Notes under the pieces: generated by a model
Seen by the model: the letters and a program-made list of their open reading frames with translations, nothing else
Databases searched by the model: none
Told to the model about the DNA's origin: nothing
Program-made: the position numbers and the translations under genes
From: Candidatus Puniceispirillum sp.
GTDB lineage: Bacteria > Pseudomonadota > Alphaproteobacteria > Caedimonadales > UBA1908
NCBI GenBank assembly: GCA_013822015.1
Contig: PNJU01000004.1
Coordinates: 28,685-92,684 of the forward strand
Direction: 5' to 3'
DNA: 64,000 bases
Part shown: piece by piece, positions 1 to 64,000 of the stretch
Layout of the letters: every line of letters starts with the position of its first letter
How positions within the stretch are numbered: position 1 is the stretch's first letter

Positions 1-54
1 CAAGCAATGTAGGGTAGAGATTCCCGATAGGTTTTAAGTAAAAGGAATTATTTC

Positions 55-357
55 ATGTCTCGTCGTTGTCCCATTACCTCCAAAGGTGTGATGTCCGGAA
101 ATAACGTATCCCACGCCAATAACAAAACACGTCGTCGCTTTTTGCCCAACATGCAAGAGGTTACCTTCATCAGCGAAACCCTTGGAAAAGTGCGCATGAA
201 GGTCTCTGCACGTGCCATTCGTACCATTGAGAAGAACGGTGGTATTGACGCGTATTTTGCAAAGACATCCAACCTGAAGCTTTCCGCGGAAGCACGCACT
301 TTCAAGCGCCGCTTGGAGAAGGCTGCTGCGTCAAAGTCTTTCGCAAAAGCTGCTTAA
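55..357 (+). CDS. rpmB: 50S ribosomal protein L28
   Basis: 100-aa ORF. The N-terminus [32 protein letters not shown] is the L28 signature. A hairpin terminator follows. Confidence 0.95.
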
Positions 358-370
358 GCTCATTTTTTGA

Positions 371-397
371 AAAGGGCCCCTTTGAGGGCCCTTTTTC
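371..397 (+). terminator. Rho-independent terminator after rpmB
   Basis: GGGCCC (374-379) / loop / GGGCCC (386-391), followed by TTTTT (392-396). Confidence 0.7.
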
Positions 398-406
398 TAT
401 GCATTC

Positions 407-1174
407 ATGGACCCAGCACTCACCCTCATTGAAGCCCTCCAAAGCTTGCCCTCAGAGGCTGTGTGTATCCTATCTTTTCTTGTCGTCAGCGCCTCCCTTT
501 TCCTCACAGCACGTTTTTTCGGCAAGAGTGGCTTGCTGATCTATAGCGTCTTAGCTCTTCTTGTTGGAAACATTCAGGTTCTAAAAGGCATTTCTGTGTC
601 CTTCTGGGACACCCCCATTGCCATGGGCACGACGATTTTTTCAGCCACCTTTGTGATCAGTGACATCCTCACCCAGGTTTACGGCAAAAAGGATGCCTTT
701 CGCGCTGTGCTTCTAGGTTTCTGGTCAACCTTTCTCGTGGCAATCCTCATGACCCTGGCCCTGGGTGTGCGCCCACTTGGCGTGCCAGTAACCCATCCTG
801 ATTTTCATTTTGACGCAGCCCATGAGGCCATGATGGTGCTTTTTGCGCCCGCACCACGCCTGCTTCTGGCCAGCCTCACCGCCTATCTTGTTTCCCAGGC
901 ACTCGACATCACCCTCTTTGATTGGCTCAAGCGCACAACGCCCCTGCCCCTTGTGTTGCGCGCGGCTGTCACAACGGCGCTGGCCTTCTTTGTGGATAAC
1001 ACAGTCTTTAGTCTTCTTGCATGGCGCCTTTTCTCACCCACACCCGTTCCCTGGGATAGTCTTTTTTATTCATATATAATGGGAACTTATTTTGTACGCG
1101 TGGGCGTGAGCATTCTCTTTCTCCCTCTCATTGCCAGCGTTTGTAAAACCCTCTCCAAAAGGCGTCTGCCATGA
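407..1174 (+). CDS. yhhQ: Queuosine-precursor transporter, YhhQ/VUT (DUF165) family membrane protein
   Basis: 255-aa polytopic hydrophobic ORF with a YhhQ-like core (FVISDILTQVYGKKDAFRAV). Its stop overlaps the tgt start (ATGA). Confidence 0.75.
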   Translation: MDPALTLIEALQSLPSEAVCILSFLVVSASLFLTARFFGKSGLLIYSVLALLVGNIQVLKGISVSFWDTPIAMGTTIFSATFVISDILTQVYGKKDAFRAVLLGFWSTFLVAILMTLALGVRPLGVPVTHPDFHFDAAHEAMMVLFAPAPRLLLASLTAYLVSQALDITLFDWLKRTTPLPLVLRAAVTTALAFFVDNTVFSLLAWRLFSPTPVPWDSLFYSYIMGTYFVRVGVSILFLPLIASVCKTLSKRRLP

Positions 1175-2379
1175 TCGATTACCCAAATCACCGCTTTGAT
1201 ATCACATTTCGCGATCCACATTCTCGCGCACGCCTTGGCACCCTTCACACACCCCATGGGTCTGTTCAAACGCCAGCCTTCATTTTTTGCGCCACAAAGG
1301 CGGCCATTAAAGGGCTTTCACCTGCGCAGATGCGCGCCGCCAACACCCAGATCATCCTTTCAAACACCTACCACTTGATGCTGCAGCCCGGCAGTGAGCT
1401 CGTGGCCAAAATGGGTGGTCTGCACAAATTTATGGGCTGGGATGGCCCTCTTTTGACGGACTCAGGTGGGTTTCAGATTTTTAGCTTAGGCCATGGCTCT
1501 GTGGCCAGTGAGGTGAAAGGTCGCCGTATGTCGGGCCGTGAAAAGAAGCTCTACACCATCACTGAGGAAGGTGCACAGTTTCGCTCCTATGTCGATGGAC
1601 GCCTTCACACCCTCACGCCAGAGCGCGCCATGAAAGTCCAACGTGAGCTGGGACCCGATATCGCTCTTGTCCTTGATGAGTGTACACCCTTCCATGTGGA
1701 TAAAGACTATACGAGGCGCTCCATGCATCTTTCGCACCGCTGGGCACTCAGGTCCATCGCAGCCTTTCAAGCCCATCACACGGGCGTCCAGGCCCTTTAT
1801 GGCATTATCCAGGGAGGGGTGTATCCGGATCTAAGAAAGGAGTCCGCCTCATTTGTGGGTGGGCAGCCCTTCTTCGGCCATGCGGTTGGCGGATCCTTGG
1901 GCGCTGACAAAGAGCAAATGTACGACGTTGTGGCCATGACCATGGAACAGCTTCCCCAAGATAAACCAGTTCATTTGCTTGGCATCGGCGGCATTCGGGA
2001 CATTTTCAACGGCGTGCGTGAAGGCATTGATACCTTTGACTGCGTCCACCCCACACGCCTTGCAAGGCACGGCGGCGCCCTGGTGACCACAGCTGTGCCT
2101 CCCCGTGACGCGCAGGATACACGCGAGCACATCAATCTCAATAATGCGGCCTATAGAGACGATCCGTCGCCCATTGATCCGTCTTGCCGGTGTGATACGT
2201 GTACAACCGTTTCACGGGCGTACATTCACCACCTCCTGAAGGCCAAGGAAATTCAAGCACACCAGCTCATCACCTTCCACAATGTGTTTCACATGAACAG
2301 GCTTTTAGAGGCTGTGCGCGCGGCGATCGCAACCGGCACCTTGAAGGAAGAAGAAAAGAACTGGATTCGGGGGAGCTAG
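1171..2379 (+). CDS. tgt: tRNA-guanine transglycosylase (queuine tRNA-ribosyltransferase)
   Basis: 402 aa. Has the LTDSGGFQIFSL catalytic-Asp motif, LLGIGG, and the zinc site CRCDTC...H. The pocket motif is atypical (see findings). Confidence 0.9.
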   Translation: MIDYPNHRFDITFRDPHSRARLGTLHTPHGSVQTPAFIFCATKAAIKGLSPAQMRAANTQIILSNTYHLMLQPGSELVAKMGGLHKFMGWDGPLLTDSGGFQIFSLGHGSVASEVKGRRMSGREKKLYTITEEGAQFRSYVDGRLHTLTPERAMKVQRELGPDIALVLDECTPFHVDKDYTRRSMHLSHRWALRSIAAFQAHHTGVQALYGIIQGGVYPDLRKESASFVGGQPFFGHAVGGSLGADKEQMYDVVAMTMEQLPQDKPVHLLGIGGIRDIFNGVREGIDTFDCVHPTRLARHGGALVTTAVPPRDAQDTREHINLNNAAYRDDPSPIDPSCRCDTCTTVSRAYIHHLLKAKEIQAHQLITFHNVFHMNRLLEAVRAAIATGTLKEEEKNWIRGS

Positions 2380-2446
2380 ATGAGGGTCTTAACGTGCGAC
2401 CAGGGCTCCTCTGGCCGCACGCGTCATAAATGTTTTTTGTGAAGAG

Positions 2447-3433
2447 TTAGCTCTTTGCACCAACGATGGTTCCGTGTTGTAGGAGCCCTTTTGACAGCAC
2501 AATACCTAACTTTGCTGCCGCTGTGGGATTCAAAACAAGACGCGTTTTCTCAGGGTGCTCGACCTTAAGAGCGTGGGCTTTTGCGCCGGTCAGAATTTTG
2601 GCCACAAGGGCGCCAACTTGTGCACCCTGGTCCCTGTAGTCGTACCCGCGCATACCTACAAGCCCTTTTTCTACAAGCATAATGTCGGCAGCGTATATGG
2701 GAAGCTTGTGTTTTTGACAGACCTTGATGGCGGCCTCAAGACCCGATGCGACGGTATTATCATTGGCGACGTAGATAGCATCGACCTTGCCAACCAAGGA
2801 TGTTGCCCCCTGCCCCACTTCAGTCACTTTACTCACAGCTTGTGTGATGACCTTCAAACCTAAGCCGGTGGCTGCTTTCTCGACAAGTGACACAGCTGTG
2901 ACAGAGTTCGCTTCACCGGGGTTAAACAGCATCCCAATGGTTTTGACGCTAGGCTGAACCTCTTGGATAAAGGCCAACTGATCCGGAAAATCGGGTAAAT
3001 CACTCACGCCGGTCACCTCCATGGCGGTGTTGTTCTCTTTTTCAGATGGCAAAATTTTTGCGGCCACTGGGTCTGTGATTGCGCCAAACACGATGGGGAT
3101 CTTGCCTCCTGCCGCCTTCACGACTGTTTGTGCGGATGGAGTGGAAATGGCCACGATGGCGTCAGGATTTTCACTTGCAAATTTTTTGGCGATTTGTGCG
3201 GCTGTTGTCAAATTACCTTGAGCAGACTCCTGTTTGACCGTCAAAACGGACTCTCCAAATCCGTTACTGCGCAGATAATCAATGGCACCAGCGGCAACGG
3301 CGTCAAGGGCCGGGTGGTCGACGATCTGTGTCACCAGCAAGATTTTTTTGGGTGAGGCGTGGGCGCTCCCCGCTATGCCAAGAAGCACGCTTACGCCTAT
3401 GAGTGTTTTTCTTATTGTTTTCATCTCTGACAA
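2447..3433 (-). CDS. ABC transporter substrate-binding protein (ABC_sub_bind / BMP-like family), periplasmic
   Basis: 328 aa with a signal peptide. Family-typical blocks are VDHPALDA, ISTPSAQ, IPIVFGAITDPV and TGVSD. No permease or ATPase gene is adjacent. Confidence 0.8.
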   Translation of the reverse strand: MSEMKTIRKTLIGVSVLLGIAGSAHASPKKILLVTQIVDHPALDAVAAGAIDYLRSNGFGESVLTVKQESAQGNLTTAAQIAKKFASENPDAIVAISTPSAQTVVKAAGGKIPIVFGAITDPVAAKILPSEKENNTAMEVTGVSDLPDFPDQLAFIQEVQPSVKTIGMLFNPGEANSVTAVSLVEKAATGLGLKVITQAVSKVTEVGQGATSLVGKVDAIYVANDNTVASGLEAAIKVCQKHKLPIYAADIMLVEKGLVGMRGYDYRDQGAQVGALVAKILTGAKAHALKVEHPEKTRLVLNPTAAAKLGIVLSKGLLQHGTIVGAKS

Positions 3434-3457
3434 TCCTGTGGTCTCACTTTACTCAAA

Positions 3458-4321
3458 CTAAAATTTCCCAATTGGCAAACCAGAGAGATGGCTTGCAAGT
3501 TTATCTAAATCCATCATGGACTTAAAGCTTATGCGGATTTCACCTCCCTGCCCTTTTGCTTCAATGCGAGTGGCAAGTCCCAAGTGCTGGGTCAAAATAT
3601 CCTCAAGGGATGCAAGATCTGGATCAACTCCTGAAGAGCTCTTTGTCTTAGGCTTCTTCTCTTTTGCTGCTGCTTCCGTTTGGCGCACATTGAGTTTTTG
3701 GCTGATAATTTGCTCTGCCAAAGCCTCAGGGTCGCTTGATGTTAAGAGGGCTCTTGCGTGTCCAGCACTGAGCTGACCCGATTCTAGATAATGGCGAATC
3801 TTCTCAGGAAGAGCTAAAAGACGCACTGTGTTGGCCACATGGCTTCTACTTTTTCCGACATTTTGAGAGACTTCTTCTTGTGTATAGGAGAAGTCATCCA
3901 TGAGTCTTTTATAGCCTTCCCCTTCTTCAATAGGGTTGAGATCTGCGCGCTGAACATTTTCGGTAATAGCTACCTCTAAGGTTTGGCGGTCATCAAGCTC
4001 CTTTACAAGAACAGGCACTTGTGTGAGTCCAGCTTTTTTGGCGGCCTGCCATCGGCGCTCTCCCGCAACAATCTCATAGGAAGTCACCCTGTTTTGAAGT
4101 GGTCGCACGATGAGGGGCTGAAGGATGCCTTGCTTCTCAATGGACCTTGCAAGATCATCAAGATGGTTTGGATCAAAGTGTTGTCTGGGCTGATAGGGAC
4201 CTGGCGCCACATCATTGATACTGATAAAGCGCACGTCACCTGGTGTCTCCACTTTGCCTGCGAGCGTATCGACGCTTAAAAGAGCAGAAAGGCCGCGACC
4301 GAGGGAAGTGTGTGTGCTCAT
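3458..4321 (-). CDS. parB: Chromosome partitioning protein ParB
   Basis: 287 aa with the GERRWQAAKKAGL box and an HTH region. Overlaps the parA stop by 4 nt. Confidence 0.93.
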   Translation of the reverse strand: MSTHTSLGRGLSALLSVDTLAGKVETPGDVRFISINDVAPGPYQPRQHFDPNHLDDLARSIEKQGILQPLIVRPLQNRVTSYEIVAGERRWQAAKKAGLTQVPVLVKELDDRQTLEVAITENVQRADLNPIEEGEGYKRLMDDFSYTQEEVSQNVGKSRSHVANTVRLLALPEKIRHYLESGQLSAGHARALLTSSDPEALAEQIISQKLNVRQTEAAAKEKKPKTKSSSGVDPDLASLEDILTQHLGLATRIEAKGQGGEIRISFKSMMDLDKLASHLSGLPIGKF

Positions 4322-5088
4322 GCGTGTACTCCGTGTTTTGTCAGTAGCTCACCTGCAAGCTTCATGTAAGCCATGGATCCGGGGCTTTTGACGTCGTAAA
4401 TCAGAACTGGGTGACCAAAGGATGGCGCCTCAGAAACCTTCGTATTTCGGGGGATAATACTATCAAAGACATATCCTCCAAAGTGTTTTTTTGCGTCTTG
4501 AGCCACTTGATCAGAAAGGGAGCTTCTTTTGTCGTACATAGTCATGACAATGCCCTCAAGCTTCAGATCTGGATTCAGATAGCTTTGAGCGTAGTGAATG
4601 GTTTTGATGAGGCGGCTCAGTCCGTCAAGGGCGTAAAACTCGCACTGCAAGGGGATGAGAACACTGCCAGAGGCAGAAAGGGCATTCAAGGTCAGCAGAC
4701 CCAGTGTGGGTGGACAATCAATGATGATATAATCGTAGTCGTTTTGACATCCAGAAAAAGCTTTTTTGAGAAAAAATTCGCGCTCAGATTGCTCAACCAG
4801 TTCGATCTCAGCGCCGGCCAAATCTGGTGATGCAAGAAGGAGGTCAAGATGCGTGATGCGGGTCTTGATGGCAACTTCCGACACTTTTGTCAGCCCACAA
4901 AGAACCTCGTAGCTCCCTTTTCTGTCTTGTTTTTCAAAAACACCGACACCTGTGCTGGCGTTTCCTTGTGGATCAAGGTCAACAAGAAGCACACGCCGAC
5001 CAACGGCAGCAAGCGCCGTAGAAAGATTAACGGCCGTCGTGGTTTTCCCCACACCGCCCTTCTGGTTTGCTATGGATATGATCTTCAT
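4318..5088 (-). CDS. parA: Chromosome partitioning ATPase ParA
   Basis: 256 aa with the deviant Walker A motif KGGVGKTTTAVNL. Confidence 0.93.
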   Translation of the reverse strand: MKIISIANQKGGVGKTTTAVNLSTALAAVGRRVLLVDLDPQGNASTGVGVFEKQDRKGSYEVLCGLTKVSEVAIKTRITHLDLLLASPDLAGAEIELVEQSEREFFLKKAFSGCQNDYDYIIIDCPPTLGLLTLNALSASGSVLIPLQCEFYALDGLSRLIKTIHYAQSYLNPDLKLEGIVMTMYDKRSSLSDQVAQDAKKHFGGYVFDSIIPRNTKVSEAPSFGHPVLIYDVKSPGSMAYMKLAGELLTKHGVHA

Positions 5089-5677
5089 GGATCTTAGGCC
5101 TCACATGTTTCAGGATCAAAATTGTTCCATCTGATGAAGTTATACTCTCTTTTTGCTCCAGATCAAAGGACCACTTTTGCCTCGCTTCATTTATTTCTTC
5201 GGCCGCGCCACGCCCCTTTAGAAAGATACAGCGCCCTTCCTTTTTAAGTAGCGGTTGAGCAAAAGATAAGAGCTGATCTAGGGAGGCAAGGGCACGGGAC
5301 GTGACAACATCGACGTTGTTGAGGGCAGATTCTTCGATGCGCCCTTCATACACATCAAAGGAGAGAGAAAGCTGTCGTCTTACCTCTCTTAAGAAAGAGC
5401 ATTTTTTGTGATTGGACTCCATGAGGGAAAGATTCTCAAGCCCAAGAATGGAGAGCACAACACCGGGAAAGCCACCGCCACTCCCCATGTCCGCAACAAC
5501 TGATTCCGTTTCAATGAGTGGGAGAAGTTGAGCGCTGTCAATGATGTGCCGGCCCCAAATGTCTGCGATTGTTTCACGTGAAACAAGATTGTGGGTTTTT
5601 TGCCACTTCAAGAGGAGCACCTCAAACGACCTGAGGCGCTCCATTGTTTCACGTGAAACACTGAAGGGAAAGTCCAT
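5027..5677 (-). CDS. rsmG: 16S rRNA (guanine527-N7)-methyltransferase RsmG (GidB)
   Basis: 216 aa with two VSRET motifs and the SAM motif DMGSGGGFPG. The 3-prime end overlaps parA by 62 nt. Confidence 0.9.
   Translation of the reverse strand: MDFPFSVSRETMERLRSFEVLLLKWQKTHNLVSRETIADIWGRHIIDSAQLLPLIETESVVADMGSGGGFPGVVLSILGLENLSLMESNHKKCSFLREVRRQLSLSFDVYEGRIEESALNNVDVVTSRALASLDQLLSFAQPLLKKEGRCIFLKGRGAAEEINEARQKWSFDLEQKESITSSDGTILILKHVRPKIHEDHIHSKPEGRCGENHDGR
5570..5585. other. parS centromere-like site (perfect 16-bp palindrome TGTTTCACGTGAAACA)
   Basis: Exact palindrome read in the sequence. It lies inside rsmG, encodes VSRET, and is adjacent to parAB. Confidence 0.85.
5645..5660. other. parS centromere-like site (second perfect TGTTTCACGTGAAACA)
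   Basis: Identical 16-mer, 75 bp from the first, also inside rsmG. Confidence 0.85.
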
Positions 5678-5682
5678 GTAAA

Positions 5683-6939
5683 TTATGAGTTCATGGATTG
5701 GAAGAAATCATCATTTGACTTTGTGTTGCGGAGCTTCTCAAGAATGAAGTCCATGCCATCATGGGCACCCATGGGTGCCACGATGCGGCGCAAGACCCAC
5801 ATCTTGGAAAGCCTTCCCTTATCCACAAGAAGGTCTTCCTTACGGGTTCCAGATCTTGTGATATCAATGGCCGGGAAGATACGCTTATCGGAGAGTTTGC
5901 GATCAAGAACAATTTCACAGTTACCCGTTCCCTTGAACTCTTCAAAGATTACCTCGTCCATACGAGATCCCGTTTCTACAAGAGCTGTCGCGATGATGGT
6001 CAGTGAGCCGCCGTCCTCAATGTTACGGGCCGCTCCAAAGAAGCGCTTTGGCTTTTGAAGGGCATTTGCATCCACACCACCGGTCAAAACCTTTCCTGAT
6101 GAAGGGACAACGGTGTTGTAAGCACGCGCAAGCCTTGTGATGTTATCCAAAAGGATCACAACATCGCGTCCGTGCTCAACGAGGCGTTTCGCTTTTTCGA
6201 TAACCATTTCAGCCACTTGCACGTGTCGCGTTGCTGGCTCGTCGAAGGTGGAGCTGACAACCTCACCCTTGACGCACCTGGCCATGTCCGTCACTTCTTC
6301 GGGACGCTCGTCGATCAAGAGAACGATGAGGTAAACCTCAGGATGGTTCTTTTCGATAGAGTGCGCAATTTGTTGCAGCATGATCGTCTTACCAGAACGG
6401 GGAGGTGCGGTTATGAGAGCACGCTGACCTTTACCCAGAGGGCTGATGAGCTCAATGACGCGTTGAGTTAGGTGCTCGTTTCCTGGATCTTCAATTTCAA
6501 GCTTAAGTTTTTCCTCTGGGTACAAGGGGATAAGGTTGTCAAAGTTGATACGATGACGTGCTTTTCCGGGATCTTCGAAGTTGATGGTGTTGAGCTTCAA
6601 AAGAGCGAAGTAACGTTCACCTTCTTTGGGGGAGCGGATTTGCCCCGCAACCGTATCTCCCGTGCGAAGGCCAAAACGTCGCACCTGAGAGGGTGAGATG
6701 TAAATATCGTCAGGGCCGGGCAGGTAACTCGCGTGCTGTGAGCGCAAAAAGGCGAAGCCATCCTGGAGAATTTCAACGGTCCCCTCACCAAAGATTGGCA
6801 TATCTTTTTCTGCAAGTTTTTTCAGGATGCTAAAAACAAGATCTTGTTTTTTAAGGGTACTTGCGTTTTCAACTTCATGTTCTTCAGCAAGAGCAAGAAG
6901 CTCAGCAGGGGCCTTGGCCTTGAGTTCGTTGATATTCAT
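5683..6939 (-). CDS. rho: Transcription termination factor Rho
   Basis: 418 aa with an N-terminal RNA-binding domain, P-loop PPRSGKT, and the conserved C-terminus. Confidence 0.97.
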
Positions 6940-7011
6940 AGGGGTGGATTCTCTCAGAAAGGGTTGTGTTAAAGAGTGTGACGAAAATCGTTAGACATTC
7001 TATCTATACCC

Positions 7012-7470
7012 CTAGAATGGCTTTAAGACAACCAAAAAGACGATAAAAACCATCAAAAGGGCAACTACTTCATTTATAATACGAAAAAACCGTGAAGAGC
7101 GCGGTCGTTCGTCACGTGCAAAAGCGCGCATATTCGACACAAAAAAACCATGGAGGCCGCTAAGCCCCAGGACAAAGAGCATCTTTGTATGGAACCATAT
7201 GTTGGGCTTGGAAATCGTTCCCGGCACACACATCAAAAGGACACCAAACACAAAAACGGTTAACATGGCTGGCGTCATGATAAAGCGCACGAGACGATGC
7301 TCCATCACTTTAAGGTGCTGGGAAAACTCTCCTCCCACGGGGGCATCTGCGTGATAAACAAACAAACGAGGCAGATAGAGAATCGCCGCCATCCAGGAGA
7401 TGACAGCAACAATGTGAAGCGCTTTAAGGGGGAGGTAAAACTGCATGAGGAAAATTTGAAGCTGCTCCAC
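7012..7470 (-). CDS. hemJ: Protoporphyrinogen IX oxidase HemJ (UPF0093/CopD-like membrane protein)
   Basis: 152-aa 4-TM protein with KALHIVAVISWMAAILYLPRLFVYH. It directly follows hemE. The start is either GTG 7470 or ATG 7446. Confidence 0.8.
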   Translation of the reverse strand: MEQLQIFLMQFYLPLKALHIVAVISWMAAILYLPRLFVYHADAPVGGEFSQHLKVMEHRLVRFIMTPAMLTVFVFGVLLMCVPGTISKPNIWFHTKMLFVLGLSGLHGFFVSNMRAFARDERPRSSRFFRIINEVVALLMVFIVFLVVLKPF

Positions 7471-8517
7471 TTAGGCTACCTTTCTCGCTGCTGTGTCTTT
7501 CACCATCCCTAAAAAGGCATGGACATTGTCGATGGGGGTTGTGGGTAAAATCCCATGGGAAAGATTCATGATGAGGGGTTTGCCTTCAAAAGCTGTCATG
7601 GTTTGTTCAACGGCGGATCTTAAAAGATCCCCACCAGCCCTCAAAAGCTCCGGGTGAGGTCCTGTTTGGATGGGAAGATCCTTTGGTAAAGTCGTTGCAA
7701 GGGTATGGGGCAACTCAAGCTGATCGCAGGCCAAAGCGTCACAGGGAACACTTTCTTTGAATGAGCTAAGTTGATGCGCCGACAATCCCTTTGGAAAAAT
7801 GATAAGCGGGATGGAGGGATAAGCCTCATTCACGCGACGTGCCACTGCGCGAAGGGGCGCGAAAATCAGATCCTCTTGAAGTGGGGCAGGGACGCTGCCG
7901 GCCCAACTATCAAATATTTTCAAGACGTTTACGCCAGCCTTGGCCTGAGCAAGAAGATAGGCACTTGTTGCGTCTACCACACGTTCCTGAAGCCGTTTGA
8001 AGAGGGTAGGGTTCTCGAAATACAGCGAGAGAGTTTGTCCGTGGGCTTTACCCTTGGAGCCCTGCCCCTCGATCATATAGGTCATAACCGTCCAGGGAGC
8101 GCCGGCAAAGCCAATGAGCGCCTTTTCTGGGGGTAGGGTGGCCCTTACCGCACGAATCGCCTCCAGGATGGGTTCAATGATCTTCTCATCGATAGCCGTC
8201 GCTAAGGTTTCAAAATCTCGCAAAGACCCGATGGGTGGCAAAACTGGTCCTACACCGGACTCAAAATGCACTTTTTGACCCAGCGCGTGGGGCACCATCA
8301 GAATATCTGAGAAAATAATGGCCGCGTCTAAATCAAAACGCTTGAGCGGCTGAAGGGTTACTTCTGTTACCAAATCTGCGTGCCGGCAAAAGTCCATAAA
8401 TTGAGGGGCTTTTTTTCGTAGTTCTTTGAATTCAGGCAGATAGCGACCGGCTTGACGCATAATCCAAACGGGAGGTGTTTTTGAGATTTTCCCCCTTAAG
8501 GTGTCGACGAGTTTCAT
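7471..8517 (-). CDS. hemE: Uroporphyrinogen decarboxylase
   Basis: 348 aa with the PVWIMRQAGRYLPEF signature. Confidence 0.95.
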   Translation of the reverse strand: MKLVDTLRGKISKTPPVWIMRQAGRYLPEFKELRKKAPQFMDFCRHADLVTEVTLQPLKRFDLDAAIIFSDILMVPHALGQKVHFESGVGPVLPPIGSLRDFETLATAIDEKIIEPILEAIRAVRATLPPEKALIGFAGAPWTVMTYMIEGQGSKGKAHGQTLSLYFENPTLFKRLQERVVDATSAYLLAQAKAGVNVLKIFDSWAGSVPAPLQEDLIFAPLRAVARRVNEAYPSIPLIIFPKGLSAHQLSSFKESVPCDALACDQLELPHTLATTLPKDLPIQTGPHPELLRAGGDLLRSAVEQTMTAFEGKPLIMNLSHGILPTTPIDNVHAFLGMVKDTAARKVA

Positions 8518-8693
8518 CCATCAAATCCTTAATAATTTATTTATAAGTTATATGTGGTTTTTGGTGGTGTGGAAAGCTTTTTGCACAAAGAGTTCGCGGG
8601 AAAGTTTTCCACGACGTTCATTTGATGTGTATGCTATTGATTTTATTGAGAAAAATATGGACAGAGTCTAACTTATTCGCATTTCAAGATGAC

Positions 8694-8702
8694 TTATCCA
8701 CA
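8694..8702 (+). promoter_or_regulatory. DnaA box TTATCCACA (perfect)
   Basis: Exact 9-mer in the intergenic region. Confidence 0.6.
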
Positions 8703-8703
8703 G

Positions 8704-8718
8704 TTAATCCTTTGTTAA
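8704..8718. promoter_or_regulatory. CtrA-type box TTAA-N7-TTAA
   Basis: TTAATCCTTTGTTAA begins 2 bp after the first DnaA box. Confidence 0.4.
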
Positions 8719-8802
8719 TAAACTGTGAGCGGGGGTGGACGAAGAGAGGAGAAAATTTATTAAGATTAAAAAAGGGATAAGTCCTGCACAGGCGTACAGG
8801 AC

Positions 8803-8811
8803 TTATCCACA
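8803..8811 (+). promoter_or_regulatory. DnaA box TTATCCACA (perfect), embedded in a 12-bp inverted repeat
   Basis: Exact 9-mer. The right arm of GGATAAGTCCTG (8775-8786) / CAGGACTTATCC (8797-8808) overlaps it. Confidence 0.6.
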
Positions 8812-8840
8812 GAATTTTACAAGAAGGGAAGCGGATCTGG

Positions 8841-9242
8841 TTAGTGGGAGAGGGGCCTGAGCGTAAAGAAAAAACGACGGGATTGATGCTCGAAGAGGTA
8901 ATGGGGAACACTTTCGTGTGTGACGCGCACCAATGTGGGCTGGGCAAGCATTTTTGATGTCTTCACGGGTGTAAGTCGTTTCGCGTAGAGGTGAGCCGGC
9001 TTACCGTTAACATGTATCACCATGGAGAGGGACTGGACGCGTTCCATCTGCGCCTTGAGAAGCTCCACGAGGGGGGCTTCTTGAGACAGCTGGGGAACAC
9101 CATCAGAAAGCGGGACAGTGATACGCACGCGCGCTTGAAAGGGTTCGCTTTCTTGGTCGTCTGATGCGGTTGCATTTGGGCAAGTCACAAGAAGGCTCAG
9201 AAAGAAAGACAGACACAGGTGTAATGAGGGCATGGGGGACAA
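8841..9242 (-). CDS. Hypothetical small exported protein (weak call)
   Basis: 133-aa ORF with an N-terminal signal-like segment LCLSFFLSLLVTCPNATA. No recognisable family. It may not be coding. Confidence 0.3.
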   Translation of the reverse strand: MSPMPSLHLCLSFFLSLLVTCPNATASDDQESEPFQARVRITVPLSDGVPQLSQEAPLVELLKAQMERVQSLSMVIHVNGKPAHLYAKRLTPVKTSKMLAQPTLVRVTHESVPHYLFEHQSRRFFFTLRPLSH

Positions 9243-9287
9243 TTTTCATGATGGCGGGCGCGCAGCCTACACTACGCGCCCAAGGTT

Positions 9288-10532
9288 TTATAAAAGGGTC
9301 AAAAGGGGCGATTCAATGGTTTTCTTGAAAACGTCTAAGAACGCTGCGCCCACGGCACCGTCCAGGGCGCGGTGATCAACGGACAGGGTGCACGACATGA
9401 GTGTTGCAGCACTTATCTCGCCATTTGAGGCAACAACGGGGCGTTTTTCACCGGCACCTACGGCCAAAATACCGCCCTGGGGTGGGTTGATGACGGCGCC
9501 GAACTCCTTCACCCCGAACATGCCAAGGTTCGACAGGGAGAACGTGCCGCCCTGGAACTCCTCGGGACGAAGCTTGCCGGCACGCGCACGCGCGGCCAAA
9601 TCCTTCATCTCAAGGGAGATGTCCGCAAGCGACTTTTCATTGGCGCCGCGAATGATGGGGGTGACAAGACCACCCTCAATGGCGACCGCCACGGAGATAT
9701 CTGCGCGCTTATAAAAACGGATGCTCTCGCCCATGAAGGACGCGTTGGCCTCAGGCACGAGCATAAGAGCCCGTCCCATGGCTTTGATCACAAAGTCATT
9801 GACGGAGATGCGGTTATCCTTCTCAAGGGTCTCATTCACATCGGCGCGAAGGGCCAGGAGCTTATCCAGTGCCACGTCCACGGTCAGATAAAAGTGAGGA
9901 ATAGTTTGCTTGGCTTCCGTCAGACGCTTGGCGATGACCTTGCGCATGTTGGTAAGGGTTTGCTCTTCATAGGCGGGGAAGAGAGCGTCAGCGCCTGTGA
10001 CTGGCGCGGCTTTTGTGACAGGCGTTTGCGCGCTCTCCACATCCACCTTGATGATGCGTCCGTGTGGCCCAGATCCTGTCATACTTGCCAGATCCAAGCC
10101 CTTTTGGGAGGCAATGCGCTTGGCCAGAGGTGAGGCAAGGATGCGTGAAGAGGAAGATGTTTGCCCGCTGGGTGCGCTCTGCGCCGGGGCGCCTTGAGCT
10201 GGTGGCACGCCCTGTGGGGCGGCAGACGGGGCAGGGGCGCTGGCAGCCACGGGAGTAGCTGAAAGGCCGTCCAAAGCACTTGCATCCTCATCTTCTTCTA
10301 AAAGAAGAGCAATAAGGGTGTTCACCTTCACATCCTGGGAGCCTTCTGCCACCAGAATGCGCGCAAGGGTGCCCCCATCAACGGCCTCCACCTCCATGGT
10401 GGCCTTGTCCGTTTCGATCTCGGCGAGAATGTCGCCAGAGGCAACCTGGTCACCCTCCTTCTTATGCCACTTGACGAGGTTTCCCTCTGTCATGGTGGGG
10501 CTGAGTGCGGGCATGAGAACTTGAATCGGCAT
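9288..10532 (-). CDS. pdhC: Pyruvate dehydrogenase E2, dihydrolipoamide acetyltransferase
   Basis: 414 aa with a lipoyl domain (MPALSPTMTEGNLVKW...ETDKA), an Ala/Pro linker, and the catalytic DHR motif. Confidence 0.93.
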   Translation of the reverse strand: MPIQVLMPALSPTMTEGNLVKWHKKEGDQVASGDILAEIETDKATMEVEAVDGGTLARILVAEGSQDVKVNTLIALLLEEDEDASALDGLSATPVAASAPAPSAAPQGVPPAQGAPAQSAPSGQTSSSSRILASPLAKRIASQKGLDLASMTGSGPHGRIIKVDVESAQTPVTKAAPVTGADALFPAYEEQTLTNMRKVIAKRLTEAKQTIPHFYLTVDVALDKLLALRADVNETLEKDNRISVNDFVIKAMGRALMLVPEANASFMGESIRFYKRADISVAVAIEGGLVTPIIRGANEKSLADISLEMKDLAARARAGKLRPEEFQGGTFSLSNLGMFGVKEFGAVINPPQGGILAVGAGEKRPVVASNGEISAATLMSCTLSVDHRALDGAVGAAFLDVFKKTIESPLLTLL

Positions 10533-10553
10533 AGACGTGATCCTTATCTTGTT

Positions 10554-11546
10554 TTAGGAGCGATAACATACCTGCTGGGCGGCGGCAACGACTTGGTCGA
10601 CCTGGGGCAATGCAAGGGCCTCAAGGTTGGCGGCGTAGGGCATGGGAACATCGGCGCCCGTCACACGCACAATGGGTGCGTCCAGATCATCAAAGGCCTT
10701 CTCCATCATAAGAGAGGCAATTTCCGCGCCAATACCCGCAAAGGGCCAGCCCTCTTCCAGGGTCACAAGGCGGTTAGTGCGCTTGACGGAGGACACAATG
10801 AGGTCCGTGTCCAGGGGACGAATGGTGCGCAGGTCAATGACCTCCGCGTCAATGCCTTTTTCAGCGAGAATATCTGCGGCCTTCAGGGCTGTGTCCACCA
10901 TGAGGGAGAACGCCGTGATGGTCACGTCACGTCCAGTGCGCACAATTTTCCCTTTACCCAAGGGAATGATCTCGCCCTCGTCCGAAGTATCTGGAAAGGC
11001 GCGGCCATAGAGAAGCTCGTTCTCGAGGAAAATTACGGGGTTTGGATCGCGAATGGCGGCCTTAAGAAGACCCTTTGCGTCCATGGCACTGTAGGGCGCG
11101 ACAACCTTAAGACCTGGGCAGTGGGCGTACCAGCTGGCGTAGCACTGGGAGTGCTGTGCGCCCACACGTGCGGCGGCGCCGTTGGGGCCACGAAACACTA
11201 TGGGGCATCCCATCTGGCCGCCGGACATGTAAAGGGTCTTGGCAGCACTGTTGATGATGTGGTCAATGGCCTGCATAGAGAAGTTGAAGGTCATGAACTC
11301 CACAATGGGTTTGAGTCCTTTAAAGGCCGCGCCCACGGCAAGGCCAGCAAAGCCGTGCTCGGTGATGGGGGTATCAATGACACGTGTTGGGCCAAAGGCA
11401 TCGAGAAGGCCTTGGCTGACCTTATAAGCACCTTGATATTGGGCAACTTCTTCACCCATGAGGAACACACCTTCATCCCGGTGCATTTCCTCAAGCATGG
11501 CGTCGCGAAGGGCTTCGCGCACGGTAATGGTCGCTGGCGCACTCAT
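10554..11546 (-). CDS. pdhB: Pyruvate dehydrogenase E1 beta subunit
   Basis: 330 aa, transketolase-like, with the conserved [14 protein letters not shown] block. Confidence 0.95.
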
Positions 11547-12559
11547 TATTGATTCTCCTCGTGTGTCTCAATCAAAATATCGGTGTAAAGCTCGCTGGCG
11601 TCGGGCAGTGGGCTTTCCTGGGCAAAGGCAACGGCCTCCAAGCAAACTTCCTTCACGCTTTTTTCAAGGTCTTTGAAATAGGTTTCATCCACGCCAAAGT
11701 CGCTCTCAAGCATGGCCTTCAACCGGTCGAGGGGATCGGACTTGCGCACCTCTTCCACCTCTTCCTTAGAGCGGTATTTGGCTGGGTCAGACATGGAGTG
11801 GCCGCGGTAACGGTAAGTCATCATTTCCAGAAGGTAAGGCCCCTTGCCACTGCGGATGTGCTCAAGGGCTTTTGTTGCGGCTGCGCGCACGGCCAAAATA
11901 TCCATGCCGTCCACTTGCTCGCCGGGAATGCCGTAGGGTGCGCCTCGCTCAAAGAGGTTTCCGGCCGCGTGTCTGGCTTGGGAGGTACCCATGCCGTACT
12001 TGTTGTTTTCGATGATATAAAGAACGGGTAACTTCCACAGGGCTGCCATGTTGAAGGACTCATAGACCTGTCCTTGGTTGGCTGCGCCGTCACCCATGTA
12101 GGCCACACAGACGCCGCCATCCTTCATGTATTGGTGTGCAAAGCCAAGGCCTGTTCCCAAAGACACTTGAGCGCCCACAATGCCGTGACCGCCATAGAAA
12201 TTCTTTTGGCGCGAGAACATGTGCATGGAGCCGCCCTTACCCTTGGAGTATCCACCCGCGCGTCCCGTGAGCTCCGCCATGACCCCCTTAGGGTCCATGC
12301 CACAGGCGAGCATATGGCCGTGATCGCGGTAAGCTGTAATGACGCTATCCTGGGGCGCAAGGCACGCTTGGATACCCACCACAACGGCCTCTTGTCCGAT
12401 GTAGAGGTGACAAAAGCCAGCAATCTGTCCCATGCCATAAAGCTGGGCGCACCGCTCCTCGAAACGGCGAATAAGCAGCATTTCTTTGTAAAAGCCAAGA
12501 AGCTCTTCTTTTGTATGGGGGGTGGGGGGTGTTTGTTTTTTCATGGCGTGCAGTCCCAT
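11546..12559 (-). CDS. pdhA: Pyruvate dehydrogenase E1 alpha subunit
   Basis: 337 aa with the TPP-binding GDGAANQG motif and [11 protein letters not shown]. Confidence 0.95.
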
Positions 12560-12574
12560 GGTTTGTGCTCCTCA

Positions 12575-12602
12575 AAGAAAAAGGGCTGGCGCAGGCCAGC
12601 CC
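12575..12602 (-). terminator. Rho-independent terminator after rplS
   Basis: GGGCTGGC / GCAG / GCCAGCCC hairpin (12583-12602) with a T-run on the minus strand (plus-strand AAAGAAAAA 12575-12582). Confidence 0.65.
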
Positions 12603-12638
12603 TTTAAAGAGATTATCCTCGCGTAAGCAAAGAAACCC

Positions 12639-13040
12639 TTACGCGTTTGCATCCGTGGACGCACTCGCTGCTTTCGCACGGGTATAGTCTTTCTTCTCAG
12701 CAATACGCGCGCTTTTACCGCGACGATCACGTAGGTAGTAAAGCTTTGCGCGGCGTACTTGACCGCGACGCACAACTTCGATTTGAATCTTTGGTGAGTA
12801 AAGAGGGAAGACGCGCTCAACACCCTCACCGAAAGAGATCTTACGTACGGTGAAGGAAGAGTTCAAACCGCTGTTCTTGCGCGCAATGCACACGCCTTCA
12901 TAGGCCTGGGCGCGTTCACGGTCACCTTCAACAACCTTCACGAGAACCTTGAGTGTATCCCCAGGTCCAAACTCAGGAATCGCACGGCCTTGCGTCAGGC
13001 TTGCGAGCTGATCCTTCTCAAATTGCTCTAACAAATTCAT
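12639..13040 (-). CDS. rplS: 50S ribosomal protein L19
   Basis: Conserved L19 core beginning [12 protein letters not shown]. The ATG at 13040 sits 1 nt after the trmD stop. The 182-aa track ORF is an upstream over-extension. Confidence 0.93.
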
Positions 13041-13041
13041 T

Positions 13042-13752
13042 TTATAGCCCTTTCTCATCCTCACCAGAGTCAGCATAAGCGTCCCACAAATCAGGACGGC
13101 GCACCTTGGTGCGTGCAATTGCTTGCTCTGTTCGCCACTGGCGTACTTTCCCATGATGGCCCGACAACAAAACGTCTGGCACCTCACGTCCCTGCCACTG
13201 TTGAGGACGCGTGTAGTGGGGGTATTCCAAAAGACCCTGGGAGAAGCTCTCTTCTTCCAAAGACTCCTGGGAGTTTAACACACCTGGAACGAGGCGCACA
13301 CAGGCATCTAAAAGTACCATAGCTGCGAGCTCGCCACCAGACAACACATAATCGCCGATGCTGATTTCCTCAAAGTCCCATGCGTCCAGGACCCTTTGAT
13401 CAACACCCTCAAATCGTCCGCATAATAATCCGATGTTTTGTGCTTTGGCAAGTTCTTTCGCGCGTTTTTGTGTGAAAGGCTTCCCACTGGGAGATAAATA
13501 GATGAGGGCATCTGGTTTTTTCTCGCCGTAAGTGGCCATAAGCGCTTGATGAAGCACGTCTGGGCGCATGACCATGCCGGGCCCGCCCCCAAAGGGAGCG
13601 TCATCCACCGTCACATGCTTATCCGTTGCAAAATCACGAATATTCACACACGACAAAGACCACAGGTCTTGGGAGAGTCCTCGCCCCACAACGGAGGCAC
13701 CCAAGGGACCAGGGAAAAGCTCAGGAAAAAGAGTAAAGACAGTTGCTCTCAC
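13042..13752 (-). CDS. trmD: tRNA (guanine37-N1)-methyltransferase
   Basis: 236 aa with [19 protein letters not shown] and [10 protein letters not shown]. Confidence 0.95.
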
Positions 13753-13753
13753 G

Positions 13754-14278
13754 TCAGTCTCCTTTGCTTGTCAGAACAAAGGCGCTGTGGACCTCAAGAT
13801 ACCCTTTATCCACAGCAACCATTGGCACGGCGTCTTTGTGAAAAGGCACCATGACCTCCTCAAGGGAGCCGTTGGCCGCAAGCACCAAAATGTCCCCCGC
13901 CCCAAAGTTCTCAACACGCACGACGCGAAGAGACTGCCCTGTTTCCAAAATACGTGCTTCTAACCCCTCAAGGGTATGGTAGTAGTACCCATCATCTTCC
14001 CCGAGATCTGGAAGTAAGTCTTTGGAACCATACAGCACTTTTGTTTGATGAAGCTTGCCGGCCTCAGGTGTGTCGATCCCAGAAAGCTTCACGATGAGGC
14101 GATCTTTTGATGCCCCACGCACAGCTTCTAAGGTATAGGACGCGCCCCTTTCGTCTTCTAAAAGAACCCCCTTTTTTAAGAAGGAAGGGTCTTCCAGAAG
14201 ACAAAAAGCTTTCAGCTCCCCACGGATACCATGGGGAGCTGAAAGTTTCAAAACACGGATTAACGCTTTGGACGACAA
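13754..14278 (-). CDS. rimM: 16S rRNA processing protein RimM
   Basis: 174 aa with the HGIRGELK motif. Sits in the canonical rpsP-rimM-trmD-rplS order. Confidence 0.88.
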
Positions 14279-14283
14279 AGGTT

Positions 14284-14664
14284 TTACGCGTCAGCAGCCG
14301 GTGCTTCAGCCTCAGCCTTTGCGGCGGCTTCCTTCTCAGCCTTCTCGCGCAGACGCTCTTGTGCTCTGGCCTTTGGCTGGGATTGCTTTGGATCCGTGTT
14401 GCGCTTGGGGGCCGCAACAAGACCCCTGTCGCTCAAGAAACGTGCAACGCGGTCTGTGGGTAGCGCGCCGCTTGCCAACCAGTGGCGAATACGGTCCTCA
14501 ACGAGGCGGATGCGATCGGGATGCTCCTTGGCAACCATGGGGTTGTAAAAACCAACCTTTTCAATGAAGCGACCATCGCGGGGGCTTCTGGAGTCAGCCA
14601 CAACGATTTGATAAAAAGGACGCTTTTTTGCGCCACCACGTGCCAAACGAATTTTCAAAGACAT
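14284..14664 (-). CDS. rpsP: 30S ribosomal protein S16
   Basis: 126 aa with [35 protein letters not shown]. Confidence 0.95.
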
Positions 14665-14685
14665 CTGTTTCTCCTTGTCTTTACA

Positions 14686-16044
14686 CTATTTTGGAGAACG
14701 GCCAAGAAGCGCCGCCAACCCATGGCGACGCAGACCCTTCTCCCCTAACTTATTCATACGCTTCATCATACCGCTCATCTCTGTGAACTGTTTGAGCAAG
14801 CGATTGACCTCGGGCACCGACGTGCCTGAGCCTTGGGCAATGCGTCTACGACAAGACCCATTGATCAATTTCACATTTACCCGCTCCTTTTTGGTCATGG
14901 AGCGGATAATGGCCAGTTGACGTGCGACCATTTTGTCATTCACGCCAGCGCTGGCCATTTGATCTTTTATTTTACCGACACCAGGCAGCATGCCCATAAG
15001 ACCGCCAAGGCCACCCATCTTTGAGACTTGCTCAAGTTGTTTAGCCATGTCGTTGAAGTCAAAGGCACCCTTGCGCGCCTTTTGGGCAAAGGCCTCGGCT
15101 TCCTCCCGGTCAAGGGTTTGGGCCGCCTTTTCCACCAGCGTGACAATGTCGCCCATACCTAGGATGCGGCTGGCGATACGGTCTGCGTGGAAGGGCTCGA
15201 TTTGATCAAGCTTTTCGCCTGTTCCCAGATACTTGATGGGGCGACCTGTGACCGCGCGCATGGATAGGGTTGCGCCGCCTCTGGCGTCCCCATCAATACG
15301 GGTCAGTGCCACACCTGTCACGTCCAGGCGCTCGTGGAACGCACGGGCGGTGACGGCGGCGTCTTGTCCCGTCATGGCATCGGCAACGAGGAGAATCTCG
15401 CTGGGGTTCAGAAAGCTTTTCAGCTGAGTGAGCTCATCCATGAGCGCCTCATCGATGTGGAGGCGTCCGGCTGTGTCCATGAAAAGGATGTCATAGCCCT
15501 CAAGGCGCGCACTCTCCATGGCGCGCTTGGCGATGTCGTTGACGGACTCGTTTGCCTTAATGGGCAGGGTGGCAATACCCGTTTGCGCGCCCAGTGTCTC
15601 GAGCTGCTCGCGGGCTGCTGGCCTATAAATGTCGGCAGACGCCATGAGGATCTTTTTGTTGTGCTGGGTCTTGAGAAGACGCGCAAGCTTAGCCGTGAGG
15701 GTCGTCTTACCCGCACCCTGCAAGCCCACCATCATGATAACGGCAGGGGGCGCGACGGAAAGATTGAGGCTTGCGCCTTCTTCGCCTAAGGTCTCCACCA
15801 AAAGATCGTGGACGATCTTGACGACCATCTGGCCAGGGGTAATGCTGCGCAGCACCTCTTGACCAACGGCGCGCTCGCGCACACGCTCCACAAACTCTTT
15901 GACAACAGAAAGGGCCACATCCGCCTCAAGAAGGGCGATGCGAATCTCGCGCAGGGCCAAGGTCACATCTTCTTCGCTCAGTGCGCCGCGTTTGCGCAAC
16001 CGGTCGAAAATGCTCCCGAGGCGATCCGTTAAACTGTCAAACAT
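14686..16044 (-). CDS. ffh: Signal recognition particle protein Ffh
   Basis: NG domain (GLQGAGKTT, DTAGR) plus a Met-rich M domain. The ATG at 16044 (MFDSLTDRL) is preferred over the TTG at 16059. Confidence 0.95.
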   Translation of the reverse strand: MFDSLTDRLGSIFDRLRKRGALSEEDVTLALREIRIALLEADVALSVVKEFVERVRERAVGQEVLRSITPGQMVVKIVHDLLVETLGEEGASLNLSVAPPAVIMMVGLQGAGKTTLTAKLARLLKTQHNKKILMASADIYRPAAREQLETLGAQTGIATLPIKANESVNDIAKRAMESARLEGYDILFMDTAGRLHIDEALMDELTQLKSFLNPSEILLVADAMTGQDAAVTARAFHERLDVTGVALTRIDGDARGGATLSMRAVTGRPIKYLGTGEKLDQIEPFHADRIASRILGMGDIVTLVEKAAQTLDREEAEAFAQKARKGAFDFNDMAKQLEQVSKMGGLGGLMGMLPGVGKIKDQMASAGVNDKMVARQLAIIRSMTKKERVNVKLINGSCRRRIAQGSGTSVPEVNRLLKQFTEMSGMMKRMNKLGEKGLRRHGLAALLGRSPK

Positions 16045-16221
16045 ATTTTTCCATAACAAAAAGCACCGGTGGGCGACACTCGCTGACCGGTGAATTAATC
16101 ACAGCACTCTAGGCGGGTCCCGCGCTAAATGTCAAGACGTTTGTGCTTTTGTCTTAAAAAGACTGGGGAATTTCGTAAAAACACGTTATGATGGGGGCCA
16201 AATGGCCCAGGGAGATTCTTC

Positions 16222-17004
16222 ATGCTGCACGAGTTATCGCACTTAATTTTACAAATCACCCGCGAGTATTTTGTGATTGGCTTTATCTCCGTGGGCTACT
16301 TAACCTGGCGCAAGGATGCCTTCTCCAGGGCCCTTTTCATTTTACTTTTTACCATGCTTCTTAATCCCTACCTCAAGTCTTTGTTCCAAATTCCCCTGGA
16401 CCCGGCCCTGGGTAAGCAAGGATGGGCCTTTCCTAGCGGGCATATGCAAACAACCTTTACCCTTTGGGTGTGGCTCGCGTGGGAGCTGCGTCACCGGATT
16501 TTTACGGTTGTGGCAAGCCTTGTGGTTGTGGGCGTTGCCTTTGCCCTTGTCCATGAGGGATACCACAACGTGAAGGACATTATGGGCGCCGTTGGCTTTG
16601 GGCTGGCGACCCTTCTTGCGTACGCCTTTGTGTGCCGTGTGACGCCCCAAGACAGGCACCCATACCTGGGCGTCTTTATGGCGGCCATTGGCCTATTCCT
16701 GATCTTTATCACGCCTGAAAACCTTCCCCATATGTGGATCGCCGAAGGGGCGCTTGTGGGCTTTTCCATTGGGTGGGCCATTTATCACGCATGGGATACA
16801 GATGATTGGCTTTTCAGGCGTCGTTACACCGTTGCGGCGGCCTTTCTTGGAATTGTTGGCCTCTATGTCCTGACCATTCCACTCAAGGGCTATATGGGGC
16901 TGGAAGGGCTGAACTTTATCCGCTTTAGTGCCATTGCCTTTTGGGTGAGTCACGGGGCAGAGGCGGTTGTGTACTACATTCACCGCATCACGGGCCGTCT
17001 CTAA
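16222..17004 (+). CDS. PAP2-family membrane phosphatase
   Basis: 260-aa polytopic membrane ORF with the PSGH motif (AFPSGHMQT) and H-x3-D (HNVKD). Confidence 0.7.
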   Translation: MLHELSHLILQITREYFVIGFISVGYLTWRKDAFSRALFILLFTMLLNPYLKSLFQIPLDPALGKQGWAFPSGHMQTTFTLWVWLAWELRHRIFTVVASLVVVGVAFALVHEGYHNVKDIMGAVGFGLATLLAYAFVCRVTPQDRHPYLGVFMAAIGLFLIFITPENLPHMWIAEGALVGFSIGWAIYHAWDTDDWLFRRRYTVAAAFLGIVGLYVLTIPLKGYMGLEGLNFIRFSAIAFWVSHGAEAVVYYIHRITGRL

Positions 17005-17304
17005 GGCGTGCCTCTTAGGACGTCTGGGGTCTATAGCCGAACCTTTATAATTTGATAATGCGTCACTCGCCGCTCGTGTATACTTATACACGTCACTTTC
17101 CTCGTATCCTGTTATCACATTAAACTGTTCTAGCTATATAGCGCAAACCCTTTAAAATGGTGATAAAGTCAGGCGTCGGGATAAGCCATGCTCACTTATG
17201 TCTTTATGAGCTCCGCGCGCCTTATCCTCGCCTTCGAGAGTACTCATTTGAAATGCTTTTGCGCGTGCGTTCTATAAGTGTTTAGCTCTATATCAGGATG
17301 ACGC

Positions 17305-18702
17305 TTAGAGAACGTCCACATCAACGGACGGCTGATCCTTCTGGGTGGAGCCAGACTTGGGATGGGTCTCCTGCATAAACTTCAAAAGTCCAATGGAGAT
17401 CACAAGGCACAGGGGCAAGAGGCTTAAGCCCACACGGTAATCGCCAGCCGTATAAAGGGGAATACCGTCTTTGTACTGGTGATCCCAGGTCAGCTCAATG
17501 AGAAAGCCGATGAAGGGATGGAAGGCGCCTGTGAGCATCACGATCATATTGATAAAGGCCGTTGAGACGCCACTCATGCTGCGAGGCATAATCTCGCAGA
17601 TCACAGCAAAGGTGAGGACTTTTGCCGTATAGAAAAAGCCTGCGAGGAAGAAAAGGCCGTAGAACACATAGATGTGTTGCGCCGGGTACAAAAGGATGGC
17701 CATGTAAACAAGGGCGCTGGCAACGGATCCCACATACATGGGAAAGCGCCGCTGGGTCATCACGTCCGACATGGTTGTAAAGAAGGGGCTTCCAACGGCC
17801 GCCCCCACAAACATGGCGGAAATGACCGCGGCGGCCTCTTTTTCAGATACACCGGCAGCATGTTGAACAAAGGGCACGCCCCACGCGTCACCAATGATGG
17901 TGATGGGCATGTACATGAGGGTGCCGTAAAGGGCGATGATCCATGTTTGGGGGTTGAGAGCAAGGGTTTTGATATCATGGAAAGGGTGACGGTTCTCAAG
18001 GAAGGGTTTGGCATCGTCCTTGTGAGAGTGGGCCTCATCGGGGCTGCGCACAAAGGCGTAGCAAAGGATGCCCACACCCACACCGAGCCCCCCTAAAAGC
18101 ATATAACTCACCCGCCATCCAATGGCGTCCACAAGCATGCTTAAGGGTGCACCCCCTGCACAGGCGCCCAGGGTCCCAAAGCCGATGGTCAAGGCAATGA
18201 CATTTCCAAGGCGTGTAGGATGGAGCCAAAGAGTGCCCAGCTTCAAGGTCCCAATAAGCCCGCAAGCCCCTCCAACACCGATGGCAAAGCGCGCCACACC
18301 CGCCATGAAGAGGCCATTGGCGTGGGCAAACAGAAAGCACGAGAGGCCGCAAAGGCAAGCAGCAGTTGCCAACAGATAGCGTGGCCCTAGGCGGTCAAGG
18401 GTGATACCAAGGGGAAGCTGCATGCCCGCATAACCCCAAGAGTACCAGCTGACGACACCGCCAAAGGCAAGGGCGTCAATCATGAAAGCTTCCATGATTT
18501 CGTTGTTCATGACATTGGGGGAAACACGTAAAATGAACTGGTAGGCGTAAAAAAGGGCGCCGCACATAATGATGCCCCAAATGGGACCTTCTTCTTTCCA
18601 AAGAGCTTTGGCTTTGAGGATAAGATCATGGTACGCAGATGCGGACACAGACGAAGGGGATGGCGATGGTGAGAGAGGTATGTTCTTATTTTTTTCAACC
18701 AT
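17305..18702 (-). CDS. MFS transporter
   Basis: 465 aa, about 12 TM segments, with an MFS-like loop (GITLDRLGPR). Confidence 0.8.
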   Translation of the reverse strand: MVEKNKNIPLSPSPSPSSVSASAYHDLILKAKALWKEEGPIWGIIMCGALFYAYQFILRVSPNVMNNEIMEAFMIDALAFGGVVSWYSWGYAGMQLPLGITLDRLGPRYLLATAACLCGLSCFLFAHANGLFMAGVARFAIGVGGACGLIGTLKLGTLWLHPTRLGNVIALTIGFGTLGACAGGAPLSMLVDAIGWRVSYMLLGGLGVGVGILCYAFVRSPDEAHSHKDDAKPFLENRHPFHDIKTLALNPQTWIIALYGTLMYMPITIIGDAWGVPFVQHAAGVSEKEAAAVISAMFVGAAVGSPFFTTMSDVMTQRRFPMYVGSVASALVYMAILLYPAQHIYVFYGLFFLAGFFYTAKVLTFAVICEIMPRSMSGVSTAFINMIVMLTGAFHPFIGFLIELTWDHQYKDGIPLYTAGDYRVGLSLLPLCLVISIGLLKFMQETHPKSGSTQKDQPSVDVDVL

Positions 18703-18800
18703 ATCGCCGTACTATTGCTCCGTTTTTAGGTTTATTCAAAGCCTGACACATCTTTCCTTTATACCTCGCCATGGGCCGTGTGTCAAAACCTCTGGCAAAA

Positions 18801-19394
18801 TCAGGGGTATTTAGGGGGAGATTTTTTAAGGAATTTTTGAAGAATAGCGTAGGCTTGGTTGATGTTTTTCAAAGTTTCTTCGGCTTGCTTACACCCTTGA
18901 TTCAGGTCCGGGTGGAAGCGCTTGGCCAGAATCTTATAGCGAGTTTTGAGGATGTCTTGGGTCAGGGGTGGCGAAAGGTTCAAAACAGCCAGCGCCTCAC
19001 GCTCTTGTTTGCCCATGGCGGGGTCAAGGGGCATACGTGTTTGCGCAGTGTCACCCAGGTCAATTCCTTCAAACACAAAGGATTTCCCAAAAGCAGCTCC
19101 CATGGCAAACGGCCAAGTGGGGCGACACCAGGTGGTGTCGCTGCGCCGGGACGCTTCAATTTCATCCTCCCCCATGTTGGCGTAGTAGTTCCAGGAGGCG
19201 TTATAGGCTTTCACGTGCTCGAGACAAAACCAATAACGTTCCTCAAGGCGGTTAGCGGACCTGGGGGCGGGGTACGTTCCTTCCTCACAGCACTGGGCGT
19301 GCATACAGGAGGTTGTCTCCCGCTTAGGGCCTTCTTCCAAAAAGGGGTGGAGTTTGTAGGCGCCGCGCATGAAAGCCTGTTCTAGAAATGACAC
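18801..19394 (-). CDS. J-domain protein (C-terminal DnaJ domain)
   Basis: 197 aa with a C-terminal J domain containing HPD (YKILAKRFHPDLN) and an N-terminal Cys-containing WFCLEHVKAYN region. Overlaps the trxB stop by 13 nt. Confidence 0.8.
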   Translation of the reverse strand: MSFLEQAFMRGAYKLHPFLEEGPKRETTSCMHAQCCEEGTYPAPRSANRLEERYWFCLEHVKAYNASWNYYANMGEDEIEASRRSDTTWCRPTWPFAMGAAFGKSFVFEGIDLGDTAQTRMPLDPAMGKQEREALAVLNLSPPLTQDILKTRYKILAKRFHPDLNQGCKQAEETLKNINQAYAILQKFLKKSPPKYP

Positions 19395-20335
19395 TCAGGA
19401 TGGGATTCGATATCCCTGGCGGCGTCAAGGGCTGCCATACACCCTTGTCCTGCGGCCACAACAGCCTGTCTGTAAAGACGCTCTTGCACGTCACCGGCGG
19501 CAAAGACACCTTCCACGTTGGTAAAGACCGTGCCCGGCGGGCATGTGATGTAGCCCACCTCATCCATATCGATCTGACCCTTAAAGATCTCTGTGGCGGG
19601 TTTATGTCCCACGGCCACAAAAAGACCATCAAAGGCGTGGAGGGTTTTCTCACCCGTCTTTGTATGGGTAAGCTCTACGCCTGTCATGCGCAGGGGTGCC
19701 TCCTCGCCCTTGATTTCGCTCACCACATGGTCCCAAAGGACACTGATTTTGGGGTGGGCAAAAAGACGATCTTGGAGGATTTTTTCCGCGCGTAGTGCAT
19801 CTCGGCGGTGAATGAGCGTCACATGGGACGCGTGATTTGTCAGGTACAGCGCCTCTTCCACGGCTGTGTTCCCGCCGCCCACAACGGCAACGTTTTTACC
19901 CCTAAAGAAAAATCCGTCGCACGTGGCGCATCCTGACACACCAAAGCCGCGAAATGTTTTCTCGCTCTCAAGACCAAGCCACATGGCTTGGGCCCCGGTT
20001 GCGATGATCACGCACCAGGCGATATAGGTTGTGCCGCCGGAGGTTTTACACACAAAGGGGCGCTTTGAAAAGTCGACACTTTCCACGTAATCATACACAA
20101 TCTCGGCGCCCACATGGGCCGCTTGGTCGCGCATCTGGTCCATGAGCCAAGGCCCTTGGATGGCCTCGGCAAAGCCGGGATAGTTTTCCACGTCCGTCGT
20201 GATGGTGAGCTGTCCGCCCGGTGTCATACCCGTTACAAGGATTGGATTAAAGCCCGCACGCGCGGCGTAAATGGCGGCGGAGTATCCGGCCGGACCCGAC
20301 CCAATGATGAGAATCTTTGTTTTGCGTTCTTGCAT
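19382..20335 (-). CDS. trxB: Thioredoxin-disulfide reductase
   Basis: 317 aa with the FAD motif IIGSGPAGYSAAIYAARA and the redox-active CATCDG. Confidence 0.95.
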   Translation of the reverse strand: MQERKTKILIIGSGPAGYSAAIYAARAGFNPILVTGMTPGGQLTITTDVENYPGFAEAIQGPWLMDQMRDQAAHVGAEIVYDYVESVDFSKRPFVCKTSGGTTYIAWCVIIATGAQAMWLGLESEKTFRGFGVSGCATCDGFFFRGKNVAVVGGGNTAVEEALYLTNHASHVTLIHRRDALRAEKILQDRLFAHPKISVLWDHVVSEIKGEEAPLRMTGVELTHTKTGEKTLHAFDGLFVAVGHKPATEIFKGQIDMDEVGYITCPPGTVFTNVEGVFAAGDVQERLYRQAVVAAGQGCMAALDAARDIESHPECHF

Positions 20336-20350
20336 GATGCGTTGCCTTTT

Positions 20351-22252
20351 TTAAAATCCGAACATGTGATCCATACCAAGGCGACCCTGTGCGTCTTGAA
20401 GACCATGATAACCAAACAGGCGGCAGGTGGTGTCTCTGATAATGATATAAGACCGCTCACCAGCTTTTTCGATGTCTTTTTGAGAGAAAATATCGCTCAC
20501 GCGCCAAAGACGTGAACCTCCACAGGGGATGTGAAGTTCCTCGGTGGCCACGCATTCACCTTGGGCATTATGCAGCATAAGGGAGGTCTGTGACAAGGGA
20601 TGCCAAGTTACCGAGGCCGGATAGATGAGATGACAGAAGGCCTGTGTGCCTTGGGGTCCCGTTGGTAGGAAAAGGCGCGTGGTCAGACCAGGAGGCGCCC
20701 CCCGGTAAGAATGGGGCTGGGTTTTATAGGTCATGGCCGTATTATAAATATGGGATCCAAAGGATGTTTCCGTTTGGTGATGGGCATTTTCATAGCGGAA
20801 AAGGGCATGCAGCCATCCGTCTGCCTCATCTCCCGCCTCAAAGTCATAGACGAGCTCCATGTGGCCATAACCTTTACCAGCCTGATCAGGCACTTCCTTC
20901 AAAAGATCGTTAACCATCAGGGCGCTTCTATGGTTTCTGGGCAGATTGCCAAAACGGTATTCGCCCATCTCATGGCCATCGGCGCCGTAAATCAAAAGGG
21001 TCACGGGCAAGTGGTTTTGATATCTGGCCATGGGGGTGGGCAGCACATGGCTCTCCCAGGTGTCCCAGGGCAAAAGGGGTGCGGGCAAAATGAACCCTTT
21101 TCCAAAAAGGGGCGCAAGGGTTTTGATTTTTGGATCGGGGGCGAGGTTTGTGCGCTCCACATTGGCGTGGGCAATGCGCCTCAGGCCTTTCCTGACCACT
21201 TCATAGCGGGGCCTTACGAAATACTTACCTGCCATAATTTCAAGTTGGGCTGGCCAGTGGAGATCTGGGAAAAGATCCTTCACATGGACGGCCAGGGTCC
21301 CAAAGGGGGGGACTTCCCTATCCACGGCGCGCGCTTCCTTCTCACGGCCCATGGGGCACAGGGTCACGGCGCCTGCTGGAATAGGGCAGGGGTGGCTATT
21401 TTGAATCCACAAAATCACGTCTTCTGCTTGGGTAGGGGCAGGAAGGCCCGCGTAATAATCGGCCGGCCAGGCGTTGGCGTCATGGGTGCAGGACAAAACC
21501 GTGCCATCATCGCTATAAATATCAAGGCCGTACTTCACGATATCGTGACCAGCTGCACCCACAATGTGGATGAAAAGTTGTCCACAAAAATCACCAAGAC
21601 CAAAACGCTCCTTCACCACAGCGCTGTCAATGACGAAGGAAGACCCGGCCGCACCCAGTGATTCCTCCCAGGTCGCCAGGTGTTCGCCACGCTCGTCCAA
21701 AAGATGACACCAAGCGTGGGCGGGTTTGCCACTGTAAGATGACCAATAGTTGGCGGTCATAAGACGCGTGTGGAGACCCTTTTCCTCGCGCAAGAAGGCA
21801 AAGTTGGTTGCAAAGTTGAGGGGATCAAGGTAGCTGCGCTGGTTTGTGAGCATCTCTTGGGGCAGGCGCAGCTCCTTCAGTGAAATGACCTCCACATTCT
21901 TGCCCAAAAGTGTTTGAAGGTGGGACACAAAAAGGTCTTCCTCAAAGGACAAAATGAACAAAACTTTTGTGGCGGGGTCAAGCTGTGAAATGGGCTTAGT
22001 TGTGTAACCCAAGCGCTGCAGCCCCACGTCCTCAAAGCGTTGTACGTAGATATGGGAGAAAGGAACGTCTTTTAGGGGGTGAATTTCACAAAAGGGCTCA
22101 AGCCACCCTTGGGGATCATAAAGGGCAATATGCTCACATGCTTTGAGCCTTTGAATGAGGGCGTGGGCCCCCTTGGCAACAAGGGGGTGCCCAATGGCTT
22201 TGAAAAAACTGTGCCCGCCCTTGAGGTGATCAAAGGTTTCAATACGAAGCAT
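20351..22252 (-). CDS. Conserved-looking hypothetical protein, 633 aa, with an internal triplicated domain
   Basis: Long uninterrupted ORF. The ATG at 22252 (MLRIETF) avoids overlap with the upstream gene. No family recognised; a repeated G-E-x-hydrophobic-A/G-T/E segment occurs three times. Confidence 0.7.
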   Translation of the reverse strand: MLRIETFDHLKGGHSFFKAIGHPLVAKGAHALIQRLKACEHIALYDPQGWLEPFCEIHPLKDVPFSHIYVQRFEDVGLQRLGYTTKPISQLDPATKVLFILSFEEDLFVSHLQTLLGKNVEVISLKELRLPQEMLTNQRSYLDPLNFATNFAFLREEKGLHTRLMTANYWSSYSGKPAHAWCHLLDERGEHLATWEESLGAAGSSFVIDSAVVKERFGLGDFCGQLFIHIVGAAGHDIVKYGLDIYSDDGTVLSCTHDANAWPADYYAGLPAPTQAEDVILWIQNSHPCPIPAGAVTLCPMGREKEARAVDREVPPFGTLAVHVKDLFPDLHWPAQLEIMAGKYFVRPRYEVVRKGLRRIAHANVERTNLAPDPKIKTLAPLFGKGFILPAPLLPWDTWESHVLPTPMARYQNHLPVTLLIYGADGHEMGEYRFGNLPRNHRSALMVNDLLKEVPDQAGKGYGHMELVYDFEAGDEADGWLHALFRYENAHHQTETSFGSHIYNTAMTYKTQPHSYRGAPPGLTTRLFLPTGPQGTQAFCHLIYPASVTWHPLSQTSLMLHNAQGECVATEELHIPCGGSRLWRVSDIFSQKDIEKAGERSYIIIRDTTCRLFGYHGLQDAQGRLGMDHMFGF

Positions 22253-22275
22253 GGTGCGTGTCCTTCTCGAAAATA

Positions 22276-22851
22276 TTAAACGCCCTTCACGACGCGCATG
22301 ATGCGTGTCCACAAGGAAACGGGTTCAGGTGTTTTGCCTTGAACATAGGCCTCGATGGTGTCCAGGACCTCATGGTGATCCCACTCGGTGCCACCCGTGA
22401 GGCTTCCAATTAAGTACCCTTTACGGTCAAGGACATAGGTGGTGGGTAGACCCTGGAGTTTTTCAGATGACGTGCTCCCTTCGCCACTTGTTTCAAAGAA
22501 AAGGCGGAAACGGTCTTTGTCGAAGCCGGAGACAAGTTTTTTAGCGGTCTCTTTGTGGATGGGGTCCTTACACACGGCCACAACTACGACGTCTTTTGCG
22601 TCAAAGGACTTGGCTAGATTATCCAGGGAGGGCATCTCGCGCACACAAGGCGGGCACCAAGTGGCCCAAAAGTTCAAAACCACAATGCGTCCCTTAAAGT
22701 CGCTGATTTTGTGATTTTTGCCTTCTGCGTCTTCCACCACAAAATCAATGATGCGGTCGGCAGGATGGGTCTTGTAACGCAAAAGTTGGGCGTTTGCTTG
22801 GGTGCATATGAGGGTGATGGCGAGTACTAAAGGGGCAAAGGTGCGACTCAT
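22276..22851 (-). CDS. TlpA/ResA-family periplasmic thiol:disulfide oxidoreductase
   Basis: Signal peptide plus thioredoxin fold with FWATWCPPCVREMP. ATG at 22851. Confidence 0.85.
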   Translation of the reverse strand: MSRTFAPLVLAITLICTQANAQLLRYKTHPADRIIDFVVEDAEGKNHKISDFKGRIVVLNFWATWCPPCVREMPSLDNLAKSFDAKDVVVVAVCKDPIHKETAKKLVSGFDKDRFRLFFETSGEGSTSSEKLQGLPTTYVLDRKGYLIGSLTGGTEWDHHEVLDTIEAYVQGKTPEPVSLWTRIMRVVKGV

Positions 22852-22918
22852 GGGTTGTCCTTCCACGTATTTCTGCTAGCCTGTGCATAGTTGTAACAAG
22901 GTCTAAGCGAGAAAGACA

Positions 22919-23083
22919 ATGGAAAAAAACATCTTTATGGCCCTAGGGCTTTGTGTCGCCCTTTTGTGTACGGGGTGCGGCAGGAAAGGAGATCCCCTGC
23001 CTGTGCCAGGATCTGAGAAATCCTATCCTTTAACGTACCCTGCGCCCGATGAGGAAGAGCCCCAAGAGGCGCCCTGCCCTTAA
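22919..23083 (+). CDS. Small lipoprotein, LptM/YifL-like (LPAM_2-type), 54 aa
   Basis: Found by eye, because it is below the ORF-track cutoff. Sequence is MEKNIFMALGLCVALLCTGCGRKGDPLPVPG..., a lipobox-like LLCTGC followed by G-x-KG-x-PL-P. Confidence 0.5.
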   Translation: MEKNIFMALGLCVALLCTGCGRKGDPLPVPGSEKSYPLTYPAPDEEEPQEAPCP

Positions 23084-23167
23084 GGGCCATAAGACCGTCT
23101 TGTGCATGGGGGGGTGCCTGGCTTACTGTAGAGGAAGCAAGGACATGGAAAATATAATGGAGGCCCC

Positions 23168-25120
23168 ATGACAAGCGCCCTTTGGACGCCCACCGACAGC
23201 GCAGTGCACGAAACTCAAATGTATGCCTTTATGGAGAGGGCAGGCGAGGTGCGTGGTCGCCCTTTTAAATCCTATGAAGATCTGCGCGCTTGGTCCGTGG
23301 AAGAGGACGAGACGTTTTGGTCTCTTTTTTGGGATTTTGCAGGCATTACGGCGTCCCACAAAGGTGAGGTTGTTTTTGAGGCGGGTGAGTCCTTTGAGCG
23401 GGGACGTTTTTTCCCTGGGGCGCGTCTTAACTACGCAGAAAATATGCTGAAGTCTGACATCAAGGGAGACGCCCTTGTGTTTTGGCAAGAGGACGGGGAG
23501 CGCTCCAGCCTATCCATGGAAGAACTGCGCCATGAGGTATCCCGCTTTGCCCAAGCTCTCAGGGCGGCCGGCGTGGGGGAAGGCGACCGGGTGGCCGCCA
23601 TGGGAGGCAACAGGCCAGAGATTCTCATTGCGCTCTTAGCCACAGCAAGCTTAGGCGCTATCTTCTCCTCATGTTCTCCCGATTACGGCGCGGCTGGTGT
23701 CCTTGACCGCTTTGGCCAGGTGGAACCAAAGGTGCTCCTCGTGACCCAAGGATTCACCTACAAAGGCATTTATTTTTGCTGCAAAGAAAAAATCGCCCTT
23801 TTGCAAGAAAGTCTGCCGAGCCTGTCAAAGGTCGTCCTTATACCAAGTGTGAAGCAAGACCCCTGGTATGAAGGTGCCGAGAATATTACGCCGTACGATG
23901 CCTTTGTGGCACCCTTTGCACCAGAGACCCTGACCTATGCCCAGGTACCTTTTTCCCATCCTTTGATGATTCTTTTTTCCTCAGGCACAACGGGCAAGCC
24001 CAAGTGTATTGTGCACGCCCACGGCGGCACTCTTATTCAGCATCTCAAAGAACATCGCCTCCATGCGGACGTGCGCCCCGGGGACGTACTCTTTTACTAC
24101 ACCACCACAAGCTGGATGATGTGGAACTGGCTCGTGTCAGGCTTGGGGTCTGGGGCCACACTCATGCTCTATGACGGCTCGCCCTTTCACCCGGGTCCAA
24201 ATGTGCTCTTTGACTTTGCCCAGCACGCCGGATGCACCCACTTTGGGGTGTCTGCCAAGTATCTGGACGCTCTTGCTAAGGACGGCCAAACGCCTTGCCA
24301 AACCCATGATCTGTCCAAGATCCGAATGGTCATGTCCACAGGCTCTCCTTTGTCTCCGGAAAGCTTTGACTACGTCTATACCCATATGACACCAAACGCC
24401 TGCCTTGCCTCTATTTCAGGGGGCACGGATATTGTGTCGTGCTTTGCCCTTGGTAACCCCATAGCCCCCGTATGGCGGGGACAGCTTCAGACCCGCGGTC
24501 TTGGGATGGCTGTGGACGTGTGGGATAAGGATGGCAAGAGTGTTGTGGGTCAAAAGGGCGAGCTTGTGTGCACAAAGCCTTTTCCGTCCATGCCTGTGTG
24601 TTTTTGGAATGATCCCCAGGGCGCGCGCTATCACAAGGCTTATTTTGCCCACTTTCCGGGGGTGTGGCGCCACGGCGACTTTGTGGAGCTCACACCTCAC
24701 GGGGGGCTCATTATTCATGGTCGTTCCGATACGGTGCTCAATCCCGGCGGCGTGCGTATTGGAACGGCGGAGATTTATCGTCAGGTCGAGCATTTGGATG
24801 AGGTGCAAGAAAGTTTAGTGGTTGCCCAACAGTGGCAGGGGGATGTGCGGGTGATTCTGTTTGTCAAACTCAAGGACGGTGTGCACTTAAACGAGGATTT
24901 GCGCACCAAGATTCGTCTTCAGATTCGCGAGAACACAACCCCACGCCATGTGCCCGCCAAAATTATCCAGGTGCCGGATATTCCGCGTACAGGCAGTGGC
25001 AAGATCGTGGAGATGGCCGTGACTGATATCATCAACGGGCGCGAAGTGGCCAACACCGACGCCCTGGCCAATCCCCAGTCTTTGGACTTTTATAAGGATA
25101 TAGAAGCCCTACGCTCCTAA
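23168..25120 (+). CDS. Acetoacetyl-CoA synthetase (acetoacetate-CoA ligase)
   Basis: 650-aa AMP-forming ligase with SSGTTGKPK and SGKIVE. The N-terminal region is typical of acetoacetyl-CoA synthetases. Confidence 0.85.
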   Translation: MTSALWTPTDSAVHETQMYAFMERAGEVRGRPFKSYEDLRAWSVEEDETFWSLFWDFAGITASHKGEVVFEAGESFERGRFFPGARLNYAENMLKSDIKGDALVFWQEDGERSSLSMEELRHEVSRFAQALRAAGVGEGDRVAAMGGNRPEILIALLATASLGAIFSSCSPDYGAAGVLDRFGQVEPKVLLVTQGFTYKGIYFCCKEKIALLQESLPSLSKVVLIPSVKQDPWYEGAENITPYDAFVAPFAPETLTYAQVPFSHPLMILFSSGTTGKPKCIVHAHGGTLIQHLKEHRLHADVRPGDVLFYYTTTSWMMWNWLVSGLGSGATLMLYDGSPFHPGPNVLFDFAQHAGCTHFGVSAKYLDALAKDGQTPCQTHDLSKIRMVMSTGSPLSPESFDYVYTHMTPNACLASISGGTDIVSCFALGNPIAPVWRGQLQTRGLGMAVDVWDKDGKSVVGQKGELVCTKPFPSMPVCFWNDPQGARYHKAYFAHFPGVWRHGDFVELTPHGGLIIHGRSDTVLNPGGVRIGTAEIYRQVEHLDEVQESLVVAQQWQGDVRVILFVKLKDGVHLNEDLRTKIRLQIRENTTPRHVPAKIIQVPDIPRTGSGKIVEMAVTDIINGREVANTDALANPQSLDFYKDIEALRS

Positions 25121-26734
25121 GCGGTAAATGAGATGCGGCCCAAAAGTCTTTTCAAGGTGCGCGCCGGGAAAGACCTGGGTGAACGTGCTTGCCCGCTTTT
25201 TCCACACAACCACCAGCCCTTTTTGGGTTTGTGCGCCTTGCGTGCTCAAGAAAAGATCAGGCCTCACTGTTTGCCCAAAAAGCAAATCACTGCTTTGGCT
25301 GTCGATCATGTGGACAGGACCTTTGAGATAAAAGGCCACGCCTGAGATGCGCTCATAGTCTTGATAGAAAAAGACTTGCTCCCTTTGGGCAGCAAGGTAG
25401 AGCCCTGTTGTCTTTCCCGAAATTTCGTCCTCAACCGCAGGCATCATTTGTGCACAAACGCTCAGCAGCATTGCCATGGAGAGATTGACATAAACGGGGC
25501 CTGTGGGGGCTTTTTTGCGCCCCAAAAAAAGGATTCCAAAAAGCGCGAGACCAAGAGCCGCCCAGCCCACATAGGTGGCGCTTGAAAAGTGCACGAGATA
25601 GCGGGAGAACTCGCTTAAAAGAACGCGCTCATTGAGGTGGTCAGTGAGTAAAATAAGGGGCAAGAAGACGCTCAGGAGAAGCCCTATAAGCGCGCTCAGT
25701 CGAAAGGTTTCTTGGGAGGAGAGCTTCATGGCCAGCACCATGGAAAGGCTTGGAATGGCCGCCATAAGATAATAATTTGCCTTTGCTTGGGACAGGGAAA
25801 AAAAGGCAAAAATCGTGCAAAAGGAAGCCGCCATGAAGATGAACAGGCTGTCACGGGGCTCGCGCTTTTGAAAGAAAAACCGGGGCAGGAAGAAAGTCCA
25901 AGGAAGCATGTAAAGAAGGACGCGCCATGTGTAATAGGTGATGGGGCCGCTGTAATAATCCTTGGGCACGCGTTTGCCTAGAAAACGCAGGACATGCTCA
26001 TTGATAAAATAAAAGTATGCAAAGGTCTCAAGTTTATGGCTTGCCAGTATATGCCAGGGAGCCGTAAGACCCACAAAAAGCAAAAGACCATAGGCGTCAA
26101 GGGGCGCGAAGAAGGGGGTGTCGTGGTGGCGGGCATGAAGTCCCCAAAAGACGCACCACACAAGACCAATGAGCACAAGGGCCGCAAGACCTTTGGTCAT
26201 GACAGCGCCAGCCACAAAAGCGTAAAGGGCAAGTTTGGGCGCGCGCGCTTTTGTTTGCCACCCCAGATAAAGGCTCAAAAGGGCGCCTGTCAGGAAAAAT
26301 GTGAAAAGTCCGTCAAAGAAGATATTGCGAGAAAAAATCACAAACCCCAGGCTGCTACCCAGGATGGTGGCGGTCATGAGGGCGCACTTCTCACCACGCA
26401 GGCGCGCCATAAAAGCGGCGCAAAGGCTGGTCGTCAAAAGGCCTGCAAGGACGGGAGTGAGACGTGCGGCAAATTCCGTTGTACCAAAGAGATGGAAGCA
26501 CCCACTCATAAGCCAGTAAAGGAGGGGTGGCTTTTCAATATAGGGTACGCCGTTTAGGGTCGGGATGATAAAGTCGCCGCGCGCGAACATGTCGCGCGCA
26601 ATGGTGGCGTAGAGGCCCTCATTGTTATCGAGAAGCCCGTAAGACCCCAGTCCCACAAAAAAGAGTGTGGTGCACGAAAAGATGACCAAAACCCATAGCG
26701 CGCACATCCACAAGTTTTGCGAAGGGTGCAGCAT
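25109..26734 (-). CDS. ArnT/PMT-like glycosyltransferase (GT39/GT83 family), integral membrane
   Basis: 541 aa, polytopic, with N-terminal NEGLYATIARDM...IPTLNGVPYIEKPPLLYW. Confidence 0.8.
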   Translation of the reverse strand: MLHPSQNLWMCALWVLVIFSCTTLFFVGLGSYGLLDNNEGLYATIARDMFARGDFIIPTLNGVPYIEKPPLLYWLMSGCFHLFGTTEFAARLTPVLAGLLTTSLCAAFMARLRGEKCALMTATILGSSLGFVIFSRNIFFDGLFTFFLTGALLSLYLGWQTKARAPKLALYAFVAGAVMTKGLAALVLIGLVWCVFWGLHARHHDTPFFAPLDAYGLLLFVGLTAPWHILASHKLETFAYFYFINEHVLRFLGKRVPKDYYSGPITYYTWRVLLYMLPWTFFLPRFFFQKREPRDSLFIFMAASFCTIFAFFSLSQAKANYYLMAAIPSLSMVLAMKLSSQETFRLSALIGLLLSVFLPLILLTDHLNERVLLSEFSRYLVHFSSATYVGWAALGLALFGILFLGRKKAPTGPVYVNLSMAMLLSVCAQMMPAVEDEISGKTTGLYLAAQREQVFFYQDYERISGVAFYLKGPVHMIDSQSSDLLFGQTVRPDLFLSTQGAQTQKGLVVVWKKRASTFTQVFPGAHLEKTFGPHLIYRLGA

Positions 26735-26738
26735 TTCT

Positions 26739-27536
26739 TCAGAGCCTTAAGAGATCATTGATGGCCGTTTTGTGCCGTGTTTTCTCATCCACTTGCTTGA
26801 TGAGAACGGCGCATTGGAGCGCCACCCCGTTGTCGCCCGCAATGGTACCCGGCACCACAACGGCGTAGGCTGGCACGCGACCATAGGTGATGCGTCCTGT
26901 GGCGCGCTCAACCAGGGGTGTGGAGGCGCCCATCTTGGTGCCCATGCCAATGACGGCGCCTTCTTCCACCACGACACCTTCCACGAGACACGCACTCGCC
27001 CCCACAAAGACATGGTCCTCTATGATGACGGGACTGGCTTGGACGGGCTCTACAACACCGCCAATCATGGCGCCGGCGCTGATGTGACACTTTTTCCCAA
27101 TTTGGGCGCAGGATCCAACGGCCGCCCCCATATCAATAAGGGTACCCTCGTCAATGTAGGCGCCAAAATTTGTAAAGCTGGGCATAAGGATACACTTGGG
27201 CGCCACGTAGGTTCCGCGCCGTACAAGGGCCCCTGGCACTACGCGAAAGTCTGCTTTTTCAAAGTCGGCCTTATCCCAGCCATCAAACTTGCTGGGCATT
27301 TTGTCATAGCCCGTCATGGGAAAGGTCATAAGGCGTGTGGGGGTCAATGGAAAGGATAAGAGAAGGGCCTTTTTCAGCCACGCCTGGGTGTGCCAGGTGC
27401 CATTTTCCTTTTCACACACACGAAGCGTTCCTCGGTCGAGATCAAGGATGATCTCTTGAAGGGCTTTGGGTAAGGCAGGGTGGGGCGCATCTTTGTTTTC
27501 CCAAGCAGTTTCAATGAGGTTCTTCAAAGGGGACAT
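26739..27536 (-). CDS. dapD: Tetrahydrodipicolinate N-succinyltransferase
   Basis: 265 aa with hexapeptide repeats and the VGSCAQIGKKCHISAGAMIGGVVEP block, colinear with E. coli DapD. Confidence 0.93.
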   Translation of the reverse strand: MSPLKNLIETAWENKDAPHPALPKALQEIILDLDRGTLRVCEKENGTWHTQAWLKKALLLSFPLTPTRLMTFPMTGYDKMPSKFDGWDKADFEKADFRVVPGALVRRGTYVAPKCILMPSFTNFGAYIDEGTLIDMGAAVGSCAQIGKKCHISAGAMIGGVVEPVQASPVIIEDHVFVGASACLVEGVVVEEGAVIGMGTKMGASTPLVERATGRITYGRVPAYAVVVPGTIAGDNGVALQCAVLIKQVDEKTRHKTAINDLLRL

Positions 27537-27556
27537 GGGTCATCTCCTAAAGGGTT

Positions 27557-27994
27557 TTATGAGAGCAGGGCGGGCGAGGTAATCTTTGACCCCAAGGTTG
27601 CGCCAATGCGTGCAAAGGTCCCGCGTGGTAACTCTAAAGCGCCAACGACCTTTGTGGGTGAAGACACCGACGTGCGCGCAAGGGGGGTCAGCTCCCCCAT
27701 CATTACAATGCGCCCATCCTTTGTGAAAAAGGCAAGATCAAGGGCAAGGGGGGTATCCTTCATCCAAAACGTTGCCACGCGTTCTTTATCAAACAGAAAA
27801 AGCATACCTTGGTGGGGGGCAAGGCGTGTCACACCCATGAGGCCTTTTCTTAAAGACTCTTCGTCCTTTGCAACGGCAACCGAAAAAGTTTCGCCACCAA
27901 GGTCCAAGGGCGTGTCAAAGGTCAACGCGCTGAGACCTCCTGCCCAAGGCGTGGACACCAAAAGGACGAGAAGGCACTTCCCTAGGACGCGCAT
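27557..27994 (-). CDS. DUF192-family exported protein
   Basis: 145 aa with a signal peptide and GLMGV...GMLFLF...FWMKDTPLALDLAFF. Confidence 0.75.
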   Translation of the reverse strand: MRVLGKCLLVLLVSTPWAGGLSALTFDTPLDLGGETFSVAVAKDEESLRKGLMGVTRLAPHQGMLFLFDKERVATFWMKDTPLALDLAFFTKDGRIVMMGELTPLARTSVSSPTKVVGALELPRGTFARIGATLGSKITSPALLS

Positions 27995-28467
27995 TATTGA
28001 CCGGCTTGTTTAAGGGTCTGTTGCATCATGATTTGCACGATGGCGCCGCGTGCCAGGACGTCTGCACGCTCATTTTCCTCGTGCCCGCTGTGGCCCTTGA
28101 CCCAAAACCAGCTGATGTCATGGACGGCGCACAGGGCATCAAGCTCTTCCCAAAGGTCTTGGTTTTTGACCGCAGAGCCCGAGGCCGTACGCCAGCCGCT
28201 TTTCTTCCACTTATGAATCCAGGAGGTGATGCCGTCTTTGAGGTACGTGCTGTCTGTGTGCAGGCGTACTTGGTGCCTGCCCTCCAGCGCCTTAAGGCCT
28301 TGGGTGGCGGCCATCATTTCCATACGGTTATTGGTGGTTTGGGGATCGTTTCCCGCCAGCTCTTTTTCCGTGCCGTCGGCAAAACGGATAATCACCCCCC
28401 ATCCACCAGGGCCAGGGTTACCACTGCAGGCGCCGTCCGTGTAAAGATCAGCTAAAGGAATGGACAT
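27994..28467 (-). CDS. rnhA: Ribonuclease HI
   Basis: 157 aa with YTDGACSGNPGPGGWG, TNNRMEM and SGHEENERAD. Confidence 0.93.
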   Translation of the reverse strand: MSIPLADLYTDGACSGNPGPGGWGVIIRFADGTEKELAGNDPQTTNNRMEMMAATQGLKALEGRHQVRLHTDSTYLKDGITSWIHKWKKSGWRTASGSAVKNQDLWEELDALCAVHDISWFWVKGHSGHEENERADVLARGAIVQIMMQQTLKQAGQ

Positions 28468-28550
28468 GGAGAGAAAACCTTTCTTGTGAAGATATACCCT
28501 TTATGCTTACCTTAAGGGCGATTATTGGTCAAAGAGAATCAAAAGGAAAA

Positions 28551-28793
28551 ATGATGGAAAAGCCCGTGTGTCCCCAAAAAGCCCCTTACCGTGTAACCCT
28601 AGAAGAAGGCAAGACTTATTACTGGTGCACCTGTGGCCTGAGCGCCAAGCAACCTTTTTGTGATGGTGCCCACAAGGGCGGCGCCTTTTCACCCCTCAAA
28701 TGGGTGGCCGATAAAACACAAACCACGTCTTTGTGTGGCTGTAAAGCAACCCTGCGCGCCCCTTTGTGTGACGGATCCCATATGCTAGAATAG
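28551..28793 (+). CDS. CDGSH iron-sulfur domain protein
   Basis: Two CDGSH-type motifs (CTCGLSAKQPFCDGAHK and CGCKATLRAPLCDGSH). ATG at 28551 follows an AAAAGGA ribosome-binding site. Confidence 0.8.
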   Translation: MMEKPVCPQKAPYRVTLEEGKTYYWCTCGLSAKQPFCDGAHKGGAFSPLKWVADKTQTTSLCGCKATLRAPLCDGSHMLE

Positions 28794-28824
28794 GGCGTTA
28801 AACAAAAAGCAGGGAGAAAAAAGA

Positions 28825-29226
28825 ATGATCATCAAAGAATTACTTATGGGTGTGTTGTGTGTGATGTTGCTGACAAAGGACGCGGATGCTTCTAGTCAGA
28901 CTCAGCCCAAAGGCCTTCCAAAGGAAATTGTGCTTAAGCATTTGACTGATTTTAAGAATGATCGACAGTTTTTTTATTTTCCCTCCAAACGTACATTTGA
29001 AAAATGTGGGTGGAAGCCCTTAGACTGGGATGAAGAAACACAAAACATATGGCAGAACAATGGCCGCAAAGCGTCTATGATCAAAGAGATCAGCCCCCGT
29101 GACTTGCCCCCTGCCGCACCAAGTATTTTTGAAAAGTACAGTGCGTACCAAACCTTTGATGTGATCGAGGGTTTGAACCATAAGCGTTACCAGTTGCGTA
29201 TTTGTGCGGTTAAGTTCGACCACTAG
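28825..29226 (+). CDS. Hypothetical exported protein
   Basis: 133 aa with a signal peptide (LLMGVLCVMLLTKDADA). More AT-rich than its neighbours. No family recognised. Confidence 0.5.
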   Translation: MIIKELLMGVLCVMLLTKDADASSQTQPKGLPKEIVLKHLTDFKNDRQFFYFPSKRTFEKCGWKPLDWDEETQNIWQNNGRKASMIKEISPRDLPPAAPSIFEKYSAYQTFDVIEGLNHKRYQLRICAVKFDH

Positions 29227-29291
29227 AGATATCTGCGCAAAACTGTAAACTCTTGCGTGCCCTTCCTAGAACGTGTATACCATGCGGAAAG

Positions 29292-29366
29292 GGGCGCATA
29301 GCTCAGCGGGAGAGCGCTACGTTGACATCGTAGAGGTCGCTGGTTCAATCCCAGTTGCGCCCACCA
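29292..29366 (+). tRNA. tRNA-Val (anticodon GAC)
   Basis: Manual cloverleaf: acceptor GGGCGCA/TGCGCCC, anticodon arm CTACG-TTGACAT-CGTAG, T-loop TTCAATC, encoded CCA. Confidence 0.95.
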
Positions 29367-29389
29367 TTTTTCCACTCGGGAGACAGTCC

Positions 29390-29848
29390 ATGTTCTTGCG
29401 TCTTGTGTGTGTGTGCATGCTCAGTTTTACGAGCGTTTTTGCAAGTTCCCCGTCCGTATCCCTTGAAAAACCCTGGGCCAGGCCCGCAGACATCGGCTAC
29501 AACAGCGCCGTTTACATGGCTCTTGAAAATACAGGAAACGCGTCTGTCGTGATTGTGGGCGCCACCTGTGAAACTTGTAAAAAGGTCGAACTCCACGAGA
29601 CGATAGAGGTAGAGGGCGTGTCCAAAATGATCCCCATGGACGCCGCGCATCCTTGGACGGTGGCGCCCGGTGAGGTGCTCCGCCTTGCGCCTGGGGGCAA
29701 GCATGTGATGCTCATTGGTCTCACCCGCGTACTGGAAAACGGGGAAGAGGTTCTCGTGACACTGCTCACCAAGGATGGGGAAAAGATCGAGGTACGGGCA
29801 ATGATTCAAAAAGGCCCCGGTACTTGCGGGAGTTGCTGCGGCTCGTAA
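29390..29848 (+). CDS. Periplasmic copper chaperone PCu(A)C (DUF461)
   Basis: Signal peptide plus the H-x10/12-M ... M-x21-H-x-M pattern (LHETIEVEGVSKMIPM...GGKHVM). The track ORF starting at 29273 reads through the tRNA. Confidence 0.8.
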   Translation: MFLRLVCVCMLSFTSVFASSPSVSLEKPWARPADIGYNSAVYMALENTGNASVVIVGATCETCKKVELHETIEVEGVSKMIPMDAAHPWTVAPGEVLRLAPGGKHVMLIGLTRVLENGEEVLVTLLTKDGEKIEVRAMIQKGPGTCGSCCGS

Positions 29849-29940
29849 GGGTTTGTTAACAGTTTATTAAGGATTATGTGATCCACTTCTGCGCCCCGGT
29901 ATCCGGGGTTTGCTTGTTTGAGAGTCACCTAGGGCGATTT

Positions 29941-31755
29941 ATGAAATTTTCACAGCGTTTCGTGGACGAGCTACGTCACAGACTGTCCATCGCCCAAGTT
30001 GTGGGGGCGAAGGTCAAGCTTGCGCGCCGTGGCACAGCCGTTAAAGGGTGCTGCCCCTTTCATCAAGAAAAAACACCCTCCTTCCATGTGTATGAAAAGG
30101 ATGGCCATTATCACTGCTTTGGCTGCGGGGCCCATGGGGACGCCATTGATTTCGTGCGCTTAACCCAGAATATCTCCTTCGGGGACGCTGTTGTGGCACT
30201 GGCCCAGGGGGCTGGTATGCCACTGCCCGTGGAAGACCCCCAAGAAACCATTAAAGACACAAAAATGGATGCCCTGCGCGCACTCATGAAAGAAGCATGT
30301 AGCTATTTTCAAGCACAGCTTAAGGCCGGTGAAGGGTGGCGCGCCCGGGAGTATTTGAAGGCCCGCGCCGTTTCCCCTGACATCCAGGTCCGCTTTGCCC
30401 TGGGGTATGCCCCAGAAGGGCCGGGTCTCATGGACCACCTGAAGGCGCGCGGGTTCACTCTTGCTCAGATGAATGAGGCGGGTCTGATCTTAGAGGGTCG
30501 CGCCCCTCGGTCACGTTTTGGTGGACGGGTGATTTTCCCCATTTGGGACAGACAGGGCCGCGTCATTGCCTTTGGTGGCCGTATCCTTGGGGACGGTACG
30601 CCCAAATATCTGAACTCCCCAGAAACACCTCTTTTCCATAAAGGACGCGAGCTTTACGCCCACCCACAGGCTTTTGCCGAGAAAAGTAAAGACGCGCCTC
30701 TTATCGTATGTGAGGGGTACACAGACGCCCTTAGTCTCTATCAGGCAGGCTATACGCGCGTTGTGGCGCCCCTTGGGACAGCACTGACCCCTGAGCAAAT
30801 TGCCCTTTTGTGGCGTATGTCCAGTGAACCCGTTTTGTGCTTTGACGGAGACATGGCCGGCCAAAAGGCGCTCGCGCGCGCCCTTGAGCGCGCCCTGCCC
30901 ATCCTGAAGCCTGGATACTCCTTAGCCTTTGTGAGTCTTCCCAAGGGGGAGGATCCCGCAAGTCTTCTCGAGCGCGGTCAGGGGCGTCTGTTTGAGCAGC
31001 TTCTTGAGGCCAAGAAAACCCTCTCCCAAGCATTCTGGGATGGCTTTGAGGTCCGCCTCAAAGCCGCCAAAACACCTGAGGCGCGTGCCCTGACTGAAAA
31101 AGAGTTCTTTGACACCCTTGCCACCATTGCGGACGAAGGTGTACGGGGGCACTACCGCCAAGAAATGAAGGACCGTCTTTTTACGTGGCAAAGATCCCAC
31201 ACGCGTAAGAAGACAAAGGAGGTGCAACCCACCTCACCCCAGGGTGCACGTGTCCACGCATCCCACATGCGGGCAAAGGCGATTTTGGTGACCTTTATCA
31301 ACCATCCCGCGTGGCTTTTGGATGAGTGTGAGGCGCTCATGACCATAAAGATGCCCACCCCCGCCTTGGAAAGGGTGCGCGAAGAGATTTTAGAGTGGGT
31401 CAGTGTGCAAAAAAAGCTTGACGCGCACGCTTTGAAAGCCCATCTGAAAGAGGGGGGACTCCATGAGGCGATACACGACCTCTTCTCCCGCGATATTTAT
31501 TTGCATGCCCCTTTTGCAAAGACGGCAGCGACCCAGGCGGAAGTAGTGACCGGGTGGCGGGGTCTTCTGGAAAGTTGGCATCTTTTGGAGGAAGGACTTG
31601 GCGAAGTTCTGTCTTGGAAAAACACGCTAAGCACCGATTTGAATCCACACACATGGTCCCAGGTGCGTCGTTTGCGCACCTCCATGGAAAAGCATTATGA
31701 ACAGCTCACACAAGAAGGTGAGCCCAATTTAGAAAGGCTGGAAGGATCAGGATGA
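29941..31755 (+). CDS. dnaG: DNA primase
   Basis: Zinc finger [13 protein letters not shown]...CFGCGAHGD and a TOPRIM domain ([10 protein letters not shown]). ATG at 29941. Overlaps the rpoD start by 4 nt. Confidence 0.93.
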
Positions 31756-33773
31756 CCACCGTACCCTCAAAAAAAACAGACGCCCCTGAAGAACAAGGTG
31801 AGACCCTTGCCAAAAAAAGAGGAGATCTTAAGCAAGTTCTTAAGAAGCTGATGGACCGCGGTAAGGAGCGGGGATACCTTACCTACGACGAGCTCAATGA
31901 CGCGCTGCCCCAAGATCAAATGTCTTCAGAGCAAATCGAGGACGCCATGGCCGTGATTACGGACATGGGCATTGACATTGTGGACGCTGAAGAAGAGGCG
32001 GAAAGCCCCTCGGAGCTTGGCGTGGAGGAGATCGGCGCCGAGACTGAAGAATCCGACAGCGGCAACTTGCGCGACGAGGATGGATCGGGGCGCACGGACG
32101 ACCCTGTGCGTCTTTACCTGCGCGAAATGGGCCGCGTTGAGCTTTTGTCCCGTGAAGGGGAAATCAAGATCGCTAAGCGCATCGAGCAAGGGCGCATGGA
32201 GATGATTGAAGCCATTTGCGAAAGCCCCTTGACCATTCGTGCCATTATTAACTGGCGCGATCAAATCCTTGAAGACCAAATTTTGCTGCGTGACGTTGTG
32301 GATTTGGAAGACATGCACGCGGCTGCCAACTTTGACGGTGAAGAAGGAGACGAGGACGTTGTGGGGGAGATCTCCCTAGACGTGCCGGCAGCTCCCGCGC
32401 CAAAGGAAGAAAAAGAGGAAAAAGCCGCAAAGGACGATAAGGAAGAAAAGGTAGAAGGCGCGCCGGAAGAGGAAGAAGGCGTCGAGGAAGATGAGGATGA
32501 CACTGGTCAGTCTTTGGCTGCCCTTGAGGAAAGCTTGAAGCCTCAGATCCTTGAGACCTTTGAGCTCATCGCCCAGACCTATGCTCAGTTCCATGACCTG
32601 CAAGTGGCCCGCCTTAAGGACTCCCATGAGGGACGTTCGCCCACTAAGGACGCGGACAAGAAGTTTAAGGCCCTCAAAGAAGCCCTCGTTGAGCTTATGA
32701 GCAGTGTGCGCCTTAATAGCTACCGCATCGATATTTTGGTTGAAGATCTTTATAACTTGAACCGAAAGCTTGTGGGCTTAGAAGGCAAGCTTTTGCGCCT
32801 GGCCCAAGACAGCGGCATCAAGCGCGAAGAATTCCTGAAGTCTTATTTCGGTCAAGAGCTCAGCCCAGACTGGCTTGAGCATGTGGCCAAAAACACGGCC
32901 AAAGGTTGGACGAACTTTATTGAAAAGCATAGCTTAGAAGTCATTACTCTGCGCGAGCGTATTGCCGAAATCTCTGTGGAGTCCGGGCTTAATATCGCAG
33001 AGTTCCGCCGTATTGTGACGGCTGTGCAAAAGGGTGATCGCACGTCCGCTAAGGCCAAGAAAGAGATGATTGAGGCAAACCTGCGCCTTGTGATTTCCAT
33101 TGCCAAGAAGTACACAAACCGTGGTCTGCAGTTCCTTGACCTCATTCAAGAGGGTAACATTGGCTTAATGAAGGCCGTGGATAAGTTTGAGTACCGTCGT
33201 GGTTATAAGTTCTCCACCTATGCCACATGGTGGATTCGTCAGGCCATTACGCGCTCTATCGCGGACCAGGCGCGCACCATTCGTATTCCTGTGCACATGA
33301 TTGAGACCATTAACAAACTTGTGCGTACGTCCCGTCAGATGCTCCATGAGATTGGCCGGGAGCCAACCCCTGAGGAGCTGTCTAAAAAGCTTCTCATGCC
33401 CATTGATAAGGTGCGTAAGGTTTTGAAGATCGCCAAGGAGCCCATTAGCCTCGAGACCCCCATTGGGGATGAGGAAGATGGGTCACTGGGCGACTTTATT
33501 GAGGATAAGAACGCGGTCCAGCCCCTTGAGTCTGCTGTAAACGCGAACCTGCGTGAGACCACAACACGTGTCCTTGCGAGTCTCACACCCCGTGAGGAGC
33601 GCGTTCTGCGTATGCGTTTTGGTATTGGGATGAATACGGACCACACCTTGGAAGAGGTGGGTCAACAGTTCTCCGTCACACGTGAGCGTATTCGTCAGAT
33701 TGAGGCTAAGGCTCTTCGTAAACTCAAGCATCCGAGCCGCTCACGCAAGCTGCGTAGCTTCTTGGATAACTAG
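31752..33773 (+). CDS. rpoD: RNA polymerase sigma factor RpoD (sigma-70)
   Basis: 673 aa with an acidic region 1, region 2 ([17 protein letters not shown]), and region 4 ([20 protein letters not shown]). Confidence 0.97.
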
Positions 33774-33792
33774 GCGTACTGCCTTCAAGAAT

Positions 33793-33825
33793 AAAAAAGC
33801 CCTGAAGAGATTCAGGGCTTTTTTT
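33793..33825. terminator. Bidirectional rho-independent terminator between rpoD and the M48 peptidase gene
   Basis: A-run, then AGCCCTGAA / GAGA / TTCAGGGCT, then a run of 7 T. Confidence 0.75.
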
Positions 33826-33844
33826 ATATGAAACAAACATTAAA

Positions 33845-35218
33845 TCAGTTGTCTTCGCGCAGGCGTCCCGATTTCTTAAGTTCATTCTCGGCCATGTTGC
33901 GGATGTCGCTGGCGCGCAGGCGTGCTTCTTTGGATTTGAGGGACTTAAGCGCGCGTCCCGCCTGATCATAGGCTGCTTGGTACTGCTCCACGCACACGGC
34001 TTCTTCCGCCAAGCACAGGGCCGCCATGGCGGTGTTGTGTTGTTTTCCGTAAGCCACCGCCAAAAGGCGCCAGGCAAAGGGATTATCGGGCTCCAGGAGC
34101 AAAGACCTCTCAAGGTGCTTCTGGGCTTCTGGGTAATGATTGGATGCCCCTTCTAACATCGCTTGGGCGCATAGCATGCGCAGGAGTGCGTCCTTGGGGC
34201 GCAGGGACACGGCCTGGCCATAGGCATGGACGGCTTGCTCGATGTGCCCACTCTCAAAGGCAATTTGCCCCTCCAGATCCCAGTAAGCTGCGTCCCTTGG
34301 GTGGGCACTTGTTAGCGTCCTGGCAAGGCCGAGGGCTTCACTGCCGCGCCCGATTAAGAAGAGGGCAGTTGCGCGCATAAAACGCCCTTTATCGGAATCA
34401 TCCCGGGCGTAGGTGCGCAGGGTTGTCTCGGGCGAATCAATAAAAGCATGGAGCTTCATGCGCATGCGCTCAAAATTCTCCTCAAAGCTGGGGGGGAGTG
34501 CACCGTCTGGGTGGTCGATGGTTGCGCGCTCAAGCAGGGCCACACGGTCCTGGGACAAGGGGTGAGAGCGGCTGTAGGGGTCTTGTTGCGCGCTTGACAA
34601 AAGCTCCTGGCTGGCCAGCACCTTCATGAAGGACTGCAGCCCTTCCACAGGCCAATGGAGGCGCGTGAGGAAGCGCACAGCTGCCTGGTCCGCAGACGCC
34701 TCTTGGCCCCGGGAGTAATGCATCATGGCGTTTTCAGCCATTTGCATGCCGCCCGTCAGGATTCCGGCGCCCGCATCCCCGCCACCAGCGGCAATGGCGG
34801 CCCCACCCAAAAGGGCCGTGGCCATGGCAATGGCCGTGGCTTTTTTCATCATTTCCTCACGGCGCGCGATGTGCCCGGCGGCAATGTGACCCGTTTCGTG
34901 GGCCAAAACACCTATGAGCTCGCGGGCATCCTTCGCGCGCAAGATAAGGCCGGTGTTTACAAAGATGCTGTAGCGGGTGGTTGCAAAGGCGTTGAGTTCT
35001 GGATCCAGGATCACGTAAAGGTGCATTTTTTCCGGATCAAGGCCAGCTGCTTCAAAAAGGGGAGCGGCAAAATCATGGAGGGCGGCCTCCACCTGGCTGT
35101 CACGGATGAGGGAGCCGGTTTTCAGGCCTCTGGCATGTGTTGGGGCGGCACCCCAAAGGAGCACCGCCGCCAAAAAGGCACTTGTGTAACGCGCTAGTCG
35201 AGCAACCTTTTCCACCAT
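33845..35218 (-). CDS. M48-family metallopeptidase with TPR repeats (BepA/LoiP-like)
   Basis: 457 aa with a signal peptide, HETGHIAAGH (HExxH), and C-terminal TPR-like repeats. Confidence 0.85.
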   Translation of the reverse strand: MVEKVARLARYTSAFLAAVLLWGAAPTHARGLKTGSLIRDSQVEAALHDFAAPLFEAAGLDPEKMHLYVILDPELNAFATTRYSIFVNTGLILRAKDARELIGVLAHETGHIAAGHIARREEMMKKATAIAMATALLGGAAIAAGGGDAGAGILTGGMQMAENAMMHYSRGQEASADQAAVRFLTRLHWPVEGLQSFMKVLASQELLSSAQQDPYSRSHPLSQDRVALLERATIDHPDGALPPSFEENFERMRMKLHAFIDSPETTLRTYARDDSDKGRFMRATALFLIGRGSEALGLARTLTSAHPRDAAYWDLEGQIAFESGHIEQAVHAYGQAVSLRPKDALLRMLCAQAMLEGASNHYPEAQKHLERSLLLEPDNPFAWRLLAVAYGKQHNTAMAALCLAEEAVCVEQYQAAYDQAGRALKSLKSKEARLRASDIRNMAENELKKSGRLREDN

Positions 35219-37422
35219 GTTTTTTCCTTATCTTGTTCTTCTCTTGCCTGGGCGTCTTCATGGAAGACAGGAGAGTTGGGGTCAAAGGAGGCCGCAATGG
35301 TCGTGCTTGGGAAAGCAGGCCCTGAATCTTGGGAGGCCAAAACCGAGGACTGAGTCGTCTCTTGTCCCTCGGACGCCGCCCCACCTTGGTCAGGTGTATC
35401 TTGGCGGTTCTTATCCCTGTTACGACGATTGGCACGCCTGCGCATACGACGCTTGCGGGACTCAGAAGGCGACTGAGAGGCGTCTGTCCCCTCCTGTGTC
35501 ACCTGAGGGGTGTCAGCACCTTCTGCCTCAACTTTCTTCTGCGCAGGCTCAGCGCGTGGAGCGTCTTCGCGGGGTGTGTCTTGGCGTTCGCGGGGTTCTT
35601 TGTCACCTGGGCCCTTGCGATCACGCCTGCGTTTGTTACCGCGCTCTGGGCGAGGCTCCTTAGGCTCACGGGGCTGTGGCTTGGCTTCTTTAGGCTCCTC
35701 ACGTTCTTCACGATCTTCTCGCTTTGGTGGTGCCGGCTCTTCCTTTGGCGCAACCTCAAGGGCGCCACTAGGGGAGGGCACCAATACCGAGACAGAGCAC
35801 GCATGGGACTGGGGTCCTGCCTCTTCAAAGACAACGCGAATGCCGTGGCGTGTCTCCACATCCAAAAGGGCGTGGCGCTTTTGGTTCATGACATAAAGAA
35901 GCACCTCGTGGGGGAGCTTCAATGCCAGGGTGGCGCCCGGATTGCGTAGTCCCGCGTCCTCCAAAATGCGCAGGGCGCTCAGTGCCAGAGACTCCGTTGA
36001 GCGAATGTAGCCCGTTGCCTGACAGTGTGGGCAAGGGTGGGCGCTTGTCTCCAAAAGGCTTGGCGCCAGGCGTTGCCTCGACATTTCCATCAGACCAAAG
36101 GGGCTGATGCGCCCCATTTGAATACGGGCCCGGTCATCACGGAACGCTTCGCGCAGGCGCCTTTCCACGGCCGCAACGTTGCGTGGTTCGTCCATATCGA
36201 TGAAGTCGATGACGATGAGGCCCGCCAAATCACGCAGGCGTACCTGTCTTGCAATTTCCGTGGCAGCCTCAAGGTTGGTCTTGGTGGCTGTTTCCTCAAT
36301 GTGGCGCTCACGCGTGGCGCGCCCAGAGTTAATATCAATGGATACAAGAGCTTCCGTTGGGTGAAGCACAATGGATCCACCCGATGGGAGACGCACCTCC
36401 GCCTCATACATATCATCAATTTGCTTTTCCACGCCGTATTCATGGAAGAGAAGGGCGCGATCGCTCTTATAGCGCTGAACACGCTTGCTGTGGCTGGGCA
36501 TCAAGGACTTCATGAAATCCTTTGCGGTCTTATAGCCCTCCTCGCCGCTGACAAGCACTTGCTCAACGTCCTTGGAGTAAAGGTCGCGCACGGCGCGCTT
36601 GACAATGTCGTCTTCGCTGTGGACCAGGCTTGGGGCAATGGAGGTAATGGTCTTCTCGCGAATGCTGTCCCACAGGCGCATGAGATATTGACCGTCACGC
36701 TTGAGCTCAGCGCGCGTGCGCTCACGCCCTGCGGTGCGGATAATGAGCCCCATGCCATCGGGCACATTGAAAGCCTCAAGGATCTGGCGCAGCCGCTTGC
36801 GATCGGCTGGATTCGAGATCTTGCGGGAAATCCCACCACTGCGGGGAGAGTTGGGCATGAGCACACAGTAACGACCAGCCAAAGACAGATAAGTCGTGAG
36901 CGCCGCACCCTTGTTGCCACGTTCTTCCTTCACCACTTGCACAAGGATGATTTGGTTTTTCTGGACCACTTCCTGGATTTTATAGCGGCGGTGCAAAGAG
37001 GGGCGTTTGACGGTATCTTCTTCCTCATCGTCAGATGGGGGCAGATCTCCGCCAAGGGATGACACACCTTCGTCATCGGAAGGCGCTGCGTGTGCGGCCT
37101 TGTCCTCATCGTCCTCGTCAAGGACATCGGACGGGGCGGCAAGCTCAGCTTTTAAAGCTTCGCGGTCCGCAACGGGAATACGAAAGTAATCGGGATGGAT
37201 TTCACCAAAGGCCAAAAAGCCGTGGCGCCCCCCGCCATAATCCACGAATGCCGCCTGGAGGGACGGCTCAACGCGCATGATTTTCGCGAGGTAAATATTA
37301 CCCTTAACGGTTTCCTTTGTGGAGCTCTTGAATTCATAATCAACAAGTAGCCCCTTCTCATCAAGCAACGCAACCCGTGTTTCTTCGGGATGCACCGCAT
37401 CGATTAACATTTTCTTTGACAT
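35194..37422 (-). CDS. rne: Ribonuclease E
   Basis: 742 aa with an N-terminal S1/catalytic domain (MLIDAVHPEETRVALLD...) and a low-complexity Arg/Glu/Pro-rich C-terminal half. Confidence 0.93.
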   Translation of the reverse strand: MSKKMLIDAVHPEETRVALLDEKGLLVDYEFKSSTKETVKGNIYLAKIMRVEPSLQAAFVDYGGGRHGFLAFGEIHPDYFRIPVADREALKAELAAPSDVLDEDDEDKAAHAAPSDDEGVSSLGGDLPPSDDEEEDTVKRPSLHRRYKIQEVVQKNQIILVQVVKEERGNKGAALTTYLSLAGRYCVLMPNSPRSGGISRKISNPADRKRLRQILEAFNVPDGMGLIIRTAGRERTRAELKRDGQYLMRLWDSIREKTITSIAPSLVHSEDDIVKRAVRDLYSKDVEQVLVSGEEGYKTAKDFMKSLMPSHSKRVQRYKSDRALLFHEYGVEKQIDDMYEAEVRLPSGGSIVLHPTEALVSIDINSGRATRERHIEETATKTNLEAATEIARQVRLRDLAGLIVIDFIDMDEPRNVAAVERRLREAFRDDRARIQMGRISPFGLMEMSRQRLAPSLLETSAHPCPHCQATGYIRSTESLALSALRILEDAGLRNPGATLALKLPHEVLLYVMNQKRHALLDVETRHGIRVVFEEAGPQSHACSVSVLVPSPSGALEVAPKEEPAPPKREDREEREEPKEAKPQPREPKEPRPERGNKRRRDRKGPGDKEPRERQDTPREDAPRAEPAQKKVEAEGADTPQVTQEGTDASQSPSESRKRRMRRRANRRNRDKNRQDTPDQGGAASEGQETTQSSVLASQDSGPAFPSTTIAASFDPNSPVFHEDAQAREEQDKEKTWWKRLLD

Positions 37423-37784
37423 AACAACTCCCCATGCCCTTGAGAGGCATACTTAAATCAAGGAGTTATGAGAGGCCTTTCTTTTTCTCTGTTTGCCGCG
37501 CAGGAGGCGCAACATCACCCATGCAGGCGCGCAATGAAGCACGCGCTCGGCGTGAAAGCCAAGTCCAGGGTGAATCGCACCATGTTACGTCCAGTTTAAA
37601 AGACATCACAACTCTTACCAAAACACGCACACGAAGGGCTAAAAAACGCCTAAGTGCTTGTGGTTAAACTTCTACTTCTCCAGGGTACACAGATATGGCG
37701 CGAGAGACAATCCCTTTTAATAATTTCTTAAGACACTGGAAAGGAATTGACGGGTTCTTTTTTGTGAATTAATATGCGCGCCCT

Positions 37785-38831
37785 TTAAGCGATATCGCTG
37801 TTGAAAATGTGAAGACTGACCTGGTCATCATCATGGGTAAAGGGGTGCACCTTGAGCCATGAGGTCCACCCAAGGGTTGTCTTGGCCCCTATTTTTGTTT
37901 TTTCCACGTCGCTGGCGCGCATGACAAGGCGGATATCAAAGCTGTGCTCGGTCCCAAGATAAAAGCGGATCAGCTCACACAGGGCCGTGAAGGCTCCTCC
38001 ACCGTCGGGCAGAAATGCCCGAAAACGTTTGTCATCCAAAGGACCCAGCTGCACACTGATGCGACTACGTGTGTCCCAGAACTTATCCCCGATGGAGGCG
38101 TCTTCTCCCAGGGTTTGAAAACGTCCCGCGCGCCCAATGCAGGTTTGCTCTTCCTCGGGTATGCTAAGCCACTGTCCACAAAAGGGCGTGACACTCACGG
38201 GGACATTAAAATAGTGGGAGAGGAAAATCTCAAGACCAGATGTTGAGCGCGGAGATTTCCACAAAAGGCCCGCGTAGTACAAAAGACCGCGATCGGGCAC
38301 GCTCATGCGATCTCTAAAAGCGTCCCCCCCAATACCCAAAAATGAAAAAAGAATCTGGGCAAAGGCCGTTTTATCAGGGGGGTCCGTTGCAAGACCTACC
38401 CAGTATTTTTTACGGATACGGTGAAATATGGATAAAAGGCGATGGTTGAAGATGTCGAGAAAGTCGCGAAAAGCTGTGTCGCCTGAGCGTGCGCGCTCCA
38501 TGAGAAGCTCAGAAAAAGGCATGGGCAGGGGGCCGTTCGGGCCCGCAAGTCCTAAAAAGTTGATACTCATCTGACAGGGGTATTGGCGGTCCTTGCTTAA
38601 AGGAGGTGTGAGGGAAAAAAGGTCGCTGGGAGGATAGGAGTGGGACACGCGTGCGCTGATGGATAAGGCCTCATTCTCGGGAACAGCATCTCGCCCAAGC
38701 TCTGTCGCCTTAGGAAAGGCAAGCTCGACCAGCTTCACCGCCTGGTGAAATTCAAAATAATAACTGGTCGCAAACAGCTCCTCAATTACACAAGGACGCG
38801 GTTTCCGGCTGTGGGCTTCCATGTTTTCCAC
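37785..38831 (-). CDS. tssG: Type VI secretion system baseplate subunit TssG (ImpH/VasB)
   Basis: 348 aa with a TssG-like N-terminus (FEFHQAVKLVE...VPENEALSISARVSHSYPPSD). Overlaps the tssF 3-prime end, as in canonical clusters. Confidence 0.85.
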   Translation of the reverse strand: MENMEAHSRKPRPCVIEELFATSYYFEFHQAVKLVELAFPKATELGRDAVPENEALSISARVSHSYPPSDLFSLTPPLSKDRQYPCQMSINFLGLAGPNGPLPMPFSELLMERARSGDTAFRDFLDIFNHRLLSIFHRIRKKYWVGLATDPPDKTAFAQILFSFLGIGGDAFRDRMSVPDRGLLYYAGLLWKSPRSTSGLEIFLSHYFNVPVSVTPFCGQWLSIPEEEQTCIGRAGRFQTLGEDASIGDKFWDTRSRISVQLGPLDDKRFRAFLPDGGGAFTALCELIRFYLGTEHSFDIRLVMRASDVEKTKIGAKTTLGWTSWLKVHPFTHDDDQVSLHIFNSDIA

Positions 38832-40639
38832 GTTCCTTTATAACGGTTATTAAGCACTTCCAACTGGGTAAAGGTATTTACCGAGGCAAAAAGGGAGAAG
38901 AAATGATTCAAAACAGAAGCAAAAACAAAAGCACCTATGTCGTGATAATCTTCCTCACCAAAGGTCAGGGTAATCTTAGTGCCTTGGGCAAATCCGCGCC
39001 ATGCGTCCACCCCAAAGCGTCGTGTGACAAGTGTGGTCGACATATCTGTAATGGCATCAAGCTCAGGAATTGTGCGCTCACGCTCAATGTTTGCATAAAG
39101 GCGAATGACCTCCTTAAGGGCGCGCAGGGCCCCCTCTCCCCCTGAAAGGGCAAGATGGTTTAGGCTGAGTTGCGAAATGAGGCGCCACTGGGTCTGACCG
39201 TCCCTGGGGGGATAAATTTGCTTTGTGGGGCGATCGAGGACAAAGATCCGTGTGACGGGAATTTTATCCTCTGCGTGCAGCTGTCCGCCCGACGGAATTT
39301 GCTCAGCGAGATTTCTGTTGGTGCACAGGCTCTTGGCAAAAATTGTGTGGGTCACGGGTTTGAGGGGCGTAAAATCAAAATCCACAAAGGACAGGTGCAT
39401 GTCTGTCCCTGTCATGCCCTGACGGTCTGTTTCCGTGCGCCGGGCGTGCCAGAAAGATTTGTGCCCTTTTTCCGATAGCTGGTGGTTATAGCTAAAGTAA
39501 GGCATGAATTTCTCGACCTCTTTTTCTTGATCAATGGCTGCACTGACCTCAAGAATAGAGTGAATTTCTGTGGTTTTTTCGGCCTTAAGATCGGGGATCA
39601 AACGGTATTCAACACTGCGATGATCCAGGCGAATGGGCTCAGTGATCTTATGGAAAAGATTAATGATGGGGGCGCAGTGAAGCAAGAAGTTCATGGCGCT
39701 GACGTCGCGGACATTTAAGGGAACTTCCTCACAAAAAGCAAAGTAAAGATCAATTTCCGACGCGTCTTGGGACAAAGATGGGTGGGCAACGTCCATGAAG
39801 AAGAACTTCTCAGGATAATGGAAGTATTCCATGAGGAGTCTATAACCTGGGTGCGCATGCTCTGGGAATGGGAGAATTGCTTCGTCTTGCTCAAAACCAA
39901 CGGGGCGTACACTTGAGGCGGGGATGTTTTGTACAAGGGGCCCAGGCGTAGGCACGGCCCCTTGAAGGACGACCTTCACGTCTTGTGCGAAAATGCCCTC
40001 ATAAAGCGCATTTTTCACCAAAGGGTTGCCCGCAATATGAAAACGCAGCTTTGTCAAACCCATGTCTTTAAAGGTGCCCGTGTGGGATTTAAGGCGAATA
40101 CGCAAGGTGCGTGAGGACCCAAGAGCCGCAGCCAAGGCGGTATCGAGGGTGCTTGTTTCCAATAGGGTGGCGTCTAGAACACTCACGGGCGCAAGTTCAA
40201 GGTCATAGCCCGTGCGAAAGGAACACACCTCACCCGTTGCTGCGCGGGAGAACACCTTTGCGTGCTTGGGCACCGTCAGGGGAGAGGTAATCTTGCCCTG
40301 ATTTTCAGGAAGCTCAAACTGTGCAATGGCAAAGGAGGGGATTGGTGCGACAAATTGTGGGTACAGGACTCCCAATAGCGCTTCCGTAAAACGCGGATAC
40401 TGATCGTCCGTATCATGCTGAAGTCTTGCTGTAAGATAGGCAAAGGACTCCAGAAGCCGCTCCACATGGGGATCGCTTGATTCAGCTGCCCCCACATCAA
40501 GACGCCTTGCGATTTTTGGGTACTCTTGGGCAAAGCGAGCGCCCGAGCGTCGCAAATAGGTGAGCTCCCGTTGGTAATAATCAAAGAAAGGGTCTAATTT
40601 TTGCACCGTTTCCTCCCTACTTTTCCAATAGTTTGCCAT
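38786..40639 (-). CDS. tssF: Type VI secretion system baseplate subunit TssF (ImpG/VasA)
   Basis: 617 aa. N-terminus is YYQRELTYLRRSGARFAQEYPKIARRL...DPHVERLLESFAYLTARLQ, colinear with TssF as I recall it. Confidence 0.9.
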   Translation of the reverse strand: MANYWKSREETVQKLDPFFDYYQRELTYLRRSGARFAQEYPKIARRLDVGAAESSDPHVERLLESFAYLTARLQHDTDDQYPRFTEALLGVLYPQFVAPIPSFAIAQFELPENQGKITSPLTVPKHAKVFSRAATGEVCSFRTGYDLELAPVSVLDATLLETSTLDTALAAALGSSRTLRIRLKSHTGTFKDMGLTKLRFHIAGNPLVKNALYEGIFAQDVKVVLQGAVPTPGPLVQNIPASSVRPVGFEQDEAILPFPEHAHPGYRLLMEYFHYPEKFFFMDVAHPSLSQDASEIDLYFAFCEEVPLNVRDVSAMNFLLHCAPIINLFHKITEPIRLDHRSVEYRLIPDLKAEKTTEIHSILEVSAAIDQEKEVEKFMPYFSYNHQLSEKGHKSFWHARRTETDRQGMTGTDMHLSFVDFDFTPLKPVTHTIFAKSLCTNRNLAEQIPSGGQLHAEDKIPVTRIFVLDRPTKQIYPPRDGQTQWRLISQLSLNHLALSGGEGALRALKEVIRLYANIERERTIPELDAITDMSTTLVTRRFGVDAWRGFAQGTKITLTFGEEDYHDIGAFVFASVLNHFFSLFASVNTFTQLEVLNNRYKGTWKTWKPTAGNRVLV

Positions 40640-40736
40640 AAGAAAGGTCCCCGTACTAGAGACTTGATGGAGGCGCAGACATACGTGGCCTCTAAGGCAG
40701 CCTTTTTATGAAGGTGCGCCTTGGTATTTAAAGACC

Positions 40737-41798
40737 TTAGAAGCTGGACCGTGAAAGAAAGTCCACGGCTGTTTGGAGGTCCCAAGTTTTGTCCTCAAGG
40801 GACTGTGTTAAAAGAGATTCGAGTCCCATACATACGCTGTGTTTAGACACTTTTTCACCAATGCGGAAAGAGGCATAAGCCTTGTCTTCCAGAAAATCTG
40901 TCACAATGCGCCTTTGGTCATCCCACAGGGCAAGATGCAGCTTTTGCGCAGGGGTGATGTGGCCAAGAATGAGGTTTTGAGCCAGAAAAAGACTTGCCTG
41001 CCTTGCTTTGTTTCTGTTGTCGCAATAAATGACGCCTAAGGAAAAGGTGAAGCCGTCTCTTCCCGCCTGAAATTCAATGCCATCCCTTGAAAAACAGTGA
41101 CTTCGTTCAAAGGATATCCCCGCGTCTTCAAGGCATTTACGTGTGTAGAGTATATTGGCTTGAGCATAGGGGCGATTTGTGAGGCCTACAATTTGGTAAC
41201 CGGCTTCACGAAGTCGCGTGAGGTGGTTTTGGATACCATCTTCCATGGTTTCGCGTGTTTCAAAAAATAAGGGGTTTTTAAAATGATCCACATGGGGGCT
41301 GCCCAATAAGCGGCTGATATTGTTTAATTCAGACGTCTCAAGGGCAGGTATTTTGAAAGTCTTTCCTTTTTGGCGTGCAAGCTCTTCAAATCTCCCATAC
41401 CCACTTTGGGAGACGGCTTTTTCCACGAGATTTCTATCCTGCAAGAATCTTGTTTTCCAAAAACGCCCCGCCCCTTCAAAAAAGAGGGTTTCATCTAAGT
41501 CGACAAAAAGCACCTTCAAGTCTGCGTCTTCGGGCGTATGCGCGAGCGTCACATTTGTTGCGTCTTCCACAGAAAATGCAACGGACACGCGCGCGGGTGA
41601 GGCGTGGGTCCCGCGATCCGTTGCAACAGCACTTAAGATGTTATCACAAATAGATTTCTTCAGTGAGGGATCGATGTAGCCCAGGATCGTTCTTTGATAA
41701 TTTCTCAAATGCAGTCGCTCTTCTTCCTCCACGCCGCTTGTGCCATAAATAGCCGTATGCCCAAAGGTCATTAGGAGAGTGATTATGAGTGCTCTCAT
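40737..41798 (-). CDS. Exported HAD-superfamily-like hydrolase (DUF2608-like), hypothetical
   Basis: 353 aa with a signal peptide, HAD motif I (FVDLDETLF), motif II-like VGLTNR, and a late WDDQ acidic motif. Lies 97 nt upstream of tssF on the same strand. Confidence 0.6.
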   Translation of the reverse strand: MRALIITLLMTFGHTAIYGTSGVEEEERLHLRNYQRTILGYIDPSLKKSICDNILSAVATDRGTHASPARVSVAFSVEDATNVTLAHTPEDADLKVLFVDLDETLFFEGAGRFWKTRFLQDRNLVEKAVSQSGYGRFEELARQKGKTFKIPALETSELNNISRLLGSPHVDHFKNPLFFETRETMEDGIQNHLTRLREAGYQIVGLTNRPYAQANILYTRKCLEDAGISFERSHCFSRDGIEFQAGRDGFTFSLGVIYCDNRNKARQASLFLAQNLILGHITPAQKLHLALWDDQRRIVTDFLEDKAYASFRIGEKVSKHSVCMGLESLLTQSLEDKTWDLQTAVDFLSRSSF

Positions 41799-41920
41799 GG
41801 GGTTAACCTCACGTTAAAAGACATCTCCCTCTACCTTAATTTGTACACAGGGACAATAGGGACGGCACAAAGGGGATTTGTTTTGACCGAAGACGTACTT
41901 CCTTAATCGTCAAAAAATAA

Positions 41921-41951
41921 TTGACTCTTAGAAAATAATAAAGCGTATAAT
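41921..41951 (+). promoter_or_regulatory. Sigma-70-like promoter for the 41977 gene
   Basis: TTGACT (41921-41926) and a perfect TATAAT (41946-41951). The 19-nt spacer is long. A GGGAGGA ribosome-binding site lies at 41966-41972. Confidence 0.35.
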
Positions 41952-41976
41952 TGCTGTGAGAACACGGGAGGAAGTC

Positions 41977-43101
41977 ATGATAAGAAACATTATACTTCAA
42001 TTGTCTATTTTGTGTGTAACAGGACCTTTGTGGGCAAGTGCCATGGGCGGAGACACTTTACCTACTGATATAGAAGAGCCCAGTGATCACGCTTTACAGC
42101 GCACAGTTGCCGACGTTTTGGCGCGCGATCCCCATGCGGATGTCAGCGACCTTATGCCGCGTGAGGTATCTTCTCAAGGAGTGTCTTCTTCCGTTCCCAT
42201 TGTCGTGACCTTTCAAACCACCGTAAGCGATGAGGAGTTCGCCAGAGAGCTTGATCGTCAACTGAATATGGAGCCGGCTCGTGACGCGCTGGACGAGAGT
42301 GACGCGACCCTTGCGCGGGCGCTTCAAGAGCTTGAGCCGCCCACAGTATTGTCTCCCCTGGTCACACCAGCGGCTGCGCATGTAAGTTCACAAGAGCCCC
42401 AGAGTGATGAGGTGCTGGCCAGGCATCTTGAGGGCACCTTAAACGGGGAACCAAGTGGTGATACACAAGAAGAGGGTGATGCGGCCCTTGCGCGCGCGCT
42501 TCAAGAACTAGAGGCGCCGCTCATGCTAGAGATGCGCTTAGAGGAGGGCGACAAAGCGCCCTACGCAGCCATGCGCCGTGATTTTTTTGCCATTCAACAC
42601 GGTCAGGACGTCCATGCCATGACGCGGGCTTTTGCAAAGGCCCATTACGGATTCCTTAAAAGCATTGAAGAGAAGTATTTTGGTTACACAAAGGATTTGG
42701 ACGCGCTACGCATCGCACATGGGCGTGATCTGTTTCTTGAGGACTGTAAAACAGATGCAAAAGCTGAGCATTTGAGTTCCGATGCCTTTAAAACAAAAAC
42801 CGCTCTCATGATGGGGCTCCTTGAGGGGAAAAAGGGTTTGTGGATGCCAGGGGCGCAGGACGTGGACGGGGAAACGGGTCTGTCTCTTCGTGAAGTCTTC
42901 GCCCGGGTTTATCTTTTTGCCCTACGGCGCGATGACGCGCAAGCGGCAGCCTTCTTTGCGCGTCACGGGGAGACGCGCCCACATTTAGAGAATTTTGGAT
43001 TTTTCTGCGACAAGCTCGCTGAAAACGTGAGCGAAGGTGGCGGATGCCACGCGGGCATCACCGGGCGTTTGGTGTACACTTTTGCCTACTTTTTAACATA
43101 G
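41977..43101 (+). CDS. Hypothetical exported protein with a tandem 59-aa repeat carrying MIU/UIM-like helices
   Basis: 374 aa from the ATG at 41977, with a signal/TM segment ILQLSILCVTGPLWASA. There are two 177-bp repeats. No family is recognised for the C-terminal domain. Confidence 0.65.
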   Translation: MIRNIILQLSILCVTGPLWASAMGGDTLPTDIEEPSDHALQRTVADVLARDPHADVSDLMPREVSSQGVSSSVPIVVTFQTTVSDEEFARELDRQLNMEPARDALDESDATLARALQELEPPTVLSPLVTPAAAHVSSQEPQSDEVLARHLEGTLNGEPSGDTQEEGDAALARALQELEAPLMLEMRLEEGDKAPYAAMRRDFFAIQHGQDVHAMTRAFAKAHYGFLKSIEEKYFGYTKDLDALRIAHGRDLFLEDCKTDAKAEHLSSDAFKTKTALMMGLLEGKKGLWMPGAQDVDGETGLSLREVFARVYLFALRRDDAQAAAFFARHGETRPHLENFGFFCDKLAENVSEGGGCHAGITGRLVYTFAYFLT

Positions 43102-43179
43102 GGTGCGTCTCCCCTTGTGGGGTGTGGGAAAGTCTGTTTACACTGGCGGCCATGACACGACTTAGGAGAACCGGTTATC

Positions 43180-43905
43180 ATGTCGACGCCTTGTGACAAA
43201 CTTGCCCAGGCTTACCATTTGGCGGCCGCCCTGAAGCTTGATGATACGATTTTTACCCACATATCCGTGAAGGAAGGGGAGCAGTTTTTCCTTCCCCCCT
43301 TTGGCGTGTTGTTTGAGGAGGTGACTCCTTCCTGCCTTGAGGGGCTTTCACTTGACGCGGACCACGGATCCACAAATTTAGCCGGCGCCATTCTCCACGG
43401 CGCCGTTTACAAGGCGCGCCCTGATGTGGGGGCTGTTGTCCATTTCCACAGCCCCTTTGCCCTGGCCGTGTCATGCCTTAAAGGGGGGCTCGCGTTTATT
43501 TCCCAGTTCTCCATGCTCTTTTACGGGCGCATTGGATACCACGCGTTTGAAGGGATATCCCTTGACCGGGACGAGCAATCGCGTCTTGGGGAAAGCCTTG
43601 GGAATCACAAAGCGCTTCTTTTACACAATCATGGTCTTCTAACGGTGGCGCCCACACTGCCGGAGGCCTTTATGCTGGCGTATTATTTGGAGCGTTCCTG
43701 TGAGGTGCAACTTTTGGCTCGGCAAGGGGGAGAGGAACTCATCGAGCCCTCCCGGGATGTATGTGAGCATACGGCTGCCCAGTTTGAGGGGCCTGAGCGC
43801 GCGTCTCTTACAAAAGCCTATGACGCTTTACTGAGGCGCGCCCGGCGCCAAGGCTTCTTGGAGTTTGAGCAGATCAAGCCAAGCCAAACGCTTTTGGCCG
43901 GGTGA
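43180..43905 (+). CDS. Class II aldolase/adducin-family protein
   Basis: 241 aa with the metal-binding VVHFHSP motif and family-typical length. Confidence 0.85.
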
Positions 43906-44667
43906 GCGCAGCAAATAAGCGGGGTGAAACAGCACGCATGTGGGAATGGGCGCCTCAAGTCCGGGGCAAGCGTAGCTATGCCACCGGGTGCGCAGGGTCA
44001 TGATCCCTTCTTTGGTTTCCAGGAGTGTCTTGGCGGCCGTACCCCCCAGCAGCACCAGAAAGCGCGGTTTGACCAAGGCAATGTGCCGCTGAATAAAGGG
44101 CAGACACAGGGACGTTTCCAAGGGACTCGGCTGGCGATTACCCGGTGGGCGCCAGGGGATGATGTTGCTGATATAGACGTTCTTTTGCCGTGTGAGGCCA
44201 ATGGCGCTAAGCATTTTATCCAGAAGCTGGCCACTGACCCCCACAAAGGGAAGCCCCTGACGGTCCTCATCAGCCCCCGGTGCCTCCCCTACACACATGA
44301 CGTCTGGAGAGCATGCATTGCCCATGCCAAAAACTGTGTGGGTGGCTGTTTGTTTGAGTTCGCACCCGTCAAAGGCCTCCATGAGGGCGCGCAGCTCTTC
44401 AAGGGTGGCGGCTTTCGATGGATCGGGGGCTTTTGTGGAAAAGGAGGGCACTGCCCTAAAGGGCATGGCCTGATGGTGTGTCTCACCCAGCGGCGCAGAC
44501 GTGCGCGCCGTGGGGGGAGGGGTCTGCATCTGTGGCGCACGAAAAACAAAGGCTTCTTTTTGAAAGGTGCGCTTATCTTGAGGGGTCAGGCTCAAGCTTT
44601 CGTCAAGACCCCACAAGGCTTGGAGTGACAGGGCTTCATAAGGAAAAGGCTCCTTATCCCGTGACAC
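43828..44667 (-). CDS. Uracil-DNA glycosylase, family 4, with N-terminal extension
   Basis: 279 aa with [23 protein letters not shown] and HPAYLLR motifs. Confidence 0.85.
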
Positions 44668-44670
44668 GGA

Positions 44671-45213
44671 TTAATCCCAAAAACGCTTGGCAATCTCTTC
44701 CACAATAATGTCACAGGTGACATCGGGGACCCGGTTGTCACAGTCAACGCGGAAATCAGCCTTCTCATAAAGTGGGTAGTACTCGGAAATATAACGCTCG
44801 AGTGTCTCCTTTTTATCGCCTGTTTCCAGCTGAGGACGGTGTGAGCGGCCCACAACACGGGGATAAAGGGTCTCAAAAGACGCATAGAGCCACACGGAAA
44901 AAGACCCGTTCAAGATGAGCTCACGGGTTTCCTCGTCGATGAAGGTCTCAACGCCTGTGGAAATTACGTGGGGCTCTTCGCTCAAGAGGCGCGTGACAAC
45001 GCGGCGCTCGGTGTCGCGAAACGCTTTTTCCCCGTACCAGTTGTAGATATCAGACACGCTGCAGCCTGCCGCTTTTTCAACTTCTTGGTCGGAATCTTTA
45101 AAGTCAACGCTCAGGCGCTTGGCAAGTTTGCGACCGACGCTTGTCTTACCTACACCCATCATGCCAACCAAAACCACCGACTTGGGCAGCTTCGTTAGAC
45201 CTAACATAGCCAT
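44671..45213 (-). CDS. aroK: Shikimate kinase
   Basis: P-loop VGMMGVGKTSVGRKLA. The ATG at 45213 is preferred over the upstream start at 45279. Confidence 0.88.
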   Translation of the reverse strand: MAMLGLTKLPKSVVLVGMMGVGKTSVGRKLAKRLSVDFKDSDQEVEKAAGCSVSDIYNWYGEKAFRDTERRVVTRLLSEEPHVISTGVETFIDEETRELILNGSFSVWLYASFETLYPRVVGRSHRPQLETGDKKETLERYISEYYPLYEKADFRVDCDNRVPDVTCDIIVEEIAKRFWD

Positions 45214-45328
45214 TGGTTCTCGTTTCCTAGTCTTAAATAGAATCTTGACACAGACGGCGCTCACCATCTTCCATGTCATTCAGTTATCATATACTGTGGC
45301 CCAAGATGCAAGAGGGAGTTGTAAAAAG

Positions 45329-45472
45329 ATGACAGCGACGATGAAAATGTTATGGGGTATTTTGGCCCTTGCTTTGGTGGCCGCCCTGGTGATTTTGTCC
45401 ATGTGGAATATTCCAGCGCCGTCGGGTGAGGTGCGCAAGGTGATTACAGTGAAGGATTTGGGGCGCCCTTGA
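45329..45472 (+). CDS. Small single-pass membrane protein (47 aa), hypothetical
   Basis: GGGAG ribosome-binding site 11 nt upstream; hydrophobic core WGILALALVAALVILSMW; stop abuts the xerD start. Confidence 0.3.
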   Translation: MTATMKMLWGILALALVAALVILSMWNIPAPSGEVRKVITVKDLGRP

Positions 45473-45474
45473 AG

Positions 45475-46416
45475 ATGGAGGCGCTGCCCACCCTTTTGGC
45501 ACAGCTTACTCTTTTTTTAGAGATGATGGTGGCAAACAAGGGCGCGGCCGCCCATACATGTGAGAGTTACCGGCGGGACCTCATCCATTTTTTTGAGATA
45601 AGTGGCGCAAAATCCCCAGGTGATTTGGAGACAAAGAGGGTCACAGATTTTTTGGCATGCCTAGCGGAAAAGGGTTACGCTCCATCTTCCCGCGCACGCA
45701 AGATGTCGAGTTTGCGTCAATTTTGCCGGTTTTTAGTCCTTGAAGGTGTCCTAACCCAAGATCCCACACGCTTGCTTGAGGCGCCGCGGCGCGCCCGTCC
45801 CTTACCGAAGATCGTCTATGAAGCAGAGATGCAAGATCTTTTGCGCACGGCCCACGCAGGCGATGAACCTGCTGACAAGCGTCTTGCCCTTTTCTTAGAG
45901 CTCCTTTACGCCACCGGCCTGCGGGTGAGTGAGCTCATTACACTGCCCGTGCAACCCTTTGTACGCCTGAAAGAGGCGCGTGTACTCAGTGTCATTCCTG
46001 TCATGGGAAAGGGCAAGAAGGAGCGTCTCATTCCCCTTCCTCCCCAAGTATTGGACGCCGTGCGCGCGTATTTGCCCGTGCGGGGATCCTTTATCACCCA
46101 TGGGGATAGCCCATGGCTTTTTCCCTCTCCTTCGGCGGCTGGGCATATCACGCGCCAACGGGTGAATCAGCTCATTAAAGATCTGTGCGTGCGCGCAGGC
46201 CTGGATGCAACAAAGGTGTCGGCCCACGTGCTGCGCCACGCCTTTGCAACGCACCTTTTGAGCCACGGGGCTGATTTGGTCAGCGTGCAAAAACTCCTGG
46301 GGCACGCAGATTTGGGCACAACTCAAATTTATACCCATGTGATGGGCGACCACCTGCAAGAATTTATCCAGGCCCATCATCCCCTTAACAGGCAAGATAC
46401 CAAGACAGACGCATAA
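45475..46416 (+). CDS. xerD: Tyrosine recombinase XerD
   Basis: HVLRHAFATHLLSHGADLVSVQKLLGHADLGTTQIYTHV. The ATG at 45475 is preferred to the TTG at 45469. Confidence 0.85.
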   Translation: MEALPTLLAQLTLFLEMMVANKGAAAHTCESYRRDLIHFFEISGAKSPGDLETKRVTDFLACLAEKGYAPSSRARKMSSLRQFCRFLVLEGVLTQDPTRLLEAPRRARPLPKIVYEAEMQDLLRTAHAGDEPADKRLALFLELLYATGLRVSELITLPVQPFVRLKEARVLSVIPVMGKGKKERLIPLPPQVLDAVRAYLPVRGSFITHGDSPWLFPSPSAAGHITRQRVNQLIKDLCVRAGLDATKVSAHVLRHAFATHLLSHGADLVSVQKLLGHADLGTTQIYTHVMGDHLQEFIQAHHPLNRQDTKTDA

Positions 46417-46493
46417 GCCATGGACGCGCGCGCCAACTCAGTATATGAATGGAGGATCCCTTTGGTTGAGATGAGTGTGACGGGGTATTTTCT

Positions 46494-47885
46494 TTGACAA
46501 CACGGACCTATGTGCGCTGGACCTCCGGCGCCCTATGCCTGATAATTGCTTGTGCCATCGCCGTGACGGATTATTATCGTCACAGGGAGGTCGCTCAGCT
46601 CACGCCTGCTCCGCCAGCGCCCCCACCCCCACCTGTGAAGGTTGTTGAGGAAGAGGTTGAGCCCACGGGTCCTGTGGATGAAACTCTCCAAGTCCTTAAG
46701 GGGGACACCCTCTCCAGCGTCCTTTTGCGCGCCAAAATTGACCCAACCCAAGTCCATGACGCCGTGGAGGCGCTCACAAAAGTCTTCAATGCCAAAGACT
46801 TGCGCCCAGATCATCAGCTGTTTGTGACCTACATGCCTCCCAAAGAAAAGGGAGGGGATAGGGATCTTCTAAGCCTTTACATTCGCCCCTCCATAGAGTG
46901 CGAGATTACTGTGGAAAAAGGGGATGATGGGTCATACAGTGCCCAAAAAGAGGTCAAAAAGCTCATCAAGACGACCCAGATCGCCAAGGGTGAGATTAAA
47001 GAGAGTCTCTTTTTAGATGCAAAGAAACTCAAAGTCCCGCCCAAGGTCATCACCGAAATGGTGAAGGTCCTCAGCCATGATGTGGACTTCCAGCGAGACT
47101 TTCACCCTGGGGACACCTTTGGACTTGTGTACGATACGGAAAAAGACCCCGAGGGGCTTTTGGAGCGTCCGGGGCAATTGTCCTTTGTCTATTTGAAGCT
47201 GAAGGATAAGGAGCTGCGTTTTTATAACTTTAAACCCCGCAACAGCCCGCCTGGCTACTATGATCTAAAGGGCTCAAGCACGCGTAAGGGACTACTACGT
47301 ACCCCTGTGGACGGTGCGCGTCTTTCCTCCGGCTTTGGCAGCCGTCGCCATCCGGTCCTTGGGTACCGCAAGGACCATAAGGGTGTGGATTTTGCCGCGC
47401 CCATTGGGACCCCTGTCATGTCCGCAGGTGACGGTGTCGTGGAAAAAGTGGGGCCATTTAGCAGCTATGGAAACTATATCCGCGTGCGCCACAATAGTGA
47501 AATTTCAACGGCCTATGCGCACCTCAGCCGCTTTGCCACGGGTCTTCGTCCAGGTAAGGCTGTGCGCCAGGGGCAGATTATTGGATACATTGGGATGACG
47601 GGACGTACCACGGGGCCACACCTTCATTACGAACTCATCCGTTTTGGTAAGCAAGTGGATCCAAAGCACGTCAAAACCATGCCAGCGGGCAAGCTGGGTG
47701 GGGCCGATCTGTCCGCCTTTAAGGCGCTTGTGGCCAGTATCAATAAGCGCTTTGAAGCGTACAAGCCCCCTGTGCAGCCAGCGGAAGAGCCCGATGATGC
47801 TGACGCCTCCACCCCAACGCCTGCAACGGAGAATGATGTGCCAACATCGGACGAGCTTCAAAAAGCGGATAGTAAAAAGGTGTGA
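46494..47885 (+). CDS. M23-family peptidoglycan endopeptidase
   Basis: 463 aa with an N-terminal TM segment, a Pro-rich linker, HKGVDFAAPIGTPV and GMTGRTTGPHLHYE. Confidence 0.88.
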   Translation: MTTRTYVRWTSGALCLIIACAIAVTDYYRHREVAQLTPAPPAPPPPPVKVVEEEVEPTGPVDETLQVLKGDTLSSVLLRAKIDPTQVHDAVEALTKVFNAKDLRPDHQLFVTYMPPKEKGGDRDLLSLYIRPSIECEITVEKGDDGSYSAQKEVKKLIKTTQIAKGEIKESLFLDAKKLKVPPKVITEMVKVLSHDVDFQRDFHPGDTFGLVYDTEKDPEGLLERPGQLSFVYLKLKDKELRFYNFKPRNSPPGYYDLKGSSTRKGLLRTPVDGARLSSGFGSRRHPVLGYRKDHKGVDFAAPIGTPVMSAGDGVVEKVGPFSSYGNYIRVRHNSEISTAYAHLSRFATGLRPGKAVRQGQIIGYIGMTGRTTGPHLHYELIRFGKQVDPKHVKTMPAGKLGGADLSAFKALVASINKRFEAYKPPVQPAEEPDDADASTPTPATENDVPTSDELQKADSKKV

Positions 47886-47892
47886 TGGGAGT

Positions 47893-47969
47893 GGCGCGCC
47901 CTGCAGGATTCGAACCTGCGACACTCGGCTTAGAAGGCCGATGCTCTATCCAGCTGAGCTAAGGGCGCG
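47893..47969 (-). tRNA. tRNA-Arg (anticodon UCU)
   Basis: Manual cloverleaf on the minus strand: acceptor GCGCCCT/AGGGCGC, anticodon loop CTTCTAA, T-loop TTCGAAT, encoded CCA. Confidence 0.95.
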
Positions 47970-48043
47970 TGAGGCATACTCTATCCCAAACGTGCCTTTT
48001 GGTAAAGACTCATGCGTAGAAATGTGAGCCCTCTTTGCGTCGT

Positions 48044-50815
48044 TTATTCCCATATACTGATGCGGTCGGTCTTTCGTTGAAAGGCGGACGCGAAGGATTT
48101 TGTGCGTGCCCGCAAAAGGATAAGGCGTCCCTCGGGGGTGCGGGTGTACACGAGGTCTGCTTGCCCCACGTATCGCTGCCACCGCTTCACAAAAAACGTC
48201 GCGTGTTCTTTGTTTTGACCCATGAGGGTGGGGACGCTGTGGTAATTTGTACGCAGGAAAGTTCCTATTTTGCTTGTATGAACAAGAAGATAGCGGGGAC
48301 TTTCTGGGGGACTGAGGAGCTCCTGCATGGCGTCCAAAAAGACTTTGCGCTCGAGGGCGGTTGCGCCCTCAAGGCCGCAGTAAAGAACGCCCATTTTGTC
48401 TTTCATGACCTGAACGCGCAGATTCTTGGGATTTGTTTTCACAAGGTCCATGCTCTGCAGTGTCTCAAGCACCGCCCAGGCTGCCTGCTTCATGGAGCCT
48501 TCAAGGGTGCCGTTACGCAGAAAAAGAAAGAGGGCTCTGAGGAGCTTAGGAAGGGCCAGAACACCTGCAACACCCAAGGACAGGGCAAGAAAGGCAAAGG
48601 GATTTTTTGACCCGCGCCCCGCGCCCAAAATGTGACTTGCCCAACTGCCTCCCCAAATCAGCGCGTTTAGGCAAACGGCCTTGAGGGTGTGGGCGTACAC
48701 AAACCCCATGGGTGCGTAGGTGGCCTCAAGTTTTTCACGCATCTCTGGTTTGGGGCTTGCCCCTTCCAAGGCGTCCTGCCACATCTGGGATAAAGTATCT
48801 CGTTTTTTGGCCCTCATAAGCGTTGCCTCATTGAGACGTGCAACGCCATTTTTCGACCAGTCTACCTTGGACAAATCAAGGCGCTTGAACCCATTTTCAA
48901 TGAGATAGGGCCGCCCATAAGACACGCCTTCAAAGGCACGAAAGCGCCTGCGTAAAAGGGTGACGTCTTCGCCAATGTGTTCTTGTACCTCATCGAATGT
49001 ATTGATTTCTTTGGTGGTGCCCTGCTCGCCGAATAAGAAATACCCTTGCCCGTCAAGGGGAACAAGATCAATGGTGGCCAGGTGCCAAATGTGGGACGTT
49101 TTATGGGGATCCTTGGCATGGGTGCGAATGGCACGTCCACGCATCTGGTTGGAAAGCATATAGGAGCCCACGTGGCTGGCAAGGATCAAGGTATTGAGAC
49201 TTGGTGCGTCCCATCCTTCACCCAAAAGCGCTTGGGTGCCCACCAGCGCTTGGATGGCACCCGCTTGGAAAACCTCCGTGATCAGCTGTACAATTTTTTG
49301 TTTCCCAACCCCGCGCATTTGAACGTTTAAGTACGCTCCGTCGTGGGGGGTGGGGGTGCATATCAAATGACTTGGATCAAGGCTTGCCTCGGCTGCTACC
49401 CGCTCAAGTACAGGGCGTGCGCACCTTGGTATCAGCACAAGGGATCCCGTGAGCAGGCCCAGCTTGAGGTCCGCAAGACCCAAGCGGCGCAAGGATTCAA
49501 AGATGGGCACAACGCCAATTTTTTGAGGGGGCGAGAGATTTTCCGGATGTCGCGGCAATTCATCCACGCGGATGTAGTCAGCCAGAATCACCATGCGCAA
49601 GTCTTGCCCCAGGGCGTCATATTCGGTTCTTGTGATCTGGGTGATGCTCTCAAGCTTGCCAAGGCTGGCAGCCAGCATTTTACCAATCTTGCGCGCGTGG
49701 TCGATGGTGACTTGGCGGCGCTCGATGGCACCAATGCGGGTGAGATCCTGTCGGATGGGCTCAAGAACCTCTTTGCGTGCCTCGAAGTGTGACGCGTGGG
49801 TATAGAGAACGTTTGTGAGGAGGGTTTCCAACCACTGGGGCGTGATGGGGGGCAGGGCCTCTTTGCCTGTGGCCAGGATTTTTGCCACGTCTGGGTGGGG
49901 TCTGTGACCACTTGCGTTGAGAAAGATGACCATGGCAGAGAAAAATGCGCTGTCGCCTAGAATGTCTTCCACATGTGTGAGGGGTGTGTGGATCCAGGGA
50001 TGGGTGGCAAGGATCTCCACAAAAGCGTTGTTCCTCTTAAGACTTTGAAGAAAATGAGATATTTCTTGTTTGAACTGTGTGAGTTTCTCGCGCTCCTTGC
50101 CCACAGGCAAAGAAAAGTGGATGTAGTCTTGGTGGGGACACAAGTCGCCCACTTTCACAAGCTCCGGCACGCTGATCTCGGCGTCGATGGGGCCACACAG
50201 GGCTTCGTACTTCTGCCACTGGGCGTACTCCACATCATGGGGAGGTGTTGCGGTGAGAGAGATAATATTTGGCTTTTGAAGGGCCGCCTCAAGTTTTGTG
50301 AGCGCTTTCCACCACTCGTTGCGTAGGTGATGGGCCTCATCCAAGATGAGCGTGCCTATGTTTTGGGTGATGAGGCCTTTGATAATCTCTTTTTCCCGTG
50401 AGGGGCTTGTTTTGCGAGGTGCGTTCCTTTCTTCGTCTTCTGGGGAAGGCTCTTGCGCGTCTGGCGCGCCCTCTTCTCCGCAAAAGGCAGCATGGAGCGC
50501 TTGATAGGTGATGACCGTCAAGGGTTGCGGCCGGCGCACGTCTGTGGAAATCCACGCAGGAAGCGGCGCGCCCCGTGGCAAAAAGAGGGCCTGCAGGCGC
50601 TCTATCCACTGATTGCGGATGGTGAGGGTTGGCGCCAGAATAAGCGTGGGCTTTGCGCGCCTACGCATAAGCTCCAACCCTAAAACCGTTTTGCCCGATC
50701 CAGGCGCTGCCACGATATGCAGGCGCCGATTGCCCAGGTGATCTTGGTGTTCCTCAAGGACGCGCGCTTGATAGTCTCGCCATTGTCCTTGAAATGAGAG
50801 GTCTGTGAACATCAT
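48044..50815 (-). CDS. SF2 DEAH-box helicase family protein (type III restriction res-subunit-like core) with a long C-terminal region
   Basis: 923 aa with motif I AAPGSGKT, II LILDEAHHL, III SLTATP and VI QMRGRAIR. The C-terminal third is unassigned and includes two hydrophobic segments. Confidence 0.85.
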   Translation of the reverse strand: MMFTDLSFQGQWRDYQARVLEEHQDHLGNRRLHIVAAPGSGKTVLGLELMRRRAKPTLILAPTLTIRNQWIERLQALFLPRGAPLPAWISTDVRRPQPLTVITYQALHAAFCGEEGAPDAQEPSPEDEERNAPRKTSPSREKEIIKGLITQNIGTLILDEAHHLRNEWWKALTKLEAALQKPNIISLTATPPHDVEYAQWQKYEALCGPIDAEISVPELVKVGDLCPHQDYIHFSLPVGKEREKLTQFKQEISHFLQSLKRNNAFVEILATHPWIHTPLTHVEDILGDSAFFSAMVIFLNASGHRPHPDVAKILATGKEALPPITPQWLETLLTNVLYTHASHFEARKEVLEPIRQDLTRIGAIERRQVTIDHARKIGKMLAASLGKLESITQITRTEYDALGQDLRMVILADYIRVDELPRHPENLSPPQKIGVVPIFESLRRLGLADLKLGLLTGSLVLIPRCARPVLERVAAEASLDPSHLICTPTPHDGAYLNVQMRGVGKQKIVQLITEVFQAGAIQALVGTQALLGEGWDAPSLNTLILASHVGSYMLSNQMRGRAIRTHAKDPHKTSHIWHLATIDLVPLDGQGYFLFGEQGTTKEINTFDEVQEHIGEDVTLLRRRFRAFEGVSYGRPYLIENGFKRLDLSKVDWSKNGVARLNEATLMRAKKRDTLSQMWQDALEGASPKPEMREKLEATYAPMGFVYAHTLKAVCLNALIWGGSWASHILGAGRGSKNPFAFLALSLGVAGVLALPKLLRALFLFLRNGTLEGSMKQAAWAVLETLQSMDLVKTNPKNLRVQVMKDKMGVLYCGLEGATALERKVFLDAMQELLSPPESPRYLLVHTSKIGTFLRTNYHSVPTLMGQNKEHATFFVKRWQRYVGQADLVYTRTPEGRLILLRARTKSFASAFQRKTDRISIWE

Positions 50816-50921
50816 GAGAGTTTAAGAATAATCGTAAGGCCAACCCTATCATAAAAGATCCCATGGGCGAGATTATTTCATGCTAAGATACTGGGGACAA
50901 AAACAGGATAAAGGGAGCAAC

Positions 50922-51197
50922 ATGCATAAGCGCCCCATTTCTTTCTTTAAAAGGCATCCGTTCTTAACATTTTTGGCCATGTTTGTGGCCGCGCTGTTTT
51001 TCGGGCTTTCGTCCTACAATCTTTTCTTTTTGATTCACCAGAATTTGTCCCTCATTACCCAGCATGGGGTGATGGCCCTTATGGACGGCGCCTTTGCCCA
51101 GCTTTTACAACTTGTGGCCAACGGATTTATCGCGCTTCTATCCTACGTCCTTTTTAAAATTGGTGAAAAAATTTTGGTGGAACATTTCGCCAAATGA
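50922..51197 (+). CDS. Small membrane protein, hypothetical
   Basis: 91 aa from the ATG at 50922, after an AAGGGAG ribosome-binding site. Two to three hydrophobic segments. Confidence 0.45.
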   Translation: MHKRPISFFKRHPFLTFLAMFVAALFFGLSSYNLFFLIHQNLSLITQHGVMALMDGAFAQLLQLVANGFIALLSYVLFKIGEKILVEHFAK

Positions 51198-51423
51198 ATG
51201 CCATTTTGGCGGTGGGGGGCTGCTCTTTGTGAAAAAGCAGTAATCCTCACACAGTATGATCATGTTAAAAACAAGTGATTTTCTCTGAATTGAGTTCTCT
51301 TTACGTGTTAATCAATTTCAATTTAATTAAAAATAAACAAAAATTTAAACTTTGGGCATTTTTGGTCTTGCGCGAGGGAGATTTTTTCCCTATTCCTACT
51401 AAGGTACTGACAAAACGCGAGAG

Positions 51424-51990
51424 GTGTGGGTGACGGGTTTAATTCTTCCAGACGTTTCGAGGCGGTCTTTTTTAAAGACAGGGCTTGTGGTGGGTGCAGG
51501 ACTCACCTTTGGTGTGCCAACCCTTTTGAAAGCTGCTCCTTTGGTTGAGCGCACACTTTATCTCTATAACCAACACACGGGCGAATGGTTCAAGCAAGTG
51601 TATAAGGCCGCAGGCGAATATGATCCTGACGCGCTCAAACTTTTGTCCCATATCATGCGCGACCGTCGTACGGGCAAAGAGCACCCCATGAATCCCGCGC
51701 TCTATGATCTTCTTGATAAGCTCCATACACCCTTTGGCAGCCACAGGCCCCTTGAGCTTGTGTGCGGTTACCGGAGTGCCGAAACCAACAAAAAATTGCG
51801 CTCCGCTGGGCGTGGTGTGGCCAAAAACAGCCTTCACATGTCGGGACGCGCGGTGGACGTGCGTCTGCAGGGTGTGAAGCTGTCCAAACTGCGCGACGCG
51901 GCCAGGAGTCTGCGCCTGGGCGGTGTTGGTTTCTACCCCAAGTCCAACTTTGTCCACGTCGACATCCGGGAAAAGCCTTATTACTGGTAG
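51424..51990 (+). CDS. DUF882/YcbK (MepK-like) peptidase M15 family protein with Tat signal
   Basis: SRRSFLK twin-arginine motif, SLHMSGRAVDV and FVHVD metal-ligand motifs. Confidence 0.8.
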   Translation: MWVTGLILPDVSRRSFLKTGLVVGAGLTFGVPTLLKAAPLVERTLYLYNQHTGEWFKQVYKAAGEYDPDALKLLSHIMRDRRTGKEHPMNPALYDLLDKLHTPFGSHRPLELVCGYRSAETNKKLRSAGRGVAKNSLHMSGRAVDVRLQGVKLSKLRDAARSLRLGGVGFYPKSNFVHVDIREKPYYW

Positions 51991-52058
51991 GCTTTCACTC
52001 GCCTCGCATTTTTGCTAGGCTTGGTGCACGTGAGTCTTTATAACAGCAAGGTAATGGA

Positions 52059-53330
52059 ATGGGTGATCTGTCCCACCTGACGGAAATCGCGCTGGTTGTG
52101 TCTGTGGCGCTGGCGTGCGGTCTTTTCTTTGAACGTTTCAAGCAACCGGCGATTCTGGGCTATATTCTGGCCGGAATCCTCTTGGGCCCATCCTTACTTG
52201 GACTCGTGCACGACCGCGCGGCCGTTGAATCCTTGGCTGAACTTGGCATTCTCATGCTGCTCTTTCTTATCGGGATGGAGCTTGATCTGCGCGCCCTCAA
52301 GGAAGTGTGGCTTGTCAGCTTACTGACCACACTATTCCAGTTGGGTGTGAGCCTACTTGTGCTTTTAGGTCTTGGTCAGGTTTTTGGCCTGCCTTTTGGC
52401 CTGTCCATCGTGCTGGCGTGTGCTCTTGCGCTCAGCAGCACGGCGGTTGCCATCAAGATGCTTGAAAACATTAATGAACTCACCACGCAAACGGGGCGTT
52501 TGACCATCGGTGTGCTCATTGCCCAGGACTTGGCCATCGTGCCCATGATCCTTATCCTGAAAGGTATGAGCGGCGGTTCCTTAAGTCCCCTCATTGCCGT
52601 GAAGGTGCTTTTTGCCATGGGGCTTTTGGGGGCCCTCATTTGGTACCTCAGTCGCAAGAGCCGCATTCACATTCCCTTTGTTAAGGTGGTGGCGGAGAAT
52701 TCCGATCTGACGCCACTGGCGGCCCTGTTGTTTTGTTTTGGGATGGCCGTTGTGGCGGGTGTCATGGGGCTGTCGGCTGCGTACGGGGCGTTTCTAGGTG
52801 GCCTTGTCCTGGGCAACACGTCTGAGAGTCATACTATGCTCAAGGTCACGCGCCCCATCCAAAGCGTCCTGATGATGGTATTTTTCCTGTCCATCGGGCT
52901 TTTGATGGATCTGGGGTACATCTGGGATCATTTGGTAAAGGTCTTGGTGCTCCTTGCCTTTATTACCATCGGAAAAACGGCCCTCAATATCTTCATTCTC
53001 CATGTGCTGCGCCAGCCCTGGGAACAAGCGTTCTTATCAGGTCTTGTGCTGTCACAGATGGGTGAGTTTGCCTTTTTGCTGGCCACAGTGGGGGCAGAAA
53101 GTGGCTTACTTGGAGACGACGGTAACCGCCTCATCGTATCGCTGGCGGCCTTGTCCCTGGCGCTGAGCCCCTTCTGGATGATTGCCGCCCGGCGACTCCA
53201 CGACGCAGCTCCCCAGGGCATCAGCAACTTAAATCAGCTCTTCTCCCTTATTTTTGGTAAGGAAATCAGAGCGCTCTCACGTATGGCAGACCGCTTGTCT
53301 GGCGAGAAGGATCCTTCTTCCGATGCCTGA
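52059..53330 (+). CDS. Cation:proton antiporter (CPA2/Kef-type membrane domain)
   Basis: 423 aa, about 12 TM segments, with a GYILAGILLGPS N-terminal motif. No KTN domain. Confidence 0.85.
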   Translation: MGDLSHLTEIALVVSVALACGLFFERFKQPAILGYILAGILLGPSLLGLVHDRAAVESLAELGILMLLFLIGMELDLRALKEVWLVSLLTTLFQLGVSLLVLLGLGQVFGLPFGLSIVLACALALSSTAVAIKMLENINELTTQTGRLTIGVLIAQDLAIVPMILILKGMSGGSLSPLIAVKVLFAMGLLGALIWYLSRKSRIHIPFVKVVAENSDLTPLAALLFCFGMAVVAGVMGLSAAYGAFLGGLVLGNTSESHTMLKVTRPIQSVLMMVFFLSIGLLMDLGYIWDHLVKVLVLLAFITIGKTALNIFILHVLRQPWEQAFLSGLVLSQMGEFAFLLATVGAESGLLGDDGNRLIVSLAALSLALSPFWMIAARRLHDAAPQGISNLNQLFSLIFGKEIRALSRMADRLSGEKDPSSDA

Positions 53331-53961
53331 TTTTTCCTTCGAAGACCGCCATGGCGCCCATGTGGCAGGCGTGGATGAGGTGGGGCGTGGTCCTTGGGCC
53401 GGCCCCATTGTTGCGGGCGCAGTAGTGTTTGAGCGAGGTGCCGTGTGCCCAAAGGCGCTTGCCCTTTTGAAGGACTCAAAAAAGATGACGGCGCGGGCGC
53501 GCCTTAAAGCCAGGGACGCCCTTTTTCATGAGGCGGAAAAAGAGCATCTGTGGTTTTGTCTGGGTGAAGCCAGTGTAGAGGAAATTGATGCCCTCAATAT
53601 CCACCAGGCGACCTTGCTTGCCATGGCACGGGCCGTTGAGGGGCTTGAACGCGCGCCTTCTTATTTGTTGGTGGACGGGCTTTTTGTGCCCAAAGGGTCC
53701 GTACCAGGCCAGCCCCTTGTGAAGGGTGACGATAAAAGCCTGTCCATTGCGGCTGCGGCCATTCTTGCAAAGGTATCCCGTGACACCCTGATGGGGGATT
53801 TAGCCTGCACCTTTCCTGGCTACGGTTGGGAAAAGAATGCGGGATACGGCACAAAAGCGCACCAAGAAGGCCTTGCCGCCCATGGGGTAACCCCCCATCA
53901 CAGACGATCTTTTGCCCCCATCGCAAAGCTTATATCTCAGGACACTTCACGCGCCGCGTAA
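53323..53961 (+). CDS. rnhB: Ribonuclease HII
   Basis: VAGVDEVGRGPWAGPIVAGAV and DSKKMT motifs. The ATG at 53323 overlaps the antiporter stop by 8 nt. Confidence 0.92.
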   Translation: MPDFSFEDRHGAHVAGVDEVGRGPWAGPIVAGAVVFERGAVCPKALALLKDSKKMTARARLKARDALFHEAEKEHLWFCLGEASVEEIDALNIHQATLLAMARAVEGLERAPSYLLVDGLFVPKGSVPGQPLVKGDDKSLSIAAAAILAKVSRDTLMGDLACTFPGYGWEKNAGYGTKAHQEGLAAHGVTPHHRRSFAPIAKLISQDTSRAA

Positions 53962-53966
53962 GCGCT

Positions 53967-55019
53967 TTATTTCAAACTGTTCATGTCAATGACGAACCGG
54001 TACTTAACATCTGAGCGCAACATGCGTTCATAGGCCTCGTTGATTTTGTCCATGGCAATGACCTCCACGTCGCAGGCGATATTGTGCTTGCCACAGAAAT
54101 CGAGCATCTCTTGGGTTTGGGCAATGCCGCCAATGACTGATCCCGCCACAGCTTTGCGCCCCATGATGAGAGACACGCTGTTCACCCCTGGCTCAAGGGG
54201 GCCAAGGTAGCCCACGAGTGTGAGGGTACCGTTCACATCCAAAAGGCCCACATAAGGGTTGACGTCATGGGCATAGGGAACGGTGTCCAGGATAAAATCA
54301 AAGGAGCGTGCGTGTTTTGTAAAGGCGTCCGCCTCGGTGGTGACTAAGATCTCATGGGCGCCAAAGCGCTTGGCGTCCTCGGCCTTGTGAGGTGAGCGGG
54401 TGAGTAGCGTCACGTGCGCCCCCATGGCACTGGCGAATTTGATCCCCATGTGGCCAAGGCCCCCGAGTCCCACAACACCCACACGTGTGCCGGGTCCAAC
54501 CCCCCAGTGTTTGAGGGGTGAATAGGTGGTAATGCCTGCGCACAAAAGGGGCGCCGTTTTTTCAATGTCCAGGGACTCCGGCACGCGCAACACGAAGCGG
54601 TCCTTAACCACAACGCAGGTGCTGTATCCGCCATAGGTGTTGGTGTGATCGATGCGGTCCGTGCCGTTATAGGTCATGGTGGCACCTTGGACGCAGTACT
54701 GCTCAAGGTCCTTTTCGCAGGACGCACACGCGCCGCACGCATCCACCATGCAGCCAACCCCCACCAAATCACCTGCTTTAAAGGTTGTCACCCCTTGCCC
54801 CACCGCGCGCACGCGCCCGACAATTTCGTGTCCCGGTACCATGGGGTACTTGGACCCTGGCCAATCGGCCTTTGCGTGATGGATATCCGAGTGGCACACG
54901 CCGCAGTGCGTGATGTCGATGAGCACATCATCGGCGCGTAAATCTCGCCTTGAAAAGTCAAAGGGTCCAAGGGGATCTTTTTCGTTAAAGGCAGCGTAGC
55001 CCTTTGCAGGAATGTTCAT
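53967..55019 (-). CDS. Zinc-dependent NAD(P) alcohol dehydrogenase (cinnamyl-ADH/YahK-like)
   Basis: GVCHSDIH, GHEIVGRV, and GVVGLGGLGHMG Rossmann motif. ATG at 55019. Confidence 0.9.
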   Translation of the reverse strand: MNIPAKGYAAFNEKDPLGPFDFSRRDLRADDVLIDITHCGVCHSDIHHAKADWPGSKYPMVPGHEIVGRVRAVGQGVTTFKAGDLVGVGCMVDACGACASCEKDLEQYCVQGATMTYNGTDRIDHTNTYGGYSTCVVVKDRFVLRVPESLDIEKTAPLLCAGITTYSPLKHWGVGPGTRVGVVGLGGLGHMGIKFASAMGAHVTLLTRSPHKAEDAKRFGAHEILVTTEADAFTKHARSFDFILDTVPYAHDVNPYVGLLDVNGTLTLVGYLGPLEPGVNSVSLIMGRKAVAGSVIGGIAQTQEMLDFCGKHNIACDVEVIAMDKINEAYERMLRSDVKYRFVIDMNSLK

Positions 55020-55195
55020 GGGGATCTCCAGTTGTGTGTGGATCATGAAAAGCATAGGGACAAAACCTTAATAAAAACTTAAATGCGTGGTGAGAGGGTC
55101 CGGATTATATGGGCTAGGCGTAGTTTTCTTGCGCTTGGCGCCCAGGTGTGGTTAAAGAAAGAAGACCTTCCTTCTTTTTTCAGTTTGATACGCCC

Positions 55196-58063
55196 ATGAC
55201 GACAAAACCTCCTCTTTTTGGCCTTCAAAATCTCAGTGTACGCGGCGCGCGCGAGCATAATTTGAAGAATGTGCATGTGGAAATCCCTAAGGGAAGCCTG
55301 ACGGTGATTACGGGCCTGAGTGGATCAGGAAAATCATCCCTGGCCTTTGATACGATTTACGCAGAAGGGCAGCGGCGCTATGTGGAGAGCTTGTCCGCCT
55401 ACGCGCGCCAGTTTTTAGAACTGATGCCAAAGCCCGATGTAGACAGCATTGAGGGGTTGTCTCCTGCCATCTCCATTGAGCAGAAAACTGCCTCACGCAA
55501 CCCACGCTCAACGGTGGGGACCGTGACGGAGATCCATGACTATTTGCGTCTTCTCTATGCCCGTGTGGGGGTTCCGTACTCCCCCGTGACGGGTCTGCCC
55601 ATCGAAAGCCAAAGTGCTAGCCAAATGGTGGACCGTCTGATGGAAAAGGCAGATGGTACAAAGCTTTATCTGCTTGCGCCCATCGTGCGCGGGCGTAAAG
55701 GGGAATACAAAAAGGAGCTCCAGGACCTGCGCAAAAAAGGCTTTGAGCGCCTCAAGATTGACGGCGCTTTCTATACCTTTGAGGATCTGCCCTCTTTAGA
55801 GAAAAACATCAAGCACACAATCGATGTCGTGGTGGACCGTGTGGTTGTGCGCCGTGAAAACGCCGACGAGTTGCGGGTGCGTTTGTCCGGCAGCGTTGAA
55901 AAGGCGCTTTTACTCTCCGACGGTCTTTTGGGTGTGGAAGAGATGGACACCCAAGAGGTGCAGATCCTGTCCTCAAAGTTCTCGTGTCCTGAGTCTGGCT
56001 TTACCTTGGAGGAAATCGAGCCACGCCTCTTTTCCTTCAACAGCCCCTATGGGGCGTGCAAAACCTGTGAGGGACTTGGGGTGCGCACGAGCTTTGCGCC
56101 TGAAAAAGTGGTGCCAAACAGGGCGCTCACCATCGATAAGGGCGCCATCGCGCCGTGGTCAGGGGGCTTTTCCTTTTACTACAACCAAATTTTGAAGGCG
56201 GTCATTGTCCACTGTCAGGATGACCCCTCCTTGCCATTTGGAAAGCTCTCTCCCAAAACCCAAGAGATGATCCTTTACGGAAGCGGGCGTGAGAAAATCT
56301 CCATGTCCCTCCAGATGACCGCCGATGATCCTAAAAAGCGCCACACGACCCATAAGCCCTTTGAGGGGGTGATTCCTTCCCTCGAGCGCCGCTTTTTGGA
56401 GACGGATAACCCTAAGCGCCGGGAAGAACTGGCCCACTTTCAAAACACCCAGGTGTGCGGCGCCTGTGGGGGCACAAGACTGCGTCCAGAGGCCTTGGCC
56501 GTGAAAGTGGCGGGCCTCCATCTGCCCCAGGTGAGTGCTCTGTCCATAGAAAACGCCCTTGCCTGGGCCAAGGATTTGAGCGCGCATCTGACCTCTTCCC
56601 AGAACCAAATTGCAGACAAGATCGTGAAGGAGTTGGTGGCAAGGCTAGGGTTTTTACAAAGTGTGGGTCTTGGATACCTGAGCTTAGACCGTGGGTCGGG
56701 CACCCTATCAGGGGGCGAGTCCCAGCGCATTCGCCTAGCCTCCCAAATCGGATCGGGACTGACAGGCGTCCTTTACGTGCTAGACGAGCCCTCCATTGGT
56801 CTGCATCAGCGCGATAATGACCGCCTTCTTGCCACCCTCACCCACTTGCGCGACTTGGGCAACACGGTCTTGGTGGTGGAGCATGACGCCGACACCATAC
56901 GCACGGCAGACTTTATTCTGGACATGGGGCCGGGGGCGGGTGTGCACGGCGGGGAGATCGTGGCCCAGGGGACCTTTAAGGAGATTCTCGCCTCCCCCCA
57001 GAGCCTAACGGGCGCCTATTTAAGTGGCACCAAAGAGGTGCCTGTGCCCCAAACCCCCCGCCCAGGAAATGGGTCATTTTTGACACTGAAAGGCGCGCGT
57101 GGGAACAACCTTAAAAACGTGGACGCGTCCTTTCCCCTGGGCACCTTTACCTGTGTGGCGGGCGTATCTGGGGGTGGTAAATCCACCCTTGTGGTGGAGA
57201 CGCTCTATAAAGCCCTTAATCAGCATTTTGGTATTGGGGACGAGGCGCCCCTTGCCTTTGAAAGTCTCAAAGGCGCTGAGCACATTGATAAGGTGATCGA
57301 TATTGATCAGTCCCCCATTGGGCGCACGCCGCGCTCCAATCCTGCGACCTATACGGGGATTTTTGGCCCCATTCGCGACTGGTTCGCGGGCCTTCCCGAG
57401 GCCAAAGCGCGCGGATATGGTCCTGGGCGCTTTTCCTTCAACGTGAAGGGAGGCCGCTGTGAGTCGTGCCAAGGCGACGGCGTGACCAAGATCGAGATGC
57501 ACTTTCTGCCAGACGTGTACGTGGAGTGTGAGCAGTGCCAGGGCAGGCGTTATAACCGAGAGACCTTGGATATTCACTACCGCGGCAAGTCCATTGCGGA
57601 CGTCCTGGATATGACCGTGGAGGAAGGGGCGCTCTTTTTCGATGCTATCCCAAGCCTGCGCGACAAGCTCAAGACCCTGGAAGGGGTTGGCCTGGGATAT
57701 ATCCAGATTGGCCAGCGTGCAACGACCTTGTCGGGAGGCGAGGCCCAGCGCGTGAAGCTGGCCAAGGAGCTTAAGCGGCGCGCCACCGGCAAGACCCTGT
57801 ATATCCTGGACGAGCCTACCACGGGCCTCCACTTTGAAGACGTGCGCAAGCTTTTGGAGGTGCTCCACCGTCTTGTGGACCAAGGCAACACCTTGGTTGT
57901 TATTGAGCATAACTTGGACGTGATCAAAACCGCGGACTGGGTGTTGGATCTGGGACCTGAAGGTGGGGACGGGGGAGGCCTTCTTGTGGCCACGGGCACG
58001 CCAAAGGATCTTGCGAAAAATCCCAAAAGTGTGACAGGGCCTTACCTGAAGCCGCTTCTTTAA
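55196..58063 (+). CDS. uvrA: Excinuclease ABC subunit A
   Basis: Two ABC ATPase modules ([18 protein letters not shown]), zinc fingers, and LSGGE signatures. ATG at 55196. Confidence 0.97.
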
Positions 58064-58067
58064 TGAA

Positions 58068-58099
58068 AGGCGCGCCGCAACCTCTATTGCAGCGCGCCT
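58068..58099. terminator. GC-rich hairpin between convergent uvrA and the 58098 gene
   Basis: GGCGCGC (58069-58075) pairs with GCGCGCC (58092-58098). No clean T-run. A near-identical element lies at 59588-59618. Confidence 0.4.
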
Positions 58100-59324
58100 A
58101 TAAATTTGGGTTACTGATTTTTTCTTGAGGAATGACCATGATCACAAGGGCCGCGTTCACAAGCCTATTGCTTAAGAAGCTGAGGTTGGGCGCGATATTC
58201 ACACAGGATTTGTTGCGTGCGGTGTAGGGATAAATGCCCCCATAAAGAGGCACATTGGACCAAATGCCACCGCGCCGGCCATCATCTTCGCGCAAATATG
58301 TCTCGACGTTTTCTGGGACAGCGTCAAACAGAGGCCTGGGGTCAAGCATTGACACCGTTTGGTCGCCAGGATGCGTATGGGTAAAGGTGCTTAAGATGAC
58401 GCGCTTGATGTGCCCACACCCAGACAAAAGGTCCATGGCCTGGGCTTCTTCATCTGCTGCTAGAACTGGAAGCTGCAGGGTCTCGAGGCGGGTAAGCTTT
58501 GGCAAGATTTCTTTGAGTGTCTCAAGGAGGGAACAGGGCGCGCCCCTTTTCGTGAAATAAGAGCCGTCCCTGCTGATAGCCAGGGAGCGCAGATTTTGAA
58601 AGGCGCCAATGGCTTTGAGGTGCTCTCCTTTGACCTGTGGGGAGTAAGGCAAATCAGGCTCCCAAGCAATATCTTGAGTCACAATATGGTGCGCGTCCTC
58701 AATGCCTTCTAAAGATGCACACAAAGATGTCACAAGGAGTGCATAGGGTTTAAGACAGGGATTGCATTCTTTGAAGAAACAGTTCCACCTGAAAAATGCA
58801 AAATCTTCAAGTTGTTGGGGGAGAGCGTCCGGGTAGGCCGTTACAAAGGTGTGAGAGAACTGCCCTGGTTCTTGGGACCCAAGATTTTGCATCCACGTGT
58901 CCCACTGAGCCTCAAACGCGGCACGCAGGACATTTTGCGCCTTGGAAAACTGATAAATTTTTTGATGTAACTCGGGCGAGATATCGTCCGGCGTCATAAG
59001 CTGTAAGCTCTCTTTTTCTCTGTCACCTACGCAATCATCACTTTTTCTATCTGCAAGCCATGCGCGCGTATGATCCAAAAGCGCTTCATGGGACATGTCC
59101 CCGAAGGAGCCAGAAGACTTGAAAATGCCCTCGAGGGCCTCCTCCCATGACTGTGCGCCTGGAGCGTATTTGCTCACAAAGTCCAGGGTGAACTTGTGAG
59201 CCGCCATGGTGCGAACGGACCCGTATTCTTTGTCCTGGGGTATTTCATAGACGTCCTTGGAGGAGCCGTGACAAGGCGCGGAAAGCAGAAATGGTCCAAC
59301 AAATAGAAAGCGCAATTTTTTCAT
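58098..59324 (-). CDS. Hypothetical exported protein, paralog A (LRR-like C-terminal segment)
   Basis: 408 aa from the ATG at 59324 (MKKLRFLFVGPFLLSAPCHG signal peptide). Colinear with the next gene. Confidence 0.7.
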   Translation of the reverse strand: MKKLRFLFVGPFLLSAPCHGSSKDVYEIPQDKEYGSVRTMAAHKFTLDFVSKYAPGAQSWEEALEGIFKSSGSFGDMSHEALLDHTRAWLADRKSDDCVGDREKESLQLMTPDDISPELHQKIYQFSKAQNVLRAAFEAQWDTWMQNLGSQEPGQFSHTFVTAYPDALPQQLEDFAFFRWNCFFKECNPCLKPYALLVTSLCASLEGIEDAHHIVTQDIAWEPDLPYSPQVKGEHLKAIGAFQNLRSLAISRDGSYFTKRGAPCSLLETLKEILPKLTRLETLQLPVLAADEEAQAMDLLSGCGHIKRVILSTFTHTHPGDQTVSMLDPRPLFDAVPENVETYLREDDGRRGGIWSNVPLYGGIYPYTARNKSCVNIAPNLSFLSNRLVNAALVIMVIPQEKISNPNL

Positions 59325-59587
59325 AGGTTTTTCTCCACATTTTCTGATGTTTGCCAAATTTATCTCTGGCGCATAAATATAAGCAAAAAGCATGCCAGTC
59401 ATTTTAATTATCGACAAGTATTTGTTTTTTTGGGTGATATTAAGATTTTCTTGCTTAAGTGCTTATTTTATTTCTTATTATAGGTGCAAGAGAGGAGTAA
59501 TCGTTGCGCAACAGGGGACTGTTTCTCCGGCGGCGGTACAGTAAGCATTTCGCTAGAAATGTGGATAGATTCGGTTCTATGGAAAGA

Positions 59588-59618
59588 TGCGCGCCGCAAT
59601 GGTTGATGCAGCGCGCCC
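59588..59618. repeat. Copy of the GCGCGCCGCAA...TGCAGCGCGCC hairpin downstream of paralog B
   Basis: GCGCGCCGCAA-N7-TGCAGCGCGCC, matching the arms of the element at 58068-58099. Confidence 0.4.
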
Positions 59619-59638
59619 ATAAGTCTTGAGGGTGCGTC

Positions 59639-60835
59639 TTATTGTTGTTCAATGACCAAATCAAGAAGGGCGCTGTTCACGCGCCAGTCACTGAGAATGT
59701 CGAGGTGAGGGGCCACAGGCACGTAAGATTTTGTGTGGGGCGCGTAAGGATAGACGCCTCCACTCTTTGGTGCTACGGACCATGCGCCACGGTGCAATGT
59801 GCCTTCTTCGCGAAGGTACGGCGCCGCACCTTTTGGCAGGGCGTCAAACAGGACTTCCGGATCAAGGGTTTCCTGTGCGCCAGGAAGATCCTCCATAAAG
59901 CGGCTTAGAATCACCTGTTTCAAATGGCCGCACACGGACAAGAGGTCTTTTGCTTGATCTTCTTCCCACACACCAAGGACGGGAAGCTGAAGGGTTTCAA
60001 GGTTGCGCAGGTGCGGCAAAATTTCCTTCAAGGTTTCAAGAAGGGGCCAGGGCTGTACCTCTTTTGTGAAGTAAGATGGCTCCCTGACGAGAAGGAGTGT
60101 ACGCAGGTCTTGAAGAGCCCTCATTTCATGAAGATGCTCAACTTTCAGCTGGGAGATATAAGGCAGACCCGTTTGGGTCGCGATATCTTGCCGGACGATA
60201 TGGCGCGCTGCTTCTAAACCTTCCAAGGACATACATAGAGGCGCACCAATAAGCACATGGGGGGTGAGGGTAGGCTCCCACTCCCTGGTGAGGGCTGGCA
60301 TCACATAAAATGAAAAATCCTCAAATTTGTTGGGCAAAGCCTCGGGGTTGGCCAACAAGAAGGCCGCACAGAAGGCACCCGGCTCTTGTGGGCCAAGATG
60401 TTGCCTCCACGCATCCCACTGCGCTTCAAAGGCTGCACGCATGGTATTTTGCGCATTGGAAAACCTGTAAATTCTGCGCTGAAGCTCTGGTGAGATGTCA
60501 CGCACCGTTAAACCGGGCAGCTGATTCTTTTGCAGGAGACCGATGGCGGGATCTGTCGCTCTCTCTTCAAGCCACCCGCGCGCATAGTCCTCAAGATCCT
60601 CTTGGAGTAGTGATTTTTTTGGCGGGTGTGCGTCAAAGATTTTTTCTAAGGCGTCCTCCCATGTCTGGGCATATGCGGCGTGTTTTCTGACAAAATCCAG
60701 CACAAACTTGTGGGCAGTCCTGACCCGCAGGGGGGTGTATTCTTTGTCTTGTGCTGCGTCTGCGATTTCACCCAACGATCCATGGGACGGCGTTAAAAGG
60801 AAAAATGGTAATATTAATAGAAGCAGTTTTTTCAT
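59639..60835 (-). CDS. Hypothetical exported protein, paralog B (LRR-like C-terminal segment)
   Basis: 398 aa from the ATG at 60835 (MKKLLLLILPFFLLTPSHG signal peptide). The 521-aa track ORF is an over-extension into the upstream gene. Confidence 0.7.
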   Translation of the reverse strand: MKKLLLLILPFFLLTPSHGSLGEIADAAQDKEYTPLRVRTAHKFVLDFVRKHAAYAQTWEDALEKIFDAHPPKKSLLQEDLEDYARGWLEERATDPAIGLLQKNQLPGLTVRDISPELQRRIYRFSNAQNTMRAAFEAQWDAWRQHLGPQEPGAFCAAFLLANPEALPNKFEDFSFYVMPALTREWEPTLTPHVLIGAPLCMSLEGLEAARHIVRQDIATQTGLPYISQLKVEHLHEMRALQDLRTLLLVREPSYFTKEVQPWPLLETLKEILPHLRNLETLQLPVLGVWEEDQAKDLLSVCGHLKQVILSRFMEDLPGAQETLDPEVLFDALPKGAAPYLREEGTLHRGAWSVAPKSGGVYPYAPHTKSYVPVAPHLDILSDWRVNSALLDLVIEQQ

Positions 60836-60932
60836 GGTTTCTCTCCTTGTTTGTGAGGAGCCCTTTTTGTTTGGGGCGCGCGTATGAATGCAAGAAGTGG
60901 ACCACTTTGAATGGTAAGGAATAAGCGTTTGC

Positions 60933-62123
60933 TTATAAGGTGCTTTTTTGAAACCACGCCGCAAGGGGCTCCCAGATAAGGGACGGGGCGCGCTTGGACG
61001 CAAAGGTGCCCACGTGTCCCATGGTGGGGGTGAGGGGAGGTGTGCCAAGGTACGAGGCCAGGGGCAGGGTGCACGCACTTGGCACAATGCGGTCCAGTGT
61101 AGGGGCAACCATGAAGGTGTTTTGGAAGAAATCCTTCCTGAGGGGTGTTCCCAAAACCTGGTTTGTGCTGAAGAGCGTGTTTCGGGTATAAAATGTGTCC
61201 ACACATTCTTTCAGCAGATCCCACTGAAGGGGGCGCAAATCACACAGCCACGCTTCTAAGCGGGCAAACAAAGGATCCACGGGCCCTGAACCTTTGCCAA
61301 GCTCCTGGTATTTACGCTGGATGGCGCGGGGCTCCAAAAGATGGAAAGGAAGTTGAAGGGCCCAGGAGGGGGCAAGGTCCCTTCGCTGGGTAAAGGGGTT
61401 CTCAAAAAAGCGCGTGCTCAAGGGAAGAGTGCACCTTTGAAAATCCCAGGGCGTTGCAAAAAGAACGGTGCCAGCCAGGGGACTTTTCAGCTGACCGGCG
61501 CCGGCCAGGGCAAGAAGTCCACCCATGCAAAAGCCGCCCACAAAAAGGGGGGAACGTGTGTTTTCTTGTGCAAAGCGCAGCGCCTTTGCGGCCGCGTCCG
61601 CGTAATCCAAAAGGGCCGGACTTTTGCCCAAGGGAGCGCGCCAATCCACAAAAAGACTCTCCACACCGCGTGCTTTTAAAAAGCTTGCCAAAGAGTGACG
61701 GGCATCGAGATCAAAAATATGAGAGGTGTTAAGGAGTGAGGGCATCCATACACAGGTGGCCATCGGTGTGGCGAGCCTATTTTCTTGGGCGGACAAACGC
61801 GCGAAGGGAGCCTCCCAAAGGAGAGAACGCTTAGGCGTTTCAAGGGTTTTGAGTGCCTCATGGAAGCGGGCCACACCTTTATAAAAATCTTGGGCGCGCT
61901 GGGCGGCTTGGGCCATAAGATTTGTGCTTTGATCCTTGTAAGATCCGCCGTTAAGGCGTGCAAGGGAGGCCCACGCAGCTAATGCGCTTGAGGCCATGTG
62001 TTGTGTGTGCAGCTGAATAAGAAAGGGGTGAAGGGTTCCCCCATGCGCCTTACTCACTCGCTTCATCTTCTCCAGGGACACCTTGGGTGAGGGTCGCCAT
62101 GGTTGCGTGGCACAGGTCCACAA
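60933..62123 (-). CDS. PhaC-like alpha/beta-fold protein (class III PHA-synthase-like); 5-prime end unresolved
   Basis: G-x-C-x-G-G box (VGGFCMGG), TPWDF, DRIVP and GHVG, consistent with a Cys-Asp-His triad. There is no ATG before 62066, and an upstream 52-codon ORF lies in another frame. Confidence 0.65.
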   Translation of the reverse strand: MWTCATQPWRPSPKVSLEKMKRVSKAHGGTLHPFLIQLHTQHMASSALAAWASLARLNGGSYKDQSTNLMAQAAQRAQDFYKGVARFHEALKTLETPKRSLLWEAPFARLSAQENRLATPMATCVWMPSLLNTSHIFDLDARHSLASFLKARGVESLFVDWRAPLGKSPALLDYADAAAKALRFAQENTRSPLFVGGFCMGGLLALAGAGQLKSPLAGTVLFATPWDFQRCTLPLSTRFFENPFTQRRDLAPSWALQLPFHLLEPRAIQRKYQELGKGSGPVDPLFARLEAWLCDLRPLQWDLLKECVDTFYTRNTLFSTNQVLGTPLRKDFFQNTFMVAPTLDRIVPSACTLPLASYLGTPPLTPTMGHVGTFASKRAPSLIWEPLAAWFQKSTL

Positions 62124-62297
62124 ACTTATCCTGAAGCTCAGGATTGAGCAGAGTTCTGCTCATGATATCTCCCCAGAAATCCAAATATTTTGACGTTAAG
62201 TCGTCCATGCGTGTACCCCCTTTTATCATCTGCGATCACGACTATAGACGAGTCGGGGGCATGGGAAAAGCCCCCTTGATCGCGCGCCTCTTTCTGC

Positions 62298-63401
62298 TTA
62301 CTCCTGGGTAAATTTGTTGTAATGAGCGTTATAGAATACTTCCTTAAGAAGTGTTAACAGGGGTTTATTTGCTTGCGTCAGAATCATAAGTGGTGGCGGC
62401 ATTTTTTCGGCACGCGCAATGATATTATGTAGTTGCAGCGATGTTAATTTATACGCGTCTTCTTGAGACGTCACGAAGGTCTTCCAAGAAAAGGGCACTT
62501 GATACATTGGGGGAGTCACAAAGGCTTGAAGGATGCCTATAACAATAGGCCTATCATATTCTTGAAAGTTTTTAAGGCGGTTCAGCGTGTTTCTTAATTG
62601 CCGAAGCTTGTCTTGATCTTCCGCAGAAAGAGTCGCCACGTAAGTGTTGTTATGCAACGCACTGGAACAGCGGCTCTTTAATGCGCTTAGGGAGCCATCG
62701 TACAGGTTCGTTGCCAGCGCTATGCCTAGGTAGTTCCAAGCTTCGTCTGTCTCTATGCTCGCTAAGGTGAGATGGGGTAATACCCTCTCTCCAAACTGTG
62801 TGTGGGTGTTCGGTTTTGTGTGTGCATGGGACGCTGAAGGTGACGCCGCGTTAAAAGCCGCAGGTAAAGGGGCTGTCTTATGAATTTTGAAGTGTATGAG
62901 CAGGGGGTCTGCGGGTGTTTTTTGAGTCTTTTCTTGCTGTTGCGTATGTTTGTTGACCCTAATGGCCGCATTCTTGAGGCATTGCAGCGTGGAGGTGAGG
63001 GCTTCGGGAAACGTGCCCTTTTTCTTTAAGATGGCGCGACATCTACTGAAAAGAAGGCTTGGGCTTCCTTGAAATTCTTTGGCAAGCATTTGTGCAAACT
63101 CTTCCCACTTTTGAGGCGTCTCAGGACAGTGATGTGTCAGATATGGTGTGAGCGCGCTCAAGAAACGAGTGATACTTTCTTGTGTGAGAGATTCACGGTG
63201 ATGAAGGGTATAAGGGCGTGGTTCTGGGGAGGAATCTGCTACTTTTGACGCCGTAGATACTTGGCCTGCAGGAGGCTCTTGCGCGCCGGTGGGGGCCGCG
63301 TGTCTCAACGATAGAAGGGTCAGTGCAGTATCGGCCAGCATCTCATCACTGGCATGGAGGTTGCAGGTACACAATAGGAGAAAAAGGATAGATTTGTTCA
63401 T
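62298..63401 (-). CDS. Hypothetical exported protein with an internal two-fold repeat
   Basis: 367 aa with signal peptide MNKSILFLLLCTCNLHA. No family recognised. Confidence 0.6.
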   Translation of the reverse strand: MNKSILFLLLCTCNLHASDEMLADTALTLLSLRHAAPTGAQEPPAGQVSTASKVADSSPEPRPYTLHHRESLTQESITRFLSALTPYLTHHCPETPQKWEEFAQMLAKEFQGSPSLLFSRCRAILKKKGTFPEALTSTLQCLKNAAIRVNKHTQQQEKTQKTPADPLLIHFKIHKTAPLPAAFNAASPSASHAHTKPNTHTQFGERVLPHLTLASIETDEAWNYLGIALATNLYDGSLSALKSRCSSALHNNTYVATLSAEDQDKLRQLRNTLNRLKNFQEYDRPIVIGILQAFVTPPMYQVPFSWKTFVTSQEDAYKLTSLQLHNIIARAEKMPPPLMILTQANKPLLTLLKEVFYNAHYNKFTQE

Positions 63402-63515
63402 TTAATGTCAAAAAAATAAAAATCGGAACCCAAGTCCGCATTAGAGGATTTTTTGTTTTGTGTCAATATGGCCTTATTGGTGTGCTTTATGGATGTTCTG
63501 TGTGAGGTGTGGACA

Positions 63516-63947
63516 CTAAAGATATTTCCCTAAATTCACATGGCGTACGCTCTGGACGCCACCCTCATCGAAGTCCATGTCCGTGTAACCGCGCTTACGG
63601 TAGAAAGGCACGGCGTCCTGCCACCCATGGAGCTTTAAGATGCGCCGGCCTTGTTCTCTGGTCCATCTTTCAAGAAGTGCGAGCATGTGCCCAGCATATC
63701 CTTGGTTTTGAAAGGCGGGGTCCGTGACTAAGGCGCGCAGAGCTGCCTCACGCGCGTCTAAGAACTCAATGCCCGCAATGGTCACAATACGCGTTCCCTT
63801 GCATAGCACAAAGTGGGTCACGTTTGGGTCGCTCAGGCTAGGGTGGTTGGGGTCATAGACAATGCCGGCACGGTCAAAAAGGTGCTCCTTGCGTAGGGCG
63901 TGGTACCTCTCCCATTCGTAAGTATGGGTGCACACCCGCAGGCACAC
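63516..63947 (-). CDS. GNAT-family N-acetyltransferase (5-prime end uncertain)
   Basis: Acetyl-CoA motif ALVTDPAFQNQGYAGHML and PFYRKRGY. The only start is a GTG at 63947, and the frame stays open to the window edge at 64000. Confidence 0.7.
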   Translation of the reverse strand: MCLRVCTHTYEWERYHALRKEHLFDRAGIVYDPNHPSLSDPNVTHFVLCKGTRIVTIAGIEFLDAREAALRALVTDPAFQNQGYAGHMLALLERWTREQGRRILKLHGWQDAVPFYRKRGYTDMDFDEGGVQSVRHVNLGKYL

Positions 63948-64000
63948 CCCGTCAAAGCCCGCCTTATCAAGTACGCCGCGAATGAAGGCGTCTTTACCCA

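Follow-up and report, generated by a model that had tools for sequence, protein, structure and literature searches.

The 323-bp gap directly upstream of hemE in the 64-kb window (the whole stretch of DNA that was analysed), at positions 8518–8840, is very probably where chromosome replication starts in an uncultured alphaproteobacterium, an oriC of the 'Cori' type known from Caulobacter, as judged from its sequence and that of its relatives. A first-pass annotation had proposed an origin between hemE and the pdh operon, and we see support for this placement in the cluster of DnaA boxes, the AT-richness of the gap, its parS/parAB context, its conservation and the polarity of the GC skew. The host is a deep, uncharacterised, uncultured alphaproteobacterial lineage: the best HemE match in species-representative genomes is 46% identical, and among named taxa Paracaedibacteraceae, Caedibacter and Rhodospirillales come closest, with Tgt and UvrA at 67–69% identity. 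The window also carries T6SS genes, and flagellar genes are present on the contigs of relatives.

The ORF map of the 64-kb window confirms that a non-coding gap lies directly 5' of hemE, as had been reported, and shows that it runs from the hemE start codon (8517, − strand) to the stop codon of a small ORF (8841). Its GC content is 0.37, compared to ~0.53 for the window. To its left the gene order is hemE-hemJ-rho-rsmG-parA-parB, all on the − strand, with hemE (URO-D/HemE, 7471–8517; Pfam, E = 6e-89), a UPF0093/HemJ-type gene (hemJ, 7012–7470), rho (5683–6939) and rsmG/gidB (5027–5677), the last three assigned from Pfam and the ORF map, and then parA (4318–5088) and parB (3458–4321), assigned from Pfam. 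An ABC substrate-binding protein is encoded beyond these (2447–3433, − strand; Pfam and ORF map), and rpmB, a Vut_1 transporter gene and tgt occupy the left end of the window on the + strand (Pfam and ORF map). To the right of the gap, a conserved ORF (8841–9242, − strand) encodes 133 aa with an N-terminus resembling a signal peptide; Pfam gave no match for it. Because it is 34% identical to its counterpart in L084, a relative with 71% HemE identity, we take this ORF to be real and the right end of the gap to be 8840. It is followed, all on the − strand, by pdhC, pdhB, pdhA, rplS, trmD, rimM, rpsP and ffh, the last of which ends at 16059 (Pfam and ORF map). Pfam searches did not place a COG1806/DUF299 gene on the far side of the gap, where the small ORF and then pdh stand instead, and found none of ctrA, ccrM and dnaA within the 64-kb window. 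A motif search returned two perfect parS sites, TGTTTCACGTGAAACA, at 5570–5585 and 5645–5660, inside rsmG and upstream of parA. The earlier observation of parAB and two parS sites 3 kb from the gap is thus borne out by both Pfam and motif searching. parS typically lies within ~10 kb of the origin (PMC4468827), and the sites at 5570–5660, ~3 kb from the gap, are read as origin-proximal partition sites.

Two perfect DnaA boxes, TTATCCACA, sit on the + strand of the gap. Box 1 (8694–8702) is ~185 bp upstream of the hemE ATG, and box 2 (8803–8811) is ~294 bp upstream and 109 bp from box 1. They are accompanied by four or five sites at 2–3 mismatches, among them degenerate boxes at 8553–8561 (− strand, 3 mismatches), at 8568–8576 (− strand, 2 mismatches), at 8605–8613 (TTTTCCACG, + strand, 2 mismatches, with its GTGGAA partly conserved in alignment A1) and at 8673–8681 (TTATTCGCA, + strand, 2 mismatches, conserved in close relatives only). 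All of the motifs listed in the first-pass annotation, these perfect and degenerate boxes included, were found where it had placed them. Across the window, six perfect boxes were observed against 0.34 expected, a count reached by 0 of 100 shuffles; all six lie within the first 14 kb and two of them in the gap. Among stretches of 323 bp, the gap scores highest in the window for box clustering (13, versus 8 for the runner-up). Of the 13 intergenic regions that are 150 bp or longer, it alone has two boxes at no more than one mismatch, and it has a CtrA-type site as well. The remaining four perfect boxes are intragenic. Three had been pointed out before and stand, while the count was one short, as a fourth lies at 991–999 on the − strand. 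Two of the four, in rho and rimM, could be checked against the contigs of relatives. Both encode V-D-K (GTG GAT AAg) and neither is retained in relatives; on these grounds we rejected them as part of an extended origin. The earlier caveat about intragenic boxes was well placed but does not undo the origin reading, and the rho and rimM copies are incidental, codon accidents.

To follow these sites through evolution, metagenomic HemE relatives at 96, 87, 71, 57–58 and 52–54% identity were taken from the protein database and their contigs were analysed, giving a set of twelve contigs at five divergence levels; a scan of JGI metagenomes with the HemE clade alignment yielded relatives of which none exceeded 44% identity. 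All 12 contigs have a gap of 270–430 bp upstream of hemE. In all of them hemJ comes next after hemE (in L090 beyond an intervening ferrochelatase gene), and then rho on contigs that extend far enough. On the far side of the gap, clades at 71% identity and above have the small ORF and pdh, the 57% clade has ferritin and fliL genes, and the 54% clade has a beta-lactamase gene. Perfect or near-perfect boxes occur in the gap of all relatives except L091 and L092, which represent one 54% lineage and whose gap has just one box, with one mismatch. L084 has two boxes with a 109-bp spacing identical to that in the window, the proximal box of L085 has one mismatch, and the gap carries four or five boxes in the 57% and 52% clades. 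In ~59 kb of sequence from these relatives, 13 of 13 perfect boxes fall in the gap upstream of hemE. Four clades, spanning 96% to 57% HemE identity, have a distal perfect box whose position relative to the hemE ATG is −294 to −312; in L090 a perfect box lies at −261. Box 1 is invariant in L081, L083 and L084 and aligns with box-like sequences in deeper clades, and CTGTGGATAAGT (box 2) is invariant in alignment A1.

Compared to L084, the gap is 63% identical (201/319) with both boxes invariant, whereas four-fold sites are 40–46% identical for hemE, hemJ, rho and pdhC, and 57% identical for pdhB. The blocks that are 80–90% invariant in this comparison are the two boxes, TTTATTAACA and ~60 bp adjoining hemE. 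On this comparative evidence, purifying selection acts on the boxes and on the distance between them. Two modules can be recognised down to 52% HemE identity, one proximal to hemE (CTTTCCACA...CAAAAAC..TATAA) and one central (CACAG.TT.T.AC...TGTG.ATAA). Among ~175 hemE loci, the nhmmer module profile matches this clade only, and profiles of both modules found no alphaproteobacterial hemE locus outside the clade in ~160 tested. This fits the published view that origins share an architecture widely, with sequence similarity confined to close relatives (PMC1914354). Clusters of boxes upstream of hemE were seen in Rickettsia, Midichloriaceae, Jidaibacter, Micavibrio and Kordiimonadaceae loci (with 6 box-like sites there at L021, from a Rickettsia endosymbiont) but not in Rhodobacterales loci, and the linkage of the origin to hemE is therefore not universal.

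A perfect CtrA-type site of the form TTAA-N7-TTAA, TTAATCCTTTGTTAA, begins one base after box 1 (8704–8718), and a one-mismatch copy, TTAATAATTTATTTA, lies within the A/T tract (8529–8543); both had been noticed in the first reading of the sequence and both were confirmed. By shuffling, the chance of one perfect site in the gap is ~0.026. In the window as a whole, 5 of 5 perfect sites are intergenic, although intergenic DNA makes up 9% of the sequence; five such sites compare with 0.12–0.22 expected (P < 1/2000). As all five window sites are intergenic, the motif appears to be in use in this organism. The 96, 87, 71 and 57% clades likewise have a perfect or one-mismatch site, positioned −201 to −214 relative to hemE, and these sites share one TTAA half-site. 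In L084 (−201) and L085 (−214) the perfect site is shifted by one half-site, so that the central TTAA is shared with the window, and in the 57% clade (−207) a one-mismatch TTAT-N7-TTAA stands at the same place, overlapping a box-like sequence. A CtrA-type site is thus found at a fixed position by the same DnaA box from 100% to ~57% HemE identity, with half-sites turning over and a full site being kept. A CtrA equivalog (375.9 bits, against an NCBI cut-off of 350) is encoded at a related MAG locus, L173, which shares the rpmB-Vut_1-tgt block with the window (tgt 76% identical) and has its CtrA gene 4.4 kb beyond rpmB.

The single GANTC reported for the gap is present as GAGTC at 8664–8668. It is absent even in the 96% and 87% relatives, so we rejected it as a conserved CcrM site and give it no weight. 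Across the window GANTC is depleted (132 copies versus 214 ± 12.6; z ~ −6.5), which is compatible with a CcrM-type methyltransferase.

The tract at 8529–8553 was confirmed to be 24/25 A/T and is the candidate unwinding region. It is the joint AT-richest stretch of 25–40 bp in the window, matched by a single other stretch at 51.3 kb, and TTAATAAnnTnTTTA within it is kept in the 71% clade. Its right end is overlapped by a clade-conserved hemE-proximal module on the − strand (8547–8589), which reads TGCAAAAAGC TTTCCACA CCACC AAAACCACA TATAAC in hemE orientation and is near-invariant down to 52% HemE identity. This module contains two tandem weak DnaA boxes (8568–8576 and 8553–8561). From its sequence we also read a likely hemE promoter on the − strand, with a −35 element TTTCCA (8570–8575), a 17-nt spacer and a −10 element TATAAC (8547–8552; GTTATA), the latter being the part that overlaps the A/T tract. 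A sigma-70 scan did not call this promoter because its −10 element ends in C. Both the promoter and the weak boxes of the module are putative. For integration host factor, the gap offers a loose site, AATCAATAGCATA (WATCAN5WTR; 8630–8642, − strand), which is a weak indication, as the match is kept neither in L084 (71% clade) nor in L085, and the strict consensus WATCAANNNNTTR has no match in the gap.

In scanning for DnaA-trios, the polarity from box to unwinding site was that of the published model of the basal unwinding system (BUS). No convincing trio array was found in the gap, there being no run of three or more trios within 16 bp of the tandem weak boxes; the sole (NTN)3 runs adjoin box 1, lack the CTA consensus and are not conserved in L088. 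The arrangement sought was a box with no more than 2 mismatches at 0–16 bp from at least three DnaA-trios beside an AT-rich region (PMC8287927), and the gap does not have a BUS as so defined. As expected of a BUS, the system of Bacillus and Helicobacter, the tandem box-like sequences at 8568–8576 and 8553–8561 point into the A/T tract, but they are weak (2 and 3 mismatches), 5 bp apart and without a trio run.

Box 2 is overlapped by the 5' arm of a terminator-like hairpin on the − strand (8768–8808), which has a 15-pair stem and a 4-nt loop followed by CTTTTTT, and folds at −27.1 kcal/mol (z = −6.9). A 12-bp inverted repeat had been described here (8775–8786 / 8797–8808); the repeat is present, but it is only the core of this longer hairpin. 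By its shape, the hairpin would terminate the small-ORF/pdh transcript. An Rfam search of the gap matched no known RNA family, with a sub-threshold match on the hairpin (E = 0.4). The hairpin is found in the 96% and 87% relatives and is absent in L084 (z = −0.37), where box 2 is nonetheless invariant. This indicates that box 2 is the older, selected element, and that the terminator was built around it. As a rather doubtful possibility, a DnaA box placed within the terminator of a head-on operon could couple transcriptional read-through to the firing of the origin.

The cumulative GC skew of the window has its minimum at 4.1 kb, is flat from 1.5 to 6.5 kb, changes sign from − to +, and climbs almost steadily from 16 to 64 kb. 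Such a − to + change is the type seen at an origin rather than at a terminus. The GC3 skew of each gene was used to separate effects of replication from those of the coding strand. Three + strand genes at the left end have GC3 skews of −0.17 to −0.31, compared to an average of ~ −0.01 for right-hand + strand genes, while the − strand genes at 2.4–8.5 kb average +0.11, which is intermediate but closer to the right-hand value of ~ +0.15. In a change-point regression the SSE was lowest with a switch at 2.4 kb (69.2), as against 79.0 with a switch at the gap and 83.8 with no switch. The best change-point thus lies ~6 kb from the gap, and as the left arm is only 2.4–8.5 kb, the switch rests on the three + strand genes. 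We see, then, a skew switch within the first ~10 kb that is compatible with the gap and does not single it out; skew shifts are known to spread over sizeable regions in these bacteria (PMC1914354). The short contigs L175 and L084 were too noisy in GC3 skew to replicate the switch. Extension of the left arm through tgt homologues gained 0.6 kb from L175, and the 976-kb contig L173 was unusable because synteny breaks right after tgt. All genes for 7.5 kb to the right of the gap, among them pdh, rpsP-rimM-trmD-rplS and ffh, are head-on to a rightward fork. The caution raised earlier over the head-on pdh and rplS operons is justified, without undoing the origin reading, and the arrangement is shared by L084 (71%) and absent in the wider clade.

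Set beside the seven features used by Ioannidis et al. (PMC1914354) to recognise such origins, the gap shows six: a boundary gene, size, DnaA sites, site density, AT content and conservation. It is bounded by hemE, where either hemE or a COG1806 homologue is looked for, it falls within the size range of 200–1000 bp, and its two perfect boxes match the DnaA-box definition TTATNCACA; the density of sites was assessed over the intergenic regions of the 64-kb window. For the IHF part of the binding-site feature there is the loose match at 8630–8642, and the skew shift lies within ~6 kb of the gap, off-centre and with a short left arm. The Cori-type feature of a TTAA-N7-TTAA abutting a DnaA box is found at 8704–8718. 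As points against an origin we note the short left arm and the offset of the best skew change-point, the head-on operons to the right, the failure to find a convincing IHF site or a trio array in the gap, the count of just two strong boxes, the position of dnaA outside the window, so that a better box cluster may lie elsewhere, and the plain alternative reading of box 2 as part of a terminator stem.

The main alternative is that the gap is an ordinary regulatory region, comprising a DnaA-controlled hemE promoter and the terminator of the upstream operon, with the origin elsewhere, for example beside dnaA. The most conserved block of the gap does resemble a promoter at a sensible distance from the hemE ATG, box 2 lies within a strong terminator hairpin, the skew change-point is off-centre with respect to the gap, and in many Alphaproteobacteria, such as at the Rhodobacterales loci, there is no box cluster upstream of hemE. 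However, the consensus boxes at 185 and 294 bp upstream of the ATG are well past any promoter, they keep their 109-bp spacing where the hairpin is absent, and deeper relatives have 4–5 boxes in the same gap, on contigs that have no perfect boxes outside it. In addition, parS/parAB, the A/T tract and an origin-type skew polarity all coincide at the gap, and a promoter inside an origin is already known from Caulobacter Cori (PMC6393856). We thus regard a purely regulatory role as improbable. Still less probable, in our assessment, is a datA- or DARS-type role for the gap, in which it would titrate or recycle DnaA close to the origin without being the origin itself. The datA and DARS loci of E. 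coli have similarly few DnaA boxes, and the gap is likewise a small cluster with few high-affinity boxes and a possible IHF site, with the skew minimum a few kb to its left. To our knowledge, no datA/DARS-type locus has been described beside hemE in Alphaproteobacteria. Against such a role, the remaining intergenic regions between 1 and 16 kb are all too short or too poor in boxes to be the origin, and the hemE boundary, the A/T tract and the embedded promoter match the architecture of the origin class (PMC1914354). Finally, a chance cluster of motifs in an AT-rich intergenic spacer is effectively refuted, since two perfect boxes in 323 bp would arise by chance with a probability in the order of 1e-6 (from the expected count) and box conservation is far beyond neutral divergence, even though perfect boxes also occur inside genes via the V-D-K peptide and one-mismatch boxes are ~3-fold enriched across the whole window.

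Returning to the origin, the presence, statistics and conservation of its sites were observed directly, and from these we infer how DnaA binding, unwinding and regulation may proceed. DnaA-ATP would dock on the consensus boxes at 8694–8702 and 8803–8811, a step supported by their sequence and conservation. Further DnaA protomers would then be recruited to the weaker boxes towards hemE, at 8673, 8605, 8568 and 8553, and the duplex would open at the 24/25 A/T tract (8529–8553) beside the tandem weak boxes. The hemE promoter is probably embedded in the hemE-proximal module, as in Caulobacter, where it lies inside Cori (PMC6393856) and where hemE transcription contributes to initiation. In non-replicating cells, CtrA~P may bind at 8704–8718, and possibly at 8529–8543, and so exclude DnaA or block opening, as suggested by the motif statistics, the positional conservation of the site and the CtrA gene in a relative. 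In this sublineage, the terminator hairpin would stop head-on small-ORF/pdh transcription before it enters the origin, and parS with ParAB, 3 kb away, would segregate newly copied origins.

Origins linked to hemE and carrying DnaA, CtrA and IHF sites are known from Caulobacter, Rickettsia and Wolbachia (PMC1914354, PMC6393856). Like Caulobacter crescentus Cori (hemE / CCNA_00001), the gap adjoins the 5' end of hemE, a gene whose transcription leads away from it, and combines DnaA boxes and an A/T-rich tract with an apparent embedded hemE promoter (PMC6393856). It also shares a TTAA-N7-TTAA set against a DnaA box, with the proposed logic of CtrA excluding DnaA, and parS within a few kb (PMC6393856, PMC4468827). 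It differs in that its main boxes are perfect, high-affinity TTATCCACA sequences, where Cori has only moderate G-boxes and weak W-boxes. Cori has five CtrA-type sites, against one perfect and one one-mismatch site in the gap, and five GANTC sites, against one that is non-conserved. Furthermore, the gap lacks the DUF299/COG1806 gene on its far side and shares no sequence similarity with Cori. The predicted origins of Rickettsia, Wolbachia, Ehrlichia and Anaplasma resemble the gap in having hemE as one boundary and a varying gene as the other (Brassinga 2002; Ioannidis 2007, PMC1914354); in Wolbachia, too, the non-hemE neighbour is not COG1806/DUF299. They are likewise intergenic, 300–450 bp in length and AT-rich relative to the genome, with around three DnaA boxes, a few CtrA-type sites, and binding sites that are more conserved than their surroundings (PMC1914354). 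In contrast, they have a clear IHF site, where the gap has a loose, non-conserved match, and their hosts have reduced, AT-rich genomes as obligate endosymbionts, which is not the case here (window GC ~53%).

The gap thus adds to the known class of hemE-linked alphaproteobacterial origins and leaves the understanding of origins unchanged. For an uncultured lineage without a close sequenced relative, it would anchor the origin and hence the layout of the replichores, and would give a coordinate for coverage-based estimates of growth rate from metagenomes. Its consensus-strength boxes with an abutting CtrA-type site also provide a data point on the question of how far direct CtrA action at origins extends beyond Caulobacter. 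The most interesting loose end is this positionally conserved CtrA-type site beside a high-affinity DnaA box in a deep lineage. CtrA sites at origins have been viewed as a peculiarity of Caulobacter, and possibly of Rickettsia, that evolved independently (PMC4468827). We raise as a tentative, rather doubtful possibility that CtrA may control initiation by competing sterically at a high-affinity DnaA box, and that such control may be the ancestral state in this lineage; if true, this would argue against that view (PMC4468827).

The small open reading frame to the right of the candidate origin (8841-9242, minus strand; 133 aa) encodes a protein with a signal-peptide-like N-terminus, and a Pfam search with this protein returned no match. 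The ORF is kept in the clade of relatives with 71% HemE identity, where the counterpart is 129 aa long and 34% identical. We see fast evolution of its sequence and a constant position, always between pdhC and the origin. Further out, an Rfam ‘ffh sRNA’ motif match lies immediately upstream of ffh (16058-16092, minus strand), scoring 35.1 against a gathering threshold of 35 bits. On the other flank, rsmG (gidB) directly follows rho (5683-5677 region) and, as called, overlaps the parA ORF by about 60 nt. The genes mnmE and mnmG, which in Alphaproteobacteria usually sit between rho and rsmG, are absent from this locus, as they are in the deeper relatives L090 and L091.

At the left end, comparison with two related loci, L173 and L175, places a rearrangement point at the junction between tgt and a substrate-binding-protein gene (2380-2446), which coincides with the best GC3-skew change-point. 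In L173, obg-rpmA-rplU come after tgt, and in L175 a 672-aa TPR gene is inserted at the junction. Towards the other end, a block of ORFs at 58098-63401 (439, 521, 112, 95 and 367 aa) gave zero Pfam matches; its GC skew is elevated, up to 0.21, it carries three one-mismatch DnaA boxes at 59331-59568, and it may be acquired DNA. Two genes for type VI secretion, tssG and tssF, occupy 37785-40639, and the ORFs adjoining them (40737-43101) have no Pfam match.

The window was screened for dnaA, ctrA and ccrM, and a XerC/XerD-type tyrosine recombinase gene was met at 45469-46416. A CtrA equivalog is encoded in the related MAG at L173:3729-4493 (GCA_013911655.1, JACESU010000001.1; NF045991, 375.9 bits), 4.4 kb past rpmB. 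As the rpmB-Vut_1-tgt block is common to both loci and the window starts at rpmB, its own ctrA may sit just beyond the left edge. GANTC is strongly under-represented across the whole window (132 occurrences, against 214 +/- 12.6 expected), a depletion compatible with a CcrM/HinfI-type methyltransferase encoded in the genome.

Besides the origin site, four perfect TTAA-N7-TTAA sites occur in the window, all of them intergenic: upstream of dnaG (29856-29870), upstream of rne (37717-37731), between divergent unknown genes adjoining tssF/tssG (41803-41817), and between adh and uvrA (55068-55082). The 15-mer upstream of dnaG, TTAACAGTTTATTAA, has the same sequence as the origin site in L084, a metagenomic relative of the 71% clade. 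Taken with the intergenic placement of all four sites, this match suggests a CtrA-type regulon.

What the first reader, a model, noticed from the sequence alone, without database searches (positions are those of the whole stretch)
37785..40639. Intact but orphan T6SS baseplate pair tssF-tssG, wedged between rne and exported hypothetical proteins
**Seen in the sequence**
- Both ORFs are full length (617 and 348 aa) with canonical N-terminal signatures and the usual overlapping junction.
- None of the other 11 core genes (tssA-E, H, J-M, hcp, vgrG) lies within at least 20 kb on either side in this window.
- The gene upstream is a signal-peptide HAD-like protein. Downstream is rne.

**Established knowledge**
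- TssF and TssG only make sense as part of a TssEFGK baseplate wedge, and they are normally clustered with tssE and tssK.

**Inference**, three possibilities
- The T6SS is scattered over several loci.
- The pair is a remnant kept under selection.
- The pair is recruited to a different contractile or baseplate-like apparatus.
Basis: partly seen in the sequence, partly recalled or inferred. Interest (0 to 1): 0.65.

Follow-up and report, generated by a model that had tools for sequence, protein, structure and literature searches.

The report
One piece of a split T6SS
The stand-alone tssF-tssG gene pair is real, intact and under strong selection, but it is almost certainly one module of a type VI secretion system whose genes lie at several separate places in the genome, an arrangement already published for this group of protist-associated alphaproteobacteria, so the finding is ordinary.

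Summary
Two overlapping minus-strand genes encode full-length TssF (38786-40606, 606 aa from a GTG with a strong ribosome-binding site) and TssG (37785-38822, 345 aa). No other T6SS gene lies anywhere in the 64-kb window.

The pair is probably not an orphan. The window is 92.8% identical in DNA to a contig of MAG CAED1 (GTDB order Caedimonadales, family UBA1908). In every Holosporales- or Caedimonadales-like relative I fetched, more than 25 loci, tssF-tssG is likewise a lone pair among housekeeping genes.

Midha et al. [quoted passage not shown] I recovered ten stand-alone [tssB-tssC-divergent hcp] contig records from related uncultured lineages. In Ca. Paracaedibacter symbiosus, a TssC sits on the same scaffold as its lone tssFG.

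dN/dS is 0.04-0.05 for tssF and 0.05-0.11 for tssG, as low as for the adjacent RNase E gene. That rules out a decaying remnant.

I could not show the other T6SS loci in family UBA1908 itself. That gap is the main remaining uncertainty.

Verdict: a new member of a known kind, of low interest.

The parts
38786..40606 (-). tssF, T6SS baseplate wedge subunit. 606 aa from GTG 40606. The longest ORF would start at ATG 40639 and give 617 aa.
   Evidence: PF05947 E=2.9e-185 and TIGR03359 at 614.7 bits. Full-length match to EAEC TssF 6GIY_A, E=1.9e-47. Start inferred from relatives and the ribosome-binding site. dN/dS 0.037-0.048.
40611..40617 (-). Shine-Dalgarno sequence GGGAGGA, 5 nt upstream of the GTG start of tssF
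   Evidence: Read directly from the sequence.
37785..38822 (-). tssG, T6SS baseplate wedge subunit. 345 aa from ATG 38822. Its start overlaps the 3' end of tssF by 37 nt in another frame, which suggests translational coupling (inference).
   Evidence: PF06996 E=1.3e-91 and TIGR03347 at 296 bits. Match to EAEC TssG 6GIY_C, E=3.4e-15. Junction read. The same 37-nt overlap occurs in L001 and L002. dN/dS 0.054-0.105.
35194..37422 (-). rne (RNase E/G family), the downstream housekeeping neighbour. Not part of the T6SS. Listed as the boundary and used as the control for selection.
   Evidence: PF10150 E=5e-99. The same neighbour occurs in L001 and L005, and in L003/L027 after an inserted RND pump pair.
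40737..41798 (-). Upstream neighbour: a 353-aa lineage-specific protein that appears to carry a signal peptide and has a DxDxT motif. Not part of the T6SS module.
   Evidence: No Pfam family reaches threshold. Conserved only in L005 and replaced by other genes in L001, L003, L004 and L027.

Best explanation
The pair is the [tssG-tssF] module of a dispersed type VI secretion system.

The organism is an uncultured alphaproteobacterium of GTDB order Caedimonadales, family UBA1908, and a sister species of the wastewater (EBPR) MAG CAED1. In this group and its relatives the ancestral T6SS cluster was broken up long ago. [quoted passage not shown]

By homology with the solved E. coli structure, TssF and TssG made from this locus would form the TssF2-TssG core of each baseplate wedge. 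That core would bind TssK and TssE encoded elsewhere and assemble around VgrG, and the TssBC sheath and Hcp tube would polymerise on the resulting baseplate.

Shown here:
- the identity and intactness of both genes;
- their isolation within the window;
- conservation of the isolated pair across the whole clade;
- strong purifying selection;
- stand-alone sheath/tube modules in related lineages.

Inferred, not shown: the other modules exist in this particular genome, and the system fires.
For: 1. Identity: equivalog-level matches and full-length alignment to the solved TssF and TssG.

2. Taxonomy: 92.8% nucleotide identity and collinear gene order with CAED1 contig JAIUNT010000004.1. CAED1 is GCA_020161545.1, o__Caedimonadales; f__UBA1908 (PMC9723799).

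3. The lone pair is the rule in this group. It appears in L001, L003, L004, L005 and L027 (the family), and in Ca. Caedibacter acanthamoebae, two Caedibacter MAGs, Paracaedibacter symbiosus, Nucleicultricaceae, Odyssella, Finniella and others. Azospirillum, Burkholderia and Chromobacterium loci show canonical clusters instead.

4. [quoted passage not shown] 5. Independent recovery of the other module: the contig records L084-L089 and L091-L094 carry tssB-tssC plus a 186-187-aa ORF among housekeeping genes. L090 and L095 break off at or inside that ORF. L084 and L091 also carry a gp25/TssE gene. The 186-aa ORF is a divergent Hcp (hhalign 97.4%, E=1.3e-11).

6. Same-genome evidence in a relative: P. 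symbiosus TssC WP_032112695.1 lies on the same 1,684,892-bp scaffold as its lone tssFG.

7. Selection: tssF dN/dS is 0.037 (dS 0.25) and 0.048. tssG is 0.054-0.109. For comparison, rne is 0.042-0.090 and the M48 protease 0.049-0.108.
Against: I could not demonstrate tssB, C, K, L, M, A or E, hcp or vgrG in any genome of family UBA1908.
- The source genome is not in the gene-position index.
- The TssC hits whose contigs I looked up come from other lineages. Their tetranucleotide correlation with the window is 0.57-0.75 for the four lineages compared with it directly, against 0.92-0.98 within the family. The fifth, L092, has 29% GC and its best matches are outside the family.
- None of the GenBank accessions returned for the 28 TssC clusters I queried (many returned none) falls in the series of the family's MAGs.
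- The metagenome scan with the Holosporales-type Hcp returned only five loci, none from the family.

The family's TssF is only about 50% identical to its nearest outgroups, so the family sits on a long branch. Loss of the other modules somewhere in it cannot be formally excluded.

No ClpV is listed for the published relatives, so even there the system is 'reduced' and its activity is untested.
Confidence: 0.85

Rival explanations
1. True orphan kept for another job. Family UBA1908 has lost the rest of the T6SS, and TssF-TssG are retained under selection as part of a different structure or for an unrelated role.
For: No other T6SS gene could be tied to any UBA1908-family genome with the tools available. 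Purifying selection shows the pair does something.
Against: The identical lone-pair arrangement occurs in sister lineages that do have the remaining modules (PMC8163844; P. symbiosus). The proteins are canonical over their full length, with no domain loss or gain. No sheath, tube or other baseplate genes of phage or eCIS type lie nearby. I know of no TssFG function outside a T6SS (background knowledge).
Confidence: 0.05
2. Decaying remnant. The pair is left over from a T6SS that is being lost and merely has not yet accumulated disabling mutations.
For: These genomes are reduced (CAED1 is 1.88 Mb), and gene loss is common in such lineages (background knowledge).
Against: Both reading frames are intact in all family members, which are down to 65% (TssF) and 56% (TssG) amino-acid identity to the window. 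dN/dS is 0.04-0.11, as low as for the RNase E gene next door. In the window-L001 comparison TssF is more conserved than RNase E (88.7% against 84.4%). Neutral decay over that divergence would have destroyed the frames.
Confidence: 0.03
3. Spare duplicate. A complete canonical T6SS cluster with its own tssF/G exists elsewhere in the genome, and this pair is an extra copy.
For: Many bacteria carry several T6SS clusters (background knowledge), and I could not read the rest of this genome.
Against: The genome scan returned exactly one tssF locus in each of the four UBA1908-family genomes it found, and one in each related symbiont genome. The published Bodocaedibacter inventory lists a single tssF/tssG. 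A redundant copy would not usually be as constrained as RNase E.
Confidence: 0.05

Closest known systems
Dispersed T6SS of Bodocaedibacteraceae, Paracaedibacteraceae and Caedimonadaceae (Midha et al. 2021, ISME J, PMC8163844), e.g. Ca. Bodocaedibacter vickermanii CPBP_00125/00126 (TssF/TssG)
   Same: A two-gene tssF-tssG locus standing alone among housekeeping genes, in a related order of alphaproteobacteria. The genes overlap and are canonical TssF and TssG. The nearest named relative by TssF is Ca. Caedibacter acanthamoebae, at 50% identity.
   Different: The window belongs to an uncharacterised family (GTDB UBA1908) with higher GC (53% against roughly 38-43% in the relatives' loci fetched here, and 40.6% for Bodocaedibacter). 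It is known only from wastewater, marine and other metagenomes. The remaining modules have not been shown for this family. The flanking genes differ (rne and an M48 protease here).
Canonical clustered T6SSi, e.g. E. coli EAEC Sci-1, whose TssKFGE baseplate wedge is solved (PDB 6GIY, 6GJ1, 6N38)
   Same: The same two protein families over their full length. The presumed role is the same: a TssF2-TssG wedge core binding TssK, TssE and VgrG.
   Different: In canonical systems tssE, F, G and K lie in one cluster of 13 or more genes, as in the Azospirillum, Burkholderia and Chromobacterium loci. Here the pair is tens of kilobases or more from any other T6SS gene. Identity to EAEC TssF and TssG is low (E=1.9e-47 and 3.4e-15).
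Scattered rvh type IV secretion system of Rickettsiales (comparison from background knowledge)
   Same: A multi-subunit secretion machine whose genes are split into several islets around a reduced genome of an intracellular alphaproteobacterium.
   Different: It is a different machine (T4SS, not T6SS) in a different order. This is an analogy only and no homology is implied.

Membership tests
TssF (PF05947 / TIGR03359) | Full-length match above the curated cutoff | tested here: met
   617.8 bits against a cutoff of 25, model positions 4-608 of 608. TIGR03359 equivalog 614.7 bits against a cutoff of 260.3.
TssF (PF05947 / TIGR03359) | Sequence homology to an experimentally solved TssF across all domains | tested here: met
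   phmmer against the PDB: 6giy_A, E=1.9e-47, query residues 8-598 against chain residues 6-579. No structure prediction was run.
TssG (PF06996 / TIGR03347) | Full-length match above the curated cutoff, encoded immediately after tssF | tested here: met
   307.5 bits against a cutoff of 24.6, model positions 4-304 of 304. TIGR03347 296.3 bits against a cutoff of 143.3. 37-nt overlap with tssF. 6giy_C, E=3.4e-15.
Dispersed Holosporales/Caedimonadales-type T6SS (Midha et al. 2021) | tssG-tssF forms its own locus with no other core gene adjacent | tested here: met
   Only tssF and tssG in 64 kb. The same holds in more than 25 related loci.
Dispersed Holosporales/Caedimonadales-type T6SS (Midha et al. 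2021) | The host organism belongs to the same lineage | tested here: met
   92.8% nucleotide identity and collinear with CAED1, which GTDB places in o__Caedimonadales; f__UBA1908. In the TssF tree the family is sister to Ca. Caedibacter acanthamoebae. The published statement names Caedimonadaceae, not UBA1908.
Dispersed Holosporales/Caedimonadales-type T6SS (Midha et al. 2021) | [quoted passage not shown] | tested here: inconclusive
   Stand-alone tssB-tssC-hcp loci were found in related lineages, and TssC was found on the same scaffold as the lone tssFG in P. symbiosus. None could be assigned to a UBA1908-family genome.
Complete functional T6SS (13 core components) | All of tssA-M, hcp and vgrG present, and the system secretes | not testable with these tools
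   This needs the whole genome and an experiment. Published relatives list no ClpV/TssH, and their systems are called 'reduced but potentially functional'.
Phage-like or eCIS baseplate (alternative home for the pair) | Neighbouring sheath, tube, gp25, Baseplate_J or spike genes of phage or eCIS type | tested here: not met
   No such Pfam families were found in the window, and my sheath, tube, gp25 and VgrG HMMs gave no hits.

The most novel reading that the evidence does not exclude
In family UBA1908 the TssF-TssG wedge core has been kept under housekeeping-level constraint while the sheath, tube and membrane complex were lost. That would mean the two proteins have a function independent of a contractile machine. 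No such function has been described (background knowledge).
Probability: 0.04. Interest if true: 0.7.

Novelty: new member of a known kind. Interest (0 to 1): 0.15.

Why it matters
It matters little beyond annotation. The practical lesson is that T6SS detectors requiring co-localised core genes will miss these bacteria or call their system 'incomplete', and that an isolated tssFG pair in a Holosporales- or Caedimonadales-like genome should not be read as an orphan.

The result extends the published split architecture to an uncharacterised family (UBA1908) found in wastewater, marine and other metagenomes. It also shows that the split predates the divergence of several families, because the lone pairs form large clades in the TssF tree. 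The tight constraint on tssF and tssG suggests the dispersed system is in use, which bears on how these presumed protist symbionts interact with their hosts.

Tried and rejected
1. Exact-sequence look-ups of the window's TssF (both candidate starts) and RpoD found nothing, so the source genome is not in the gene-position index.

2. I looked for a clustered close relative to supply seeds for other components. P0011 and P0009 turned out to be lone pairs as well.

3. I searched with TssC from L048, the clustered locus nearest to one lone-pair clade, and looked up five promising hits. All are split loci, but from other lineages by GC and tetranucleotide signature.

4. Ranking the TssC hits by GC-linked amino-acid usage did not discriminate between lineages.

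5. I matched GenBank accession series for 28 TssC clusters. None fell in the MBA47..., MCE295... or MFN/MFO series of the family's TssF.

6. The metagenome scan with the Holosporales-type Hcp used very strict patterns and returned only five loci, none from the family. This is uninformative rather than negative.

7. The supplements of the CAED1 paper hold no per-MAG KEGG table.

8. The promoter and terminator scan around the operon gave counts close to the shuffled expectation and nothing usable. Rfam found only two tRNAs and a borderline ffh sRNA hit elsewhere in the window.

9. I did not use the third large protein search. No look-ups remained to verify which lineage its hits would belong to.

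10. I considered whether the recurring neighbours of tssFG in relatives were hidden T6SS parts and rejected the idea. Reading their sequences by eye, without a Pfam scan, they look like an RND pump pair, an MFS transporter, an ATP/ADP translocase, a PotD-like binding protein, YgfZ, an ABC ATPase and alanine racemase.
Full report
**What is in the sequence**

Two overlapping minus-strand ORFs lie at 38786..40639 and 37785..38831.

- The first is a full-length TssF. It matches PF05947 at E=2.9e-185 over model positions 4-608 of 608, and the TIGR03359 equivalog at 614.7 bits.
- The second is a full-length TssG. It matches PF06996 at E=1.3e-91 and TIGR03347 at 296 bits.
- Both align over nearly their whole length to the solved E. 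coli EAEC wedge proteins in 6GIY/6GJ1/6N38.

The likely true starts are slightly downstream of the longest ORFs.

- tssF probably starts at GTG 40606. A GGGAGGA lies 5 nt upstream, and relatives begin at the same 'MQKLDPFF'. That gives 606 aa.
- tssG probably starts at ATG 38822. That gives 345 aa and a 37-nt overlap with tssF, the same as in relatives.

**Is the pair really alone in the window?**

Yes.

- I built a non-overlapping gene map of the 64 kb and ran 52 of its 56 ORFs through Pfam. The four not scanned are 100-362 aa.
- The neighbours are housekeeping genes: tgt, parAB, rho, hemE, pyruvate/2-oxoacid dehydrogenase subunits, trmD, rimM, rpsP, ffh, trxB, dapD, rnhA, dnaG, rpoD, an M48 protease, rne, a class II aldolase, udg, aroK, xerD-like, uvrA and others.
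- Six ORFs have no Pfam family.
Ten representatives were checked against Pfam: nine gave the expected family, and the putative TssJ gave no hit, so that profile is unverified.
- I searched every six-frame ORF of 40 aa or more, which also covers the four unscanned ORFs, and nothing turned up in the window.
- Repeating the search with the Holosporales-type Hcp, TssE, TssB and TssC gave the same result.

**Who is it?**

- A scan of GTDB species genomes with a TssF clade alignment found a 98% identical TssF in 'Proteobacteria bacterium CAED1' (L005).
- It found 73-74% identity in two marine or coastal MAGs (L003, L027) and 65% in UBA1908 (L004).
- The next hits were Ca. Caedibacter acanthamoebae at 50%, then Paracaedibacter, Nucleicultricaceae, Odyssella and Finniella at 43-49%.
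- The window is collinear with the CAED1 contig at 92.8% nucleotide identity, so it comes from a sister species.
- CAED1 is GCA_020161545.1. It is 1.88 Mb, 52.8% GC, and classified by GTDB as o__Caedimonadales; f__UBA1908 (PMC9723799).

**The lone pair is the rule in this group**

- I clustered the ORFs of all fetched loci into families.
- In every member of the window's family, and in every Caedibacter, Paracaedibacter, Odyssella, Finniella and Nucleicultricaceae-like locus, tssF-tssG has no T6SS neighbour within 10 kb.
- Read by eye from their sequences, the recurring neighbours look like transporters and metabolic genes.
- Azospirillum, Burkholderiaceae, Chromobacterium, Acidobacteria and similar loci show canonical clusters.
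- In a TssF neighbour-joining tree the lone pairs form two large clades plus two separate lineages, L029 and L053 (L053 retains tssE beside tssF). Clustered loci occupy the rest of the tree. The break-up is therefore old and inherited.

**The literature already describes this**

- Midha et al. [quoted passage not shown]
- They report that these genes are transcribed in Ca. Bodocaedibacter vickermanii (PMC8163844).
- The supplement lists TssF/G as CPBP_00125/126, TssE as 00258, VgrG as 00353/355, and TssB/TssC/Hcp-like as 00985-987.

**Independent check of the other modules**

- I used TssC from L048, a clustered locus sister to one lone-pair clade, as a seed. The search returned 120 sheath proteins at 68-100% identity, including Finniella inopinata, 'Paracaedibacter sp.' and 'Holosporales bacterium'.
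- I looked up five of them. In each, tssB-tssC stands among housekeeping genes, and ten of the twelve contig records (L084-L089, L091-L094) also carry the whole 186-187-aa ORF that follows. L090 and L095 break off at or inside it.
- A gp25/TssE gene lies nearby in L084 and L091.
- Pfam does not recognise the 186-aa ORF. Profile-profile comparison shows it is a divergent Hcp (97.4%, E=1.3e-11).
- Cluster membership shows that the Ca. Paracaedibacter symbiosus TssC (WP_032112695.1) lies on the same 1,684,892-bp scaffold as its lone tssFG. The Bodocaedibacter TssC is among the hits as well.

**What I could not show**

None of the sheath loci could be assigned to family UBA1908.

- For the four looked-up lineages compared directly with the window, tetranucleotide correlation is 0.57-0.75, against 0.92-0.98 for true family members. 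The fifth, L092, has 29% GC and its best matches lie outside the family. The five loci from the metagenome scan reach 0.76 at most.
- Their GC content is 29-50%.
- None of the GenBank accessions returned falls in the series of the family's MAGs.
- The single metagenome scan returned only five loci.
- The look-up caps are now exhausted.

The presence of the remaining modules in this particular genome is therefore inferred from phylogenetic bracketing and from selection. It has not been observed.

**Selection**

Pairwise Nei-Gojobori estimates against family members:

| Gene | vs L005 | vs L001 | Overall range |
|---|---|---|---|
| tssF | 0.037 (dS 0.25) | 0.048 | n/a (dS saturated) |
| tssG | 0.054 | 0.105 | 0.054-0.109 |
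| rne | 0.042 | 0.090 | 0.042-0.090 |
| M48 protease | 0.049 | 0.090 | 0.049-0.108 |

- Against L001, TssF is more conserved at the protein level than RNase E (88.7% against 84.4%).
- Both frames are intact down to 65% (TssF) and 56% (TssG) amino-acid identity to the window.
- This excludes a decaying remnant and argues against a redundant spare copy.

**Conclusion**

- The best explanation, at about 0.85, is that this is the tssG-tssF module of the dispersed T6SS typical of Caedimonadales, Holosporales and related bacteria, most of them symbionts of protists.
- It encodes the TssF2-TssG wedge core, which would assemble with TssK, TssE and VgrG made from other loci. That mechanism is taken from the EAEC structures by homology.
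- The rivals (true orphan with a new role, decaying remnant, spare duplicate) together get about 0.13.
- This is a new member of a known kind. It extends a published arrangement to an undescribed family, and its interest is low.

Noticed in passing
window 41956-43101 (+): The 381-aa protein next to the locus appears to carry a signal peptide. It has four repeats of D/E-x-x-[LF]-A-R-x-L-x-x-[LE] at residues 92, 116, 151 and 175, for example 'DATLARALQELE' and 'DAALARALQELE'. These resemble the MIU ubiquitin-binding motif (resemblance recalled from memory). It has a weak CCDC50_N hit (E=0.036). It could be a host-targeting effector. A homologue occurs only in CAED1 (L005).
   Followed up: partly
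window 40737-41798 (-): The 353-aa protein upstream of tssF appears to have a signal peptide and carries a 'DLDETLF' (DxDxT) motif. It gives only sub-threshold hits to DUF2608 (E=0.075) and LNS2 (E=0.27). I take both to be HAD-like families from background knowledge. The gene is not conserved next to tssF outside CAED1.
   Followed up: partly
L084 11537-12097, L087 11526-12086, L091 8467-9027, L092 11520-12083: The tube protein of the split T6SS is a 186-aa divergent Hcp that Pfam misses even at E<=5. It is 72-75% identical across lineages whose GC content ranges from 29% to 50%. Standard T6SS detectors would score these systems as lacking Hcp.
   Followed up: yes
L091 5361-6203: A mitochondrial-carrier family gene (PF00153 Mito_carr) sits immediately upstream of tssB on a bacterial metagenome contig. 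This suggests a gene of eukaryotic origin in an intracellular bacterium.
   Followed up: no
proteins P0126, P0134, P0136, P0141, P0185, P0231; P0256: Several hits are 643-650 aa and carry both VipA (TssB) and VipB (TssC) domains. They are either real sheath fusions or merged gene calls. One such cluster includes a sequence from the EukProt transcriptome of the chrysophyte Dinobryon pediforme, which hints at a symbiont in that alga.
   Followed up: no
L006-L008 (about 9.1-9.9 kb) and L084 8505-9275, L087 8502-9257: truA lies directly upstream of tssF in the Ca. Caedibacter acanthamoebae group, and directly upstream (divergently) of tssB in two other lineages. The TruA proteins are 47-49% identical. 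This may be a trace of where the ancestral cluster sat before it was split.
   Followed up: no
L003 12834-17011 and the corresponding region of L027: In the marine relatives, two genes that look by eye like an RND efflux pair (membrane-fusion protein plus a 1032-aa pump) are inserted between tssG and rne. In the window, CAED1 and L001, rne is the next gene after tssG.
   Followed up: partly
L034 (CAYRKI010000001.1) and L056 (CAZITL010000014.1): MAGs labelled 'Thiotrichales' and 'Verrucomicrobiales' carry Holosporales-like lone tssFG loci that group inside the symbiont clades of the TssF tree. The taxonomic labels or the binning are probably wrong.
   Followed up: no
window 29292-29363 (+) and 16058-16092 (-): A tRNA overlaps the 5' end of the longest ORF for the PCuAC copper chaperone (29273-29848), so that gene must start further downstream. 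A borderline Rfam 'ffh sRNA' hit (35.1 bits against a gathering score of 35) lies just upstream of ffh.
   Followed up: no
window 20351-22312 (-), 58098-59417 (-), 59639-61204 (-), 62298-63401 (-): Four sizeable ORFs (653, 439, 521 and 367 aa) have no Pfam family even at permissive thresholds. They may be lineage-specific proteins of this symbiont-like genome.
   Followed up: partly
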